DNA of 64,000 nucleotides from a virus: IMG/VR virus record IMGVR_UViG_3300031774_000001; one strand, given 5' to 3'. A program made the translations under genes and the position numbers. Shown piece by piece: positions 1 through 64,000 of this stretch; positions within the stretch are counted from its first letter, which is position 1, and each line of letters begins with the position of its first letter. Below the pieces are notes generated by a model. It searched no databases and had not been told where the DNA came from. It was given only the letters and a program-made list of their open reading frames with translations.

Positions 1-698
1 TGGCAAGTAAATTTTCTTGGGTTGATTTAGATAAAAATAAACTTCCAAAAACAAAAGGTAGACGTATAAACGGTTTTCGTTTTTATGACGTTGATGGTAA
101 AAACTATCCATCTATCACAACAGTTTTAGGTGTACAGAAAAAAGAAGGATTAGATAAGTGGAGAAAAGCAGTTGGTGAAGAAGCAGCCAATTGGGAAATG
201 GGTAGAGCGGCACGAAGAGGTAAAGCAACTCATACACTTGTTGAACAATATTTAAGAGGTGAAACTCCTAGTATTAGGGACGTACTACCTTTGGGTATGT
301 TTAGATTAATGCTACCTTACATAGACCAAATTAATAACATACATTTACTAGAAGAGATTATGTATAGTCATAAATTGACTATTGCAGGTCAAGTAGATTG
401 TGTCGCAGAATACAATGGCAAGTTATCAGTAATAGATTTCAAAACAGCAAACAAAGAACGACAAGAAAGTTGGATAGAAAACTATTATATACAAACTTGT
501 GCTTATGCAATGATGTATGAGGAGATATTCGGTAAACGCATTGACCAATTAGTTATATTAATGGCAGGTGAAGATGGCACTATGCGTTCTTTTGTCAAGG
601 ATAGAAAATTATTTGAACCTAAACTTGAAGAATCTATAAAGTATTTTTATAAATACTATGAAGAACTAAACAAAGATAAAATCAAGCAAAATCATTAA
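1..698 (+). CDS. PD-(D/E)XK exonuclease (Cas4/exonuclease A-like); start codon apparently cut by the window edge
   Basis: Frame is open from the window start (ASKFSWVD...YPSITTVLG). Motifs RRGKATH, AGQVDC, IDFKT and YYIQTCAYA are typical of this T4-like marine phage nuclease. Confidence 0.85.
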   Translation, partial: ASKFSWVDLDKNKLPKTKGRRINGFRFYDVDGKNYPSITTVLGVQKKEGLDKWRKAVGEEAANWEMGRAARRGKATHTLVEQYLRGETPSIRDVLPLGMFRLMLPYIDQINNIHLLEEIMYSHKLTIAGQVDCVAEYNGKLSVIDFKTANKERQESWIENYYIQTCAYAMMYEEIFGKRIDQLVILMAGEDGTMRSFVKDRKLFEPKLEESIKYFYKYYEELNKDKIKQNH

Positions 699-733
699 CA
701 AAGTGGCCTAAATTTTATCCACGAGAGGTCACT

Positions 734-1141
734 ATGTACAAGACAATAATATCACTAATTTTTGGAGCATTACTCTTAATGAGTACTGTTGCTATGGCGG
801 AGCAAACACCAGAAACACCTAATACTATAGAACCATTACAGCCTGAACAAGACCAAATGGCAAAATTATATTGGATGTCAATGCCAGTTATTTGTGGTAA
901 ACAGGAATATGTTGAAGAGTATTTAAAACATCATAAATTTCTAATGGCTAATATGTCAGTTGGAAGAGAGAATGCAAAACCTGAAAACCAAATTGTATAT
1001 TACGTTACCTACTGGATATCAGAAGACTTTTCTCAATCAATAGCAGTAGTAACTAATATGGCAGGTACAGAATCTTGTATGATGTATAAGTCATTTGATT
1101 TACAATGGACTGAACCACCAAGATTAGGGAAAGATTTATAA
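734..1141 (+). CDS. hypothetical exported protein
   Basis: N-terminal signal peptide ending AMA; two Cys; GAGAGG RBS. Confidence 0.7.
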   Translation: MYKTIISLIFGALLLMSTVAMAEQTPETPNTIEPLQPEQDQMAKLYWMSMPVICGKQEYVEEYLKHHKFLMANMSVGRENAKPENQIVYYVTYWISEDFSQSIAVVTNMAGTESCMMYKSFDLQWTEPPRLGKDL

Positions 1142-1149
1142 TGAATTTG

Positions 1150-1395
1150 ACGTTGAAGAATAGATAATAACTAGTGAGGACGTGGGTGCGATTCCCACCA
1201 CCTCCACCAATTCAAAACACATATAATAGTGTGCTTTAAGGGGGTGAGTTAGATTCGACTACTACTAAAACTATTTGGAGTTAAATCGCTGATAGCGTAC
1301 TATCAAAACTATAAAAGCAAACGAAAGTTTAGCTCTTGCTGCCTAGTTACTAGGCAAACGGCGTTGTGTAGTACGTGGCAACAGAAACTACACAC
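1150..1395 (+). ncRNA. ssrA: circularly permuted two-piece tmRNA (alphaproteobacterial type), tag peptide ANESLALAA
   Basis: Acceptor piece first: T-arm GTGGG-TGCGATT-CCCAC (1182-1198), then CACCTCC-ACCA (1199-1209). After an intervening segment comes the 5' end GGGGGTG (1240-1246, G3.U70 Ala determinant) and GATTCGAC. Tag ORF is 1317-1346 with a stop hairpin at 1340-1356, followed by a GGCAACAGAA motif. Outer boundaries are approximate. Confidence 0.95.
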
Positions 1396-1424
1396 TTTAC
1401 ATTTACTAGAAAATATGTTATAGT
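1396..1424 (+). promoter_or_regulatory. sigma70-type promoter for g33 (extended -10)
   Basis: TTTACA-17bp-TATAGT with TGn; ATG 6 nt downstream. Confidence 0.7.
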
Positions 1425-1430
1425 AACACA

Positions 1431-1646
1431 ATGAACTCAAAAGAATTTTCACTAATTATAGAGGACATAGTAAAGAAGCATAAAGAACTATCTTATGTGG
1501 ATGCTATTGTTAAATATTGTGATGAAAATAATATTGAAATTGAAACTACAGCACGTCTAATTACAAAACAACTCAAAGAAAAAATACAACATCAATCAGC
1601 ACAACTAAACCTGTTAAAAGGTGGTAAACCTGGAATGTTGCCATAA
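1431..1646 (+). CDS. g33: late-transcription co-activator gp33
   Basis: FSLIIEDIV...SYVDAIVKYCDENNIEIE...LITKQLKEKI...LNLL pattern; T4 synteny near g59 and g32. Confidence 0.9.
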   Translation: MNSKEFSLIIEDIVKKHKELSYVDAIVKYCDENNIEIETTARLITKQLKEKIQHQSAQLNLLKGGKPGMLP

Positions 1647-1900
1647 TGAAGAAGTATAAAAACTATCAAGCATTTAAAGAATCACTATTAGGTTTTAAAT
1701 TACCTGATTTGTCTTTAGATATAAATGGTCTTAAAAGAATTTCTATACCTACAAGTGATACAATACCAGGTGCGTGTGTAAAAAGAACTTTACCTAAAGT
1801 TACATTACCTGAAGGCAAGACAATTGGTCTAGCATATAACAAAGGTAATTATCAAGTTGTAGATAAATCAGATTTTGAAACTATGGGTAGAAAGATATGA
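1646..1900 (+). CDS. conserved hypothetical phage protein
   Basis: Translationally coupled ORF with a C-terminal AYNKGNYQVV motif. Confidence 0.7.
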   Translation: MKKYKNYQAFKESLLGFKLPDLSLDINGLKRISIPTSDTIPGACVKRTLPKVTLPEGKTIGLAYNKGNYQVVDKSDFETMGRKI

Positions 1901-2514
1901 AAGTAGATTTTATAGATAAAATGGGAAGTGACCTATCAGTAGTAAACGCTGCTAGAGTATCATTTGCAAAAAGAAAAGAAGTACTTGATGAGAAAGATGA
2001 TAAGTTAATTAAATATTTGGCACATTGGGGTCATTGGTCACCATTTGCTCACGCTACAATGTCATTTAGAATTAAGGCACCAATATTTGTTGCAAGACAA
2101 TTAGTTAAACATCAAGTTGGTTTAAGTTGGAATGAAGTGAGTAGAAGATATGTAGATGATGATCCAGAATTTTATATGATAGATGAGTGGAGAAGTAGAC
2201 CAAAGAAGTCTATCAAACAAGGTTCAGGTGATAAACTTATAAAATTTGATATTACTCACGCTGTTGATACAGCAAAAGGAACATATCACTATATGTTAGA
2301 GGAAGGTATTGCACCTGAAATGGCACGTATGATATTACCTCAAAATATGATGACCGAATGGATATGGTCTGGTAGTGTATATGCTTTTAGTAGAGTATGT
2401 AATTTAAGAACTAAATCAAACGCACAAAAAGAAACAGGAAGTGTAGCTGAACAAATGGCAAGTATTATGAGAGAACATTTTCCATTATGCAGTAAGTATT
2501 TGCTTGACAAATAG
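1897..2514 (+). CDS. thyX: FAD-dependent thymidylate synthase
   Basis: VVNAARVSF, HWSPF, ARQLVKH, NEVSRRY, PEMARMILP motifs. Confidence 0.97.
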   Translation: MKVDFIDKMGSDLSVVNAARVSFAKRKEVLDEKDDKLIKYLAHWGHWSPFAHATMSFRIKAPIFVARQLVKHQVGLSWNEVSRRYVDDDPEFYMIDEWRSRPKKSIKQGSGDKLIKFDITHAVDTAKGTYHYMLEEGIAPEMARMILPQNMMTEWIWSGSVYAFSRVCNLRTKSNAQKETGSVAEQMASIMREHFPLCSKYLLDK

Positions 2515-2532
2515 CAGTTATTGGTATATAAT
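2504..2532 (+). promoter_or_regulatory. consensus sigma70 promoter
   Basis: TTGACA-17bp-TATAAT. Confidence 0.85.
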
Positions 2533-2541
2533 GAGAGATAT

Positions 2542-3027
2542 ATGAATATATTTTACCTAGATAAAGACGTTAATAAATCAGCAGAATATCACAACGATAA
2601 GCATTGTGTTAAAATGATACTAGAGTATGCTCAATTACTATGTACTGCTCATTGGGAATTAGATGTATCAAATACAGTAATGAATAATCCTTTAGGGTTG
2701 TATAGACCTACACATAAAAATCATCCAAGTGCTATATGGGTTAGAAAATCAAAAGCGAACTACGAATACTTGTATAGATTATTTAATGCTCTATGTAATG
2801 AGTACACACATAGATATGGCAAGACACATTTAACATATAAAAAATTACATAACGTTTTAGCCACACCACCACAAAATATACCAGATAAAGAATTTACAGA
2901 ACCAACACCTGCTATGCCAAAAGATGTTAGGAATAGTGATAGTCTAAAAGCGTATAGAGATTATTATAAGAAATACAAATCACACCTTGCAGTATGGACT
3001 AAAAGAGATACGCCTAGTTGGTATTAA
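2542..3027 (+). CDS. pyrimidine-dimer DNA glycosylase / endonuclease V-like protein
   Basis: MNIFYLD...HNDKHCVKMILEYAQLLCTAH, THKNHPSAIWVR, EYTHRYGK and AYRDYY motifs; start reassigned to ATG 2542. Confidence 0.8.
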   Translation: MNIFYLDKDVNKSAEYHNDKHCVKMILEYAQLLCTAHWELDVSNTVMNNPLGLYRPTHKNHPSAIWVRKSKANYEYLYRLFNALCNEYTHRYGKTHLTYKKLHNVLATPPQNIPDKEFTEPTPAMPKDVRNSDSLKAYRDYYKKYKSHLAVWTKRDTPSWY

Positions 3028-3028
3028 T

Positions 3029-3652
3029 ATGGCATATGGTGGCTTTGATGTATATAAAATATATCTAGGTGTTAAGTTACATTTTACAACAGACACCTAC
3101 GACTATTATAAATATAGTGGAAAGGTAAATGCAACATTGGATTCATTTACTAAACGGAAAGATAGATACTTCTTCTACAAGTTATCTACAAGATATAGTC
3201 CAAGTGAAGTGCTTGAATTCTTTGTAAGTAATTTTGTTGACGATAGTAAGAAATGGATTGGTAACTTATTAAATGACGATGGACACAAAACCTACCTCAA
3301 TTACAGAAAATATTTTGAGTCTTTTGACTACAGTTTACGAAACAGTATTAATAGTATTGTTTATGACTTTAGCAGGAGGGGCATTTCTTTTGATGATGGT
3401 TTCAGCGTGGTTAATGGGCAACATCCAAGAATGCTACGCTTACTTATTCAAAGGAGAATTAATTTCCCAACCGCCATCATACTCGACTCGGTTCTTAATT
3501 TTATCAAAAACTGGGATAAACAAATTACGGAAAAAGTTGTGTGGCCTGATATGTCCAGAAAACTCAAAAAAATGAAACCATTTATATCATTTAATAGAAC
3601 TAAAGCAAAATTAATAATGAAGGAGATTATAACTAGTGAACTCAAATCTTAA
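3029..3652 (+). CDS. g59: helicase loader gp59
   Basis: VYKIYLGVKLHFTTDTYDY, F.KRKDRYFFYKLS, HP.LL..L; start reassigned to ATG 3029. Confidence 0.92.
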   Translation: MAYGGFDVYKIYLGVKLHFTTDTYDYYKYSGKVNATLDSFTKRKDRYFFYKLSTRYSPSEVLEFFVSNFVDDSKKWIGNLLNDDGHKTYLNYRKYFESFDYSLRNSINSIVYDFSRRGISFDDGFSVVNGQHPRMLRLLIQRRINFPTAIILDSVLNFIKNWDKQITEKVVWPDMSRKLKKMKPFISFNRTKAKLIMKEIITSELKS

Positions 3653-3731
3653 AAAGAAAATAAACGGCACGTGGACTATACAAGAAATATTAGAAGCAAT
3701 GGAGGTAATATTAAATGGAAGAGTTAAGTAG
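3636..3731 (+). CDS. small hypothetical protein (31 aa, GTG start)
   Basis: AGGAG RBS at 3621; fills the gap between g59 and the next ORF. Confidence 0.35.
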   Translation: MNSNLKKKINGTWTIQEILEAMEVILNGRVK

Positions 3732-4269
3732 AACATATGAAGTCATAGATAACTTCTTACAACCAACGGTGTTTGATAAGATGAAGAAAACAATAATGGG
3801 TAATTACTTTCCTTGGTTTCATTATGATGAAATTGTAAGAGAGAACGAACATAAAAAAGATTTAACATTTTATTCAATGCATATGTTATATGATAATGAC
3901 AGACCAACATTTCAGAATTCTTTTGAACTAATGGATCCAGTCTTGGGTGAGTTAATGAAACTTGATGACCCTAGATTTCGTATGAATACTTTAATAAGAG
4001 TAAAAATTAATAACTATCCAAATCAAGGTACATTTAGAGAACATACTAAGCATACAGATTGGCCGAGTAAGGGTGGTTTAAACCGTAAGGCGTGTTTATT
4101 TGCTATAAACACTTGCGATGGATATACCAAGATAGATGATGGAAAAGATTCAGTTAAAATTGATAGTAAAGAAAATAGAGCAATATTATTTGATCCAAGT
4201 ATTCCTCATTGCAGTACAAATACAACAAATGATACAAGGAGAGTTAATATAAACTTTAACTATTTTTAA
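3715..4269 (+). CDS. 2OG-Fe(II) oxygenase-like protein
   Basis: HTD...H...R facial-triad and 2OG-binding pattern; VIDNFL start. Confidence 0.8.
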   Translation: MEELSRTYEVIDNFLQPTVFDKMKKTIMGNYFPWFHYDEIVRENEHKKDLTFYSMHMLYDNDRPTFQNSFELMDPVLGELMKLDDPRFRMNTLIRVKINNYPNQGTFREHTKHTDWPSKGGLNRKACLFAINTCDGYTKIDDGKDSVKIDSKENRAILFDPSIPHCSTNTTNDTRRVNINFNYF

Positions 4270-4796
4270 TGGAACATATAGTAATAGACAATTTTTTAGA
4301 TAAGAAAGATTTTGAAGACATACAATCAAAGGTAATGGGTAGATACTTTCCTTGGTTTTATTATGATACAATAGTAAAAGAATCCGAAAGAGGTCAAATA
4401 GGTAATCAATTTTTTAATATGCATATGTTATATGATAATGATAGACCAACATTTAATACATCTTTTGAATTAATGGATCCAATTTTGAATAAATTATTTC
4501 AACGTGATGATGATTTTAAGTTGAGAACTTTAGTAAGAGTAAAAATAAATTCATATCCAAATCAAAATAAATTTATTGAACATAGTATGCACCAAGATTT
4601 TCCACCTAGTAAACTACCATATAAGACGTGTCTATTCTGTTTAAACACTTGCGATGGATATACAAAACTTGAAGACGGTACTAAAATTGATAGTATTGCT
4701 AATAGAGCAATCTTTTTTGATCCAACTTTTGAACATTGTAGTACAAACACAACAGACCAACCACGGAGAGTTAATATAAACTTTAACTATTTTTAA
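4269..4796 (+). CDS. 2OG-Fe(II) oxygenase-like protein (tandem paralog)
   Basis: HQD...H...R; highly similar to the upstream ORF. Confidence 0.8.
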   Translation: MEHIVIDNFLDKKDFEDIQSKVMGRYFPWFYYDTIVKESERGQIGNQFFNMHMLYDNDRPTFNTSFELMDPILNKLFQRDDDFKLRTLVRVKINSYPNQNKFIEHSMHQDFPPSKLPYKTCLFCLNTCDGYTKLEDGTKIDSIANRAIFFDPTFEHCSTNTTDQPRRVNINFNYF

Positions 4797-4797
4797 T

Positions 4798-5703
4798 ATG
4801 ATAATGACAGATAAAGACGCTGACGATTATTATAAAATGATAAAAGAACTAGAAACAGAAAAGAAGTCTGCTAGAGTATTCTGTATTGGTAATGGTGAAA
4901 GTAGAATTGGTATAGATTTAAATAAGTATAAACAATTTGGTAAGATATATGGTTGCAATGCCATTTATAGAGATTATCCGAACTTATGTGATGTGTTAAC
5001 TGGTGTAGACCACGGCATAGTCCACGAAATGTACCACGCTGGTATGGCACAAAAGATACCTTGTTATTTTAGAAATTGGACTAAAGTGCCTGCTCAATCA
5101 TATGACGCAGTTATGGAAAGTGGAGTACCTAAAGAAGATTTAGAACTAGCAAAGAAACTTGGTGGTATAGTCAGTAATGAACGAGGTGATAGTAAAGAAT
5201 ATGTTTTACACGGTGCTAATTTAAAAGGTGTAGTGAGTATATTAAAAAAAGATGGTGCAGTTACTAAACAAAATGTCCTTAATTCAACAGTTAAAGTCAG
5301 TTGGATAAAAGAACCAGATTACTCACACTCAATAGACGATATAAGCGACCCTAGAGACCACGGTTGGGCTTGTGGTCCTTCTTCTGGTTTAGTTGCAGTT
5401 AAAAGAGAGAAACCTTGTGAAGTGTATATAATAGGACACGATTTATATAGCCATAATGATAAGATTAACAATATATACAAGAGTACCAAGCATTATACAG
5501 CCAAAGATAACAGTCCAACACCAGCTATTAACTGGATTAATCAATGGAAGATGTTAGCGGAATGGTATCCAGACATACATTTCTATAAAGTCAATAGATA
5601 TAATGATGGTAGAGATAAGGTAAATGGAAAGATTGAAGAGTGGAAAAATCTATCAAATATTAAGTACATAGATTATACCACACTTGACAATATGCTCAAA
5701 TAA
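4798..5703 (+). CDS. conserved phage protein with DUF115/sialyltransferase-like GNGxS nucleotide-binding motif
   Basis: CIGNGESR, IYGCNAIYRD, GWACG and YIIGHD motifs. Confidence 0.55.
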   Translation: MIMTDKDADDYYKMIKELETEKKSARVFCIGNGESRIGIDLNKYKQFGKIYGCNAIYRDYPNLCDVLTGVDHGIVHEMYHAGMAQKIPCYFRNWTKVPAQSYDAVMESGVPKEDLELAKKLGGIVSNERGDSKEYVLHGANLKGVVSILKKDGAVTKQNVLNSTVKVSWIKEPDYSHSIDDISDPRDHGWACGPSSGLVAVKREKPCEVYIIGHDLYSHNDKINNIYKSTKHYTAKDNSPTPAINWINQWKMLAEWYPDIHFYKVNRYNDGRDKVNGKIEEWKNLSNIKYIDYTTLDNMLK

Positions 5704-5734
5704 TGTTATTATGAACATAATGAGTGTATAAATA
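5684..5734 (+). promoter_or_regulatory. tandem sigma70 and T4 late promoters of g32
   Basis: TTGACA(5684)-17bp-TATTAT with extended TG; TATAAATA at 5727-5734. Confidence 0.75.
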
Positions 5735-5800
5735 ATAATGAACCCGATAATATAGGGTACACAAATACAACGAATATGTTAATACAAGGAGATAATACAT

Positions 5801-6691
5801 ATGGATTTTGAAACATTAAAATCATCATCAAGTAACTTTGATAAGATTACAAAGGCACTTGAAAAGAACCTCGGTCCCGAGGATCAAGCAAACAAAAACA
5901 AGTATCAAGACGATAGACTTTGGAAACCAGAGTTAGATAAAACTGGTAACGGTTATGCTGTTATTAGATTTTTACCTGCTTCTAATGGCGAAGAAATGCC
6001 TTGGCAAAGAGTATGGTCACACGCATTTCAAGACAAAGGCGGTTGGTACATTGAAAATTCATTAACAACTTTAAATTCTAAAGATCCAGTTAGTGAAGAT
6101 AATACTAGATTATGGAATACAGGTGTAGATAGTGATAAGGATATTGCTCGTAAGAGAAAAAGAAAATTATCATATTATTCTAACATTTATATTGTAAGTG
6201 ATCCAAAACATCCTGAAAATGAAGGCAAAGTTTTCTTATACAAATTTGGTAAAAAGATATTTGATAAGATATCAGAAGCAATGCAACCTCAATTTGCGGA
6301 TGAAAAGGCAATCAACCCATTTGATTTTTGGAAAGGTGCAAACTTTAAACTAAAAATTAGAAAAGTTGATGGTTATTGGAACTACGACAAATCTGAATTT
6401 GAAGGTGTTACGCCAGTAGCAAGTGAAGATACTGCTATAAAAGAGATATGGGCGAAACAATATCCTTTAAAACCTTTTGTAGACCCTAGTAATTTTAAAA
6501 CCTATGACGAACTCAAAGAGAAACTGAATAGGGTAATTATGGGTACACAAAGCACCGAAACTGTTGAAACAGTTGACCTCCCACAACAGACCAATGGTCA
6601 GGTGAAAAGTACTAACGTTGTGAACTCTAAACCTGCTAGTGAGGAAGACGACACATTGTCTTATTTTAGCAAATTGGCAGACGAAGAGTAA
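5801..6691 (+). CDS. g32: single-stranded DNA-binding protein gp32
   Basis: DDRLWKPELDKTGNGYAVIRFLPA, FDFWKGANFKLKIRKV, acidic tail LSYFSKLADEE. Confidence 0.98.
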   Translation: MDFETLKSSSSNFDKITKALEKNLGPEDQANKNKYQDDRLWKPELDKTGNGYAVIRFLPASNGEEMPWQRVWSHAFQDKGGWYIENSLTTLNSKDPVSEDNTRLWNTGVDSDKDIARKRKRKLSYYSNIYIVSDPKHPENEGKVFLYKFGKKIFDKISEAMQPQFADEKAINPFDFWKGANFKLKIRKVDGYWNYDKSEFEGVTPVASEDTAIKEIWAKQYPLKPFVDPSNFKTYDELKEKLNRVIMGTQSTETVETVDLPQQTNGQVKSTNVVNSKPASEEDDTLSYFSKLADEE

Positions 6692-6723
6692 ACCTTTCTC
6701 TCTCAAATAAACGTTAAAACTTC

Positions 6724-6752
6724 AAGGGCACCTAGTAATAGGTGCCCTTTTT
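6724..6752 (+). terminator. rho-independent terminator
   Basis: AAGGGCACCTA-GTAA-TAGGTGCCCTT followed by a T-run. Confidence 0.9.
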
Positions 6753-6755
6753 CAT

Positions 6756-6763
6756 TATAAATA
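6756..6763 (+). promoter_or_regulatory. T4-type late promoter
   Basis: TATAAATA 5 nt before the g2 ATG. Confidence 0.85.
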
Positions 6764-6768
6764 GTAGT

Positions 6769-7323
6769 ATGGCAAATATATTTGAACCACTAAAAGACAG
6801 GCAAGCAGGTGTACTAAAGTCAGCATCCTGGTATAGGAATGCAGTACAAAGTATAGCAAATAAAGCAACTGCTACTGGTCTTATGCGACAAGGTAAACTG
6901 AATAGTAGACCTAGTGCTGGACGTTTGAATATGTATTTTTACGACCCTAAAACTAAAAAGAAATTACCATACTATGATACATTTCCATTAGTTTTACCAG
7001 TAGATACATTTAGAGGCGGTTTTGTTGGATTAAATTTTCATTATTTACCATACATAATGAGATTTAGATTATTACAAGAAATACAAAGATATGCTAGTAA
7101 TACGCAGTTTGATAGTACAACAAAAATAATGGCAACGTATTCTACACTTAAAAATATACCTTTGATTAAACCAACAATTAAGAAATATTTGTGGCGACAC
7201 ATAAGGTCAAACTTTTTAAGAGTAGACGCAGATGAAATGGCGATGGCAGTATATCTACCAGTACAACAATTTAAAAAGGCAACAGCTAGTCAAGTTTTTG
7301 CTGATAGTAGGAGAGCAATCTGA
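6769..7323 (+). CDS. g2: DNA end protector protein gp2
   Basis: GRLNMYFYDPKTKKKLPYYDTFPLVLP, GLNFHYLP, PTIKKYL; start reassigned to ATG 6769. Confidence 0.93.
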   Translation: MANIFEPLKDRQAGVLKSASWYRNAVQSIANKATATGLMRQGKLNSRPSAGRLNMYFYDPKTKKKLPYYDTFPLVLPVDTFRGGFVGLNFHYLPYIMRFRLLQEIQRYASNTQFDSTTKIMATYSTLKNIPLIKPTIKKYLWRHIRSNFLRVDADEMAMAVYLPVQQFKKATASQVFADSRRAI

Positions 7324-7329
7324 TAAGAA

Positions 7330-7467
7330 ATGGCAAAGAGAACATTATGGAGAGTTATGATAGTAAAGTTAAGAATGTGGTACGCTGACGTTAGGGGTCA
7401 TCACGGACATAAATGGAACTACGAACCATCCGAGCATTATATGGGTAGAAACAAAAACAGGAAATAG
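7330..7467 (+). CDS. small basic hypothetical protein (45 aa, MAKRTLWRVM...GHHGHKWNYEPS)
   Basis: Fills the gap between g2 and g54 exactly; not in the ORF track. Confidence 0.6.
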   Translation: MAKRTLWRVMIVKLRMWYADVRGHHGHKWNYEPSEHYMGRNKNRK

Positions 7468-7469
7468 AT

Positions 7470-8411
7470 ATGGCAATATTTAGAGCAGGTAAACGTATCG
7501 GTAATATGGACATAAGAGTTGGTCTACCGAGAGATAGAACATTAGATAATGTTGAAGGCGATAAAAGATTAAAAAGACAACCTGGAACCAATCCACAAAC
7601 ATCTATTGGTAGATTTGTGTCTGAAATTAATAGAGGCGAAGGTATTGCTAGAGCAAATAGATTTTTAATTAGATTATATCCACCTAAACAAGTTTATTCT
7701 ACTGACTTTGATAGAGTAGATACATTACAATCAAACGATATGATAAAAAATGTTGAGTTGATGTGTACGTCTGTTGCATTACCTCATAGGGATGTATTAA
7801 CAGAAAATTTTGTAACTTATGGTCCAGGTAGAAAAATGCCATATGCATATGGTTATGGATCAAAAATTGAATGTATGTTTATGGGAGATAAGTTTTTAAG
7901 ACAAAGAGCATTTTTTGAAACTTGGCAAGGTAAAATGCATAGTCTTGATACACACAATTTACAATACTATGATAATTACATAGGGTCTATGGAAATTTAT
8001 CAGTTAGGACAATATAGAGAAACAGACCAAGATACAGGCTATAGTGATAACTATAGATTGACTTATGGTGTAAGATTGCACGAAGTATATCCAGAAACAA
8101 TTGGAGAGATACAGTATCAATCACTAACAGATGATCCAATACCTATGGACATACCTATAAGTTTTGCATTTAGAACTTGGGAGAATATAACATTAGACGC
8201 ATTAAATAATGTTAAATTTGGACAAGGAGTACCAGATATGCCTAACATTAAACCTGCTAAGAACTATGGTATATTTGGAGGCATATTAGGTAAAATGCCA
8301 CCAGAGATTAAAAGAGCAAGTAAACAAGTTATTGAGAAAATTAGAAGAGATATTCCAATTGGTAAGAGTACAGGAGGCAGGGTATATCCACCATTTGTGA
8401 TAAATAAGTAA
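7470..8411 (+). CDS. g54: baseplate-tail tube initiator (gp54/gp19-like)
   Basis: G.ARANRF, C..V.LP, YGPGRKMPY, FFETWQ, YYDNY.G..EIYQL, L.EVYP motifs. Confidence 0.8.
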   Translation: MAIFRAGKRIGNMDIRVGLPRDRTLDNVEGDKRLKRQPGTNPQTSIGRFVSEINRGEGIARANRFLIRLYPPKQVYSTDFDRVDTLQSNDMIKNVELMCTSVALPHRDVLTENFVTYGPGRKMPYAYGYGSKIECMFMGDKFLRQRAFFETWQGKMHSLDTHNLQYYDNYIGSMEIYQLGQYRETDQDTGYSDNYRLTYGVRLHEVYPETIGEIQYQSLTDDPIPMDIPISFAFRTWENITLDALNNVKFGQGVPDMPNIKPAKNYGIFGGILGKMPPEIKRASKQVIEKIRRDIPIGKSTGGRVYPPFVINK

Positions 8412-8432
8412 TATAATATAAAGGAGTAAATT

Positions 8433-9173
8433 ATGGCATTGCCTATATTAGAAACAGCGACATATGAATTGACATTACCATCTAAAGATGTTAAAGTGAA
8501 ATTCAGACCTTTCCTTGTAAAAGAGGAAAAGATATTGCTACAAGCATTAGAGTCAGATAACAATAAAGAAATGGTTACGGCTTTAAAACAAATAGTACAC
8601 GCTTGTACTTTTGGTTCTGTAGATATCAATACACTACCTATATTTGATGTAGAGTATATATTTTTACAGATAAGGTCAAAATCAGTTGGTGAAATAACAA
8701 AACTTAAATTGTTATGTCCTGATGATAAGAAAACTTATGCAGAAGTAGAAATTGATTTATCTAAAGTGGAAGTCCACGTAGATGAAGACCATACTAATAA
8801 TATTGTGGTTGATGAGGATAAAAAGATAGGGTTGATTATGAGTTATCCTACCATTAATTCCGTTGATCCTGAAAATGTTGGTAAAAAGAATATGAAAACC
8901 AAGCAGATGTTTGAATTGCTAGCCAATTCAGTATATCAAGTGTATGAAGGCGACAAAATACACGCTGTTGGTGATTATACTAAAGCAGAATTGCATAAAT
9001 TTTTAGAGAGTTTAGACAGTAAAGCATACAAGAAAATCAATGATTTCTTTGATAGTATGCCTAAACTTAAGCAAGACGTAGAATTAGAGAATCCTAAAAC
9101 GAAAGTTAAGACAACGCTTACGTTATCTGGATTACAGGATTTTTTCGTATTGCCCTCTCTCACGAATCGTTAG
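8433..9173 (+). CDS. g26: baseplate hub assembly chaperone gp26
   Basis: MALP...YELTLPS...FRPFLVKEEKILL, DVEYIFLQIRSKSVGE, FFDSMPKL, GLQDFF. Confidence 0.93.
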   Translation: MALPILETATYELTLPSKDVKVKFRPFLVKEEKILLQALESDNNKEMVTALKQIVHACTFGSVDINTLPIFDVEYIFLQIRSKSVGEITKLKLLCPDDKKTYAEVEIDLSKVEVHVDEDHTNNIVVDEDKKIGLIMSYPTINSVDPENVGKKNMKTKQMFELLANSVYQVYEGDKIHAVGDYTKAELHKFLESLDSKAYKKINDFFDSMPKLKQDVELENPKTKVKTTLTLSGLQDFFVLPSLTNR

Positions 9174-9340
9174 AGAATTATTATCAGGTGAATTTTGCAT
9201 TAATGCAACATCATAAATATTCATTGACTGAATTGGAGAATATGGTGCCTTGGGAGAGGGAAATATATGTGAATTTGTTATCCAATCATATCAAAGAAGA
9301 AAATGATAGGATTAGGTTAAAGAATGCAGGACAAAAATAA
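9140..9340 (+). CDS. g51: baseplate hub assembly protein gp51 (-1 frame relative to g26; possible frameshift extension; in-frame GTG 9188 and ATG 9203)
   Basis: LSHESLENYYQVNFALMQHHKYSLTELENMVPWEREIYV; missed by the ORF track. Confidence 0.85.
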   Translation, partial: FFRIALSHESLENYYQVNFALMQHHKYSLTELENMVPWEREIYVNLLSNHIKEENDRIRLKNAGQK

Positions 9341-9348
9341 AGGAAGTT

Positions 9349-9672
9349 ATGGCAGACGATTTAATAAAAGTAAAAAAGACTACGGAAGAGTATGAAGTAG
9401 CAAAGAGTGATTTGATACCTGAAGAAGGTGATGACGCTCCTACAATAACAAATAAAATTGCAGGTCTATTAGACAAATTTAGGGTTATACCTAGACTGGT
9501 GATGTTGGCGTATATCTATGCCTTCTATAAATCAGTAACTTGGTTTATGCAATTACCAGACCCAACCAATTCACAAGCAATGTACATATCAACGATAGTT
9601 GGTGCTGGTGCAGCCTTCTTTGGATTATATGTTGGCAAACCAGGTGCAAAGATACCTAAAATTAAAAAATAA
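9349..9672 (+). CDS. two-TM membrane protein, holin-like
   Basis: Acidic N-terminus, two hydrophobic segments, basic C-terminus. Confidence 0.55.
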   Translation: MADDLIKVKKTTEEYEVAKSDLIPEEGDDAPTITNKIAGLLDKFRVIPRLVMLAYIYAFYKSVTWFMQLPDPTNSQAMYISTIVGAGAAFFGLYVGKPGAKIPKIKK

Positions 9673-9680
9673 GGAGAGTT

Positions 9681-10133
9681 ATGGCAAAAGATAGAATAGA
9701 TATATCAAGTGAATCCGCTGTAAGTATGCCTATGAAGAATCTTTTGGCTATAATCTCAGCCGTCGCTGTTGGCGTATGGGCTTATTTTGGAGTGATTGAG
9801 CGATTGAACAAACTGGAGACCAATACAACATTATTAGAAAAAGATTTAACACAAGCAGAAGCAGCCTTAACTGCTGATATAGATAAGAACAACGAATTTA
9901 GAATCAAATGGCCGAGAGGTGATTTAGGATCACCACCTGCTGATTCTGAGCAATTTATGTTAATAGAATTTTTGAGTGGTCAAGTAGAGTCCATACAAAA
10001 AGATTTACAGAATATGATGAACAATGCAGTTAATATTGAGAGATTGCAGAAAGATATGGAAAAGGTTTTAGCTGACGTAGAAAAATTAAAAGATAAAATA
10101 AGAAGTGTCAAAAACGGACACTCGGGAGAGTAA
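9681..10133 (+). CDS. membrane-anchored coiled-coil protein (inner-spanin-like topology)
   Basis: TM LLAIISAVAVGVWAYFGV followed by heptad repeats. Confidence 0.5.
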   Translation: MAKDRIDISSESAVSMPMKNLLAIISAVAVGVWAYFGVIERLNKLETNTTLLEKDLTQAEAALTADIDKNNEFRIKWPRGDLGSPPADSEQFMLIEFLSGQVESIQKDLQNMMNNAVNIERLQKDMEKVLADVEKLKDKIRSVKNGHSGE

Positions 10134-10135
10134 AT

Positions 10136-10435
10136 ATGGACGCAACAACATTAATTACCATTATAACTATGTTTATTGTAACCGATACCTCAAGCGAATT
10201 CGTTAAGTACGATGGATTAATGGATTGCTTGAAAGAGAAGAGAGCAATAGAAAAGTTAAAAGATGGTCGTAGAGTTATTTGTGGTCCTTCTTTAGCAGAA
10301 GTTGACGCAGATGGCAATATAATTAGTATCAAAAACAAAATGCCTGACCAATCAGGTAGTTTGAAACTAGGTGGTACTGCTAAATCATTATCTGAAAAGA
10401 AAAAAGAAAAGAAAACTAAAGTATTAACGAAATAG
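10136..10435 (+). CDS. exported hypothetical protein with DCLKxKR motif
   Basis: Hydrophobic N-terminus and two Cys. Confidence 0.6.
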   Translation: MDATTLITIITMFIVTDTSSEFVKYDGLMDCLKEKRAIEKLKDGRRVICGPSLAEVDADGNIISIKNKMPDQSGSLKLGGTAKSLSEKKKEKKTKVLTK

Positions 10436-10443
10436 GATAAATT

Positions 10444-11520
10444 ATGAAACTTAATTTTAAAAAGAATATTCAAAATATCATTGGTGTTTTGATGTTAGCC
10501 GCTGTGTTATTAGCAGTTGCTTTTACTAGTAATAGTAATAAAGGTTCAAAAGTTGTAGTAGAAAAAGAAATAGGTTTACTTCAACAAGTGAAAGAGAGAG
10601 GATATATTATATGTGGAGTTAATGCTAACTTACCAGGATTTTCTGCTCAAGACGAGAGTGGAACTTGGAGTGGTTTAGATGTTGATTTCTGTAAGGCAGT
10701 ATCCGCTGCTATATTTGGTGACTCAAGTAAAGTAGAATTTGTAGGATTAAATGCTGCTCAAAGATTTCCAACATTAGCGTCAGGTAATATTGATGTACTT
10801 GCAAGAAACACAACGTGGACAATCAGTCGTGATGTTAACTTGATGTTTGAATTTGCAGGAGTTAACTATTATGATGGACAAGGGTTTTTAATACCAACAG
10901 AATTAGGAATTAAAAGTGCTAAAGGTTTAGATGGTGCGTTTGTATGTATTACAAAAGAAACTACAAGTGAATTAAATCTAAATGATTATTTTGCAGAAAA
11001 CAATATGGCATATAGACCAATATATGTTGAAGGTAATAAAGAAGCAAAAGCAAAACTATTTGGTGGTGAGTGTGATGTATTCACAACAGACGCCTCTGGT
11101 TTAGCAAGTGCTAGGTCTGGTGCAGAAGATCCAAGTAAATGGATGGTATTACCAGAAATTATATCTAAAGAACCTTTAGGTCCACTTGTAAGACAAGGCG
11201 ACCAAGAGTGGGAAGATGTAATTAGATGGACACATTTTATTATGGTTAATGCTGAAGAAGCAGGTATCACTAGTAAAAATGTTGATGAAATGTTAACTGC
11301 TAAATCAAAAGAAGTTAAAAGAATATTAGGTGTTGAAGGTTATATCGGTCCTATGTTAGGGTTAGGTATGAAATTTGGTTATAACATTATCAAACAAGTA
11401 GGAAACTATGGTGAATCATTTGAGAGAAATGTAGGACCTAATACTCCACTTGCATTAGAACGAGGATTAAATAATCTTTGGAAGAACGGTGGCGTAATGT
11501 ACGTACCACCTATTAGATAG
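10444..11520 (+). CDS. aapJ: general L-amino-acid ABC transporter substrate-binding protein (AapJ/BztA/YhdW family)
   Basis: CGVN..LPGFS, GLDVDFCKAVSAAIFGD, RFPTLASG.IDVLARNTTWT.SRD, YYDGQGF, ISKEPLGP.VRQGD, VGNYGESFERNVG, YVPPIR. Confidence 0.95.
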   Translation: MKLNFKKNIQNIIGVLMLAAVLLAVAFTSNSNKGSKVVVEKEIGLLQQVKERGYIICGVNANLPGFSAQDESGTWSGLDVDFCKAVSAAIFGDSSKVEFVGLNAAQRFPTLASGNIDVLARNTTWTISRDVNLMFEFAGVNYYDGQGFLIPTELGIKSAKGLDGAFVCITKETTSELNLNDYFAENNMAYRPIYVEGNKEAKAKLFGGECDVFTTDASGLASARSGAEDPSKWMVLPEIISKEPLGPLVRQGDQEWEDVIRWTHFIMVNAEEAGITSKNVDEMLTAKSKEVKRILGVEGYIGPMLGLGMKFGYNIIKQVGNYGESFERNVGPNTPLALERGLNNLWKNGGVMYVPPIR

Positions 11521-11528
11521 GGAGAAAT

Positions 11529-12011
11529 ATGTTTAAAACATTAATAGACAAAATAGGTTTTAAGAACGGCGATACTAAATGGTTATTAAAGATTTTAGGT
11601 GCTATATTTGCTATTGCAATAATATTTGGAGTTTTCTTACATAATCAAGCAAAAGCAGATTGTACAGGTTGCGGAGATGATGGACACCAACAATGTCCAC
11701 TAGAAGCAGGTGAACACGCACACGATCCAGAAGTAGTATTTGCAGTATGTGTATTTTCAGATGGTCAATTAATAGACCATAAAGGTGCAGATAATATGTC
11801 CGATTGCTTAAAAACAAAAAGAGAAGTTGAGAAAAAGTGGAGAAATAGAGCAGAAGGTACAGATAGCGTAGAGATTAATGGTATCACGTATCAAATACAC
11901 GGTGACTCATTAGCATTTATGTGTGATTTAGTTGACGCTCAAGTACATCATTACGAAGACGGCAGTTGGGAAATAGTAGAGATACTAGGCAAACATAAAA
12001 AAGAAGAGTAA
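11529..12011 (+). CDS. exported His/Cys-rich hypothetical protein, distant paralog of 10136
   Basis: TM, then DCTGCGDDGHQQC...HAH and MSDCLKTKR. Confidence 0.6.
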   Translation: MFKTLIDKIGFKNGDTKWLLKILGAIFAIAIIFGVFLHNQAKADCTGCGDDGHQQCPLEAGEHAHDPEVVFAVCVFSDGQLIDHKGADNMSDCLKTKREVEKKWRNRAEGTDSVEINGITYQIHGDSLAFMCDLVDAQVHHYEDGSWEIVEILGKHKKEE

Positions 12012-12014
12012 TCA

Positions 12015-13904
12015 ATGGCAGAATCTATGGTAGTTGCCGACAACGTAGAGTTGGTCGCTAATAATATACAGAATAAAGTTGGTGCAACATTGCTTGGTAC
12101 TAGAGCAATGGCAGAAGACACTACTAAAGAAGTTAGTGAAACATCTATAGGTGTATTAGACCAGATTAAAACTTTTCAAGAGGCAACTGTTCAAAAAGTA
12201 CACGCTGTTTGGGAAATATTAAAATCACAATTAGATTTACAAAAAGACGCTGAACGTAGAGCAAGGGAAAATGAAAAAGAACTTGCCCTTGAAAGAGGTG
12301 GTGCAGGTGGTGGCGCAGGCACACTTACTGGTCTTAAAGGTGCAGTTGATGACGCAGGAGAAGGTTTTGGTTCAAGATTAAAAGACCAATTACTAGGTGC
12401 AGGTACAGCTTTATTTACTATGGCAGGATTAAAATCCTTTGCAGGTAAGATATTCAAAGCAGGTTTGTTTTTAATGTTGGCTGATTTGGCAGGTGACGCT
12501 TTAATTGACCATTTTGATGTAGAAGACCCTGCTGTTAAAGAACAAATTAAATTAGGATTACCAACTGCTGCTGTTTTATTTGGATTATTAAAATTTAGAA
12601 CTGCTATTATGGCAATAATACCTGCTATGGTTGCTATGGCATTATGGTCTCTTACAGATTTTATAACAGGTGATAAAGTTGCCGCTGAATATAATGGTTT
12701 TGATTGGGGTAAAGTTGCATTAACAGGTCCAGCATTATTGTTAACTGCTAAAATGTTTGGATTACTTGGTACTGCTGCTGGTGGTGCATTAACTATTGGT
12801 GGTTTAATAGTGGGTTGGCCTGTTGTTATTGCCGCTTCATTAGCAATTGCATTAGCGGCTGGTATGGGATATTTAACTAGTAAAGTTGGTCAAACTCAAC
12901 AATTAATGTTAGACCATTTAGAAGATATACATAAACTCACGCAAGATGAATTTAATAGAAGATTAGTAGAAGAAAAATCTAAATTTTTACAAAGATTAAG
13001 TCCTGCATTATATAAATGGTTTGGTGGAGATACTACTATGCTACAAGAAGTTGAAGGTGCTACAGAAGCAATGGCAGACAAAGCTGAATCTAAAGAAGGA
13101 AAAGTTTCTAAAAAAGAAGTAGACGATACTTTGGCAACAGGTGATAAATTACTTATGTCAATGGCCTCAGCAGAATTTAAAGAAGAGGCAATGTATGATG
13201 AACACAAATTAGATTATATAAGAGAAATTGCTACAAATTTATTGAGAACAGCTGCGTCAGGTAAAGTATCGCAAGAAGACGCAGACGCAATGACACTTCA
13301 AGCTAAATCAATGTTTGACCAAGTTGAGGTATTAGCGGCAGAAATATATCAAGAAAAAGGAAAAGACGCCCCTAAACATATAAGAAAAATAGCTCTTAAA
13401 GAAGACTATAAAGGTATGAGTATTGATCCTTTGGAAAGAGACCGAGAGCATAAACTTAAAATGGCTGATTTAGAAAATATTAAATCAGCTCACGAAGCAG
13501 AAATAGCGAGATTGGATGCATTAAAAGAAGATTCTCCTGACGAATATGGAAAAGAAGAAAAAGCAAAACATAAAGTAGCTGTAAAAGCATTATCAGGAAT
13601 TGAATCAGAAATACGACAATTACGACATAACAGAATCTTTTCAGATGAAGATAAATTGACAATAGACAAATTATATCAAATAATTTCACCAGAGTTAGGG
13701 TCACAATTGTTGGAAGAAGGATTAAAAGATAAAAAAGTTAATTTAAAAGATATCAATAAGTTAATTCAAGAAAAAAGTGAATCAAAATTTAAAGACCAAA
13801 TGCATTGGTCACAAAAGGTAAGCAATGTAAAAGCTGATACTATTGCAGTTGGCATTCATAACAAAGGTGTAAAAATTGACAATACAGATTTTAGGATTAA
13901 TTAA
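12015..13904 (+). CDS. probable tail tape-measure protein (gp29-like)
   Basis: 629 aa helical protein with a Gly/Ala-rich hydrophobic core and coiled coils; lies downstream of g26/g51. Confidence 0.65.
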   Translation: MAESMVVADNVELVANNIQNKVGATLLGTRAMAEDTTKEVSETSIGVLDQIKTFQEATVQKVHAVWEILKSQLDLQKDAERRARENEKELALERGGAGGGAGTLTGLKGAVDDAGEGFGSRLKDQLLGAGTALFTMAGLKSFAGKIFKAGLFLMLADLAGDALIDHFDVEDPAVKEQIKLGLPTAAVLFGLLKFRTAIMAIIPAMVAMALWSLTDFITGDKVAAEYNGFDWGKVALTGPALLLTAKMFGLLGTAAGGALTIGGLIVGWPVVIAASLAIALAAGMGYLTSKVGQTQQLMLDHLEDIHKLTQDEFNRRLVEEKSKFLQRLSPALYKWFGGDTTMLQEVEGATEAMADKAESKEGKVSKKEVDDTLATGDKLLMSMASAEFKEEAMYDEHKLDYIREIATNLLRTAASGKVSQEDADAMTLQAKSMFDQVEVLAAEIYQEKGKDAPKHIRKIALKEDYKGMSIDPLERDREHKLKMADLENIKSAHEAEIARLDALKEDSPDEYGKEEKAKHKVAVKALSGIESEIRQLRHNRIFSDEDKLTIDKLYQIISPELGSQLLEEGLKDKKVNLKDINKLIQEKSESKFKDQMHWSQKVSNVKADTIAVGIHNKGVKIDNTDFRIN

Positions 13905-14213
13905 ATGATAACAATATTAGAAAACGCAAAAAATAGATTAGCAGAATTAAAAGAAAAACATAGTAAGAACTATGTTAGACTATCTGTAAAGGGTGGTGGT
14001 TGTGCTGGTTTTGGTTATGACTGGTCATTTGAAGACACAGCAAAAGATGATGATTTAGTTGTTGATGATACGTTGTTAGTAGATAAAAGTTTTGAATTGT
14101 ATTTACTAGGTATGCAATTGGATTATAAGAACGATATATTTGGTGCAAACTTTGTATTCAACAACCCAAAAGCTAAATCTAGTTGTGGGTGTGGCACATC
14201 ATTTTCTATTTAA
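13905..14213 (+). CDS. iscA: A-type Fe-S cluster carrier (IscA/SufA/HesB)
   Basis: RLSVKGGGCAGF.Y and F.F.NP.AKSSCGCG.SF. Confidence 0.95.
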   Translation: MITILENAKNRLAELKEKHSKNYVRLSVKGGGCAGFGYDWSFEDTAKDDDLVVDDTLLVDKSFELYLLGMQLDYKNDIFGANFVFNNPKAKSSCGCGTSFSI

Positions 14214-14637
14214 ATCCTAATTCTTTTTCAGTAATCAATTTAAATTCCATACTATTATTTACACAATAAGCTTTTGCCGCTGACCATTTTGCTTTATTTT
14301 TGATATAGTTAAATGACTCACGCATATAAGATTTAGTTTTTAATTTAGGTTTTTTAGGTTTGACACATTGTCTTGATGGTTTAATTTCAATCATATACTT
14401 TTTATTTTTAGTTGTCTTGATAACAAAGTCTGGAAAGTATCTATGGAATTTCTTATCTAATGGATTATAGTATCTGATAGGCAATTCTTCACTTGCCCAA
14501 ACTAATATGTCAGGATTTAGGTCGCAATAACGCATAAACCTACGCTCTAATAGTGACCTATACACTATCATATTTGGGTTGCCTACATATTTTCTAGGGT
14601 ATGTTGGTCTGTATATTCCTTTGTAACTCTTCTTCAT
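14206..14637 (-). CDS. g4: head completion nuclease gp4
   Basis: YKG.YRP.YP.KY.G, YRS.LE, WASEE, HRYFPDF, IEIKP, N.AKW.AA, ITEKEL. Confidence 0.95.
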   Translation of the reverse strand: MKKSYKGIYRPTYPRKYVGNPNMIVYRSLLERRFMRYCDLNPDILVWASEELPIRYYNPLDKKFHRYFPDFVIKTTKNKKYMIEIKPSRQCVKPKKPKLKTKSYMRESFNYIKNKAKWSAAKAYCVNNSMEFKLITEKELGFK

Positions 14638-14654
14638 AAACTACCTATAAATCA

Positions 14655-14676
14655 TATAAATATAATAGTATTTATA
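14655..14676. promoter_or_regulatory. paired opposite late promoters for g48 (+) and g4 (-)
   Basis: TATAAATA at 14655-14662 (+) and TATTTATA at 14669-14676 (-). Confidence 0.8.
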
Positions 14677-14688
14677 ACAAGGATCAAA

Positions 14689-15927
14689 ATGGGACACGTA
14701 TCAGGACATAAAAGAAGTATAAGACTAGGCACTTACTTAAAAAATGCAGTAAGCAATGCTAAAAGATTTGTGGTTAATAAGTATGTAGGAAACATAAGTC
14801 CCTCAGCTCTTATTAGTAATTTTGGTTCAACAGCTATAAATTCAGTAAATACCGATCCAGTCAATAAATTATTAAAGAAATCACCATTTGAGATTAATCA
14901 AGATAGAAGAAGTTTAAAGCATAGAGACCCTTTAGGTTTTAAACATTTACAATATCCAACAGATTTAACTGGTAATGAACACGGTAATTGGATACTATTT
15001 TTCCCAATTACATCAAACGTTGGTGATAATCCAGCAGACCATCCAGATTTTAAATTAGCAGAAAGTATGGGAATGCCAAAACCAACTAAATTTGTTGAAG
15101 AAGGAGATTTAGAAGAATCTAATATAAATGAAGTTGCTAGTGATGAGATAAGAGAACAATATAAAAAAAGAGGCATTGAATTACCTAGAATGGTTAAAAC
15201 AAATACTACATTAGCGGGTACTGAATATAATAGTAAAGATATTGTATCAGGTGCAATTGCATTATATATGCCACCAAATATTAAAGTAAGTTATGGTGCA
15301 GAATGGGGACCAGAAGATATGGGAATTTCAGGAGATATAGCAAATGCTTTTAATGCTATTCAAACAAGTGATAAAGAAGGTATGGAACTAGTGACTGAAA
15401 CATTAAGACACGGTACAGGTATAACATTACAAAAAATGAAAGAAGGTCTATCAAATGTAACATCAGGTGCAGGTATGGGTGATTGGGCAAAACTATTAGG
15501 TAAAGGTGTAGGATTAGCAATTAACAATCACGCTGAAATGTTTTATGAAGGTCCACAATTTAGAAGTTTTGATTATTCATTTAGATTTTGGCCTAGAAAT
15601 CCAGATGAAGTAAAAACAATACAAGATATAATTTTAATGTTTAAATGGCATATGCATCCTGAAAGAAATACTAAAGCTTGGCACGCAGGTCGTATGTTTG
15701 AATATCCTTCAGAATTTGAAATACATTATTTGCATAGAAGTGGTGTTAATGAAAGTTTAAATAAAATATCAAGATGTGCTTTAACAAAATGTGATATAAG
15801 TTATACACCATCTGAATCAAATAATTTTAAAACTTTTGAAGATTTTTCACCAGTTACATATCAAGTTGATTTGGCATTTAAAGAATTAGAATATATGACT
15901 AAAGATAAAATTGGACAAGGATTCTAA
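14689..15927 (+). CDS. g48: baseplate tail-tube cap gp48
   Basis: LQYP.DL, IALYMPP, N..EMFYEGPQFRSF.YSF.F.PRN..E, YPSEFEI, L.FKELE. Confidence 0.9.
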   Translation: MGHVSGHKRSIRLGTYLKNAVSNAKRFVVNKYVGNISPSALISNFGSTAINSVNTDPVNKLLKKSPFEINQDRRSLKHRDPLGFKHLQYPTDLTGNEHGNWILFFPITSNVGDNPADHPDFKLAESMGMPKPTKFVEEGDLEESNINEVASDEIREQYKKRGIELPRMVKTNTTLAGTEYNSKDIVSGAIALYMPPNIKVSYGAEWGPEDMGISGDIANAFNAIQTSDKEGMELVTETLRHGTGITLQKMKEGLSNVTSGAGMGDWAKLLGKGVGLAINNHAEMFYEGPQFRSFDYSFRFWPRNPDEVKTIQDIILMFKWHMHPERNTKAWHAGRMFEYPSEFEIHYLHRSGVNESLNKISRCALTKCDISYTPSESNNFKTFEDFSPVTYQVDLAFKELEYMTKDKIGQGF

Positions 15928-16466
15928 TGTCAAGATATTTTGAACAGTTTCCATTAATGTTATACGATATTAAGGCAAATGGTTATTATAAACTAGTGCC
16001 TGATATATTTCGTAGAATTAAAACAAGAGATAAAATAAAAAATAACATAACAATATTAGATGTTTATGATGTTGAAGATGGAGAGAAACCAGAACACGTA
16101 GCATATAAAGTATACGGTGATACAAATTATTTTTGGGTTGTGTGTATGATAAACAATATTGAAAATGTTTATTATGATTGGCCGTTGTCAAATATGCAAT
16201 TTGAAAGTTTTTTAAAAGACAAATACGTTAATGTTGACGCAGTACATCATTATGAAAAGATACAATCAAGTGGACCTCAAATAGGTGATGGACCTGATGA
16301 TTATTCTCATATGATAGAATGCAATTCAACAGATTCAGGCGCAGGTCCTGTTACCAATTATGAATATGAAAGAAGATTATTAGACAAGAAAAGACAAATT
16401 AAAATAGTTAGTCCACAATATCTTGATTTGTTTTTACAAGAATTTAAAACATTGATTAAACAATGA
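15927..16466 (+). CDS. g53: baseplate wedge gp53
   Basis: YF..FP...Y, DGEKPEHVAYKVYGD..YFWVV, DWPLS, TNYEYE, KRQIKI. Confidence 0.93.
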   Translation: MSRYFEQFPLMLYDIKANGYYKLVPDIFRRIKTRDKIKNNITILDVYDVEDGEKPEHVAYKVYGDTNYFWVVCMINNIENVYYDWPLSNMQFESFLKDKYVNVDAVHHYEKIQSSGPQIGDGPDDYSHMIECNSTDSGAGPVTNYEYERRLLDKKRQIKIVSPQYLDLFLQEFKTLIKQ

Positions 16467-16467
16467 T

Positions 16468-17997
16468 ATGGCACAAAATAAAGAAAGACTCACAAAAGCA
16501 GGCGACTACAATTTAGACGTTGCCGAAATATTATCCTACAGAATGACAGGTGGTGTGCCTGGTCAACAGCAACCTTATAGGGTAAATATACTACCTATCA
16601 TTACACAAATAGAAATTAACGAAGGTATTTTTAATAAATCAGTTTTGGGTAGAATACAAGTGTATGATACGCAAGATGTAAGAACGGTATTACCTATTGT
16701 TGGTTTAGAAAGATTAAATCTAAAATTTCATACACCTGGTCTTGATGGCATATGTGCTGTTGCTAACGAAGGTCACCCATTTCACATATACAAAATTGAC
16801 CAAGTTGCACCTGACAGTAAAGCAGTTGCCGCTGGTGGTCAAGTATATGACATTTATTTTTGTTCAAGAGAATCTTATTTTAATCTTATAAGAAAAGTCA
16901 GTAAAGCATATGATGGACCTGTTGAATTAGGTGTTGAAGATATATTTAAGAATAGAAATTATCTTAACAGTAAAAAGAATTTATATGTTGAACCTACAAA
17001 ATATAATACTAAAATGGTTATGCCAAATGTAAGACCATTTCAGGCAATTGATATGTTAGCAAAAAAGGCAGTATCAGGATTATATGAAAATGCAGGATAT
17101 CTATTCTATGAAACAAAAGACGGATATAATTTTAGAAGTATTGAATCATTATTAGCAGTTGCAGGTAGTGTAGCAAGACCTGCTAAATTTGCATATTACT
17201 ATCAAATGGGAAGTGTTAGACATCCAGTATTTGGTTCTAAAGATATAGTGGCAGATATGCACGGTGTATATAGTTGGGATTTAAATAGACCATCTGATAC
17301 ATTAAATAATTTGGCAGAAGGTGGTTATGCAAGTAAATTAATTGAACACGATATGTTTTATAAGACAATCAATACAACAGAATATGATTATGCAAAAGAT
17401 TTTGGCAATCATTTTCATACTGAGCATAAATGGGGTAATAAATCTAATGACAAAACACCATTACCTAAAGCAAAATTTGATGACACATTTAAAACATTAT
17501 CACAGGCATACGACCAAAAATTAATGGTTAAATCACATACAAGTAATATACACGATACAGCGCCAACTATTAGTGATAAACATACTACACAAAAGGCAAT
17601 ATCACAAAGACAGTTATTATCTGTTGGTCAATTAGAACTTAATGTACCTGGTAATAGTGCCTTACAAGCAGGTGATATTATTACCTTTGATATGCCAATA
17701 ATGCAACCAACAGGACACAAAAAAGAAATAGTTTCTAGTCCATTTTGGGCAGGCAGATATTTAATATATGAAATGAAACATATTATAGATAGGTCAAAAG
17801 ACACATACTCTATGATATTAAAATGTTGTAAAGATAATGTAGCAAAAAGTTATGTTGCCGAGTATAACTCTTGGACACACTCAGCACCACGCAGAAAAAC
17901 TTACAATATTTACGAAACTGATAAAGAAATAATAACAAGAATGGGTACAAATGCTCAAGGTCTAACAACAGGACAACATAAGGCATTTAGAACGTAG
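16468..17997 (+). CDS. baseplate hub protein (gp27-like)
   Basis: LPIVGLE, YLFYET.DGYNF.SIE, VPGN..L.AGD.I, GRYLI..M.H; lies between g53 and g5. Confidence 0.75.
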   Translation: MAQNKERLTKAGDYNLDVAEILSYRMTGGVPGQQQPYRVNILPIITQIEINEGIFNKSVLGRIQVYDTQDVRTVLPIVGLERLNLKFHTPGLDGICAVANEGHPFHIYKIDQVAPDSKAVAAGGQVYDIYFCSRESYFNLIRKVSKAYDGPVELGVEDIFKNRNYLNSKKNLYVEPTKYNTKMVMPNVRPFQAIDMLAKKAVSGLYENAGYLFYETKDGYNFRSIESLLAVAGSVARPAKFAYYYQMGSVRHPVFGSKDIVADMHGVYSWDLNRPSDTLNNLAEGGYASKLIEHDMFYKTINTTEYDYAKDFGNHFHTEHKWGNKSNDKTPLPKAKFDDTFKTLSQAYDQKLMVKSHTSNIHDTAPTISDKHTTQKAISQRQLLSVGQLELNVPGNSALQAGDIITFDMPIMQPTGHKKEIVSSPFWAGRYLIYEMKHIIDRSKDTYSMILKCCKDNVAKSYVAEYNSWTHSAPRRKTYNIYETDKEIITRMGTNAQGLTTGQHKAFRT

Positions 17998-18011
17998 TAA
18001 AAGGGGATATT

Positions 18012-18122
18012 ATGAGAACTACTGAAAGAATCTTTGAGAATCGCAAAATTTTTGGGTTTGCTAACGCTAGACGTGTATGGCAACCATTACAACTGGCCGT
18101 AGTAGAGATTAAGACAGGTTAA
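18012..18122 (+). CDS. possible small ORF (36 aa)
   Basis: AAGGGG RBS then ATG; no recognisable motif. Confidence 0.25.
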   Translation: MRTTERIFENRKIFGFANARRVWQPLQLAVVEIKTG

Positions 18123-18170
18123 ACACAGAAACAATGAGAACAATTAGAGAACAACTATCAGAATTGCCTA

Positions 18171-18199
18171 TTGACACCGTGAGCGGAATAGTGTATAAC
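18171..18199 (+). promoter_or_regulatory. sigma70 promoter inside the late gene block
   Basis: TTGACA-17bp-TATAAC. Confidence 0.7.
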
Positions 18200-18314
18200 G
18201 TAGATGAACTACACACACCACAGCTAGGTCGCCAGTTATACTATGGTAGTCAACCTTACAGTATTCACGAGCAATTTAATGTTGTTCTACAAGGCATATT
18301 AGGTATTTTACCTC

Positions 18315-18426
18315 TTACGCAAGTGGTCGCAAAGGGTACGCAAACGAGGCTGCGTAAAGATATTATTACACGCAGTCCTCACACGAACCTGCGTAAAGGT
18401 ATTCTAAATAGTATTAAAATGCGTAA
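18315..18426. repeat. six TGCGTAA/TTACGCA-type motifs in both orientations with hairpins
   Basis: At 18315, 18337, 18351, 18370, 18390 and 18420; CTGCGTAAAG occurs twice. Confidence 0.6.
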
Positions 18427-18467
18427 GTCGTGTTCTTTAAAAGAAAAACAATATGGGAAAAAATTAA

Positions 18468-19538
18468 ATGACTGACAATAATTTTTTAGGGTTTAATAAC
18501 TTTATCTGGTTTACTGGCGTTGTTGAAGATAGAATGGATCCATTTGCAGTAGGCCGAGTGCGAGTGCGTTGCGTAGGCATACACACACACGACAAAGAAG
18601 TTTTGCCTACTACAGACTTACCTTGGGCGCAAGTTATAATGCCTGTTACAAGTCCTGCGATAAGTGGACTAGGTCAGTCGCCGAGTTTTCTTGTAGAAGG
18701 CAGTTGGGTCTTTGGATATTTTAGAGATGGCGCAAACTGTCAAGAGCCTTGCGTAATAGGTTCACTCCCAGGTATGCCAGCAGAAAAGCCAGACGGCACT
18801 TTAGGATTTTCTGACCCTAACGCAAAATATCCTATTACAAAAAATGAATCAGATGTAAATAGACTTGCCTATAGTGGTTTCACGCAGTTAGGCCTGGTCG
18901 CTAGACAAGATAGTGTTAAGACAGGTATTGCAACGGCCGACTTCAATGCGACTACAAACGCAAGAGGTGGTGAGATAACAGCAAGTGATGGAGATATTTG
19001 GAATCAACCTGCGCCGGCCTGGGCCGCTGTTTATCCTTTCAATCACGTCTTTGAAAGTGAGAGTGGACATACAACAGAATTTGATGATACAGAAGGCGCC
19101 GAAAGAATTGCCCAATTTCATAGAACAGGCACAGGTTATGAAATAGACGCCGTGGGTAATATTAATATATCAAATGTTTCTAACAAATATGAAATTACAA
19201 ACGGTCACTCACGTTACGCCATTACAGGCGATAGTGACATTACAGTAGATGGTCGCCATAAGATATTCATTAACAAAACAGGCCAGGCCAACAATCACTA
19301 TGACATACAGATTGGCCCGAATGCAAACATTAACATACAAGTAGATAAAGGCAATATCAATCTGGTCACCGTTGATGGAGATGTAAATATGAATGTTGGT
19401 GGTAATTACAATCTAAAAGTAAAAGGTGATTACTATAGTGATATATGGGGCAGTAAGAACGAAACAATACAAGGCAGTAAAATATCAAATACAACTATGA
19501 GCGTATTTCATAGAGGCTCTTCAATTGATTTAAACTAA
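18468..19538 (+). CDS. g5: baseplate central spike gp5 (OB fold plus beta-helix, no lysozyme domain seen)
   Basis: WFTGVVEDR.DP..GRVRVRC.G.H, LPWA, GSWV.G.F.DG, YPFNHV.ESESGH..EFDDT, C-terminal IDLN. Confidence 0.92.
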   Translation: MTDNNFLGFNNFIWFTGVVEDRMDPFAVGRVRVRCVGIHTHDKEVLPTTDLPWAQVIMPVTSPAISGLGQSPSFLVEGSWVFGYFRDGANCQEPCVIGSLPGMPAEKPDGTLGFSDPNAKYPITKNESDVNRLAYSGFTQLGLVARQDSVKTGIATADFNATTNARGGEITASDGDIWNQPAPAWAAVYPFNHVFESESGHTTEFDDTEGAERIAQFHRTGTGYEIDAVGNINISNVSNKYEITNGHSRYAITGDSDITVDGRHKIFINKTGQANNHYDIQIGPNANINIQVDKGNINLVTVDGDVNMNVGGNYNLKVKGDYYSDIWGSKNETIQGSKISNTTMSVFHRGSSIDLN

Positions 19539-19717
19539 CAATAACATATATATCAAACTCGTAAATAAACCAAACAGAAATCTGAAAAACGAGCTGACAA
19601 AAAGGCTATTGTTAAATAACTCTAAAAATTTAAACTATAAATGCAATAACAATCATTAGATATATCGTTATTTAATTTTTCCGCCAAAAAAACCGGCCAG
19701 CATAAATATTCTCAAAT

Positions 19718-20101
19718 ATGTCTATTACAAAACAATCATACACCGACTTAAAAGAGTATTGGGACTTTCAACGTAAGATAGAATACAATAAAGAAAAATT
19801 ACGTGATTTAACTAAAGAAATGCAAGGCCGAGTTTATAATCAATTCGGTATGTTAGATGAGAAAGAGTTATTTGATAGTCTTTGGTGTAAACTTCCTCAA
19901 GACGCATACGAAAATCCGCCATCTACATATATACCAGAAAACGAATCTTACAGATTTGAATGGGAAGGCGAACCTAATAAACAGAAACAATTACCCTTAC
20001 ATAAAAAAGGACGACCTGTTGTTTTACGTGCTAGAAAGAAAATAGAAGATATACTACCCTTTGGTGACAATGATGTTATTAAGCATCCTGATGATAAATG
20101 A
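19718..20101 (+). CDS. hypothetical protein
   Basis: Late promoter variant CATAAATA at 19701; typical codon usage. Confidence 0.7.
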   Translation: MSITKQSYTDLKEYWDFQRKIEYNKEKLRDLTKEMQGRVYNQFGMLDEKELFDSLWCKLPQDAYENPPSTYIPENESYRFEWEGEPNKQKQLPLHKKGRPVVLRARKKIEDILPFGDNDVIKHPDDK

Positions 20102-20163
20102 TAAGTGTATATGTCTTATTAATTGTATTTGTAGTAATGGCGATTATTCTTGGAAACTTGTAA
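20098..20163 (+). CDS. possible 21-aa single-TM peptide
   Basis: ATGA-coupled; MISVYVLLIVFVVMAIILGNL. Confidence 0.35.
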   Translation: MISVYVLLIVFVVMAIILGNL

Positions 20164-20231
20164 ATTATATATAACTGTGTAGTGTCCGCAAGAATGCTTA
20201 GAGTACCTAAAGACCAACGACTCGGCGAATT

Positions 20232-20516
20232 TCAATAACGAGTTCCTTTTACATATTTACTATTCCACAAATAGATATAATGACCTCTACGTGTATATCG
20301 TATGGTTAAAGGTTTCCATCTATCGTGTAGTCTTAATGTTTTAATGTAAGCAATACAATACTCTGGTTCCCAATCTTCTATTCTTACTCTATATGGTGAT
20401 TTACTATATAAGGCCTTTTGACAATAGACGATAAAGTCTACGTCTGAAAATACGTGACTAGTTTGGCTGGATGATATGATGATTTTGTTTTTAGATGGTA
20501 CGTCTGTAATAAGCAC
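20232..20516 (-). CDS. hypothetical protein (GTG start)
   Basis: AGAAGG RBS and its own promoter on the minus strand. Confidence 0.6.
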   Translation of the reverse strand: MLITDVPSKNKIIISSSQTSHVFSDVDFIVYCQKALYSKSPYRVRIEDWEPEYCIAYIKTLRLHDRWKPLTIRYTRRGHYIYLWNSKYVKGTRY

Positions 20517-20539
20517 TTTAACCTTCTAAATTTATATTT

Positions 20540-20652
20540 ATAATACTACGGATTTGGCCTGGTGTCAAGTCTAAAAATTTTGCGAATCTTCTGAATGTCT
20601 TAAAGTTTGGGCGTGGCGCAGACTTGACTTTTGCTCTTATAAATAGTATTAT
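20540..20652. promoter_or_regulatory. divergent sigma70 promoters, each with an adjacent late TATAAATA
   Basis: (-) TTGACA(20568-20563)-17-TATTAT; (+) TTGACT(20624)-17-TATTAT with TATAAATA at 20638-20645. Confidence 0.8.
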
Positions 20653-20674
20653 AGTAAAAACGGAGAATTAAATT

Positions 20675-21118
20675 ATGGATAGAAGAGAAGCCTTTGCTCA
20701 AATGATAGCACAATCAGAAGATAGTGGTATATACGGCGCCACTTACGATTTCAACGCAAGTCCCAAAGAATCAAAAAAAGTAAAAGAATCAGAAGAACCC
20801 TTTAAAGAGTATTGTGAAAGAAAATACGAAGGTAAAGGACACTACACTAGAAGAATGCCTAGTCTTACAAATAAACCACCAAAAGAAAAAGTTATTAATT
20901 TAAATAAGTATGAACGATATTGGGAAAATTCAACTCCCACAGGTCACGTTATTACAATCTATTCGCAAGACAATACTTTATTAACAATTAATTGTAATTG
21001 GCCAAAAGATTATTATCCACGTTTACACAACATAGACAAGGAGAGATATGGTAAAAGAAGCACACAAAGACTTAAAAAGAAAAGTAAATCTACAAGAAGA
21101 GGTAAGAAGAAACGATAG
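20675..21118 (+). CDS. hypothetical protein with basic C-terminus
   Basis: GGAG RBS, downstream of promoter. Confidence 0.65.
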   Translation: MDRREAFAQMIAQSEDSGIYGATYDFNASPKESKKVKESEEPFKEYCERKYEGKGHYTRRMPSLTNKPPKEKVINLNKYERYWENSTPTGHVITIYSQDNTLLTINCNWPKDYYPRLHNIDKERYGKRSTQRLKKKSKSTRRGKKKR

Positions 21119-21236
21119 AAGTTTTACAAGTTGGAAAGAATTGAAAGACTTAAAAAAGATTAAATTAGCATTGAAAGATAAATTATTAAAAAGTAAAAAT
21201 AATGAAAGAAGCGACAAAACGATTTCTAAAGTATAG
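21048..21236 (+). CDS. DUF465/YdcH-like small coiled-coil protein
   Basis: H..L..........LKK.KL.LKD.L pattern; AAGGAG RBS. Confidence 0.6.
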   Translation: MVKEAHKDLKRKVNLQEEVRRNDRSFTSWKELKDLKKIKLALKDKLLKSKNNERSDKTISKV

Positions 21237-21642
21237 ACCAAACGCAAAGTACGTAGAAAAAGTAGACCATAGACCGAATACAGATTACAAACAAAGAGAA
21301 TGCATTTCTATGACGATTATGGAAGCAAAAAACTTTGGAAGTGAATTTATATCAGGTTGGTTAGTTGATGATTATAGAACAGACATAGAGGCAACACCTA
21401 TTATTCATCATTGTTGGAATATAGAAAAAAACGGCACACATTACGATACGATACCAGTCATAGAAAAAAAGTATGATTACGTTTCTGATCCAGATGTAAA
21501 TAAACCTTATAAGTATAAGGACAGATTTTATTGGTCGCCTGTGATATACTTAAATGATGAATTAAAAATAATTATACCAAATGGCAAACAAGCAACTATT
21601 ACAGAAGAAGAACACAAAAGATTTATTAATGAACATCAATAA
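21202..21642 (+). CDS. hypothetical protein (C...SGW...HHCWN...YD; possibly transglutaminase-like)
   Basis: Cys/His/Asp spacing only. Confidence 0.5.
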   Translation: MKEATKRFLKYRPNAKYVEKVDHRPNTDYKQRECISMTIMEAKNFGSEFISGWLVDDYRTDIEATPIIHHCWNIEKNGTHYDTIPVIEKKYDYVSDPDVNKPYKYKDRFYWSPVIYLNDELKIIIPNGKQATITEEEHKRFINEHQ

Positions 21643-21763
21643 AAACTTAAATAAAGAATATCCTAAATTCTTAAAATCAATTCCCAAATTAAGTAATAAG
21701 GATATAATGAAACATAAATTAATGAAACTATTAGAGGAGCTAAAACAATGTATGATGAAATGA
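21629..21763 (+). CDS. small hypothetical protein
   Basis: Overlap-coupled ORF. Confidence 0.35.
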   Translation: MNINKNLNKEYPKFLKSIPKLSNKDIMKHKLMKLLEELKQCMMK

Positions 21764-21924
21764 ACGGAGTACAAGTGTTATGGCATTTATTAACAAATTG
21801 GGAAGAAGGTAAAGGACTTTGGTTTATAATTGCAATTGCTATGATAGCAGTTGCTCTATCTTTAATATCAGATAGATATGAAGAATATAAAGTTAAACCA
21901 GAAGATTATCAAAATCATTATTAA
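21748..21924 (+). CDS. small single-TM membrane protein (58 aa)
   Basis: GAGGAG RBS; LWFIIAIAMIAVALSLI; missed by the ORF track. Confidence 0.65.
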   Translation: MYDEMNGVQVLWHLLTNWEEGKGLWFIIAIAMIAVALSLISDRYEEYKVKPEDYQNHY

Positions 21925-21932
21925 GGAGTAAA

Positions 21933-22340
21933 ATGAAAAGATATTTATATTTAACATTAGGATGGTTATGTGTTGGTTTGGCATACATTGGTGTAGTAAC
22001 ACCTGGTATACCTTTCAGCATATTTTTAGTAATTGCCGCTTGGGCATTTGCTAAATCATCTAAAAAATGGCACGATTGGTTATACAATCACAAATACTTT
22101 GGTCCGTTTCTAACAGGTTGGACTAAACATAAAGTATTTCCACAATATGCAAAGTACTCAATGTTAATTGTTATGGCAAGTTCACTTGCAATACTTTGGC
22201 ATAGTACACATAATTTAAATGCATTATTATGGTCAGGTGGATTTATGTTTCTATGTGCTGTATGGGCGTGGAGATATCCTGCAACAAAAGAAATTGCAGA
22301 CGCAAGAAAGGCCGCAGGTAAAAGGGTAGCTTGGTTATGA
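21933..22340 (+). CDS. ybaN: YbaN/DUF454 inner membrane protein
   Basis: LG...VGL..IGVV.PGIP...F...AAW.FAKSS...HDWL.NH.YFGP....W. Confidence 0.88.
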   Translation: MKRYLYLTLGWLCVGLAYIGVVTPGIPFSIFLVIAAWAFAKSSKKWHDWLYNHKYFGPFLTGWTKHKVFPQYAKYSMLIVMASSLAILWHSTHNLNALLWSGGFMFLCAVWAWRYPATKEIADARKAAGKRVAWL

Positions 22341-23095
22341 TAGAAAATAAAGAAACAAATTTTTCAAGTCAAGTTGAAGACATAGATGTAATGAAAGGTG
22401 GTAATTTAAATTTTGGTCCTTATGTTGCACACTATAAAATTCATCAACATTTATTAGAAGGACTTTTACAAAGAGGTGATAAGAGTAAACCTGGTTCAGG
22501 TAATCATAACTTGGCAGGTATAATAGAAGACCAAAGAGGTTATACGCAAGAAGATAAGAAATGGTTTATAGACCATTTCCAACCTTACGTAACTGACTAT
22601 GTTGAATCTTCAGTAAAATATTCTGGTCAACAAGTTGATTATAGTAAACCAGTTCCATCATTTTCAACTAAATTTACATTAATAGATTTATGGATTAATT
22701 ATATGAAAGAGAACGAACAAAATCCAGAACACTCTCACGGTGGTATGTTATCTTGGGTTATATTTTTAAAAGTTCCTGATTTAGAAGAAGAACGAAGAAA
22801 TTATAAAGGTAAGAGTTATGGACCAGGTGGTGTTACGTTTCATTATGGTGAAACATCTAATCCAACTTGGGCACAACACTCATATGGTTATATGCCTGAA
22901 GTTGGTGGTATGTGGATATTTCCTGCACAATTAAGACACCAAGTAACTTCTTTTAAAACTCCAGGTGTAAGAGTAAGTGTATCAGGTAATTTATTTTTTA
23001 ATCATCCTAATGATACATCAAAGACACTTGAAGAAGAAAACTTACAAAAACAAAATATGGACTTTGCAAGTAGAGTCGCTCAAAATATAAAATGA
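22337..23095 (+). CDS. 2OG-Fe(II) oxygenase (TIGR02466-like)
   Basis: WINY...E.NP.H.H.G.LS.V, IFPA.L.H.V, R.S.SGN. Confidence 0.85.
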   Translation: MIENKETNFSSQVEDIDVMKGGNLNFGPYVAHYKIHQHLLEGLLQRGDKSKPGSGNHNLAGIIEDQRGYTQEDKKWFIDHFQPYVTDYVESSVKYSGQQVDYSKPVPSFSTKFTLIDLWINYMKENEQNPEHSHGGMLSWVIFLKVPDLEEERRNYKGKSYGPGGVTFHYGETSNPTWAQHSYGYMPEVGGMWIFPAQLRHQVTSFKTPGVRVSVSGNLFFNHPNDTSKTLEEENLQKQNMDFASRVAQNIK

Positions 23096-23946
23096 GGTTA
23101 ATACAACCTATATTTGCTAGTTATTCTACAAGAGATACTGGATTAGGTGAAGACAATAAAATCTTTAATGCGTGGAAAGAAATTAATGAACGTGTTAAGA
23201 AAGATATTGATTTAGGAGTAAAAGAATTTCTTTTATTCTATGTTCCTGAATTTAAGTTAGGTGAAAAATCTGATACACATAGAGGTGATGAACATATTGA
23301 TTCACATAAGTTTGACCAAGTATGTGTAACTGCCGCTAGTCTTTCAAGAGATATACAACCACATTGTAGATTAATTGTAGATGTTTGTTTATGTTCTTAT
23401 ACACAGGACGGACATTGTTGTATAATAGGCGACCAAGAAAAAACAGATAAATTATTATTAGACCAAGCAAAATCAATTTATACAGCGTCTGGTGCTACAA
23501 TAGCGCCAAGTGATTGTCAAGACAATACAGTTAAAAATATTAAATCAGTAAAAGATGGTAATATAGATGTTATGAGTTATAGTACCAAATTTCGTTCAAC
23601 ATTTTATAGAAGTTGGCGAAATGCAATGAAAATATCAAAAGGTATTCATAGACCTTATCAATTAGATGTATCAGATAAAGCAGGTGCAATTAATCGTTCT
23701 ATAAAATATTCAAAAGATGGTGCAGATGAATTAATGTTAAAACCAGGTATTACTAGTTTAGATTTAATTCAAGGCATAAAGAAAGCAACTGGCAAACCTG
23801 TTGGTGTATATCAAACATCAGGAGAATGGTTAGGTATAGGTGCTCCTGGTAGTTTAGAAGAAACATATCATATATTCAAAAGAGCAGGTGCAGACTATAT
23901 GATAACTTATGGGGCAAGACGTTTAGCAAGACATCATAGACAGTAA
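23092..23946 (+). CDS. hemB: porphobilinogen synthase (delta-aminolevulinate dehydratase)
   Basis: Zn site DVCLCSYTQDGHC; Schiff-base lysines in MSYSTKF and MLKP; YQLD, YQTSGE, RAGAD.MITY. Confidence 0.9.
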   Translation: MRLIQPIFASYSTRDTGLGEDNKIFNAWKEINERVKKDIDLGVKEFLLFYVPEFKLGEKSDTHRGDEHIDSHKFDQVCVTAASLSRDIQPHCRLIVDVCLCSYTQDGHCCIIGDQEKTDKLLLDQAKSIYTASGATIAPSDCQDNTVKNIKSVKDGNIDVMSYSTKFRSTFYRSWRNAMKISKGIHRPYQLDVSDKAGAINRSIKYSKDGADELMLKPGITSLDLIQGIKKATGKPVGVYQTSGEWLGIGAPGSLEETYHIFKRAGADYMITYGARRLARHHRQ

Positions 23947-23966
23947 TACTCATAAATAGTAGTATT

Positions 23967-24563
23967 ATGAGTAAACACTACCAAACGGTAGAGGACCTAG
24001 ATATTAATTTAGAGGAGCTAATAGCGTGTTATGAACAGTTTAAAGAATCAAAAGGTTTTTCTACAGACAATCCTGATAATATAGACTTCAATGCTATATG
24101 TATCAACCGTAAACCTGGAGACCCCAAATCAATCTCTGGTGGTAATATCCGTGGAATCTATTGGACCTATCCTGACAATACAGGTAAAGAAGAACAAAGA
24201 CTTGAAGAAGTCAACGAAGAAGAATACACTCAAATTTGTCCAGAATTTAAAAACACGTATATTGAAACTCTTTACGATTATTTAACATTAAGATTTAAGT
24301 TAGGTCGTGTTCGTTTTCTAATGAAACCACCTAGAAGTTGTTTAAGTTGGCACCGTGATCCCGAAAAGAGATTACATATCCCAATGATAACAAATGGTGG
24401 TAGTAGAATGGTTATTGAAGATGAGAGTTTTCATATGCCAGCCAATGGAAATGCTTATATTACTGATAATACGAAATATCACAACTTTTTTAATGGTGGT
24501 GAGACTCAAAGAGTTCACCTAGTTGCAACTTTATTAGATTCTAGTGATTCAACTACTGATTAG
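23967..24563 (+). CDS. Asp/Asn beta-hydroxylase-like 2OG oxygenase
   Basis: CLSWHRD, RLHIPMITN, H.FFNGG...RVHLV; CATAAATA late promoter at 23951. Confidence 0.8.
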   Translation: MSKHYQTVEDLDINLEELIACYEQFKESKGFSTDNPDNIDFNAICINRKPGDPKSISGGNIRGIYWTYPDNTGKEEQRLEEVNEEEYTQICPEFKNTYIETLYDYLTLRFKLGRVRFLMKPPRSCLSWHRDPEKRLHIPMITNGGSRMVIEDESFHMPANGNAYITDNTKYHNFFNGGETQRVHLVATLLDSSDSTTD

Positions 24564-24766
24564 TCTTGTTCAGAATACAACGTTTGCGAGTATAGAGCTA
24601 AAATAAACATAGCAATTCCTAACAATGACAAAGTACCACACAAAAACCAATTATCGTTCATAGGAATTCCTTTATAACCACCGTCAATTGCACCGACAGC
24701 GCCGATTAGACAGAAAGTTCCTCCTATTGATAGAATAATAGTTAAATATTCAAGTATTTTTTTCAT
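24560..24766 (-). CDS. small two-TM membrane protein (early)
   Basis: AAGGA RBS before ATG 24766; two hydrophobic helices. Confidence 0.7.
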   Translation of the reverse strand: MKKILEYLTIILSIGGTFCLIGAVGAIDGGYKGIPMNDNWFLCGTLSLLGIAMFILALYSQTLYSEQD

Positions 24767-24795
24767 AATGTTTCCTTTTTTCAACTTATACGTTA

Positions 24796-24824
24796 ACTAT
24801 ATACTAAAAATAGAAAAAAGTCAA
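24796..24824 (-). promoter_or_regulatory. strong sigma70 early promoter with A/T-tract UP region
   Basis: TTGACT-17bp-TATAGT on the minus strand. Confidence 0.8.
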
Positions 24825-24841
24825 GGGAAAAATTCAAAAAA

Positions 24842-24979
24842 ATGAGAAAAATTAAGGTTTTTTTAGTTGTTTGTTCGCTTTTTGTTCTCGTTTCTTGCGG
24901 AAACGTGCATAATTGCAAATTTTCTTACGATTTTGAAAAGTTTCCGAATCGGGAAGCCCTTTTCACTTGTAATTTTTAG
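24842..24979 (+). CDS. putative small lipoprotein (45 aa)
   Basis: MRKIK + hydrophobic core + LVSC lipobox; missed by the ORF track. Confidence 0.5.
   Translation: MRKIKVFLVVCSLFVLVSCGNVHNCKFSYDFEKFPNREALFTCNF
24873..24887. promoter_or_regulatory. alphaproteobacterial LexA (SOS) box candidate
   Basis: GTTC-N7-GTTC direct repeat. Confidence 0.5.
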
Positions 24980-24994
24980 TATAAATATATCACT

Positions 24995-25156
24995 ATGACT
25001 TATTGCAACAATTGTGGTAGGGAATCCCATTGTGGAGAACCGAAATTTGAAATGATGGAAGCTAGGAAAATAGAAATCTGTAGATATTGCAGATGTGATG
25101 ATAAAAAATGTAAAAGAAAGTTGAGCAAACAGAATGGCAAAAGAAAGAAAATTTAA
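24995..25156 (+). CDS. small Cys-rich zinc-binding protein (53 aa)
   Basis: CNNCGRESHCG...CRYCRC....C; TATAAATA at 24980; missed by the ORF track. Confidence 0.65.
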   Translation: MTYCNNCGRESHCGEPKFEMMEARKIEICRYCRCDDKKCKRKLSKQNGKRKKI

Positions 25157-25340
25157 GTTTACTGATAATAAAGAAATTAATGAAGAAGTAACTGCTATGA
25201 GTTGGAAAAAGGCAGTTAAATCTTTTCAAAATAAAGTAAAAACACCCTTAATCTTTATTGAATGGATAAGTAAAAAAGGTGTTGAAATGACAAAGTGGCA
25301 AAAACTACCAATTGGTAGAAAAGACAAGTTAGGAAGATAG
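25134..25340 (+). CDS. hypothetical protein
   Basis: Overlapping coupled ORF with basic composition. Confidence 0.65.
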   Translation: MAKERKFKFTDNKEINEEVTAMSWKKAVKSFQNKVKTPLIFIEWISKKGVEMTKWQKLPIGRKDKLGR

Positions 25341-25343
25341 AAT

Positions 25344-25706
25344 ATGTCAAAATTAGAAACACTAGTTGAAGAGTTAGGTAAATTAACAGTAGTTGAAGCG
25401 GGTGAATTAGCAAAAAAATTAGAGAAAACTTGGGGTATAGATTTAGCGGCTATACAAGGAAGTGCTCCTGCACCTGTACAAGAAAAAGAAGACTCTTTAT
25501 TCAAAGTTACGTTAACAGGATTTGACGCAGGTAAGAAAATAGGTGTTATTAAGGCAGTTAGAGCATTTAAAGATATGGGATTACTTGAAGCAAAGAATTT
25601 TGTTGAAGGCGTTCCTTCTGTAATTGCAGAAGACCAACAAAAAGAAGAAGCAGATAAGATTAAAAAAGATATAGAAACAGCTGGAGGAAAAATAGAGGTA
25701 AAATGA
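25344..25706 (+). CDS. rplL: 50S ribosomal protein bL12 (L7/L12)
   Basis: L.KLTVVEA.EL.K.LE..WGI N-domain, Ala/Pro hinge, F.V.L....KKIGVIKAVR....GL.EAK.FVE..P, AGGKIEVK. Confidence 0.96.
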   Translation: MSKLETLVEELGKLTVVEAGELAKKLEKTWGIDLAAIQGSAPAPVQEKEDSLFKVTLTGFDAGKKIGVIKAVRAFKDMGLLEAKNFVEGVPSVIAEDQQKEEADKIKKDIETAGGKIEVK

Positions 25707-25807
25707 TAGAACCAATAGACACAAAAAAAGTAAAAGAATGGTTTACTAAAAGTTCAGTACCAAATTGGGCTATAGTAGTTATCGTAGTTATTTGGATAAT
25801 TGCATAA
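25703..25807 (+). CDS. small C-terminally anchored membrane peptide (34 aa)
   Basis: ATGA/TAATG coupled on both sides; GAGG RBS. Confidence 0.55.
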   Translation: MIEPIDTKKVKEWFTKSSVPNWAIVVIVVIWIIA

Positions 25808-26109
25808 TGCCAAAACTTTGTAGAGATTACGATTTAGGAGCAACTGGTCACGGTTGTGATCCTGTAATAGGTGTACAAGCAACACAATTTAAAGTTAGAG
25901 CAAACAATAAACCTGTTGCTAGAAAAGGTGATCCTACAAGACCACATACCATACCATCACTAATACCACCGTGCATTCCACATATGGGTAAAGTTAATAT
26001 GGGATCCAAGAAGAATGTTAGAGTTATGGGAAAATTAGTTGCAAGAGTAACAGATTCTTATGATATGGGAGAAATGATTGAGGGTTCTCCTACAGTAAGA
26101 GCGGGATAA
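25807..26109 (+). CDS. PAAR spike tip protein (gp5.4-like)
   Basis: GHGC, V.AN.KPVARKGD...H, C..H, VARV.D, GSP.V.AG; start reassigned to ATG 25807. Confidence 0.88.
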   Translation: MPKLCRDYDLGATGHGCDPVIGVQATQFKVRANNKPVARKGDPTRPHTIPSLIPPCIPHMGKVNMGSKKNVRVMGKLVARVTDSYDMGEMIEGSPTVRAG

Positions 26110-26113
26110 CTGT

Positions 26114-26121
26114 TATAAATA
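26114..26121 (+). promoter_or_regulatory. late promoter embedded in an inverted repeat
   Basis: TATAAATA within TAACTGT...ACAGTTA (26107-26130). Confidence 0.8.
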
Positions 26122-26129
26122 TTACAGTT

Positions 26130-26639
26130 ATGGCACAAAACAACCAAGCATTTTTAGGCGATTATACTCCAGAAGTTAAAAGTTCTAGTAAAAGGCAATC
26201 TAGGAAGTTTAGAGATATAGATTTAAACTTTGATAGACATCCAGTTACTAATGATATTAATGTGGTTGAAGACGCAATAGCAATAAAAAGGTCTGTTAAA
26301 AACTTAATACAAACAAATTTCTATGAAAGACCTTTCCATCCAGAATTAGGATGTGGTATAAGAGAATTATTGTTTGAAAATTACTCACCAGTAATTTCAG
26401 TATATATCAAAAGAAAAATAGAAGAAGTTTTAAAAAATCACGAACCTAGAATAGATTTAACAGGTATTGTTATAAATGGAGATGATTTTGAAGGTGGAGA
26501 GGCTAGTGAAATAGTGGACGCTGGTAGATTAGCTTCTAATGATATAGACGGCAATAGATTACGTATAGATGTTTATTTTAATATCATAGGTACACCAAGT
26601 CCACAAACAGTTTCAATGAGTTTACAAAGGTTAAGATAA
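26130..26639 (+). CDS. g25: baseplate wedge gp25
   Basis: DIDLNF.RHPVTNDI, AIKRSVKNL..T..YERPF.P.LG, EPRI, LQRLR. Confidence 0.95.
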   Translation: MAQNNQAFLGDYTPEVKSSSKRQSRKFRDIDLNFDRHPVTNDINVVEDAIAIKRSVKNLIQTNFYERPFHPELGCGIRELLFENYSPVISVYIKRKIEEVLKNHEPRIDLTGIVINGDDFEGGEASEIVDAGRLASNDIDGNRLRIDVYFNIIGTPSPQTVSMSLQRLR

Positions 26640-26640
26640 A

Positions 26641-28494
26641 ATGGCACAACATAAATTAGAAGTATCAGAATTAGATTTTGATAAAATAAAAGTTAATCTA
26701 AAAACTTTCTTACAAAGTCAAACACAATTTCAAGATTATGATTTTGATGGTGCTGGTTTATCTATTTTATTAGATGTATTATCTTACAATACCCATTACT
26801 TGTCATACATTGCTAATATGTCAACTAATGAAATGTATTTGGATAGTGCTGATATTAGAAAAAATATTGTTTCATTAGCAAAGATGTTAGGATATACTCC
26901 TACATCTCCTAGAACACCAAGAGCAGTTATTGATGTTGTTGTTAACAACGCAACAGGTTCATCCGTAACTATGCAGAAGGGAACAGTTTTCACAACTACA
27001 GTTGATAAAACAGATTATCAATATGTAACTAATGCAGATACAACAATTTCACCAGTAAATGGAATTTATAAATTTGAAGATGTAACTGTTTATGAAGGAA
27101 CATTGGTTACATTTAAATATACTAATGATGTAAATGATAAAGACCAAAAATTTGTTATACCTAGTTCTTTTGCAGATACTTCAACTTTAAAAGTTACCGT
27201 TCAAAATAGTTCTACAGATACAACACAATCAGTTTATTCTTTAGCAGGTGGTTATAATAGTGTATCAAGTGATTCAAAAGTTTATTTTATACAAGAAGGT
27301 CAAGATGGTCAATACGAAATTTATTTTGGCGATGGTATTGTAGGTACTAAATTAGAAGACGGTAATATTGTTATATTAGAATACATTGTAACTAATACTT
27401 CAAGTTCAAATGGTGCTTCAAAATTTTCATTATCAGGAAACATTGGTGGATTTACAAATGTAACTATAACAACTGATTCTAATTCTCAAGGTGGTGCAAT
27501 TGCAGAAACAAATCAATCAATAAAATTTAATGCACCTTTACAATATGCAGCTCAAGATAGAGCAGTTACAGCAACTGATTATGAAACTTTAGTTAAATCA
27601 ATTTATCCAAATGCAAATTCAGTAAGTGCGTGGGGTGGTGAAGATGATGAAACTCCACAATACGGTGTTGTAAATATTTCAATTAAAGCAAAATCAGGAA
27701 CAGTATTATCAGATACATCAAAAGCAGATATTGTAACTCAATTAAAACCATATAACGTTGCTTCAGTAAGACCAGTTATAAAAGATCCAGAAACAACTTC
27801 TGTATTAATTGTTTCAAATGTTAAGTATGACGCAAAGGCAACAGCAAAAACTGCTGCTACTTTGAAAGCAGATATTATTGATAAGTTAACAACTTATAAT
27901 GCTTCTACTTTACAAAAGTTTGACGCAGTATTCAGATATTCAAAAGTTACAGGTTTGATTGATAGTGCTGATGATAGTATTTTATCAAACATTACAACTG
28001 TTAAAATTAGAAAAGATTTCCAACCATTAATTAGTACATCAGCAAAATATAATATCTATTTTAGAAATGCATTATATAATCCACACTCTGGACATATGGC
28101 AAGTACAGGTGGAATATTAAGTTCATCAGGATTTAAAATAGAAGGTAATGCTAACGAATGCTTTTTTGATGATGATGGCGCAGGAAATGTAAGATTATAT
28201 TATATGTCAAGTGGTGTAAAAAATTATTTAAATTCAACACAAGGTACAATTAATTATTCAACAGGTGCAATAACACTTAATTCAATGAACATTGCTAGTA
28301 TATCAAATATAGATGGTGTAGCTTCAACAGTAATAAGATTAACTGTAGTACCAAGTTCTAATGATGTTGTTCCAGTTAGAGACCAAATTGTTGAAATGGA
28401 TATTGCAAATTCAAATATAACAGTTACAGCTGATAGTTTTGTAGGAGGAAGTGCTGAGGCAGGTGTAGGATACACAACTACTTCCAGTTACTAA
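26641..28494 (+). CDS. g6: baseplate wedge gp6
   Basis: ELDFD.IK.NLK.FL, DYDFDG..LS.LLD.L.YNTHY, FGDG..G, AQDRAVTA.DYE, WGGE. Confidence 0.96.
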   Translation: MAQHKLEVSELDFDKIKVNLKTFLQSQTQFQDYDFDGAGLSILLDVLSYNTHYLSYIANMSTNEMYLDSADIRKNIVSLAKMLGYTPTSPRTPRAVIDVVVNNATGSSVTMQKGTVFTTTVDKTDYQYVTNADTTISPVNGIYKFEDVTVYEGTLVTFKYTNDVNDKDQKFVIPSSFADTSTLKVTVQNSSTDTTQSVYSLAGGYNSVSSDSKVYFIQEGQDGQYEIYFGDGIVGTKLEDGNIVILEYIVTNTSSSNGASKFSLSGNIGGFTNVTITTDSNSQGGAIAETNQSIKFNAPLQYAAQDRAVTATDYETLVKSIYPNANSVSAWGGEDDETPQYGVVNISIKAKSGTVLSDTSKADIVTQLKPYNVASVRPVIKDPETTSVLIVSNVKYDAKATAKTAATLKADIIDKLTTYNASTLQKFDAVFRYSKVTGLIDSADDSILSNITTVKIRKDFQPLISTSAKYNIYFRNALYNPHSGHMASTGGILSSSGFKIEGNANECFFDDDGAGNVRLYYMSSGVKNYLNSTQGTINYSTGAITLNSMNIASISNIDGVASTVIRLTVVPSSNDVVPVRDQIVEMDIANSNITVTADSFVGGSAEAGVGYTTTSSY

Positions 28495-28500
28495 TGAATA

Positions 28501-31077
28501 ATGGCAAAGTTTAATGATAAGATTTCAACAATACTTTCGGGACAACTACCTGAATTTATAGTTAGTGAACATCCAAAGTTTGCAGAATTTCTTAAAGTCT
28601 ATTACCAATTACTAGAGTCCGCTGAGTTATCAGTAACTTCTGTTAAATCAACAGAAGGTATCTTACTAGAAACAGAAACAAATCAAGCAAATAATTTAGT
28701 ACTAAACGCAAGTGCTTTAGGTAGTGCAAGAACATCACTAGACGCAGGCGATAAAATTATTTTTGAAACTTATTCTGGTACTGAATATGGAAAATTTGAA
28801 AGAGGTGAAACAGTTACAGGACAAACTTCTAATGCAACTGCTGTTTTATTAGCAGAAGATTTAGATAATGGACGTTTATTCATAAGTGCAAACAGTTCAT
28901 TTATAACTGGTGAAATAGTTGTAGGTGCTACCACAAATGCATATGCAACAATAGATAATTATAAACCTAATCCTGTAAATAATATTGCTGACCTAGTTAA
29001 CTTTAGAGACCCAGACGGAGTAATTAGTAATTTCTTATCAAATTTTAGAGATGAATTTCTTGCAACACTACCAGATAAATTAGCAAACAATGTTAATAAA
29101 AGAAGTCTTATAAAAAATATTAAATCTCTTTATCGTTCTAAAGGAACAAATAGAGGTCACGAAATATTTTTTAGAGTATTATTTAATGAAGAATCACAAA
29201 CATTTTATCCTAGAGAACAATTATTAAGAGTATCAGATGGTAAGTATGATACATTAAAAGTTTTAAGAGCAATTGGTGATAGTGGCGATACAGCACAATT
29301 AGTAGGAAGAACAATATCAGGTTCAACTAGTAATGCCTATGCAATTATTGAAAATGTTAATAAGTATCAAGTAGGTGCAGATACAGTTACAGAATTTATT
29401 TTAAATAATGATTCTATTCAAGGCATATTTCAAATTGGTGAACAAATAGTAGGAACTGCTTCAGATGAAGACAATTTTTATATTAGAGCAACTGTAACAG
29501 GAATACCAGGAACAAAAATAATTTCAAATGATGGAACATTAAATGAAACTGATGATACAATTAAAGTTGTTGCAGGTGGTATAGGTGCTATATTTAATAT
29601 TGATGAAATCGGTTCAGGTGCATTAACAGAAATTGTAATTACAAATAAAGGCGCAAACTATTCAGTTGGAGATGAATTAGTATTTGATAATAGTGGAACA
29701 AATGGAAAAGACGCCGCTGGATTTATAAGAGTTATTAATGGTGGTATTGCCGCTGAAGATTCTGACCAAATAGTTTTAGAAGATGGTACTAATGCAGGTG
29801 ACCAATATTTTGGTAATAGTATTATGCAAGAGAAAGATACAGGCAATGGAACAATTGAAAAAATATTTTTAACTTATGGTGGTACAGGATATACTTCTTT
29901 ACCTACCGTATCTATAACAACATCAACTGGTTCAACTGGAACTGTAAATGCGTGGGGTGATGAGATTGGAAGAATTACTAAATTAAAAACAGTTGAATTA
30001 GGAAAAAAATATCAAGACGCTCCAAGTCCTCCAACATTAGCATTTTATAATAGTGCTATATTATCAGGTGCAACAGGAAACTTTACAATAGGTTCATCTT
30101 GTACAACATCTAGTGGACAAGGAACAATTACTGGTTATAATTCTAATACAAATGTATTAAGAATAAAAGATATTACAGGTACATTTACAGAAGGTCAAGT
30201 ATTATCAGCAGATTCAGGTGGTACAGGAACTATTGCAAAAAATGATCCTGCAACAGCAACAGTTAATGTAGTTTCAGTTGCAGATACAGATGGACAGTTT
30301 ATTAATGAAGATGGTAAACTTTCTGAAACTACAATGAAGATACAAGATAGTAAATACTTTCAAGATTTTTCTTATGTATTGAAAGTTGCTAGTTCTATTG
30401 CAGTATGGCGGGATGCATTTAAAAAGACAATGCATACAGCAGGATTTTATTTTACAGGTCAAGTAGATATTACAAATAGAGTAGACGCAAGAGGATCATT
30501 ACCTATGGTTGGTGCTGTTTCTGGTAGAAGTGAAGTTGAAATACCATTAATTGCAATTCTTAATACTTTATTCTCGGTTATATTTGGTAGAAGATTAGGA
30601 ACAATAGATGATGGAACATCTTTAAGAGCAAATGCTCTTGAATCAGGAACAATTGATATGGACCCACAAACAAGTGAACATTTTGCTCCTAATCAAAGAG
30701 ATATAACTTTAAGTAGAGCTGGAATAGATTATACTTATTTAAGTAGAAAAAGGTCATCAATAGGTGGTCAAGTTGTTAAAGCTGGTCACATATATGGTGG
30801 ACCACGTTGGGGAACACTTAACAAATACGCAACTACTATATTTGCAAATGATCCAGGATATACATTTAAAACATTAAATGAATTAAAAGTATTTGGTACA
30901 AGGACTAGTTTAGACGGACAAAGTGGAATATTCTTAATGTCTTCTGACCCTAATGGTAAGGGTGTTAAGATGGCAACTGCTTTTCCTTCAGTAATTACAT
31001 TTAACCAAAATGACTTTAGTAATACAGTTGTTACTTGGTCTGATACTATGCCATTATTTGATGATACAACACCGTAA
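28501..31077 (+). CDS. g7: baseplate wedge initiator gp7
   Basis: QLPEF...HPKF.EFLK.YY, LIKNIK.LY.SKGT, IQDS.YFQDFSY..K, H.AG. Confidence 0.88.
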   Translation: MAKFNDKISTILSGQLPEFIVSEHPKFAEFLKVYYQLLESAELSVTSVKSTEGILLETETNQANNLVLNASALGSARTSLDAGDKIIFETYSGTEYGKFERGETVTGQTSNATAVLLAEDLDNGRLFISANSSFITGEIVVGATTNAYATIDNYKPNPVNNIADLVNFRDPDGVISNFLSNFRDEFLATLPDKLANNVNKRSLIKNIKSLYRSKGTNRGHEIFFRVLFNEESQTFYPREQLLRVSDGKYDTLKVLRAIGDSGDTAQLVGRTISGSTSNAYAIIENVNKYQVGADTVTEFILNNDSIQGIFQIGEQIVGTASDEDNFYIRATVTGIPGTKIISNDGTLNETDDTIKVVAGGIGAIFNIDEIGSGALTEIVITNKGANYSVGDELVFDNSGTNGKDAAGFIRVINGGIAAEDSDQIVLEDGTNAGDQYFGNSIMQEKDTGNGTIEKIFLTYGGTGYTSLPTVSITTSTGSTGTVNAWGDEIGRITKLKTVELGKKYQDAPSPPTLAFYNSAILSGATGNFTIGSSCTTSSGQGTITGYNSNTNVLRIKDITGTFTEGQVLSADSGGTGTIAKNDPATATVNVVSVADTDGQFINEDGKLSETTMKIQDSKYFQDFSYVLKVASSIAVWRDAFKKTMHTAGFYFTGQVDITNRVDARGSLPMVGAVSGRSEVEIPLIAILNTLFSVIFGRRLGTIDDGTSLRANALESGTIDMDPQTSEHFAPNQRDITLSRAGIDYTYLSRKRSSIGGQVVKAGHIYGGPRWGTLNKYATTIFANDPGYTFKTLNELKVFGTRTSLDGQSGIFLMSSDPNGKGVKMATAFPSVITFNQNDFSNTVVTWSDTMPLFDDTTP

Positions 31078-31112
31078 AACATTATAAATAGTAAAGTAAT
31101 TTAAAGGAAGAA

Positions 31113-33116
31113 ATGGCTAAACAATCAATATTTTTAGGAACAGTCGCCAATGACGGAACAGGTACTAACCTGCGTGGTGGTGGTAGTATCATAAATCAAA
31201 ATTTTGATGAAATATATACTAATTTAGGGGATGGTAGTAATCTACAAGGATTTATTACTATTGAAGATACTAGTTCTACAACGGATCAAGTAAATCTTGG
31301 TCAAAAAATACAGTTTATTGGTGCAAATGGTATTACAACAACCGTTGGTAGTAATGAAGTTCAAATAGCAATAGACGGTACAGTTCTTACAGAAACATCA
31401 ACAGATACACTAACAAATAAAAACATTGCTTTAGGTACTAATATAATTTCAGGAACATTATCAGATTTTAATACAGCAGTTTCAGACGCTAATTTAGTTT
31501 CAATTGCTGGAACAGAAACCCTTACAAACAAGACATTAACAAGTCCAGTTATTAACACACCAACAGGTGATGTTGCAACTAAAGACGGAACACAAACCCT
31601 TACAAATAAAACTTTAACAAGTCCAGTTATTAACACACCAACAGGTGATGTTGCAACTATAACTGGAACTCAAATTCTTTCTAATAAAACAATAGATACT
31701 GGATCAAACTCAATTACAGGTACGTTATTTACTTTTGCTGATGATACATCATCAACTAATACTATAGTACAAGGAGATACTTTAAAATTTTCTGGTGGTA
31801 CTGGTATACAAACAACTTTAAGTGGAGATTTAATTGAAATTAAAGCTTCAGGAATTACAACTACAGAAATAGACGCTAATGCTGGAATTGTAAATACACA
31901 ATTAGCAAACAATTCAGTTACTATTGGTTATACAGCAATTGAATTAGGAACAAGTGCAACGCAAGTAAGTGGATTATCAATAACTGGTTCTGCTTACATA
32001 ACAATTAACGGACAAGGATCAGCAATAAGATTTAATCATCCTAACCTTGCTAGTTTTCCTACAGCTGCAACTTATTCAGGTACACCTGCTTTAGATGAAG
32101 CAACACTTAAACCTTATATCGCAACAGCGTCAGGTTGGGTAAATTTATTAACAGAAAATGATCCTGTTGAAAGACACTCAAATGTTAATACAACAGGAAT
32201 TTCAGATGGACAAGGACTTGTTTGGAATGCTTCAACAACAAGATTTGAAGCAGGTTCACTTGGTGGAACAATTGGTAGATACGAAGACGCTTCAGCAAGA
32301 TTTGCAGTAACTTATAATAGTTCAACTTCATATAGATTTACTTCACACTATGGAACAACTGATAATCCAACACTTTATATAAAACAAGGTACAACTTTTG
32401 CTTTTGATTTATCTGCTTTAGCAGGATCACATCCTTTTGCTATACAAACTTCAAGTGGTGCTTACAATTCAGCAAATAGAATTGAAACAGGATTAACACA
32501 CGTTGCTACAGATGGAACAGTTACAACAGGATTAAATGCTCAAGGTAAAACAAGTGGTGTATTATACTTTGATGTACCAATAAACCAATCTGGACCTATA
32601 TATTACGTATGTACTGCTCATTCAAGTATGGCAGGTACAATAGAAGTTAATACAAAAGGATCAGGAAAAGTTTTACAACAAGTTAATACTCAAACAGGTG
32701 CTGTTAATTCAGGAACAACAATATTTCCAGAAGACGACACAATTCCTCAAAATACTGAAGGAGATGAGTATATGACTTTAGCAATAACTCCTAAATCTGC
32801 TACAAGTACATTAATGATTGAAGCACATATATTCTATTCACAATCAGCAGGTACTAGAGGTGGTGCAGGATTATTTAAAGATTCAGACGCAGACGCATTA
32901 TCATTTACATCTAATTTTATAAAAGACGCAACCAGTATGGGTAATATGCAAGTGTTTTATTCAGAAACAACAGGTAATACTACTGCTAGAACATATAAGA
33001 TAAGATGTGGTAATATACAAAATGCAGGTACTTTTACCTTTAACGGTCAAGCAGGTTCAAGAAAGTTTGGTGGAACAGTTTTAAGTACAATTAGAATTTT
33101 GGAAATAGAAGCGTAG
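31113..33116 (+). CDS. baseplate/fibre protein (gp9/gp10-like N-terminus, TLTNKT repeats, cupredoxin-like domain)
   Basis: MAKQ.I..GT.ANDGTG..LR.GG..IN.NF.EIY; late promoter at 31083. Confidence 0.8.
   Translation: MAKQSIFLGTVANDGTGTNLRGGGSIINQNFDEIYTNLGDGSNLQGFITIEDTSSTTDQVNLGQKIQFIGANGITTTVGSNEVQIAIDGTVLTETSTDTLTNKNIALGTNIISGTLSDFNTAVSDANLVSIAGTETLTNKTLTSPVINTPTGDVATKDGTQTLTNKTLTSPVINTPTGDVATITGTQILSNKTIDTGSNSITGTLFTFADDTSSTNTIVQGDTLKFSGGTGIQTTLSGDLIEIKASGITTTEIDANAGIVNTQLANNSVTIGYTAIELGTSATQVSGLSITGSAYITINGQGSAIRFNHPNLASFPTAATYSGTPALDEATLKPYIATASGWVNLLTENDPVERHSNVNTTGISDGQGLVWNASTTRFEAGSLGGTIGRYEDASARFAVTYNSSTSYRFTSHYGTTDNPTLYIKQGTTFAFDLSALAGSHPFAIQTSSGAYNSANRIETGLTHVATDGTVTTGLNAQGKTSGVLYFDVPINQSGPIYYVCTAHSSMAGTIEVNTKGSGKVLQQVNTQTGAVNSGTTIFPEDDTIPQNTEGDEYMTLAITPKSATSTLMIEAHIFYSQSAGTRGGAGLFKDSDADALSFTSNFIKDATSMGNMQVFYSETTGNTTARTYKIRCGNIQNAGTFTFNGQAGSRKFGGTVLSTIRILEIEA
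31509..31658 (+). repeat. 78-bp in-frame tandem duplication
   Basis: GT(E/Q)TLTNKTLTSPVINTPTGDVAT twice, nearly identical at DNA level. Confidence 0.9.
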
Positions 33117-33150
33117 AATAACTTGTATAAATATAGATAAAGGAAAATAA

Positions 33151-34611
33151 ATGCCAGCGATTATAACAAATAAATTCAGAATACATAACTCGGAACAGTT
33201 CCAAGAAGCGTTTTCTGAAGCTTCAGGAAATACTTTCTATTTAGGAATAGGAAGACCTCAAGGATTTACTACTTCAACAAGAGGAGATGGTAGAACAAAT
33301 AATGAGGGTACAGACTTATTACCTGTGACTCCTGCAGACAATGAAAACACACAAAATTTTATATTTGATAGTATGTTGGCTTGTAAAAAAATTGCAAGTA
33401 CAAATGCTGGATTTGTAATTCCTAGAAGAAATTGGGTAACTTCTACTGTATATGATTATTACAGACACGATTTAGGAGAATATGTAACTGGTGGAACAAC
33501 AGCACAAACTTCAACAAGTGGCGCTGCTACTTTATATGACGCAACTTTCTATGTTTTAACTACAGCAAGAAACGTATATAAATGTTTAGATAATAATAAC
33601 GGTGCAGTTTCAACTGTAGAACCTACAGGAACATCAACAACAATATTAACAACTGCTGACGGATACAAGTGGAAATATATGTACACTTTAACTGCCGCTC
33701 AACAAGCAGATTTCTTATCTGTAGATTTTATGGCAGTTGCTACAAACGCAACAGTAAGTGCTGCCGCTGTAGATGGTGCAATTAACATAGTTAAAATTAA
33801 AACAGCAGGTTCTGCTGGTACAGACGGAACACACGCAGGTGTTCCAATACGAGGAGATGGATCAGGTGGTATATGTTCAGTAACTATAACTTCAGGTGCA
33901 GTTACAGGTGTAACCGTAACTACTCCAGGAACAAATTATACTTTTGCGTATATTAAACTTACAGATATAAATTCTGCTGGTGGTGGTTCATTAATTAGTA
34001 CAGAATTAGATGTAATGATTGAACCAAAAGGTGGACACGGATTTAATGCAGTACAAGAGTTAGGTGGATTTTTTGTTATGTTAAATACAAGTTTAGAAGG
34101 AACTGAATCAGCAAATTCAGGTGACGTAACTGTTGCAAACGATTTTAGACAAGTTAGTTTGATAAGAGACCCAAAAGCAAGTGGAGTTGCCGCTACTTCT
34201 AATACTTTAAGAGCAACAAAAGCAGTTGTTGGTTCTGGAAATACAGGAACATTTTCTGTTGATGAAAAAATTACACAAGCAAGCACAGGTGCAGTTGGAA
34301 AAGTTGTAGAGTGGGATCCATCAAATAAAATATTATATTATATTCAAACAAGACACAATGATGAGGGAGTAGATAGCAACGGTAATCAAACAGCGTTTAG
34401 TGGTACAAATATTATCACAGGTGCAGATACATCAGCGACTTTAACACCTGATACAACAACAGGTACAGTTAATAGCCAAACATTTGTAAGTGGATATTCT
34501 AGTTCAGAAATAGACCACGGTTCTGGTGAAATAGTTTATGTAGAAAATAGAGCACCAATAACAAGAGCTGCGGATCAGACCGAGAATATCAAACTGATTA
34601 TAGAATTTTAG
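33151..34611 (+). CDS. g8: baseplate wedge gp8
   Basis: MPAIITNKFRI.N, YLGIGRPQ, VIPRRNW, VYKCLDN, DGYKWKYMY, SGEIVYVENR.PI.R..DQTENIKLIIEF; late promoter at 33126. Confidence 0.95.
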   Translation: MPAIITNKFRIHNSEQFQEAFSEASGNTFYLGIGRPQGFTTSTRGDGRTNNEGTDLLPVTPADNENTQNFIFDSMLACKKIASTNAGFVIPRRNWVTSTVYDYYRHDLGEYVTGGTTAQTSTSGAATLYDATFYVLTTARNVYKCLDNNNGAVSTVEPTGTSTTILTTADGYKWKYMYTLTAAQQADFLSVDFMAVATNATVSAAAVDGAINIVKIKTAGSAGTDGTHAGVPIRGDGSGGICSVTITSGAVTGVTVTTPGTNYTFAYIKLTDINSAGGGSLISTELDVMIEPKGGHGFNAVQELGGFFVMLNTSLEGTESANSGDVTVANDFRQVSLIRDPKASGVAATSNTLRATKAVVGSGNTGTFSVDEKITQASTGAVGKVVEWDPSNKILYYIQTRHNDEGVDSNGNQTAFSGTNIITGADTSATLTPDTTTGTVNSQTFVSGYSSSEIDHGSGEIVYVENRAPITRAADQTENIKLIIEF

Positions 34612-34620
34612 GAGAGATAA

Positions 34621-37600
34621 ATGCCAAGTCCAACAGATTTTAATTTATCGCCCTATTATGATGACTTTAATGAAAGTAAAAAATTTCATAGAGTTTTATT
34701 CAGACCAGCATTTGCTGTACAGGCGAGAGAATTAACACAAGCACAAACTCAAATACAAAATCAAGTAGAGAGAGTATCAGACCATCTATTTGAAAAAGGT
34801 GCTATGGTTATACCTGGAGAAATAGGGTATGACTTAAATTACCATTCAGTAAAACTTTCAGCAAAATCAAACGCAACATTATCAGATTATAATGGATTAG
34901 AAATAACAGGTGCAACTTCAGGCATTGTTGCAAAAGTTGTAGGTGTTGCAGTTGCAGATGGTACTGATCCAGATACTTTATTTGTAAAATATACAAAAAC
35001 AGGAACAGATAATACTGCTACACAATTCACAGCTACAGAAACTTTAGATTGTACAATTAATAGTTTAGCTGCTACAGCAACTGTTGATTCAGTTCATACA
35101 GGTTGCGCTGCCGAAGTTCAAAAAGGTGTTTATTACATTAATGGATATCACGTTGAAGTTTCACAACAAACAGTAATACTTGACAAATATACAAACACAC
35201 CTTCATATAGAGTTGGTTTATTAGTTACAGAATCTTTTGTAACTCCAAATGAAGACGCAAGTTTAAATGATAATGCTCAAGGATCATCAAATCAAAATGC
35301 TCCAGGTGCTCATAGATTTAAAATTCTTTTAACATTAACTAAATTATCTTTAGCTTCAACAGCAGACGCAAACTTTGTAGAGTTGTTAAGATTAAAAAAA
35401 GGTATAATTCAAAATCAAGTTAGAACAACAGAATACGCTGTAATAGAAGATACTTTTGCTCGTAGAACATATGATGAATCTGGTGATTATGCATTAAGAG
35501 ATTTTGATTTAGATTTAAGAGAACATTTACTATCAGGAGATAATAGAGGTATTTACGCTTCAGTTGATGGTGGAAACGCAGATAAAATTGCCGCTGGTAT
35601 GGGACCAGGTAAGGCGTATGTTCGTGGTTATGAATTAGAAACAATAGGTACAACTTTTATTGATATTGATAAGACAAGAGATTTTGAAACAGAAAATAAT
35701 TTTAAAACAAGATTTAATCTAGGTAATTACTTTAACGTAAATAACGTTTATGGTTCGCCAGATGTTGGTTTCGTTTCAGGTGATTCAGAATCATTTAAAA
35801 ATGTAACCTTATTTGATACAGCAACTGCTGCTAGAGGTACTCCTAATGTTGGTGCTGACTCAAGTATTAATTCAATAGGAAGAGCAAAATCAAGAGGGAT
35901 GGAATATTCTTCTGGTACTGCTACAAATAATGTATTTTCAAGAAATACTTTAACAAGTGCTGTTTATAAACATTATCTATTTGATATAGAAATGTTTACT
36001 CATTTAAATATTTTAGAAGCAACATCATTTACTACTGGAGAAAAAATAACAGGTAGTACTTCAGGTGCTACTGCTACACTTCAAGGAATTTCTACAGCAG
36101 AAACAGTTACTATTAATAATATAACTCAAGCAAATCCTGGTGAAGTTCAAATTGCTAGCACACACGAATTACAAGACGGACAACAAATTACTATTGCAGG
36201 TGTAACTGGTTTAGCAATTGATTCAGTTGTAACTGCTGGTGGAACATTTACAGTTAGAGATAGAGATAGTGCAAATTGGAAATTATATCAAGCAGATGGA
36301 ACAACTCCTGCTAATGTAACCACTCCAGGTTCAGGTGGTACGGCAACTCACGGAGTTGTAGTACTTTCAAATGTACAAGGTGACTTTGTTGCAGGTGAAA
36401 CAATCACAGGTGGAACATCAGGTAATACAGCAACTGTACAAGCAAATACAATAGGAAGAAAAGGCGTAAGAAATTTTGGACCAAGTGATGTTAAACAAAT
36501 TGCAATGGCAGGTTCTCCTACCTATACTTCAGATGTAAAAACAACAGATGTAACTTTAACTGGAACAGTATCTAATACTAGTGGTCAATATTCATTTACA
36601 GGATTTGGTACAAGATTTACAGATGAATTAAAAATTGGCGATAAAATTACAGTTACAACAGATAATAATTTACAAGAAACAAAAATTGTAAGTTATATTG
36701 TTAGTGATACACTTATGTTCACAACAGACGCTTCTGGTGCAAGTATGACTAAATCATCTATCACTAGAGGACGTGGTACAATAAATGACGCAAACAAAAA
36801 TATTTCTATATTTGAAATGCCAAATGAAACTGTTAAGACTTTAAAAACGCAAGTTAATTCAGGAATTACAGATACAAACTTTAAAATACGAAGAGCATTT
36901 ACATCAACATTAGGATCAAATGGTGACGCAACTATAACAGCAGGAACAAATGAAACATTTAGTGGATTAGTAGAAAAAGATTTTACTGTTTCTATTATGA
37001 CAATGGGTGCAGGTGCAGGAGGTGAAGTTGGTGCCGTATTAAGTTTAACTGGTACTAACCATTTAGCAGGTGATATATTTACATTAGGTGGTTCTCCAAC
37101 TGGTAAAACTTTAACATTAAATTTTGGTACTGACTATGCAGGTCATAAAGTAAAAATTTTAGCAACAGTTAATAGAGGAGTTGCAGGTTCTAAATCTAAA
37201 ACTTTAAATTCTTCTCAAACAGTACAAATTTCTACACAAGCAATTATTGAATCTGGTATATGTGGATTAGGTAGAGCAGATGTTTATGCTGTAGCTAGTG
37301 TTCATATGGCTGCTGACTTTACTACAAATGCAACGACAAGTGATACAGATATTACAAATAGATTTAATGTAGATTCAGGACAAAGAGATAACTTCTATGA
37401 TATTGGAAGAATTAAATTAAAAAATGGTGCATTAACACCTACAGGAAGATTACTAGTTACGTTTAGTTATTTCTCACACGGTTCAGGAGATTACTTTGAT
37501 GTAGACTCTTATTCAGGTGTTGTAGATTACGCAGACATACCAAGTTATTCTTCTGATACAACAGGAAAGAAATTTGAATTAAGAGATTGTTTAGATTTCA

Positions 37601-40600
37601 GACCTAGAGTAGATGACGCTTCAACAATAGATAGTGGCGCTCAAGACCGTTCTTATGATGGTACAGGTGCTTCTACAGTTGATATAATTAAATTTGGAAC
37701 AGATATTACTTCTGACTTTGAATATTACTTACCAAGAATAGATAAAATCTTTTTAGATAAAGAAGGAAACTTTAAAGTAGCTAAAGGCGCAAGTGCTTTA
37801 GTTCCACAAGTTCCAAAAACTTTAGATGGTGCAATGTTATTATATACTTTAGAAATACCTTCTTATGTTTTATCTTTAGACGATATTAAAATTACAAAAA
37901 CTGATAACAAAAGATATACAATGAGAGATATTGGTAATTTAGAAAATAGAATTGAGAGTATGGAATATTATACTCAATTATCATTGTTAGAAACACAAGC
38001 ACAAAATTTACAAATACAAGACGCAAATGGTTTTGATAGATTTAAAAACGGAATTATAGTAGACAACTTTAGTGGTCATAATATAGGTGATGTAGGAAAT
38101 GTAGATTACAAATCATCTATTGATATGGCGCAAGGTCAATTAAGACCTATGTTTAATGAGGACGCAGTTAAATTAATAGAGTCAGATGATGATGGTACTG
38201 TTATTCAAGCGTCTGATAGAACAGATGGTAGTTATCAAAAAACTGGTGATTGTTTAACATTACCTTATACTGAAACTGCTTTAATAACACAACCTTTCGC
38301 AAGTAAAACTGTCAATGTAAATCCATTTGATGTATTTACTTGGGCAGGTACAATAGAATTAACTCCACCTTCAGACGAGTGGAAAGAAACTGAACGAAGA
38401 CCAGAGTTAGTTATCAATAACGTGGGAGGTTTTGATACTTTAGTTTCTGGAATTCCAAATAATGATTTAGAAGGTGTTGAAATAGGAACAATATGGAATG
38501 ATTGGCAAGATTTTTGGTCAGGTTCAACTAGAGATGTTTCAAGTAGACAAGTTGGTGGTGGAAGAAGTGGAAGAAGAGTATTTGCTGTTGATGAAATAGA
38601 AACTGCTCAAACAGTAAGACAAACAAGAACAGGATTAAGACAAAGATTAGTTCCTCAAGTAGTAAGAAATTCAATAGGTGACAGAATTGTTAATGTTGCT
38701 TTTGTTCCATTTGTTAGAAGTAGAACAATATCTTTTGTTGGAACAAGAATGAAACCAAATACAAGAGTTTATCCTTACTTTGATAATATTGGAGTAGCAA
38801 CTTATTGTACACCAAATGGTGGTTCATTAGGAGGCAATGTTGTAACAGACGCCAACGGTGCGTGTTCAGGTACTTTTGCAATTCCTGATCCAACTAATAA
38901 TGCAAATCCAAGATGGCGTACAGGTCAAAGAGTATTCAGATTAACAAGTTCACCTACAAATGATACAAGTTCAGATGTAGAAACTTCAGCAGAAGCAGAT
39001 TATGTCGCAAGAGGAATTTTAGAAACTGTACAGAATACAGTTCTCTCAACAAGAGAACCTAGACTTGTTAGACAAGCTACAACTGAAAACAGAAGTATTA
39101 CAAGAGCTTCAACAAGACGAAGTGAAAGAACGGTTGGTTGGGTTGACCCATTAGCACAAACATTTATGATTGATGATGTTGGTGGTGTATTCTTAACTTC
39201 TGTTGATTTATTTTTTAGTACTAAAGATAATAATATTCCAATTACAGTTCAAATAAGAGAAGTTGTAAATGGATATCCAGGATCAGTAATTGTACCATTT
39301 AGTGAAGTAAGTTTAAATCCAAGTTCAGTAAATATAAGTACTGATGGAACAACATCAACTAAATTTAATTTTTCAGGTCCTGTGTACTTACAAGAAAATG
39401 TTGAGTATTGTTTTGTTGTACTTGCAAACTCAAATGAGTATAATGCTTATGTTGGAAGATTAGGCGAAACAGTAATAGGTTCTGATAGAACAATATCACA
39501 ACAACCATATGCTGGTGTTATGTTTAAATCTCAAAACGGTTCAACTTGGACTGCTGAACAAAACGAAGATATTAAATTTACATTAAATAGAGCAGAATTT
39601 TCAAATGCAATTGGTAGAGTTACCCTTTGCAATGAATCATTACCAGCAAGAAAACTTAAAAACAATCCTATTAGAACAACGCAAGGTTCAGATGTAGTTA
39701 GAGTTTATCATCCAAATCACGGAATGCATAGTACATCAAACAATGTAACTATATCAGGAGTTCCTTCAGGAACATACAACGGATTGGCACATAGTTCTAT
39801 TAACGGAACATATACGACAATATCAAACATAACTTTAGATAGTTATGATATACAAATACCAGGTTCTACAAACGCAAATACTTCAGGAGATATTGGAAGT
39901 AATGCTGTTTATGCAACACAAAATAGATTGTATGATGTTATGAATTTAAATTTATCAACAATGAGTGTACCAGGTACAGCTATATCTTATAAATTAAGAC
40001 CTACTACTGGTCAATCAATACACGGTTCAGAATCAGAATTTAGTACAGTATCAGTTGCAAACTCTGGTTCAGTAATTGCAAATGATAATATCTATTGTAC
40101 TTCACCTAAAATGGTTGCAAGTCAAATAAATGAAACAAATGAAATGAACGGTTTAAAATCATTGTATGTAAATGTAGAAATGTCAACTACAAATACTAAA
40201 CTATCACCACTTATAGATTTACAAAGATGTAGTGCATACACAATACAAAACAGATTAAATAGTCCAACAACTGGTAATACACCAGACTTTGTTGCTGATA
40301 CTGCTCCAACTGGAAGTTCATCAGCAGCTGTGTACTTAACTAGACCAATAGTTTTAGAAAATAATTCTACTTCTCTTGATATAAGACTATCAGCAAATGT
40401 TCGTTCAAGTTCACAAATTAGACTTTTCTATAGAACATCTGGAGGTGCAGAAACTAGAAAAATTGAAGATATAAATTGGTTGCCATTTAATTTAGATGGT
40501 AGCGAAGATATTACAATAGCTCCTGCAGAAGACGATTTAACATTTAGAGAATACAAATATTCAGCAAGTGGATTAAATGATTTCACTTCATTTCAAATTA

Positions 40601-40677
40601 AAATTGTAATGAAAGGAACGATATCATCTTATCCGCCAATCTGTAAAGATATGAGAGGTATTGCATTGGCAATATAA
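34621..40677 (+). CDS. large virion structural protein (VrlC/DUF4815-like)
   Basis: SPYYDDF...K.F.RVLF.P...VQARELTQ, APGAHR, ARRTYDESGDY, RYTMRDIG.LE.RI, DPLAQTF. Confidence 0.88.
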   Translation: MPSPTDFNLSPYYDDFNESKKFHRVLFRPAFAVQARELTQAQTQIQNQVERVSDHLFEKGAMVIPGEIGYDLNYHSVKLSAKSNATLSDYNGLEITGATSGIVAKVVGVAVADGTDPDTLFVKYTKTGTDNTATQFTATETLDCTINSLAATATVDSVHTGCAAEVQKGVYYINGYHVEVSQQTVILDKYTNTPSYRVGLLVTESFVTPNEDASLNDNAQGSSNQNAPGAHRFKILLTLTKLSLASTADANFVELLRLKKGIIQNQVRTTEYAVIEDTFARRTYDESGDYALRDFDLDLREHLLSGDNRGIYASVDGGNADKIAAGMGPGKAYVRGYELETIGTTFIDIDKTRDFETENNFKTRFNLGNYFNVNNVYGSPDVGFVSGDSESFKNVTLFDTATAARGTPNVGADSSINSIGRAKSRGMEYSSGTATNNVFSRNTLTSAVYKHYLFDIEMFTHLNILEATSFTTGEKITGSTSGATATLQGISTAETVTINNITQANPGEVQIASTHELQDGQQITIAGVTGLAIDSVVTAGGTFTVRDRDSANWKLYQADGTTPANVTTPGSGGTATHGVVVLSNVQGDFVAGETITGGTSGNTATVQANTIGRKGVRNFGPSDVKQIAMAGSPTYTSDVKTTDVTLTGTVSNTSGQYSFTGFGTRFTDELKIGDKITVTTDNNLQETKIVSYIVSDTLMFTTDASGASMTKSSITRGRGTINDANKNISIFEMPNETVKTLKTQVNSGITDTNFKIRRAFTSTLGSNGDATITAGTNETFSGLVEKDFTVSIMTMGAGAGGEVGAVLSLTGTNHLAGDIFTLGGSPTGKTLTLNFGTDYAGHKVKILATVNRGVAGSKSKTLNSSQTVQISTQAIIESGICGLGRADVYAVASVHMAADFTTNATTSDTDITNRFNVDSGQRDNFYDIGRIKLKNGALTPTGRLLVTFSYFSHGSGDYFDVDSYSGVVDYADIPSYSSDTTGKKFELRDCLDFRPRVDDASTIDSGAQDRSYDGTGASTVDIIKFGTDITSDFEYYLPRIDKIFLDKEGNFKVAKGASALVPQVPKTLDGAMLLYTLEIPSYVLSLDDIKITKTDNKRYTMRDIGNLENRIESMEYYTQLSLLETQAQNLQIQDANGFDRFKNGIIVDNFSGHNIGDVGNVDYKSSIDMAQGQLRPMFNEDAVKLIESDDDGTVIQASDRTDGSYQKTGDCLTLPYTETALITQPFASKTVNVNPFDVFTWAGTIELTPPSDEWKETERRPELVINNVGGFDTLVSGIPNNDLEGVEIGTIWNDWQDFWSGSTRDVSSRQVGGGRSGRRVFAVDEIETAQTVRQTRTGLRQRLVPQVVRNSIGDRIVNVAFVPFVRSRTISFVGTRMKPNTRVYPYFDNIGVATYCTPNGGSLGGNVVTDANGACSGTFAIPDPTNNANPRWRTGQRVFRLTSSPTNDTSSDVETSAEADYVARGILETVQNTVLSTREPRLVRQATTENRSITRASTRRSERTVGWVDPLAQTFMIDDVGGVFLTSVDLFFSTKDNNIPITVQIREVVNGYPGSVIVPFSEVSLNPSSVNISTDGTTSTKFNFSGPVYLQENVEYCFVVLANSNEYNAYVGRLGETVIGSDRTISQQPYAGVMFKSQNGSTWTAEQNEDIKFTLNRAEFSNAIGRVTLCNESLPARKLKNNPIRTTQGSDVVRVYHPNHGMHSTSNNVTISGVPSGTYNGLAHSSINGTYTTISNITLDSYDIQIPGSTNANTSGDIGSNAVYATQNRLYDVMNLNLSTMSVPGTAISYKLRPTTGQSIHGSESEFSTVSVANSGSVIANDNIYCTSPKMVASQINETNEMNGLKSLYVNVEMSTTNTKLSPLIDLQRCSAYTIQNRLNSPTTGNTPDFVADTAPTGSSSAAVYLTRPIVLENNSTSLDIRLSANVRSSSQIRLFYRTSGGAETRKIEDINWLPFNLDGSEDITIAPAEDDLTFREYKYSASGLNDFTSFQIKIVMKGTISSYPPICKDMRGIALAI

Positions 40678-40681
40678 GAAA

Positions 40682-40903
40682 ATGGCAAACGGAATATTGA
40701 AAGTTGAAGGACATACAGATTTAGTTAGAGATATAGAAACAAATGCTATAGTTAGAACAAGTAATGAATATGCTGTCTATATGAGAAGAACAAAACAAAG
40801 AGAAGAGAACGCAGACAAATTGAGAGGTGTGTGTTCCGAGATAAATAATTTGAAAAAAGAATTAAGAGAAATAAAAGATTTAATTAAGAAGGTTGTAAAA
40901 TAA
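40682..40903 (+). CDS. small coiled-coil protein commonly following VrlC-like genes
   Basis: KVEGH.DLVRD..TNAIV...EINNLK.EL.EIK.L; start reassigned. Confidence 0.75.
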   Translation: MANGILKVEGHTDLVRDIETNAIVRTSNEYAVYMRRTKQREENADKLRGVCSEINNLKKELREIKDLIKKVVK

Positions 40904-40904
40904 A

Positions 40905-41816
40905 ATGGCTATAAGACAAATATTACCAAATCAAACGCTAGAAGATTTAAGACTTCAGTTTAATGCTTTAGCGTCTAGTGATTTTGGAGATATAGGAACA
41001 TTAGACTCTTCACTATCAGCAACAACTGTTATAGGTGCTGTAAATGAATTGTCTGCTCAAGTAGGTGCCGCTGAGGGTTGGAAGATGGAAGATTCTTCTT
41101 CAACTATACAGCAAATTGGTGCAGGTCAAACAGCTAGATTTTTCGGTTCATCAAATCAAATAAATGCTATTGTATCTGTTCCAGATACGTTAACACTTTC
41201 ACTAACAGATAGTGTAACTCTTGTAACTTCTTTAACAGCTCCAACTGTTAATGCAGGTACATTATCTATATCAAGTGGTTATATTACAGACTCAAGTGGT
41301 ACTATAAGCTTTGATAACGAAAATATAACAACAAATAATGAAGTGTCTGGTGGTACAGGTACTTTTGGAACAGTTGCAGGTACAGGATCAAATCATACAT
41401 TAGGAACAATTCAAATTTCTGGTAATAATATTTCATCTACAGATTCAACAGAAATTAATATTGCAGACGGATTACAAGTTAGTGGACCTTTAAAAGCCGG
41501 TTCAACTACAATTAATCCTGCAGGTTCTAACAACATAGAATCATCAACAGGATTTACAGTATTCGGATCAAAACCATATATTAAATCAAATCAAATATTA
41601 TTTTCTGGAATAACTACAGGTAATAGTATTAACACAACGTTTGAAATAACTGACCCAACATCAAATAGAACAATGACTTTTCCAGACGCAACAGGAACAG
41701 TAGTATTAACAGATTCGGGAGTTGCAACTGGAAGTATTTTTACTGCTTCAGTATCTTTAGTAATATACAATTCAGCAGGGGTAGCGCAAAAGACGATTGT
41801 TGGTAGTGCTACATAG
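40905..41816 (+). CDS. fibre-like structural protein
   Basis: TLEDLR..FN, V.GAVNEL, DPTSNRTMTFPDATGTV. Confidence 0.7.
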   Translation: MAIRQILPNQTLEDLRLQFNALASSDFGDIGTLDSSLSATTVIGAVNELSAQVGAAEGWKMEDSSSTIQQIGAGQTARFFGSSNQINAIVSVPDTLTLSLTDSVTLVTSLTAPTVNAGTLSISSGYITDSSGTISFDNENITTNNEVSGGTGTFGTVAGTGSNHTLGTIQISGNNISSTDSTEINIADGLQVSGPLKAGSTTINPAGSNNIESSTGFTVFGSKPYIKSNQILFSGITTGNSINTTFEITDPTSNRTMTFPDATGTVVLTDSGVATGSIFTASVSLVIYNSAGVAQKTIVGSAT

Positions 41817-41827
41817 GAGATTAAATT

Positions 41828-42757
41828 ATGGCTATACGAGCTCCTTTATATTATAGCGCAGGCAATTTGAAAGAAATGACTTCTACGGAAGTTGATGAAA
41901 TAATTTCACAAACAATCTATCAATATTCATTAGCGCCTTCAGTTGCATTATCAGTAATAAGTTCTGGTGGTAATGTAGGATCAATAACAGATACAAGACA
42001 ACAAGCGGGTACTCATTCAACAGACGCTTCATCTTTTCCTAGTGAGGCAACAACAGCAGAACCTACAACTGTAACTGTTACCTACGATAAAATACAATCA
42101 ACAGCATCCTCTGGTTCAGCACCAACTGATTCAGGAAAAACTTGGCCTTGTTATAGAACAGCAACTAATAATATTCAAGCAATGTCATTACAAGATGTTA
42201 AAGATACTTTTCTTCATCCTGCAATAGATAAATTAGTGGCGGCGACTTTAACAACTGAACAAGGTGGAACATATCATATTAATACAGCAACTAGTGTTGC
42301 AGGTTCTACTTTAGTTAACGCAACACCAGTTTTTGTAAATACTCAAGCAGATACAGGCGCTTATTCATCAGGAACAATTGGTGACCACGCATTAGATAAT
42401 CCTACAACAATTCAAAATTATTATTTACATAAAATAGATGGTAATAATCAATCTACAAAAGCACCACTTTATGTTACCGCTGGAAATGATTTAAGAGAGT
42501 ATGTAACAGCAGATTGGAATACTTTAATAGGTAATGCTCTTAAATATACAGCAGCTGCTTCAGTAGATGGATTTAAAATAACTTACAGTCATACTACAGG
42601 AACAAATAGAGGTTCTGGTATGGCAGATACAATATTAAATGGTTCTGGAAATTATCAAACAAGATTTGTTAATGCTAATGACTATAGAGCACAAGAATTT
42701 CCAAACGGTTCAGCGACAACATCAAATACTTGGTATTTGAAAATAAGTAAGAGTTAA
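41828..42757 (+). CDS. virion structural protein
   Basis: Thr/Ser-rich; PLYY..GNLKEMT repeated internally; YRAQEFPNG. Confidence 0.65.
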   Translation: MAIRAPLYYSAGNLKEMTSTEVDEIISQTIYQYSLAPSVALSVISSGGNVGSITDTRQQAGTHSTDASSFPSEATTAEPTTVTVTYDKIQSTASSGSAPTDSGKTWPCYRTATNNIQAMSLQDVKDTFLHPAIDKLVAATLTTEQGGTYHINTATSVAGSTLVNATPVFVNTQADTGAYSSGTIGDHALDNPTTIQNYYLHKIDGNNQSTKAPLYVTAGNDLREYVTADWNTLIGNALKYTAAASVDGFKITYSHTTGTNRGSGMADTILNGSGNYQTRFVNANDYRAQEFPNGSATTSNTWYLKISKS

Positions 42758-42773
42758 ACAATGAGAATTTATT

Positions 42774-43520
42774 ATGAAAATATTATTAACTGGTTCTGAT
42801 GGATTTATAGGAAAAAATCTAAAGGCATATTTAGAAGTAAGAAATCATACTATTATTGAGATAGACCGTAATAGTGGTAATGATTTACTAACCTGTGATT
42901 TAAAATATGATGTAGATTGGGTAATACATTTAGCAGGACTATCTGGTGTTAGAGATAGTTTAAAAAATCCTACCGAGTATTGGACACAAAACGTTATCGC
43001 AAGTCAAAGAGTATTTGACCATTTCAAAGACACAAAAATTTTATACGCAAGTTCAAGTACTGCATACGAACCTTGGAGAAATCCATATGCAATGAGTAAG
43101 TATTCTATGGAACAAATTGCACCTAAAAAATCTGTTGGTATGAGATTTACTACAGTCTACGGACCAGGTGCTAGAGAAGGTATGTTGATACCTAGAATAT
43201 TAAGAAATGATGTACCATATGTTAATACAAATCATTGGAGAGATTTTATTCACGTAGATGATATATCTTCAGCAATAAACACTTTAATATCTTCAACTGA
43301 AACTGTAATACCATTTGGAGATGTTATAGATATTGGTACTGGAGAAATACATAAACTAACAGACATACTACAATACTTTAAGATTGATAGTGAAGAAAGA
43401 TTAGCAAATGAATTGGAAAGAATATTGAATAAAGCAGATGTATCATTTTTAAATTCTTTAGGTTGGAAACCTGAAGTAAATTTAAGAACATATATTACAA
43501 AAAATAGGATAACAAATTAA
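42774..43520 (+). CDS. NAD-dependent nucleotide-sugar epimerase/dehydratase
   Basis: TGSDGFIG, IHLAG, YASSS, YAMSK, RFTTVYGP, RDFIHVDD. Confidence 0.93.
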   Translation: MKILLTGSDGFIGKNLKAYLEVRNHTIIEIDRNSGNDLLTCDLKYDVDWVIHLAGLSGVRDSLKNPTEYWTQNVIASQRVFDHFKDTKILYASSSTAYEPWRNPYAMSKYSMEQIAPKKSVGMRFTTVYGPGAREGMLIPRILRNDVPYVNTNHWRDFIHVDDISSAINTLISSTETVIPFGDVIDIGTGEIHKLTDILQYFKIDSEERLANELERILNKADVSFLNSLGWKPEVNLRTYITKNRITN

Positions 43521-44005
43521 TGGCGATTTTTAGTGGAAAAATAACTGAAGCAACTTATACAAATGAAAAAAAAGATACAATTGAAATTTTATATAAAGAA
43601 GAGAATAAAATAATTCCATATTATATAGAAGTTAATCATCAGCATCCAGATTTTCAAGATTTAATAAAAGAGTATTCTTTAGATAAAATACAAAATACTA
43701 CATCTAATAAAATTAAAATATATAATGACAATCTTAAAGAAGCTAATAAAATAGATTTGAAAAAATTAACAGATGAATTAGAATATAAAGCAAATAACTT
43801 TACTAATTGGTATGACTTTATGTTTCATTTTGATGAAAAAAATGCTACTCATATGAATTTTTTATTTGAATTAAAATTAAAAATGTTTGATGAAAAAAAG
43901 GTGAAAGTAATGTCCGAAGATAAGAAAAATCTTATTAGAGATTCTTTAAATCCTTTGGAGATTATAAAAATTGTTAATAAAAAAAATAAGATTAAAAATG
44001 ATTAA
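43520..44005 (+). CDS. hypothetical protein
   Basis: TAATG-coupled ORF. Confidence 0.7.
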   Translation: MAIFSGKITEATYTNEKKDTIEILYKEENKIIPYYIEVNHQHPDFQDLIKEYSLDKIQNTTSNKIKIYNDNLKEANKIDLKKLTDELEYKANNFTNWYDFMFHFDEKNATHMNFLFELKLKMFDEKKVKVMSEDKKNLIRDSLNPLEIIKIVNKKNKIKND

Positions 44006-44729
44006 TATAATATGTGTAAGGTGGGGAGATAAGTATATTGAATATACTGAAAAGTTAAAACAACAAGTTGAAAAAAAATGTTCAGTTCCTTTTAAATTTT
44101 ATTGTTTAACTGATAAACCAAAAAAAGATTATGAAATACAATTACCAACTCATTGGGATTCGTATTATATAAAAGATAGATTTTGGGCATATAGAAAACT
44201 TTACATCTTTAATGAAGATTTATTTCCTACTATAAAGGGTGATGATTTTCTTTACCTAGACCTAGATGTTCTCATACATCAAGATTTAAAATATTTCTTT
44301 GATTTAGAAATGAGTAGACCTTATATTGTAAGAGGTTGGTGGAATGATATTAATATGTGTAAAAAGAATTTTGGTAAGATAATTTCAACACCTTTAAACT
44401 CTTCTGTTATTAGATGGACTAGAGGACAATTAAAACCTGTTTATAATTATGTTGAAAAAAATAAAGATTTAGTTTTCTTTACATATAAAACAATAGATAA
44501 TTTTTATAATCATAAGTTTTATAATATTCATAATGAAGATGAAGGATTTTTTAAACCTTTTCCTAAAAATGATATATATTCTTGGTATAAAGGAAATGTA
44601 TTTCCAGATGATATGGGAGAAAAAATATTGCGACCTGATTGTAAAATATGTTTATTTAATAATAGTTATGTGTGGAAAGATAAAGCAGAACATATGAAAC
44701 AAATTGAGGAGATAAAAAGATTATGGTAG
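43998..44729 (+). CDS. GT-A fold glycosyltransferase-like protein
   Basis: IICVRWGDKY, FYCLTD, YLDLDV (DxD), NSSVI.W; start reassigned. Confidence 0.8.
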   Translation: MINIICVRWGDKYIEYTEKLKQQVEKKCSVPFKFYCLTDKPKKDYEIQLPTHWDSYYIKDRFWAYRKLYIFNEDLFPTIKGDDFLYLDLDVLIHQDLKYFFDLEMSRPYIVRGWWNDINMCKKNFGKIISTPLNSSVIRWTRGQLKPVYNYVEKNKDLVFFTYKTIDNFYNHKFYNIHNEDEGFFKPFPKNDIYSWYKGNVFPDDMGEKILRPDCKICLFNNSYVWKDKAEHMKQIEEIKRLW

Positions 44730-45394
44730 AATATATTAAATATACTCCTAAATTATCAAACAATTGGTCAAAGGCTTGGTCTGAAACACAAAAACAAAGA
44801 CCTTGGCAATCAAGAAGATTATTAGATTCATCAACTACTTCACAACTACAAGGTAAGTTATGGTTAGTAAATGAATTACAAAAACTTGATTTAAAATTTT
44901 CAAAAGTTTGTTTAGTTGGTGGATGGTTTGCTCAATTTATAACACCTTTAATGATTGATAATTTTAATGTTGAGTTTATTCACAATTGGGAGATTGATGA
45001 AGACGCTCAAAAAATTAGTTATAAGTTTAATAGAAGATATAAAGAAGATAATAGATATAGAGCATATTGTTCCAATCTTTTTGAATATCATTGGAGTGAT
45101 GAAGTTAAAAAGTATTATAATTATTGGAATAAATTTAGAAATGCAAATTATGATTTAGTTATTAATACATCTTGCGAACATATGTATCCTATGAAAAAAT
45201 TAAGAGAGTATAATCCTGATTTAAAATCTTGGTTTGTTTTACAGTCAACAAACGAAACAAAATTTAAAGACCATATTAATTGTGTTAATAGTACAAAAGA
45301 ATTAGCAGAGCAAGGTGGATTAAAACAAATATTATATGAAGGACAACTAACTTTAGATAATGGTATGACTAGATTTATGGTAATTGGAATATAA
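44723..45394 (+). CDS. class I SAM-dependent methyltransferase-like protein
   Basis: K.WL, LVGGWF, EID, DLVINTSCEHM, VLQS, H.NCV, RFMVIG. Confidence 0.75.
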   Translation: MVEYIKYTPKLSNNWSKAWSETQKQRPWQSRRLLDSSTTSQLQGKLWLVNELQKLDLKFSKVCLVGGWFAQFITPLMIDNFNVEFIHNWEIDEDAQKISYKFNRRYKEDNRYRAYCSNLFEYHWSDEVKKYYNYWNKFRNANYDLVINTSCEHMYPMKKLREYNPDLKSWFVLQSTNETKFKDHINCVNSTKELAEQGGLKQILYEGQLTLDNGMTRFMVIGI

Positions 45395-46476
45395 TGTATA
45401 ATGAAAAAAAACCATTAAGAGTACACGTAGAATTATCTAATAAGTGTAATGCAATGTGTCCACAATGTGGAAGAAATTACATTGATAAAGATGGTGTTTT
45501 AAAAGTTAAACCTACTATGCAAACAGGTGAATTAGTTTTAGAAGATTATAAAAAAATCTTTGATGATAAGTTTTATAATACCTTTGATTTAAAAAAAATT
45601 AATTATTGTGGCAATAGGTCAGACCCTATAGCGTCAAAAGATTTACACGAAATTGTAGAATATTCTTATAGTAGAAATAGTAAAACTAAAATTGTTATTG
45701 CAACAAACGGTGGATTAAAAACAACTGAATGGTGGAGTAAATTTGGCAAATTGATGTCAGATAAACAACATCACGTAGTTTTTGGTTTAGATGGATTAGA
45801 AGATACACACCACATATACAGACAAAGAACAAATTTTAATAAAGTAATATCAAATGCAAAAACATTTATACAAAATGGTGGTAAAGCAGAATGGCAAATG
45901 TTAATATATGAACATAATCAACATCAAATAGATGACGCAAAACAAATGGCAAAAGAAATAGGTTTTGCTAGTTTTAAAGAAGTTTATACTCCAAGATTTT
46001 GGTCTAAAGAAGGTCAACGATTAGAATTTAAAGTTGGTGATAAAGATTATCTATTAGAACCAGCTACAATAGAAAAAAATAAAATAGATAATAAGAAACT
46101 AGGAGAACATTTTGACCCAAAGAATCCTGATAGAGATAAAGAGGCAGGTTATATTGAGTGTAAAGCATTAAAAATTAATGAGTTTTTTTTAGATTTTGAT
46201 GGTAATGTATTGCCTTGTTGTTGGTTGGGTAATAGTTTAAATAGAAAAAATGAAACTTGGTTAAAAGATACTTTGAGATATGCAGATAATATGATGAATT
46301 TTTATGAGCCAAAGGTTATGAATGCTATTGATAATGATTTAACAGAAATACTTTTAGAGTCTATATGGATGAAACAATTACAAAAATCTTGGGATATAGC
46401 ACCTTGTAAGACCTGTGCTAGGTTCTGTAGTAAAAGGATAAATATTAAGAAACAAGTTAATAGGGAAATGTTATGA
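45394..46476 (+). CDS. radical SAM enzyme with SPASM/twitch domain
   Basis: CNAMCPQC; G..SDP; TNGG; F.LDGL; C...G.V.PCCW; C..C...C. Confidence 0.93.
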   Translation: MYNEKKPLRVHVELSNKCNAMCPQCGRNYIDKDGVLKVKPTMQTGELVLEDYKKIFDDKFYNTFDLKKINYCGNRSDPIASKDLHEIVEYSYSRNSKTKIVIATNGGLKTTEWWSKFGKLMSDKQHHVVFGLDGLEDTHHIYRQRTNFNKVISNAKTFIQNGGKAEWQMLIYEHNQHQIDDAKQMAKEIGFASFKEVYTPRFWSKEGQRLEFKVGDKDYLLEPATIEKNKIDNKKLGEHFDPKNPDRDKEAGYIECKALKINEFFLDFDGNVLPCCWLGNSLNRKNETWLKDTLRYADNMMNFYEPKVMNAIDNDLTEILLESIWMKQLQKSWDIAPCKTCARFCSKRINIKKQVNREML

Positions 46477-47213
46477 GTTTAATAGACGCAATGAAATTTA
46501 GAGAGAATATTCGTTTTTTTAAACAAGACGAATATCCAACAGAAGTAGAAATTAAAGCTTTAATTAGGGATGCTCACGAATTAGTTCCTCAAAAGAATAA
46601 TATTGTTGAGTGTAATATAGATGTATATGGACCTAAATGGGCAAAGGAAAAAGAAAAATTAGTTTTAAGCACAATGTGTGGAGTGTCTAAAGAACATTGG
46701 CGTAAAGGTGGTAAGCACGAAGGTGATTATGATTTATTAAAAAAAATTTACGATAGATGGAGAAAAAAACAAGAGCGTCCTAGAGTTCATAGATATGATC
46801 CAGATAATAATTTACCATATCCTGATATGCAATTTAATGAACAAGTTAGAGCGCCTTACTTACTAGTTTATACTCAAAGATTAAGACGACCATCCGAAGA
46901 GCAATTAAAAAGAGGATTTCCAGAATTCGTTTATAAGTTTACTAAATCGGATGATGAAAGTTTGAATTGGTATATATCGGCTGGTATGCACGGAATTAGT
47001 CTTAATTATTTGGCTGCTGATAGGGGTATATATGGTTCTTTTTGTAAATGTTTTCATTGGGATAAAAATAATGATACAGAAATATTAAAACCCGCTGAAA
47101 GAAAACCTAAAGATATTGCTTTTATGATTGGTTTAGGATATAGAGATGAAACTGGTTACTATCCTAAAGAAACAAATTATTCAACATCAAGTGAGTATGT
47201 GAAATGGAAATAA
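46473..47213 (+). CDS. nitroreductase-fold flavoprotein
   Basis: R.NIR.F, P.KNN, Q.RAPYLLV, GM....L.Y.A.D.G..GSFCKC, IGLGY. Confidence 0.7.
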   Translation: MSLIDAMKFRENIRFFKQDEYPTEVEIKALIRDAHELVPQKNNIVECNIDVYGPKWAKEKEKLVLSTMCGVSKEHWRKGGKHEGDYDLLKKIYDRWRKKQERPRVHRYDPDNNLPYPDMQFNEQVRAPYLLVYTQRLRRPSEEQLKRGFPEFVYKFTKSDDESLNWYISAGMHGISLNYLAADRGIYGSFCKCFHWDKNNDTEILKPAERKPKDIAFMIGLGYRDETGYYPKETNYSTSSEYVKWK

Positions 47214-47216
47214 ATT

Positions 47217-47924
47217 ATGAAAATAGTTGCTATTAGAATTGGTGATAAGTACGGTCCCGAATACGAAACATATCTACAAAACAAATTACCACAACACGAA
47301 TTTATTTGGGTAAGAGAACCTTACGATAAAAGAGTTGCTTTACAATGGAATAAAATGTGGGCAATGCAAATGGATATTGATGAACCTATTTGTGTTATTG
47401 ACATTGACATATTACTTGTAAATGATTATAATAAACTATTTGATTATCCTGTTAAGAAAGGACAATTTTTAGCAATACCAGGTTGGTGGAGAGATAGTAC
47501 AAAAAATAGTTATAAAATAAATGGTGGATTCTTTAAGTATTATCCAAAAGAGTGTAAGTACATTTATGATAAGTTTATGAAAGATATAGAATACTGGCAA
47601 CAATATTATATCAAAAATGGGACAACAGCAGGGCCTGTAAATGGTGAACAATATTTTGTAGAAGATAGTGCTAATGAAAGATTAGAAGTTATTACAACAC
47701 CTAATAGTTGGTGTACTCGTTGGACATCAAATGAAGATGTAATTTATGGAAAAGATATGACAGAATGGCAAGTAAAAATTTCTCATAAGTATAGAGACCT
47801 AACAGGCAACCCATATATTTACCTAGACAAATTTCATCCAGATATTAAGTTAGTACACTTTACACACTCAATTAATAAACCTACAGAATGGAAAGATTAT
47901 AATGTGGTTGCTACTTCAAAATAG
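47217..47924 (+). CDS. GT-A fold glycosyltransferase-like protein
   Basis: RIGDKYGPEY, WNKM, IDID, NGGF, GEQ, LVHFT. Confidence 0.78.
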   Translation: MKIVAIRIGDKYGPEYETYLQNKLPQHEFIWVREPYDKRVALQWNKMWAMQMDIDEPICVIDIDILLVNDYNKLFDYPVKKGQFLAIPGWWRDSTKNSYKINGGFFKYYPKECKYIYDKFMKDIEYWQQYYIKNGTTAGPVNGEQYFVEDSANERLEVITTPNSWCTRWTSNEDVIYGKDMTEWQVKISHKYRDLTGNPYIYLDKFHPDIKLVHFTHSINKPTEWKDYNVVATSK

Positions 47925-48372
47925 AAAATACAAAACAAATGAAAATGGAATTGGCACCGTATGTGAAGTATGGATAAATGAAGATAAAGGATTGATTAAA
48001 AGATATTTTAAATCTGATGGTATTACCGTATCTGGAAAACCAGTAGGTTCTGAAAATCCACCAGAAAGAATTAAAGAGTTATTTGAAAATGAAAAGTATT
48101 GGTTAGAAAAATTAAAAAGTAAATGGATACCAGAAACAGTTGAAATAGGAGATAATTATATTATACAAAAATATTATGGACCAGTTATAGGTCATAATGT
48201 AGATAAATGGACAAAACAAGAGAAAGAATTATTAGAATTTTATAAGAATAATAATTGCAATAAAACAAATCATAATGGTTGGTCTATGACAAATAAAGGA
48301 GAACAATTAATAGGTTTTGATTTTAAACACGCATTAAAGATTAAAGGAGAACAAAGGATAGCTGTAGTATGA
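47902..48372 (+). CDS. divergent kinase/phosphotransferase-like protein
   Basis: GIGTV.EV, IKR, FENE, P, FDF; canonical catalytic Asp not seen. Confidence 0.5.
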   Translation: MWLLLQNRKYKTNENGIGTVCEVWINEDKGLIKRYFKSDGITVSGKPVGSENPPERIKELFENEKYWLEKLKSKWIPETVEIGDNYIIQKYYGPVIGHNVDKWTKQEKELLEFYKNNNCNKTNHNGWSMTNKGEQLIGFDFKHALKIKGEQRIAVV

Positions 48373-48956
48373 TTTACACTAAAGAATGGGCGTTTATTCA
48401 TATACCTAAAACTGCTGGACTAAATTTTATATTAAGAATGGAAAAGAAACCAGAAGTTATAAATGCTCAATGGAATTTACAAAAGAAAACTGGACTTAAA
48501 GACGTGAATCATTTACCATTACAATGGTGGTTAGATAGAGGAGAATTAAACAAAGAACAATACATATTTACTTTTGTACGAAATCCATATAGTAGAATTG
48601 TTAGTCTATATAATCATATGTTAATTGAAGGACGTAATATACCAGGATTTAAAGAGTTTATTATGGAGGATATTGTACATACTAAAAATCCTCCTGGTTT
48701 AGATTATGATTTTGGTTGGCCACAATATAAATCTATTGAGAATAACCAAGGAATAAATGTTAAATGTTATAAAATGGAAACAGAATTGCCTTTAGTTGAA
48801 GAGTATATAGGATATATATTTACAGACACTAGATATAATGATATGCCACACGCACCTTGGCAAACTTATTACGATAGTGAAACTAAAGAAAAAGTAAACG
48901 AAAAATATAAAGAAGATTTTAAAAGGTTTAATTATAATGAACACTTATCAATGTAA
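48369..48956 (+). CDS. sulfotransferase family 2
   Basis: FIHIPKTAG (5'-PSB), FVRNPYSRIVS (3'-PB), Y..DF..F.Y. Confidence 0.9.
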   Translation: MIYTKEWAFIHIPKTAGLNFILRMEKKPEVINAQWNLQKKTGLKDVNHLPLQWWLDRGELNKEQYIFTFVRNPYSRIVSLYNHMLIEGRNIPGFKEFIMEDIVHTKNPPGLDYDFGWPQYKSIENNQGINVKCYKMETELPLVEEYIGYIFTDTRYNDMPHAPWQTYYDSETKEKVNEKYKEDFKRFNYNEHLSM

Positions 48957-49536
48957 AGATGATATAATAAATGCAGATGAAAAAGGGCAACTTTTGTCTG
49001 AAGTAAAGAATATTAGTTTATGGTCTAATAAACTTTCTTACTATGCACCTAAAGATGATACTGGTACAGGTATAAGAGTAATGAAAGTTAGAGAAGATGA
49101 TGACTACCATCAAACAAAAGTATATAAAGAATTTATAAAAAATCAAAAATCTCCTTTAGAAGGTTTGTTTGAAAAATTGGTTAATAAGATTAATCCTAAA
49201 TTAAAATTTTTTGTAGTAGATTATATAAGGTTTGCACCAATGGATGATATTACTATTCATAAAGATACGGATACTGTTCCTGGAAGAGCGTCTTGTATTA
49301 CTTGGCCGTTATATCCAGAGTTAAAAGATTTTTCTCCAGTAAAATATTATAATGATGATAAAACTTTTAATGAAGATGTTTATTATCAAGAAAAACCTTT
49401 GATTGTTAGTACTGCTAAAAATCATTGTTGTTTTAACGGTAGTCAAGAAGCTAGATTTACTTTTCAAATTTGTTTTTATGATCCAATAGAAAGATTGGCT
49501 GAATTAGACCAAAAAGGAGAATTGTTTAATGTATGA
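48937..49536 (+). CDS. 2OG-Fe(II) oxygenase-like protein
   Basis: HKD...H...N....RF.FQ. Confidence 0.65.
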   Translation: MNTYQCKDDIINADEKGQLLSEVKNISLWSNKLSYYAPKDDTGTGIRVMKVREDDDYHQTKVYKEFIKNQKSPLEGLFEKLVNKINPKLKFFVVDYIRFAPMDDITIHKDTDTVPGRASCITWPLYPELKDFSPVKYYNDDKTFNEDVYYQEKPLIVSTAKNHCCFNGSQEARFTFQICFYDPIERLAELDQKGELFNV

Positions 49537-49966
49537 TTTAACAAATATATTAGTTGAGATTGAAACTTTACCTAAATGGGACGAGCAAATATGCTTACAA
49601 GGTACAGAAACTAATAAAGACCCCTTTGCTGGTATTAATTCATTGTTAACAACACCAGAAAAAGAAATAGAATTTAAATATAATTTATTTGATTTACCTT
49701 ATATAAATTCTATTATAAAAGAACATAATTTATATAGAGTTAGATTAATGAATTTAAAAAGTAAGACTTGTTATTCTTATCATCAAGACCAATGTAAACG
49801 ATTTCATATACCTTTAATTACAAATGATAATTGTTTCTTTGTTGTTGATGATAAAGTTAAAAGATATCCAGCAGATGGTAATTATTATATAATTGATACA
49901 GATAAAAAACATACTGCTGTTAATGCTTCTTGGGAAGATAGAATTCATTTAGTAGGTAATTTATGA
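49529..49966 (+). CDS. Asp/Asn beta-hydroxylase-like 2OG oxygenase
   Basis: RVRLM, CYSYHQD, RFHIPLITN, HTAVNAS..DRIHLVG. Confidence 0.8.
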   Translation: MYDLTNILVEIETLPKWDEQICLQGTETNKDPFAGINSLLTTPEKEIEFKYNLFDLPYINSIIKEHNLYRVRLMNLKSKTCYSYHQDQCKRFHIPLITNDNCFFVVDDKVKRYPADGNYYIIDTDKKHTAVNASWEDRIHLVGNL

Positions 49967-50475
49967 ACACATACCAATGTAAAAATGATATAATAAATGA
50001 AGATGAAAGAAAGCAACTTTTATCTCAAGCAAGAGGTTGTGATTATTATAATTATACAACTGATAAAGGAACAAATACAGGATTACAAGTTGTTAAACTA
50101 CCTATAGATGGTTTAGTTAAAAAATTGGTTAATAAGACCAATTCTAAATTGAAATTTTTTATAGCAGATTTTATAAAGTTTGATCCTAAAGTTGGAATTC
50201 ATCCTCATAAAGATGACCACCTTGGAAGAGCTTCTTGTATTACTTGGGCATTGTATCCATCATTAAAAGATTTTTGTCCTATAAAATATTATAATGAAGA
50301 TAAAACTTTTAATGAAGAAGTATATTATGAAAAGAAACCTTTAATTATTACGACTAGAAATAATCATAGTTGTAGTAATGAAAGTGAAGTAGAAAGATAT
50401 ACTTTTCAATTGTGTTTTTATGATCCAATAGAAAAATTAGCGGAGTTAGACCAAAAAGACGAGTTGTTTATATGA
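49963..50475 (+). CDS. 2OG-Fe(II) oxygenase-like protein (paralog of 48937)
   Basis: HKD...H...R; shared N- and C-termini. Confidence 0.65.
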   Translation: MNTYQCKNDIINEDERKQLLSQARGCDYYNYTTDKGTNTGLQVVKLPIDGLVKKLVNKTNSKLKFFIADFIKFDPKVGIHPHKDDHLGRASCITWALYPSLKDFCPIKYYNEDKTFNEEVYYEKKPLIITTRNNHSCSNESEVERYTFQLCFYDPIEKLAELDQKDELFI

Positions 50476-50903
50476 TAATAAAAGAGATAACACACGAACA
50501 AGCATTAGAGTGGATATCTAAACAAGATTTAGAGGATACTTGGCATACAGATTTTAAAGAATGGAAAAAACATTTAATTTTAGCAGCTAAATATTGGCCT
50601 TGGGTTAAAAAGTTTTATAGAGGTAAGAATAATTGGTTAGGGGCCTTTGATGATGAGTTATGTGGTGTTTATTGGTATACAATTGTTGAAAATGAAATGT
50701 ATGATGGTTTTTTAATATCAAGAAAACAAGGTGCAGGATTAAAATTAGCAAGAGAGTTATATAATAGAACAAAAGGTCAATGGAGATATAATTGGACAAT
50801 GTGTAGTAAAGAATATTTAAAGTTTAATAATAGATTAGGATTTCAAGGAACACAATATGCTAATATTACTCCTTGGTATGAGGTATATTTACTATGGCGA
50901 TAA
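50472..50903 (+). CDS. GNAT-like acyltransferase
   Basis: RKQGAGLKL motif A; FN.RLGF. Confidence 0.6.
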   Translation: MIIKEITHEQALEWISKQDLEDTWHTDFKEWKKHLILAAKYWPWVKKFYRGKNNWLGAFDDELCGVYWYTIVENEMYDGFLISRKQGAGLKLARELYNRTKGQWRYNWTMCSKEYLKFNNRLGFQGTQYANITPWYEVYLLWR

Positions 50904-51991
50904 AAGAGATATTAAGTTTTAATAAGATACATAGTGGCGCTGAAGAAGTAATATCTGCTAAGTCTTATGAGTTAACGTTTAAAGATGGCAAGGTATTAAA
51001 AGATACAATGTCTGGTCTTTGGAACGTACCTTTAGGTTATTCTAATACAAATATAAAACAAGTTATGAAAGAACAATTAGATAAGTTGCCATATGCAAGT
51101 AATTTTTCTGGTTATCATAGTCAAATAACTGAACAATATGCTGATGAAATTTGTAAGAGAACAAATATGAGTAGAGTATATTTTACAAATAGTGGAAGTG
51201 CTGCTGTTGAAACAGCAATTAAATTATCAGGTAAGAATATAGCAGTATGTGGAAAACATAGTTATCACGGTTCTACAATATTAAGTGCTAATGCAAGTGA
51301 CCAAGATATTAATAAATTTTGGAAGATACAAAATCCTATGAGTGTTCATAAGTTTGAAGATTCAGATGACCTAATACAAATATCAAATGGTTTATTTGAT
51401 TTGTCTTTTGTAATTATAGAACCTGTTGTGGGAGCGGGTGGTGTTTATGAGTGGCAACCTGAAATATGGGATATATTAAAAGAGTATCAACAAAGAGGTG
51501 GTGTAGTTATACTAGATGAAACAGTTACAGGTTTTGGTAAACTAGGTACTATGTTTGCCTTTGAAAAATATAATATAGAACCAGATATGATTGTATTAGG
51601 AAAGGGTATAACTAATGGATATTTTCCTATGGGCGCTTGTTTAATAAATGAAAGAATAGAAAAGTCAGTTAAAATGTTTAATCACGGTTTTACTTATTCA
51701 GGACATCCTGTTGGTTGTGCCGCTGCTTTAGAAACAATTAGAGAGATAGATAAATTAGATTTAGAACATAAACAAATAAATGGTATTACAAGACAGTATG
51801 GTTGTATGGGTGCAATAGATTTTGAAACTCCAAGACAATCATTAACATTTATTAAAAAAATGAGAGAGAAAGGTTATATCTTGGAAGATGGATCAGAAAA
51901 CGTATCAACTGCTGTATTTTGTTTACCATATGTCTTTCAAGAACACAACGAATTTGAGGAGGCAATAAAATGTACCATAACGGATATGTAG
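50894..51991 (+). CDS. class III PLP aminotransferase
   Basis: D..SGLWN..LG, FTNSGS.A.E, YHG, IEPV, DE..TGFG..G, PD...LGKG..NG.FP, HGFTYSGHP. Confidence 0.95.
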   Translation: MAIKEILSFNKIHSGAEEVISAKSYELTFKDGKVLKDTMSGLWNVPLGYSNTNIKQVMKEQLDKLPYASNFSGYHSQITEQYADEICKRTNMSRVYFTNSGSAAVETAIKLSGKNIAVCGKHSYHGSTILSANASDQDINKFWKIQNPMSVHKFEDSDDLIQISNGLFDLSFVIIEPVVGAGGVYEWQPEIWDILKEYQQRGGVVILDETVTGFGKLGTMFAFEKYNIEPDMIVLGKGITNGYFPMGACLINERIEKSVKMFNHGFTYSGHPVGCAAALETIREIDKLDLEHKQINGITRQYGCMGAIDFETPRQSLTFIKKMREKGYILEDGSENVSTAVFCLPYVFQEHNEFEEAIKCTITDM

Positions 51992-52785
51992 AAACTTTAC
52001 CTGTACAATTGCCAGAAGTAACTCAATTGATTAAAGAATATTTTAAAGAACATTATAATCACAATTATATTTGTAGATATAAAAAAGAATTAATTGAAGA
52101 ATTTATAAAAGATTTTATACCTTGGTTAAATAAAGGTCATTTAAAATTTAAAGGTTTAGAAGATTTTAAAAATGTTTATATAACAAATGGTGTTACCGAG
52201 TTTATTCAAATTGCAATGGTTGAACATAGTTTAAGACCTATATGTGTTGAGGACGATTATCAAGCATTTAGTGCTAATGCTTCAGCTTATATTCGTTCAG
52301 GTATTAAATTAAATAATAAAATAAATGTAATTACTTTGCCCTTTTGTAAAACGGCAGACATACATCCTAAAACCTGTGAGATATTAGACACCCCTTGTTG
52401 GGTTGATTTAGCTTGGGCAGGTAATAGTGGCATTAAAGAAACTTTTGATTTAAGTAAAGCTGAGTATGCGTCATTTAGTTTTAGTAAATGTTTTGGTGTG
52501 CAATATCATAGAATAGGAATTTGTTTTTCTAAAAAACCTATAAAAATTATGGAATTACAAAAAGGATTTGAGTATGTTAATATAGTAGGTGTGGAATTAA
52601 TGAAGTATATGATGAACAAAATATCACCTTCATATTTGTACGATAAATATAAGGATATAGCGCATAAAATTTGTGCTGATAACAATTTACAACCTACCAA
52701 AAACTTATGGATAGGTTTAGAAGATGGTAAAAGAAAACCACTAATAGAATACTGGATGAAATATTTAAATGAGAACAGCAAATAA
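51970..52785 (+). CDS. fold-type I PLP-dependent enzyme (aminotransferase/decarboxylase-like)
   Basis: TNGVTE, VDLAW, SFSK (PLP lysine), RIG. Confidence 0.7.
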   Translation: MYHNGYVETLPVQLPEVTQLIKEYFKEHYNHNYICRYKKELIEEFIKDFIPWLNKGHLKFKGLEDFKNVYITNGVTEFIQIAMVEHSLRPICVEDDYQAFSANASAYIRSGIKLNNKINVITLPFCKTADIHPKTCEILDTPCWVDLAWAGNSGIKETFDLSKAEYASFSFSKCFGVQYHRIGICFSKKPIKIMELQKGFEYVNIVGVELMKYMMNKISPSYLYDKYKDIAHKICADNNLQPTKNLWIGLEDGKRKPLIEYWMKYLNENSK

Positions 52786-53536
52786 AGAATTTTTTGACTA
52801 TACAAAAAGCCTTCCCTTCAAAGATATAACTCATTTTTGGGATATACCTTATAAGCAAATATTAGAAGAAGTAAAACTAGTTGATGAAAAACATTGGAGT
52901 AGACCTTTTAATGTTGATAATAATAAGGTAAAGGAATTAGGACTAGACGATAAATCAAGTCTTAATCATTATCCTGGATGGGATGGAAAGTTAATAGAAG
53001 CACACGGTTGGAAAACTTTATGTATGCTAAATGAAACAGGAGATAGTACGGATCAAATTTATAATTTTCCACCTGTATTTAATACAGCAAATGATTATAA
53101 AAAAGGTTTAAAAGATTTTAAAGTTGAAAGATACTGGACAAATGCTGCTGAATTTTGTCCTACACTAGTTAAATTTTTTAAAGAAGTAGTATCAAAGTAT
53201 ATGCAATTTGTTCAAATATCTGTAACCAGATTAGATGGTGGTGGAGTTATTACTGAACACAATGATATACCAATTGATAGTAGAAATCTATTAGAAAGTA
53301 AACATATGCATATGTATGATATGCTGAATACTTTTAACCTATGTTTAAATCACGTTGATGGTTGTTATGGGGTATTTGATAATAAGGTTATACCTGCTTA
53401 TGAGGGTTGTTTAAGATGGACAAATATAGGTAAGCAACATTGGGTATTAAATATGAATAGACAGCCACAATATCAAATTATATGGAATGGAATTTATAAA
53501 AAAAGTTTTAGACGACTTGTAGAGGAGAATAAATAG
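52769..53536 (+). CDS. Asp/Asn beta-hydroxylase-like 2OG oxygenase
   Basis: WT...EFCP....F, L..GG.I..HND, H.V.N. Confidence 0.75.
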   Translation: MRTANKEFFDYTKSLPFKDITHFWDIPYKQILEEVKLVDEKHWSRPFNVDNNKVKELGLDDKSSLNHYPGWDGKLIEAHGWKTLCMLNETGDSTDQIYNFPPVFNTANDYKKGLKDFKVERYWTNAAEFCPTLVKFFKEVVSKYMQFVQISVTRLDGGGVITEHNDIPIDSRNLLESKHMHMYDMLNTFNLCLNHVDGCYGVFDNKVIPAYEGCLRWTNIGKQHWVLNMNRQPQYQIIWNGIYKKSFRRLVEENK

Positions 53537-53540
53537 TAGT

Positions 53541-54239
53541 ATGGCGATTATAGACAAACACAAAGGTGTAAAAATAGACAAAGCATTTTCAGATAGACAC
53601 GTGGAGATGTTTGCTTTCTTTGATAAGCACGGTATAGATGTTGAAGTTAATGATAACTTCAAAGATTTTCAACATTTTTTAACTCATTTAACAGCAGACA
53701 ATTATCCTTATAGATATGATGAATTTTTTAATGCAAGTAATTTAGTTGGCAATGATACTGCTTATGCATTATATTTAAAGAAAGATGATAAAATTATAGC
53801 TACATATGCTGCTAAAGAATTAGAGTTTTCATCTTTTTTTGGTGATATTAGAGAATTTGCAGGTGGACGTTTTGATAAAGTTACAGAAGATTTAAATGAA
53901 AATAGTTTTAGCAAATTAGGGACTTGTATGTATAGTTCTTGTCAATGGGTAGATACAGAATATAGAGGCAAACGTTTTGGTATGATATTAGACCATTTAA
54001 AGAAAAATATATGTTTTGATATTTTTGAAGCTGATATGAATTATGCAATTCATAAAGAACAATTTGCTGATTATCATATAAAAGGATTGCATTATGATGA
54101 AAGTAAATGGTTAGCAACTGTAGAAAAAGGTGATGTAGGTGGTGCAGGTGAAAAGAAAGATAAAGTTTACCATTTAACTTGGGTTACAAAAGAATCTTGG
54201 GCGAATAAATTAAATGATGTTAGAAAGTTATATATTTAA
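53541..54239 (+). CDS. GNAT/acyl-transferase-like protein
   Basis: WVD.EYRGKRFG motif A-like; late-promoter variant directly upstream. Confidence 0.5.
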   Translation: MAIIDKHKGVKIDKAFSDRHVEMFAFFDKHGIDVEVNDNFKDFQHFLTHLTADNYPYRYDEFFNASNLVGNDTAYALYLKKDDKIIATYAAKELEFSSFFGDIREFAGGRFDKVTEDLNENSFSKLGTCMYSSCQWVDTEYRGKRFGMILDHLKKNICFDIFEADMNYAIHKEQFADYHIKGLHYDESKWLATVEKGDVGGAGEKKDKVYHLTWVTKESWANKLNDVRKLYI

Positions 54240-54771
54240 ACCATCAGAATTACCACAACAATATCGTATTCAAATTAACGACATTATAAAAGATGTTGTT
54301 GAAAGTAAAACAGACCAATACTGGAAAAATTATACAAAGTTTAATCTTGATGAGCAAACTGCTATATCTATAAATTGTGATGGAGATGATGTAAAGGTTA
54401 TATCATCAATATATCATAGAAATTTTTATGGAAAAGATGTCTATAGATTAATGAATAGGAGTTTGTATTCTAAAGATTATAGAGAAACTGGTGGTTCTAA
54501 AATGAGAAATGGTGAACATACTGCCCACCCAATGATAGCACAACAGATAAATTTTGTTGAAGACCTTAAACCTAAATTCTATTTCATAAGCAGACAAAGA
54601 ACAAATACTAGATGGTTAAAGTATTATTTTGATACTTTTAATAAGGAGTATAATAGGAATTTGGTTGTTAGCGACCAGCAGTATTGGGTTTGTGATGGTA
54701 GTAAAGAGGGTTGCTTACAGACAATTATCTACCCAAAAGATATGGAAGTACCTTTGAAATCTTATAAATAG
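54214..54771 (+). CDS. hypothetical, possibly GNAT-like protein
   Basis: YWKNY, YRLMNR.....DYR, YFISRQ motifs. Confidence 0.5.
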   Translation: MMLESYIFKPSELPQQYRIQINDIIKDVVESKTDQYWKNYTKFNLDEQTAISINCDGDDVKVISSIYHRNFYGKDVYRLMNRSLYSKDYRETGGSKMRNGEHTAHPMIAQQINFVEDLKPKFYFISRQRTNTRWLKYYFDTFNKEYNRNLVVSDQQYWVCDGSKEGCLQTIIYPKDMEVPLKSYK

Positions 54772-54801
54772 TATTATGAATAAATTAAATGGAGATATTG
54801 T

Positions 54802-55005
54802 ATGATAACAATTGACGGAAAAGAGTATGATGAACAAAAGTTTAGTCCTGAATTACAAAATTACATAGCAGTAAGACAAGAAATTCAAGTAAGCAAGACT
54901 AGACATTTAATTGAGATTGAAAAAATAGATGTTTTAACCAAGCATTATAACGAAAAAATAGTCAAGTTGATTAAAAAAGAAGTACCAGAATCCGAGAAAA
55001 AATAA
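54802..55005 (+). CDS. small conserved protein (MITIDGKEY family)
   Basis: Late promoter at 54763; GGAG RBS. Confidence 0.75.
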   Translation: MITIDGKEYDEQKFSPELQNYIAVRQEIQVSKTRHLIEIEKIDVLTKHYNEKIVKLIKKEVPESEKK

Positions 55006-55341
55006 ATGGCAGCTATAGCTAACCTAACGATAGACCAAGGCGCAACCTTTACTTCCGACGTAACTGTAAAGGACGCTAATGCTCAACCGTTTGACCTAAC
55101 TGGTTATACGGCACAAGCTAAGATGGCAAAGGGCTTTGCTTCCACACGAACAAGGACGACAATCACCACTACATTACCAAGTAATCCTGCTACAGGCACG
55201 GTTACCTTATCATTAACGTCTGCTCAAACAGCAGCTCTTGACGCTGAAAGATATGTTTACGACCTTGAAATAACAAAGGGTTCAGAAGTAACCCGAGTTA
55301 TTGAAGGATTAATTACTGTAAGACCTCAAGTTACTACTTAA
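55006..55341 (+). CDS. virion protein, BppU-N/baseplate upper-like
   Basis: ANLTIDQGATF, DLTGYTA.A, G.V.LSLT..QT, RYVYD.EI, RVIEG. Confidence 0.75.
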   Translation: MAAIANLTIDQGATFTSDVTVKDANAQPFDLTGYTAQAKMAKGFASTRTRTTITTTLPSNPATGTVTLSLTSAQTAALDAERYVYDLEITKGSEVTRVIEGLITVRPQVTT

Positions 55342-55385
55342 ATCAACTTCTCTTTGTTATAAATATAAGATAAAAGGGAGAGAGA

Positions 55386-55634
55386 ATGCCTGATATTACA
55401 GCAAAAATAAACGTAAATACACAATCTGGTCCACAAGCCGTTTCGGTAACTTTACCATCAGGTCAGGCCGCTCAAAACACCCAATTAAAATTAGCTTTAT
55501 TAGGAGATGTTGATACTACAACTTTAGAAGATGGTTCAATGATTCAATATAGAGCAAGCGATGGCAAATTTGTAACACGAACAGAAATAGTTACAACAAC
55601 AGGTACACTATTATTTAACTGTGGGAGTTTTTAA
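55386..55634 (+). CDS. small fibre-associated structural protein
   Basis: L..L.DVD...L.DGS.IQY; late promoter at 55358. Confidence 0.65.
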   Translation: MPDITAKINVNTQSGPQAVSVTLPSGQAAQNTQLKLALLGDVDTTTLEDGSMIQYRASDGKFVTRTEIVTTTGTLLFNCGSF

Positions 55635-55644
55635 AAAATAGCAT

Positions 55645-57360
55645 ATGGCAACAGTAATACAGATAAAAAGAAGTTCAGCAACATCAGCACCAGCAACATT
55701 AAAATTAGGTGAATTAGCATATACTTATGGAACAGGTTCTCAAGCAAACCTAGGAGATAGAATCTTTATAGGGGAAGGTGGAGTTGACGGTAACGGTGAC
55801 GCAAATAATATTTCAGTAATTGGAGGTCAGTATTTTACAGATATGTTAGACCACGTTGCTGGTACATTAACAGCAAGTGGTGCTGTTTTAGTAGATTCAA
55901 ATAAAGCAATAGACGAATTCATTGTAGGTAATAATGCGAGTGCAGGCGGACAAGTAAAATTTAATGAAGCAACAAATAACGGTTCATCATTTATAGGTCT
56001 TAAAGCACCTAACAACGTAACTACAACAACAACATTTACATTACCAGACGGAGATGGTTCTGCTGGTCAGTTTATGAAAACTGACGGTGGTGGAAATTTA
56101 TCTTTCTCAACTGTTAATCAATTTATAGATTTAGCAGGTGATACTGGAACAGATACTTACAATACTGCTGAAACATTAACTTTTGCAGGTGGTTCAGGAA
56201 TGAATACAGTTGTAACTGATAACAATGTAGAAATTCAAGCAACAGCATTAACAAATGCTAACTTATCTGGTACTGCCGCTATTTCAAATGCTAATTTAGA
56301 AAATCCAGCAACAACATTAGGATCATCTACATTAACTTTAGGTGCAACAGAAACAGATTTAGCAGGATTAACTTCTTTAGTAATTGATGACATTACAATT
56401 AACGGTCAAGCAATTACAACAACAGCTGCTAATAAAGATATTCATATGACGCCACACGGAACAGGTACAATTATAGTACCAAGTGGTTATGAAGATAGAG
56501 CAGGATTTCAAAATCAATCACTTGCTAACAAAGCATACGTTGACCAAGTTGCTCAAGGGTTAGATACTAAACCATCTTGTAGAGTTGGTACAACTGCTGA
56601 CTTATCAGCAACTTATAACAACGGTACTGCTGGTGTTGGTGCAACTTTAACTGCTACATCAAACGGTGCATTATCACTTGATGGAATAACAACAAGTGTT
56701 GCAGATAGAGTTTTAGTTAAAAATCAAACTACTGCTTCTGAAAACGGTATATACGTAGTTACAACTGTTGGTGATGGATCAACTGCTTTTGTATTAACAA
56801 GAGCAACTCCAGAAGACCAACCAGCAGAATTATCTGGTGGTGCTTTCGTATTCGTTGAAGAAGGAAGTTTAAATGCAAATAACGGTTATACATTTACACA
56901 CACAGGTGCTCCAACATTTGGAACAACTGATTTAGATGTAGCACAATTTTCTGGTGCAGGTCAAATTACTGCAGGTGCAGGATTAGTTAAAGACGGTAAT
57001 ACAATAGATACAAATCCTGACAATAGTTCAATTGAAGTTGCAGGTGACCAATTAAGAGTTAAAGCATTAGGTATACAAGATTCTATGATTGCAAACAATA
57101 CAATCACAACTTCAAAAATATCTAATCCTGTAATATATTTTAAAGATGAAACTTCAACACAAGGTCAAGTATCTTTAGAAGGAACTTTAGAATTTATGGC
57201 AGGTGAGGGAATCAATACTATTGCAAATGGAAATAAATTACAAATTGTTGGTGAATTAGCAAGTACATCAAACATTGGTGTTGCTTCTTTTTCTTCTGAC
57301 AACTTTACAGTTACATCAGGTGATGTGGAAGTTTCAATAGTTGACGGAGGAACTTTCTAA
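55645..57360 (+). CDS. tail fibre protein
   Basis: IQIKRS...L..GELAY N-domain; NKAYVD..AQGLD.K.S.R, DRVLVKNQT...ENGIY, FV.EG; C-terminal DGGTF. Confidence 0.85.
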   Translation: MATVIQIKRSSATSAPATLKLGELAYTYGTGSQANLGDRIFIGEGGVDGNGDANNISVIGGQYFTDMLDHVAGTLTASGAVLVDSNKAIDEFIVGNNASAGGQVKFNEATNNGSSFIGLKAPNNVTTTTTFTLPDGDGSAGQFMKTDGGGNLSFSTVNQFIDLAGDTGTDTYNTAETLTFAGGSGMNTVVTDNNVEIQATALTNANLSGTAAISNANLENPATTLGSSTLTLGATETDLAGLTSLVIDDITINGQAITTTAANKDIHMTPHGTGTIIVPSGYEDRAGFQNQSLANKAYVDQVAQGLDTKPSCRVGTTADLSATYNNGTAGVGATLTATSNGALSLDGITTSVADRVLVKNQTTASENGIYVVTTVGDGSTAFVLTRATPEDQPAELSGGAFVFVEEGSLNANNGYTFTHTGAPTFGTTDLDVAQFSGAGQITAGAGLVKDGNTIDTNPDNSSIEVAGDQLRVKALGIQDSMIANNTITTSKISNPVIYFKDETSTQGQVSLEGTLEFMAGEGINTIANGNKLQIVGELASTSNIGVASFSSDNFTVTSGDVEVSIVDGGTF

Positions 57361-57581
57361 TGTTTGGTTGGATCAAAAGATTAATTAATAAAACAGTTAG
57401 TTCTTACGACCCAGTTAAAACAAAGACTACTGTAGTTACAGTTAAAGATTTAAAATCTAAAACTAAAAAAGAATTAGAGAAAATTGGTAGAAAAATAGGA
57501 ATTGAATTAGATAGACGATTAACAAAATCAAAACTAATTAACAAAATTAAATTTAGAGCTAGAATAAACAGGAAAAAATAA
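57360..57581 (+). CDS. small basic protein with Rho-N/HeH-like motif
   Basis: L...TKKELE..GR..GIELDRRLTK..LI. Confidence 0.65.
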   Translation: MFGWIKRLINKTVSSYDPVKTKTTVVTVKDLKSKTKKELEKIGRKIGIELDRRLTKSKLINKIKFRARINRKK

Positions 57582-57961
57582 TGGCAACAAAAATTAAACC
57601 ATATCGTTCAGAAGTAGCAACTCGTATTCCATCAGCAAGTAATATGGATATCGGTGAGTTGGCAATGAATATTCAAGATGGTAAGTTCTATACAAAAACA
57701 TCTGTTGGACAAATTAAAGAGTTAGGTGGTGCAGGATCAATTACTTTGCAAGACGTAACTGCTAACGGTTCAATTACAGATAGAACAATCACTATGAACG
57801 GTGCAAATTTTATTTTTGAAGGTAATTTAGAAGACGCTTTTGAAACTACTTTAACAATAGATGAACCAACAGCAGACAATCAATTAAAATTACCTAACGC
57901 TTCAGGTACTCTTGGTACGCAAGATGACGCTTTAGCATATTCTGTAGTATTTGGTTCGTAG
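57581..57961 (+). CDS. short fibre-related protein
   Basis: P......GELA.N..DGK.Y, TLQDVT.NG, PTAD....LPNASGT. Confidence 0.7.
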   Translation: MATKIKPYRSEVATRIPSASNMDIGELAMNIQDGKFYTKTSVGQIKELGGAGSITLQDVTANGSITDRTITMNGANFIFEGNLEDAFETTLTIDEPTADNQLKLPNASGTLGTQDDALAYSVVFGS

Positions 57962-57969
57962 GATAAATT

Positions 57970-58341
57970 ATGGCAAGTATATTTAAGAATTCAGGAATAA
58001 CAGTTCCAGTAGTAGATGATTCAACAGGTGATATGTACCAAGCTTCTAATACTGAAAAAGCAGTAATTCACGCATTATTCATTTCAAATAGAAGTGAATA
58101 TAGTATAGCAAGAGTTAATGTAAAAGTTACAATAGATGGTGCAAAAAATACAAATACTAATCCAACAAATTTTGTATTTGTTGCTAAAAATTTAGAGGTT
58201 CCTGTGGGTAACACATTGACACTAGATAAACCGATAAATTTAGAAAACAATGATATATTAAGAGTAACTGCTGAACCTTCTCCTGATTCAACTTCTGTTG
58301 ATGTGGAGGCGTTTGCTAGTATTTTGGCAATGACAGAATAG
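57970..58341 (+). CDS. virion structural protein
   Basis: MAS.FKN, L.ISN, VP.G.TL, LE..D.L.V, ASIL. Confidence 0.7.
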   Translation: MASIFKNSGITVPVVDDSTGDMYQASNTEKAVIHALFISNRSEYSIARVNVKVTIDGAKNTNTNPTNFVFVAKNLEVPVGNTLTLDKPINLENNDILRVTAEPSPDSTSVDVEAFASILAMTE

Positions 58342-58382
58342 AAAAAATGAGAAAAATAAATATTAAAAATTAGAGAGAATCA

Positions 58383-59009
58383 ATGGCTTATTTAGTACCA
58401 GGAACAACAGGAATAAAATACTTAAAACAATTCAATGGAATAAGACGTACAAAGGAAGGTATGTTATACCTAACTTCTGTAAATCCTAACCAAAGCAATG
58501 ACGCAATTGAAGTATCAAAATATTTTGAAGATGGAAAATCAGATGCTGTTGGAAGAGACCAAACAGATTACGTTGAAGAAAGATTAGAAATGTTAAATGT
58601 TCAATATTTCACAGGTGATGGTTCAACTAAAGCATTTACTATCTCAAATCCAGTATTAAACGAAACAAGACTAGCATTATTTTTAGATGGTGTTAAACAA
58701 CAACCTTATTCAGACTGGTCTTTATCAAATGGTAATCAGATAAATTTCGTACTAATTCCTAGTGCTAGTGCTAGTATTGTGGTTGGTGTAGTTAAGAGAA
58801 GATACTACAATAATGACAGCGATAAGTTTCAACAAATTAATTATTCAGACGATACTACAACTAGTTTTCTTATAAATAGTACTAGTGGAGATTTAGTTAA
58901 AAGAAGTAAAAAGGGAGTTACAAGGTCAGCAGAAACAACAGACGACTTTGAAACTTTTGAAAGCACAACGGCAAGTGTAGCTACAACAACATACCAAAGT
59001 GCTGTTTAA
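58383..59009 (+). CDS. virion structural protein
   Basis: FTGDGST.AF...LDGV.Q.P..D domain. Confidence 0.7.
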   Translation: MAYLVPGTTGIKYLKQFNGIRRTKEGMLYLTSVNPNQSNDAIEVSKYFEDGKSDAVGRDQTDYVEERLEMLNVQYFTGDGSTKAFTISNPVLNETRLALFLDGVKQQPYSDWSLSNGNQINFVLIPSASASIVVGVVKRRYYNNDSDKFQQINYSDDTTTSFLINSTSGDLVKRSKKGVTRSAETTDDFETFESTTASVATTTYQSAV

Positions 59010-59040
59010 AATGTATAAATATTAGGGAAAAAGAGAGAAA

Positions 59041-62000
59041 ATGGCAGATTTCAAACTAGGACGAATAAAATTTAAATGGAGAGGTGATTGGCAAGCAAGC
59101 ACCACTTACTCACTTGATGATATAGCAAAATATGGTGGTAATACTTATGTGTGTATTCAAAACCACGTATCACCAGCAGCCGAAACAGATTTTTATACAA
59201 GTCCTGGAACATATACAGATTACTGGCAAGTACACGGCGAATCAGTTTATTTCAAAGGTGCTTATGCCAATGCAACTTGGTACAAATTAAACGACCTAGT
59301 TAGTTATGGTGGTAAACAGTACCGTTGTACAACAGCTCACACATCAGCAAGTTTAGTTTTAGACTCTGCAAAATTTGAACAATTTGTAGATAGTATTAAC
59401 TTTACAGGTGATTATGCTTCTTCAACTCAATACAAATTAAATGATATAGTTAAATACGGTGGAAGACAATATAGATGTACAACTGAATACACATCAGCAG
59501 CTGGTGGTGATCCAAATATAGACTTAACAAAATTTACTTTATTTAGTGAAGGTTTAGCATTTAAAGGCGACTTTCAAGTTAACACATTTTACAAATTAGA
59601 TGACGTTGTAAAATTTGGTTCATACCAATATAGATGTACAACTGCTCATACTTCAGGTGCCAATCAATCAGATTTCGCTCAAGCAAACTTTTCTGTTTAT
59701 TCAGAAGGTTTACAATTTGAAGATTCTTATAATGCTTCAACTCTTTACTCAAAAGGAGATGTAGTAACTTATGGTGGATATTCTTATGCATATATTAATG
59801 CTGAAGAATCTACAGGACAAACTCCTGCCGACAATTCTTATTGGGATGTAATAACAACAGGTTTCAATGCAACTGGACTTTATGTCCACGGAACATTATA
59901 CAAAACTGGTGATACAGTTCAGTATGGTGGTAATTCTTATGTCTGTATATTAGACGCACAAAATCAAAGACCATCACAAGCAAGTGGTGCTGTTAATTCA
60001 ACTTATTGGAAAGGTGTTGTAGAAGGATTTAAATGGCAAGGTAACTATAGTGCTGTTACAACATACACTATTGGCGATACAGTAAGATTTGCTTCAAACT
60101 CATATGTTAATTTAAAAGACCAAGTTCTAAATGTAGAACCAGGATCAGACGCAACTACTTGGCAAGCAATTGCTCAAGGAGATACTGCTGCTGTAATGAC
60201 ATCAATCGGAGATATGATTGTTCAAGATGGTGGTGGTGTTGCAAGATTACCTCTCGGACTTCCAGGTGGTGTATTAACTAATGATGGAGATGATATTTTA
60301 TGGAGTGGAATTTCAGGTAAAAACGTTTTATGGGTTGCTCCTTCAGGAACAGACGGTGGACCAGGAACAGAAGCATTGCCTTATAAAACATTGGCGTATG
60401 CTTGTACACACGCAAAATCAAATTCAATTAGAGAATATGAAAATGTAACTGGTGGTACAGGTGGAACACAAAATTTATATGATGAAGTTCAAGGGTATGC
60501 TTCAAAAGAATTAACAATTACAGCAACTCCTAGTACAACAACACTAGAAATTCAATTAGGAACATCAGCATATGCACACACATATGTTAGTGGTGGTACA
60601 ATTAGAAAAGCAAACGACACTACATTAGCAGTATCAAACGGTGTTTATAATCATAGTACAGGAATTATAACACTTACAACTACAACACACTCATTATCAA
60701 CAGGTGATAAAATTAGAGTATGGGGATTAAATTATACTTGCGCTAAAGGTGCAAAAACTTATCCAGAAGTTGGAAGTCCTTCACTTTATAGAGTTAATAC
60801 AAGTGGCGGAGTTTTAAAAATAGACATTGTTAACGGCGGTGCTAAACACAATGTAGGTGATAAAATTAGAATTGATGGTGCAGATATCGGTGGTGCAACT
60901 GCCTTAAATTTTGATGTTAAGAGTGTTGCAGGAGATATAATCAGAATTAAAAACGGTACTTTTAAAGAAAAATTACCAATGGTAGTACAAGAAAACGTTT
61001 CTGTAGTTGGTGAATCTTTAAGAAATACAATAATAATGCCAGCAAGTGGAACTGGTTCTCAAATTAAAACAATAGAATTAACTAATAACGTAAATAGTGC
61101 TACTAACGGACAATACAAATATTTACACCCGAAGAAAGTAGAAAAACCTTATACAGTTCAAACTGTAGATAACGCAACTACATTTACAATTGATGTTGGT
61201 ACAGACGCTAGAGCTCACACATATGTTGATGGTGGAACAGTTACAAAATCCGACTATGCTTCTTTAGATATAACTAACGCTGTTTACAATAATGGCACAG
61301 GAATTATTACAATAACAACTGCTTCAGCACATAGTTTATCAGCAAGTGATGTTGTTAAAATAGCAAATATAAAATATCATTGTAAAGATGGTGAAAAGAT
61401 TTATCCAAAAGTTGGAACTGGTTCAGTATGGAGTGTAGTTGTAAAAGGTGGAATTGCAGAAGAAATTATAACATACCACGGTGGTGCAGGTTATCACGTT
61501 GGTGAAGTAATTACATTAGCAGCTGCTGATGTTGGTAACGGTGGCGACTTAACATTTACAGTTAAATCTTTAGAAGATAACAACGCTTCAAATATGTTCT
61601 TATTAAATGATAGGAACAATATGAGAAATATGACTTTCGTAGGTCTTTCTGGACAAAAACGTTCTGGAGGATTATACAAAGTAACACAGGTTGGTTCAAC
61701 AACTCAATTTGTAGTTTCTTTAGGAACTTCACAATACGCTCACACTTATATTAGTGGCGGTGGAGTAATAAAAGTTGGCGCAGAAGGAACTAGATTCACT
61801 CTTGCTAACGCTAGTTATGCACACTCAAATGGTGATATGACAATAACTACAAACGAAGTAAACGGTTTAACAGTTGGTGATTATGTAACTCTTGGAAAAA
61901 TGAAATTTACTTGCGAATTAGGTGAGAAAATATATCCAAGTGGTCCAATACAACAAGCGATTATGTCTTTAGACCCAGCAGGAAATATTAAAAACAAATC

Positions 62001-63693
62001 ACCATATATGCAAAACTGTACATCTGTTAACCCAGGTGCCTGCGGAATGCAAATTGACGGTAATCTTCACAAAAATACTCACACGGAATCATTTAAATCA
62101 ATGTTGGGTAATGACTTTACTCAAATCAATGATGATGGTATCGGTATTCACATCCTAGGAAAAGGACGTTGTGAGGCAGTATCAGTATTCGTATACTATT
62201 GTGAAAAAGCTGTTTATGCTGAATCAGGTGGATTTATAAGAGCTCTAAACTGTTCTCACTCTTACGGTGAACAAGCAGTTGTTGCTTCTGGTACAGACGA
62301 AGATGAAACACCAGTCAATGTTCAAACTAGAGGTTTGATGTTGAGTTATGACCATACAACTTTCCAATCTGGTTTTGCTGCTAACGATATAGAAGATTCA
62401 ATTGCAGTACAAGGACAAGGAACTGCTACAATAACAGGTGGTACTTCAGGTGCGACTGCTACACTTTTCAGATACAACGTATCATTAAATTACTTACACA
62501 TAGAAAGTATTACAGGTAATTTCGTACAAGGTGAAACAATTACAATTACAAAAGAAGATACAACAACATTTACAGTTGGTTTATCTGCTACATTTGGAGA
62601 TTCTTCAGCTGCTCAAGCAGGTCAAAGAGGACCTATACTAGCAGTTAAATCAGGTACAACAGCATTAACTTCTTCAAGTATAATTAAATTAGCTGCTAAT
62701 ATTAAATTCTCTGGTCTTTCAAAATACTATAGAGTTGGATTAGTTTCAGAAGAAGATTTAACTAACGGAACTGCTGTAATCAGATTAACAGAAGATATTG
62801 GTTTAAGTAAAGCACAACTTGCTAACGTATCAACTAATATAACAGAAAAATTTTCAAACATAAGATTAACAGGTCACGACTTCTTAAATATTGGTACAGG
62901 AAATTCAACTAAAACAAATTATCCAGGAACGCCTGCACAAGCTAATGACCAATCAGACGAAGTTACAGAAGAAAACGGTGGAAGAGTTTATTGGGTATCA
63001 ACTGACCAAACTGGTGACTTTAGAGTTGGTGATTTATTCAAAATTGAACAAGCTACTGGTACTGCCACTCTTAATGCAGACGCCTTTAACCTTTCAGGAT
63101 TAAGTGAATTAAAACTTGGTTCTATCGGTGCAGAATTAGGTGCCGCTGTAAACGAATTTAGTACAGACCAAACTTTAGGTGGAAATTCTAATACTGCCGT
63201 ACCAACAGAAAGTGCTATATTAGGATATATGACAAGAGATAAAGCTGGTGTCGGTGCTTGGGTTCCTCCAACAGGAACATCAGCACAAAGACCTGGTACT
63301 CCATATGCAGGTGCAATAAGATATAATACATCTTTAGTTGCTTGGGAAGGTTATAACGGATCATCTTGGACAGGTCTTGGTGGCGGAACACCGTGGCAAA
63401 CAATTACAGGTGACGGTTCAACAACAACAACTGCTTCAAGTGGCGGAAGATATTTAGTAAATACAAGTGTATATGCAACTACAGTTAATTTACCTGCTTC
63501 TCCATTAACTGGAGATACAGTTTCGTTTTTAGATGTTAATGGAACGTTTCAAACAAAACCATTAACAGTTGGTAGAAATGGAAATGAAATTATGAATTTA
63601 ACAGAAGATATGACTGCCGAAGTTAATCACGCAGGATTCACTTTAGTGTGGACTGGTGGAACGAACGGTTGGAAATTAGTTGAGGTAGCGTAA
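59041..63693 (+). CDS. long multidomain tail fibre/adhesin
   Basis: MADFKLGRIKF.W; about seven CBM5/12-like W..STTY...D.V.YGG..Y.C repeats; three AHTYV.GG repeats; SPYMQNCTS beta-helix; LPASP..GD C-domain; late promoter at 59014. Confidence 0.85.
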   Translation: MADFKLGRIKFKWRGDWQASTTYSLDDIAKYGGNTYVCIQNHVSPAAETDFYTSPGTYTDYWQVHGESVYFKGAYANATWYKLNDLVSYGGKQYRCTTAHTSASLVLDSAKFEQFVDSINFTGDYASSTQYKLNDIVKYGGRQYRCTTEYTSAAGGDPNIDLTKFTLFSEGLAFKGDFQVNTFYKLDDVVKFGSYQYRCTTAHTSGANQSDFAQANFSVYSEGLQFEDSYNASTLYSKGDVVTYGGYSYAYINAEESTGQTPADNSYWDVITTGFNATGLYVHGTLYKTGDTVQYGGNSYVCILDAQNQRPSQASGAVNSTYWKGVVEGFKWQGNYSAVTTYTIGDTVRFASNSYVNLKDQVLNVEPGSDATTWQAIAQGDTAAVMTSIGDMIVQDGGGVARLPLGLPGGVLTNDGDDILWSGISGKNVLWVAPSGTDGGPGTEALPYKTLAYACTHAKSNSIREYENVTGGTGGTQNLYDEVQGYASKELTITATPSTTTLEIQLGTSAYAHTYVSGGTIRKANDTTLAVSNGVYNHSTGIITLTTTTHSLSTGDKIRVWGLNYTCAKGAKTYPEVGSPSLYRVNTSGGVLKIDIVNGGAKHNVGDKIRIDGADIGGATALNFDVKSVAGDIIRIKNGTFKEKLPMVVQENVSVVGESLRNTIIMPASGTGSQIKTIELTNNVNSATNGQYKYLHPKKVEKPYTVQTVDNATTFTIDVGTDARAHTYVDGGTVTKSDYASLDITNAVYNNGTGIITITTASAHSLSASDVVKIANIKYHCKDGEKIYPKVGTGSVWSVVVKGGIAEEIITYHGGAGYHVGEVITLAAADVGNGGDLTFTVKSLEDNNASNMFLLNDRNNMRNMTFVGLSGQKRSGGLYKVTQVGSTTQFVVSLGTSQYAHTYISGGGVIKVGAEGTRFTLANASYAHSNGDMTITTNEVNGLTVGDYVTLGKMKFTCELGEKIYPSGPIQQAIMSLDPAGNIKNKSPYMQNCTSVNPGACGMQIDGNLHKNTHTESFKSMLGNDFTQINDDGIGIHILGKGRCEAVSVFVYYCEKAVYAESGGFIRALNCSHSYGEQAVVASGTDEDETPVNVQTRGLMLSYDHTTFQSGFAANDIEDSIAVQGQGTATITGGTSGATATLFRYNVSLNYLHIESITGNFVQGETITITKEDTTTFTVGLSATFGDSSAAQAGQRGPILAVKSGTTALTSSSIIKLAANIKFSGLSKYYRVGLVSEEDLTNGTAVIRLTEDIGLSKAQLANVSTNITEKFSNIRLTGHDFLNIGTGNSTKTNYPGTPAQANDQSDEVTEENGGRVYWVSTDQTGDFRVGDLFKIEQATGTATLNADAFNLSGLSELKLGSIGAELGAAVNEFSTDQTLGGNSNTAVPTESAILGYMTRDKAGVGAWVPPTGTSAQRPGTPYAGAIRYNTSLVAWEGYNGSSWTGLGGGTPWQTITGDGSTTTTASSGGRYLVNTSVYATTVNLPASPLTGDTVSFLDVNGTFQTKPLTVGRNGNEIMNLTEDMTAEVNHAGFTLVWTGGTNGWKLVEVA

Positions 63694-63713
63694 TAAATAA
63701 ATATAGGTAACTT

Positions 63714-64000
63714 ATGTCAAAACTTTCACAATTTAGTATAACAACAAAACAAAAAGATGAATTCTATGGATTTCATAGAACTAATCCTGGGCAAACTATT
63801 AATAGAGATATTAAAATAGTTGCTGGTAATCAAGCTGTCTATGAATATAATTTAAGTACAGCATTTGATTCTAGTACAGCAACTTATTCAAAAAGTACTT
63901 CTATTCATACAGAAGATACAAATCCAAGAGAAGTAAGATTTGGTAATAGTGGTCTGAAAATGTATACTGTTGGACATACTGATAAACATATTGATGAGTA
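63714..64000 (+). CDS. partial structural protein with beta-propeller-type repeats (3' truncated)
   Basis: Open to the window end; YEY.LSTAFD.STATY and F.NSG.KMY.VG motifs. Confidence 0.7.
   Translation, partial: MSKLSQFSITTKQKDEFYGFHRTNPGQTINRDIKIVAGNQAVYEYNLSTAFDSSTATYSKSTSIHTEDTNPREVRFGNSGLKMYTVGHTDKHIDE

Follow-up and report, generated by a model that had tools for sequence, protein, structure and literature searches.

A putative late sugar-tailoring enzyme cassette in the host recognition cluster of a pelagimyophage

The window, i.e. the whole stretch of 64,000 nucleotides analysed here (IMG/VR record IMGVR_UViG_3300031774_000001), stems from a pelagimyophage, a T4-like phage with a SAR11 host, whose nearest isolate is Pelagibacter phage Mosig. 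Its region 42774–54771 is the host recognition cluster (HRC) that has been published for pelagimyophages, with such enzyme blocks already described (Zaragoza-Solas et al. 2020, PMC7029224), and it is hence not an undescribed system as an earlier note on this DNA had claimed. Tentatively, we propose that the enzyme cassette of the HRC is a soluble cytoplasmic set, probably late, that may build and tailor a sugar-based modification, with the phage's own Ser/Thr-rich proteins as the slightly favoured acceptor. The observation behind the earlier note was confirmed and its interpretation overall partly supported.

We infer the chemistry of the cassette, its timing in the source phage and its acceptor. 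A short NDP-sugar SDR would remodel a nucleotide sugar supplied by the host, and two retaining GT-A transferases would put sugars onto the acceptor. Core tailoring may be carried out by a conserved trio of a spermidine-synthase-like class I transferase, a radical SAM/SPASM enzyme and a nitroreductase-fold flavoprotein. Strain-specific decoration could be added by a swappable tail comprising a sulfotransferase, four AspH-type hydroxylases, two PLP enzymes, GNAT-like acyltransferases and a kinase-like protein. The description of the pathway as self-contained was not borne out, since neither a sugar-nucleotide activation enzyme nor the acceptor was identified; the absence of a sugar-nucleotide synthase or nucleotidyltransferase gene from the island counts against our reading.

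Gene content of the island and its flanks

In 42774–54771 (~12 kb), the plus strand carries exactly 18 ORFs with a length of 100 aa or more, in agreement with the roughly 18 co-directional, mostly overlapping ORFs noted before. They are tightly packed: starts and stops of neighbours mostly overlap, and the widest gaps are 16 and 30 nt. A scan for hydrophobic stretches of 19 residues found no membrane segment in any of the 18 island proteins, which points to a cytoplasmic site of action. The enzyme labels given earlier are well supported for 11 ORFs and weak for four (kinase-like 47902, the second PLP enzyme 51970, and GNAT-like 53541 and 50472); there is no support for 54214, and 43520 has a non-enzyme fold. 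These four weak assignments and two ORFs without an assigned role count against our reading. A soluble, coherent enzyme set with sugar chemistry is supported, comprising the NDP-sugar SDR, two retaining GT-A enzymes and a carbohydrate-type sulfotransferase. The sugar chemistry is indicated by the epimerase Pfam match, the GT-A fold with its invariant DxD, the Sulfotransfer_2 match and a Pfam GT8 sister family present in relatives.

The island lies between VrlC and Ser/Thr-rich structural genes on one side and more fibre genes on the other. Its upstream anchor is a VrlC-type baseplate protein (34621..40677, +; Pfam DUF4815 1.1e-56) with 63% identity to the 'putative VrlC protein' of Mosig. It is followed by two Ser/Thr-rich structural proteins of ~300 aa each (40905..42757, +; 40905–41816 and 41828–42757), which are candidate acceptors. 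Their S+T content is 25–29%, neither has a Pfam or PHROG match, and a weak profile match to phage depolymerase chains was obtained (E 0.004). Homologs of 41828–42757 were found in 81 of 81 related loci.

The first island gene (42774..43520, +) encodes a short extended-SDR enzyme of the NDP-sugar epimerase/dehydratase type (248 aa; Pfam Epimerase 1.9e-25, GDP_Man_Dehyd 5e-14; PHROG 540, 3.7e-46) with GxxGxxG and YxxxK motifs. In the nearest relatives it shows 88–92% identity and always lies on the plus strand, preceding the family of the next gene. This second gene (43520..44005, +; family 0) encodes a small charged protein modelled with an N-terminal three-stranded sheet and long helices (AF2, pLDDT 90.7), and searches of PDB and BFVD gave no significant match. 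Family 0 is present in 73 of 82 loci and in 98% of the architectures, including loci without the enzyme cassette.

The glycosyltransferases at 43971..44729 (+) and 47217..47924 (+) belong to paralogous GT-A families (hhalign 99.4%, E 1.3e-21). The former probably starts at the ATG at 43995; its DxD is invariant and its PHROG glycosyltransferase match is weak. The latter is of the retaining type: Foldseek with its AF2 model (pLDDT 88.6) found the retaining GT-A enzymes UGGT, LgtC, glycogenin and GlyE (E 5e-7 to 3e-5), and DID is invariant in the family. It is the most conserved gene of the island (62–69% identity vs 47–62% for the flank), and none of its 762 metagenomic homologs carries a Pfam domain.

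Between them lies the trio. The presumed SAM methyltransferase (44723..45394, +) does have a class I Rossmann fold; its best PDB profiles are spermidine synthases (E 1.4e-5), with methyltransferases at E 4e-3. It is described as a class I SAM-dependent transferase with a spermidine-synthase-like core, for methyl or aminoalkyl transfer; its cellular homologs share 27–33% identity. In the radical SAM enzyme (45394..46476, +; Pfam Radical_SAM, CX3CX2C motif) a SPASM/twitch-like C-terminal Cys domain is fused, which in relatives forms a separate, Pfam SPASM-positive ORF. NCBIfam SPASM/twitch families matched down to 1e-10, every score being far under the family cut-off. The nitroreductase-fold (FMN) protein (46473..47213, +) matches a sister island family which is itself Pfam Nitroreductase-positive (hhalign 88%, E 3.3e-6), and weakly matches PDB nitroreductases.

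The remaining genes form the more variable part. A small protein (47902..48372, +) is possibly kinase-like: it has no direct database matches, and among its 49 homologs one matches Pkinase (0.0029) and one RIO1 (0.0086); an Asn is near-invariant and an FDF motif is present in the family. The carbohydrate-type sulfotransferase (48369..48956, +; Pfam Sulfotransfer_2 1.2e-10, PHROG galactose-3-O-sulfotransferase 9e-10) contains the PAPS-binding motifs PKTAG and RNPYSR. Three AspH-type 2OG/Fe(II) oxygenases follow (48937..50475, +). The middle one (49529–49966) matches Pfam Asp_Arg_Hydrox (1.8e-9), and those on either side (48937–49536 and 49963–50475) are paralogs with 62% identity, a weak Pfam match (0.13), an hhalign probability of 60% (E 8.6e-5) and invariant HxD..H..N..R. 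A fourth (52769..53536, +) has a weak Pfam match (0.005) and an hhalign probability of 95% to the 49529 family; one member of its own family reaches 6e-10. The compact class III (omega) aminotransferase (365 aa; 50894..51991, +) is clear (Pfam Aminotran_3 3.5e-51). The adjacent ORF (51970..52785, +) is a probable fold-type I PLP enzyme, for which an ACC synthase profile (E 0.08) spans the invariant SxSK lysine and whose Mosig homolog is annotated as aminotransferase. A small protein (50472..50903, +) without database matches is GNAT-like by motif only (Q-G-A-G). For the putative GNAT-like acyltransferase (53541..54239, +), ESM Atlas 'N-acetyltransferase' clusters (0.96) provide a lead, and the PDB search gave no match; Acetyltransf_1 was matched by 3 of 31 pooled proteins (the 53541 family with relatives of 54214 and 50472; best E 0.028). 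The last ORF (54214..54771, +) found no match in any database search; it lies beside an AspH-like gene in five relatives.

Conserved core, mosaic periphery and late motifs

The island genes are indeed more AT-rich than the flanks (mean GC 27.4% vs 33.1%, p 0.0009). Since GC3 is equal (0.156 vs 0.161), this results from amino-acid composition and does not indicate insertion of foreign DNA.

A comparison with relatives, as the earlier note had suggested, covered 82 loci with 49 distinct architectures. A retaining GT-A was present in 92%, the class I transferase in 84% and the radical SAM/SPASM enzyme in 82% of the architectures, in either orientation and accompanied by interchangeable accessory sets. 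Minimal islands of 4.4 kb contain these three families only. Thus, the island is not randomly shuffled, and the refutation that the earlier note had tied to random shuffling fails for its head; the core is conserved and the periphery is mosaic. The sub-module of 49529 and 50472–52785 shows 67–90% identity in one related locus (L008; 90% for 50472), compared with 61% for the flanking structural protein. A comparison with 50,697 isolate phage records found the core GT-A and class I transferase families represented in Mosig only, apart from one Ralstonia jumbo phage with a relative of the transferase. Consequently, the core is specific to pelagimyophages.

As in the earlier note, no terminator was seen, none being detected beyond chance. 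The placement among Ser/Thr-rich fibre genes likewise stands, but the cassette lies on the strand opposite to the fibre genes in 53% of related architectures. Read-through from the fibre genes is therefore not conserved, which counts against our reading.

Late expression of the enzyme set is probable. In the window, 10 of 14 plus-strand TATAAATA sites, the T4-type late-promoter motif, are intergenic and 6–30 nt upstream of ORF starts, and ATAAATA is rarer than chance (28 observed vs 54 expected), with 25 of the 28 on the plus strand. In relatives, TATAAATA is located 13–19 nt upstream of the first gene of the inverted cassettes of Mosig, L036 and L047, and immediately upstream of single cassette genes in L008, L029, L076 and L038, against a background rate of 0.9% per 120 nt. 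The internal late promoter proposed near 53528 could not be upheld: AATAAATA, which ends 5 nt upstream of an ATG, is a 7/8 match, and full motifs are found at 33126 and 54763 and not inside the island. The latter (54763..54770, +) lies 32 nt upstream of the 54802 ORF and marks the next transcription unit; the perfect motif preceding it is 21.6 kb upstream. Two points count against our reading, namely that the window's own island has no perfect late promoter and that minus-strand genes of minimal islands (L018, L026, L029, L045 and L076) have no preceding late motif.

Acceptor and alternative explanations

We rank the phage's Ser/Thr-rich baseplate and fibre proteins slightly above host envelope glycans as acceptor. 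This is suggested by the position of the cassette among Ser/Thr-rich structural genes and by the nearest GT-A folds, which include the protein-glycan enzymes UGGT, glycogenin and GlyE. On the other hand, the LPS core is built by GT8-type enzymes too, and the AspH family includes lipid A hydroxylases. Virion glycosylation by structural-module glycosyltransferases of mycobacteriophages, as summarised in PMC12619734, argues for fibres; the authors of the original description prefer a modification of the host's O-chain (PMC7029224), which argues against them.

It is possible, but rather doubtful, that the cassette modifies the host envelope, i.e. that the LPS core of SAR11, its lipid A or some other surface glycan is remodelled at the membrane's inner face by the soluble GT8-like transferases, hydroxylases and sulfotransferase. 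LPS-core glycosyltransferases work without a membrane segment, the best fold matches of 47217 include the LPS galactosyltransferase LgtC, relatives carry the Pfam GT8 family, and Sulfotransfer_2 is a carbohydrate family. However, genes for a lipid carrier, flippase, polymerase or ligase are absent, and the island encodes zero membrane proteins. The late motifs before relatives' cassette genes are ill-suited to exclusion, from which a phage profits early in infection; the class I transferase's 80 best cellular homologs all come from outside SAR11, and the core is kept across phages with widely differing fibres. This explanation is the published view (PMC7029224), restated in PMC12379486; if true, superinfection would be blocked or progeny loss on debris prevented.

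In an improbable explanation, a free small molecule or modified peptide (a RiPP-like product or cofactor) is made instead of a glycoconjugate. The starting point would be a peptide or amine, processed by the radical SAM/SPASM enzyme, flavoprotein, hydroxylases, PLP enzymes and acyltransferases and glycosylated late, as in mycofactocin. Class III aminotransferases are atypical for sugar amination. Peptides are the usual substrates of SPASM radical SAM enzymes, and the NCBIfam matches include PqqE, mycofactocin and sactipeptide maturases, but all these scores are far under the family cut-offs. Bdellovibrionales have clusters that combine class I transferase, radical SAM, PLP and AspH-like families, and in these neither a homolog of the phage's two glycosyltransferase families nor a glycosyltransferase in ten extra ORFs scanned was found; the core trio thus need not act on sugars, which counts against our reading. 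Against such a product, neither a precursor peptide nor a recognition element, protease or exporter could be recognised, and glycosyltransferases are the most constant component (92% of architectures). Hypermodification of phage DNA, in which a modified base would be glycosylated or aminoalkylated as evasion of host nucleases, is highly improbable, even though phage base-hypermodification clusters mix kinases, PLP enzymes, radical SAM enzymes and glycosyltransferases. DNA glycosylation has been suggested for marine phage glycosyltransferases (PMC12801897), but restriction systems are rare in SAR11 (PMC7029224). Moreover, the cassette lies within the late structural module, away from replication genes, and base hydroxymethylase, pyrophosphorylase and DNA-glycosyltransferase families were unmatched in the 18 island ORFs.

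Relation to known systems

In Mimivirus and chloroviruses, virus-encoded, clade-specific clusters combine glycosyltransferases with sugar-modifying enzymes and serve to decorate the capsid or surface fibrils, and a hydroxylase-plus-glycosyltransferase logic is known for collagen-like proteins of giant viruses. These have eukaryotic hosts and other enzyme families, without a radical SAM or nitroreductase core. The window's proteins contain no collagen-like G-X-Y runs. Large cyanomyophages (P-SSM2, S-SCSM1, S-SCSM2R), which are marine and T4-like as well, carry many glycosyltransferases and NDP-sugar epimerases of putative function among their LPS-like 'cell wall synthesis and modification' genes (PMC12801897); the GT-A and class I transferase families of the island core, in contrast, are specific to pelagimyophages. 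Mycobacteriophages, according to Freeman et al. 2023 as cited in PMC12619734 and PMC12801897, likewise have glycosyltransferase genes within the structural module, whose soluble products are able to modify virion proteins while these are still cytoplasmic. In those citing accounts there are one or two glycosyltransferases, and glycans are proven on capsid and tail-tube C-termini, whereas the 17 genes of the putative system here would bring together redox, PLP, sulfo- and acyl-transfer chemistry.

The HRC itself agrees in phage group, in its place downstream of VrlC amid fibre genes, in its glycosyltransferases (GT8 being emphasised), radical SAM cassettes and Asp/Asn hydroxylases, and in the lack of synteny between relatives; Mosig carries a homologous island. 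It was described as a hypervariable, LPS-related region (PMC7029224), whereas a core of GT-A, spermidine-synthase-like transferase, radical SAM/SPASM and often nitroreductase-fold proteins is resolved here. What is new with respect to the published account is therefore the separation of a conserved core from a mosaic periphery, the universal family-0 gene and the late-promoter motifs.

Position and composition of the island

A 13.5-kb query spanning the island retrieved a single match among 50,697 records of isolate phages, Pelagibacter phage Mosig (EXVC030M). In the Mosig annotation, baseplate genes and VrlC are followed by three hypothetical proteins, an epimerase, an enzyme run of 18 kb and small fibre-associated genes, and the window has the same order. 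On the basis of this sole match and the common gene order, the window is identified as a pelagimyophage, a T4-like phage of SAR11. The region from VrlC to gp14 in these phages was named host recognition cluster (HRC) by Zaragoza-Solas et al. 2020 (PMC7029224), who pointed out its radical SAM cassettes and its glycosyltransferases, GT8 above all. Modification of the host O-chain, avoiding coinfection, was the role proposed for it (PMC7029224). Annotation of the region was still poor in a 2025 study (PMC12379486), and comparable genes of cyanomyophages have been listed with putative functions (PMC12801897). In two respects the island agrees with the definition of the HRC. It is located downstream of the gene for the baseplate protein VrlC (DUF4815; 34621-40677), in synteny with Mosig. 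Furthermore, fibre genes occur together with LPS-type glycosyltransferases and without synteny among relatives, as seen from a 1550-aa fibre with five CBM_5_12 modules (59041-63693, downstream of the island), the GT-A genes and 49 different architectures.

Three small ORFs (67, 111 and 82 aa; 54802-55634) directly follow the island, with their counterpart in Mosig at 35998-36546. Kept at 61-78% in Mosig and the related loci L014, L060 and L065, they form a fixed right-hand border. The 111-aa ORF has a weak match to invasin D3 (Ig-like) and is annotated as tail fibre protein in Mosig. At the right end, the window stops at 64000 within fibre genes; in the relatives L039 and L052 the T4 neck-protein gene follows.

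The earlier note had described about 18 densely packed, co-directional ORFs in a block more AT-rich than its flanks and with no terminator seen. We find exactly 18 plus-strand ORFs at 42774-54771, most of their stops and starts overlapping, and terminator-like sites are not more common than in shuffled sequences. GC content by gene is 27.4% compared with 33.1% in the flanks (p 0.0009). A foreign origin of the island, which the low GC content might suggest, was rejected because third-position GC is equal in island and flanks (0.156 vs 0.161). Enzymes rich in Lys, Asn and Ile stand next to structural proteins rich in Gly, Ser and Thr, which explains the difference; Ser and Thr together account for 19-29% of the flanking structural proteins vs 6-15% of the enzymes. 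None of the 18 island proteins contains a membrane-spanning segment (maximum 19-residue Kyte-Doolittle mean of 1.57 or less).

Predicted enzymes

The enzyme labels proposed in the earlier note differ in strength. They are firm for ORFs 42774, 45394, 48369, 49529, 50894, 47217 and 43971 (ORFs are named by start coordinate), moderate for 44723, 46473, 52769, 48937 and 49963, and weak for 47902, 51970, 53541 and 50472. The label of 54214 is not supported by any search, and 43520 is no enzyme.

The first ORF, 42774, is firmly predicted to encode an NDP-sugar SDR. An alignment-based model of 47217 (pLDDT 88.6) has a GT-A Rossmann-like fold and matches retaining GT-A enzymes in Foldseek (probability 1.00, TM 0.45-0.58, E 5e-7 to 3e-5), among them the UGGT catalytic domain, LgtC, glycogenin, GlyE and alpha-1,3-galactosyltransferase. 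The model firmly argues for a GT-A transferase of the retaining type. Sequence comparison likewise firmly assigns 43971 to the GT-A transferases as a homolog of 47217 (hhalign 99.4%). The DxD motif is invariant in both families, as D62-I-D64 in 23 sequences of the 47217 family and as D89/D91 in the paralogous 43971 family. Both proteins stay below the gathering score of Pfam Glyco_transf_8, with no Pfam match even at E 5, and a PDB profile search of the GT-A proteins returned a sole match at E 0.059. The sister family 4 of related loci passes Glyco_transf_8. For 47217, 762 metagenomic homologs were found, all unannotated.

The profile of 44723 matches spermidine synthases best in the PDB (E 1.4e-5), followed by methyltransferases. 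In spermidine synthases, the Asp of the Gly-rich GGGDG loop excludes the carboxylate of SAM. In the 44723 family this aminopropyltransferase loop is replaced by the consensus GGW[FY]. Hence, 44723 is not classed as a spermidine synthase and the likeness is one of fold only; it is filed, with moderate confidence, as a putative class I Rossmann SAM-dependent transferase with the transferred group unspecified. Sequence motifs firmly mark 45394 as a radical SAM enzyme with a fused SPASM/twitch-like Cys domain: it reaches 30.4 bits with Pfam Radical_SAM (cut-off 29.5), has a CX3CX2C cluster motif near residue 18 and carries the auxiliary-cluster Cys motifs C-x13-G-x4-C and C-x2-C-x3-C at its C-terminus. 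In relatives, this C-terminal domain is a separate ORF that passes Pfam SPASM; the cut-off of a named NCBIfam subfamily was not reached by 45394. A nitroreductase fold is predicted for 46473 with moderate confidence (hhalign 88% to a Pfam-positive sister family).

Among the tail genes, a sulfotransferase (48369), an AspH-type oxygenase (49529) and a class III aminotransferase (50894) are firm predictions. An AspH-like enzyme is moderately supported for 52769, as it is for 48937 and 49963, which align with the AspH family with invariant HxD, H, N and R. The latter two are paralogs of 62% identity that flank the third AspH-type gene in a tandem duplication (48937-50475), and one of them has a 21-residue deletion. 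Weaker predictions are a kinase-like protein (47902; 2 of 27 homologs match Pkinase or RIO1), a fold-I PLP enzyme (51970; profile match to ACC synthase at E 0.08, spanning the invariant SxSK), and GNAT-like proteins for 53541 (Atlas score 0.96 and few weak Acetyltransf_1 matches in a pooled scan) and, by motif only, 50472. PDB profile searches yielded nothing usable for 48937/49963, 53541, 54214 and 47902.

The confident model of 43520 (pLDDT 90.7) shows a small sheet followed by long helices; the matches from fold searches (PDB, BFVD, wide VIA) were all of a generic small-sheet or three-helix kind. A role as acceptor or as a component specific to the cassette was rejected, since its family is present in cassette-free loci and its global correlation is no better than that of the flank (rho 0.21 vs 0.19). 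In the window lineage, 43520 has 29% identity to relatives with an 88%-identical flank and 41% identity to relatives sharing the cassette head; here its similarity follows the cassette, not the flank.

Core, periphery and probable late transcription

Using the structural protein encoded at 41828-42757, 80 IMG/VR loci were retrieved. Together with the window and Mosig, they contain 712 downstream ORFs in 111 families, of which 56 are singletons. The 43520 family (family 0) is found in 73 of the 82 loci, always on the structural strand and always either as the first gene or, behind the epimerase, as the second. Because it also occurs in enzyme-free loci with neck genes directly following, it is assigned to the structural backbone. 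Of the 49 distinct architectures with at least five genes, 92% include a GT-A or GT8 gene, 84% the class I transferase and 82% radical SAM; these percentages are lower bounds, as contig ends truncate many loci. In the smallest closed islands (about 4.4 kb), the gene content is limited to one GT-A, two GT8, the class I transferase and one radical SAM. Variable accessory families include carbamoyltransferase, DegT aminotransferase, further radical SAM, TauD, AspH-like and desaturase-like proteins. Random shuffling among relatives, which the earlier note regarded as an argument against a pathway, is thus found for the periphery and not for the core, since the core recurs while the accessory families vary.

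The order of the window head (epimerase, family 0, glycosyltransferase, transferase, radical SAM, nitroreductase, glycosyltransferase) is also present in L008/L009, L014, L065, L038/L042, L039 and L077. Judged by VrlC, the nearest relatives (L002, L003 and L006; 91-93% identical) have only the epimerase in common with the window and carry a different cassette. ORF 47217 is 62-69% identical across phages with flanks of 47-62% identity. The tail sub-module 49529 plus 50472-52785 is 67-90% identical in L008, where the flanking protein has 61%; this identity above the flank is read as a signature of cassette exchange. Family 0, GT-A and class I transferase genes also occur in phage order (35-55% identity) at 409-2413 of L082, a 2.5-kb contig from a Flavobacteriales MAG and most likely a pelagimyophage fragment binned into it. 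Apart from Mosig, the only isolate phage with a class I transferase homolog is the Ralstonia jumbo phage RsoM2USA (MG752970.1, 215955-216509; 31% identity).

The T4 late motif TATAAATA has 14 plus-strand copies in the window (e.g. at 648, 5727, 14655, 33126, 54763 and 59014), 10 of which are intergenic and lie 6-30 nt before an ORF start. It is probably functional, because ATAAATA is twofold depleted (28 copies, compared with 54 expected from shuffles) and 25 of these copies are on the plus strand. With the TATAAATA copies, late transcription units of the T4 type can be mapped along the window. No perfect TATAAATA copy is present from 33126 to 54763 (21.6 kb, island included). The site near 53528, previously proposed as an internal late promoter, does end 5 nt before an ATG; it reads AATAAATA and is not a perfect late motif. 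The window island itself thus lacks a canonical late promoter; its transcription would depend on read-through from the baseplate unit. Sigma-70-like sites in the window are no more common than in shuffles. A perfect sigma-70 consensus (TTGACA-17-TATAAT) was rejected as a promoter. Located at 47404-47432, it overlaps with the codons for the invariant DID motif in the glycosyltransferase gene and is probably a coding coincidence; otherwise it could drive transcription of the variable tail from within the island.

In 53% of the architectures, at least three cassette genes are on the strand opposite to the structural genes. Therefore, transcription by simple read-through out of the fibre genes is not conserved among relatives. 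For inverted cassettes with a captured start, TATAAATA is located 13-19 nt before the first gene in Mosig, L036 and L047, and it was not found before the cassette start of five minimal islands. On the plus strand, 13 of 368 upstream regions of cassette genes have the late motif (background 0.9% per 120-nt window), including those of the L008 epimerase and, in L029 and L076, the class I transferase. These sites suggest with moderate confidence that genes of the cassette are expressed late in several relatives; they do not bear directly on the window phage.

Possible acceptors and biological meaning

Homologs of the class I transferase with 27-33% identity occur in Rhizobiales, where the gene stands alone, and in Bdellovibrionales, where it is clustered with many radical SAM enzymes and AspH-like and PLP homologs. 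The plasmid record with the rhizobial homologs bears no annotation at this site. Homologs of the two phage glycosyltransferase families were absent from the Bdellovibrionales clusters, and a Pfam scan of ten extra ORFs detected no glycosyltransferase. Consequently, the core trio may not be sugar-specific. In these clusters (MAG contigs L083, L084, L085, L096 and L135, about 1-20000), the phage-type class I transferase is part of a 410-455-aa fusion. It is accompanied by at least eight radical SAM genes, a tandem of three PP-loop/QueC-like genes, one AspH-like gene and one PLP gene. No SAR11 genome is among the best 80 cellular matches of the class I transferase, which argues that the cassette is not copied from surface-glycan genes of the host.

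We propose that the block encodes a pathway for glycan tailoring in the cytoplasm, probably a late one, in which a conserved core is combined with exchangeable decorating modules. Tentatively, we consider virion proteins as its acceptor. This is consistent with the position of the island among fibre genes, the late motifs, the complete absence of membrane and export functions and the protein-glycosylating enzymes among the fold relatives. Collagen-like repeats, considered as possible targets of the hydroxylases, were not found in any flanking protein. Modification of the host envelope is possible, if doubtful. The relationship to GT8 and LgtC points in this direction, as does the AspH family, within which lipid A hydroxylases exist. 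It is also the published view of the HRC (PMC7029224). The 18 proteins contain no integral membrane component of a Gtr-type or Wzx/Wzy O-antigen system (GtrA/B/C, flippase, polymerase, ligase); the island enzymes could use membrane components of the host. A free small molecule or modified peptide is an improbable product. Among ORFs of 60 aa or more, no RiPP precursor peptide, recognition element or leader protease was recognized. DNA is a very unlikely target, as Pfam, NCBIfam and PHROG searches of the 18 ORFs revealed no base hydroxymethylase, 5-hmdU kinase, pyrophosphorylase or DNA glycosyltransferase. The remaining probability goes to some other function.

The interpretation of the earlier note is retained in part: a probably late enzyme set with sugar chemistry and a conserved core is supported, but this kind of system is already known from the HRC (PMC7029224). 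New here are the resolved core-and-periphery structure and the experimental route through the cultured phage Mosig. It is conceivable, though speculative, that core and exchangeable accessory cassettes together act as a phage-encoded generator of a 'virion glycotype'. The phage would then put strain-specific, heavily tailored glycans (sulfated, aminated, acylated, hydroxylated) on its own baseplate and fibre proteins, and recombination would swap the accessory cassettes, diversifying adsorption or escape. According to a statement cited in PMC12619734, virion glycosylation is established only for mycobacteriophages. If true, the virion glycotype would be the first of its kind among T4-like phages, and it would be found in one of the most abundant groups of ocean viruses.

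The largest variable region of SAR11 myophages, which are among the most abundant marine viruses, is filled with putative enzymes. Their role can now be tested, since Mosig is cultured, has the same core families and shows a canonical late-promoter motif immediately ahead of the cassette; a core gene set for knockout or expression is now defined. If the host surface is remodelled, the enzymes would shape phage competition for the most abundant marine bacterium. If the virion is decorated, fibre sequence and a swappable glycan layer would together determine host range.
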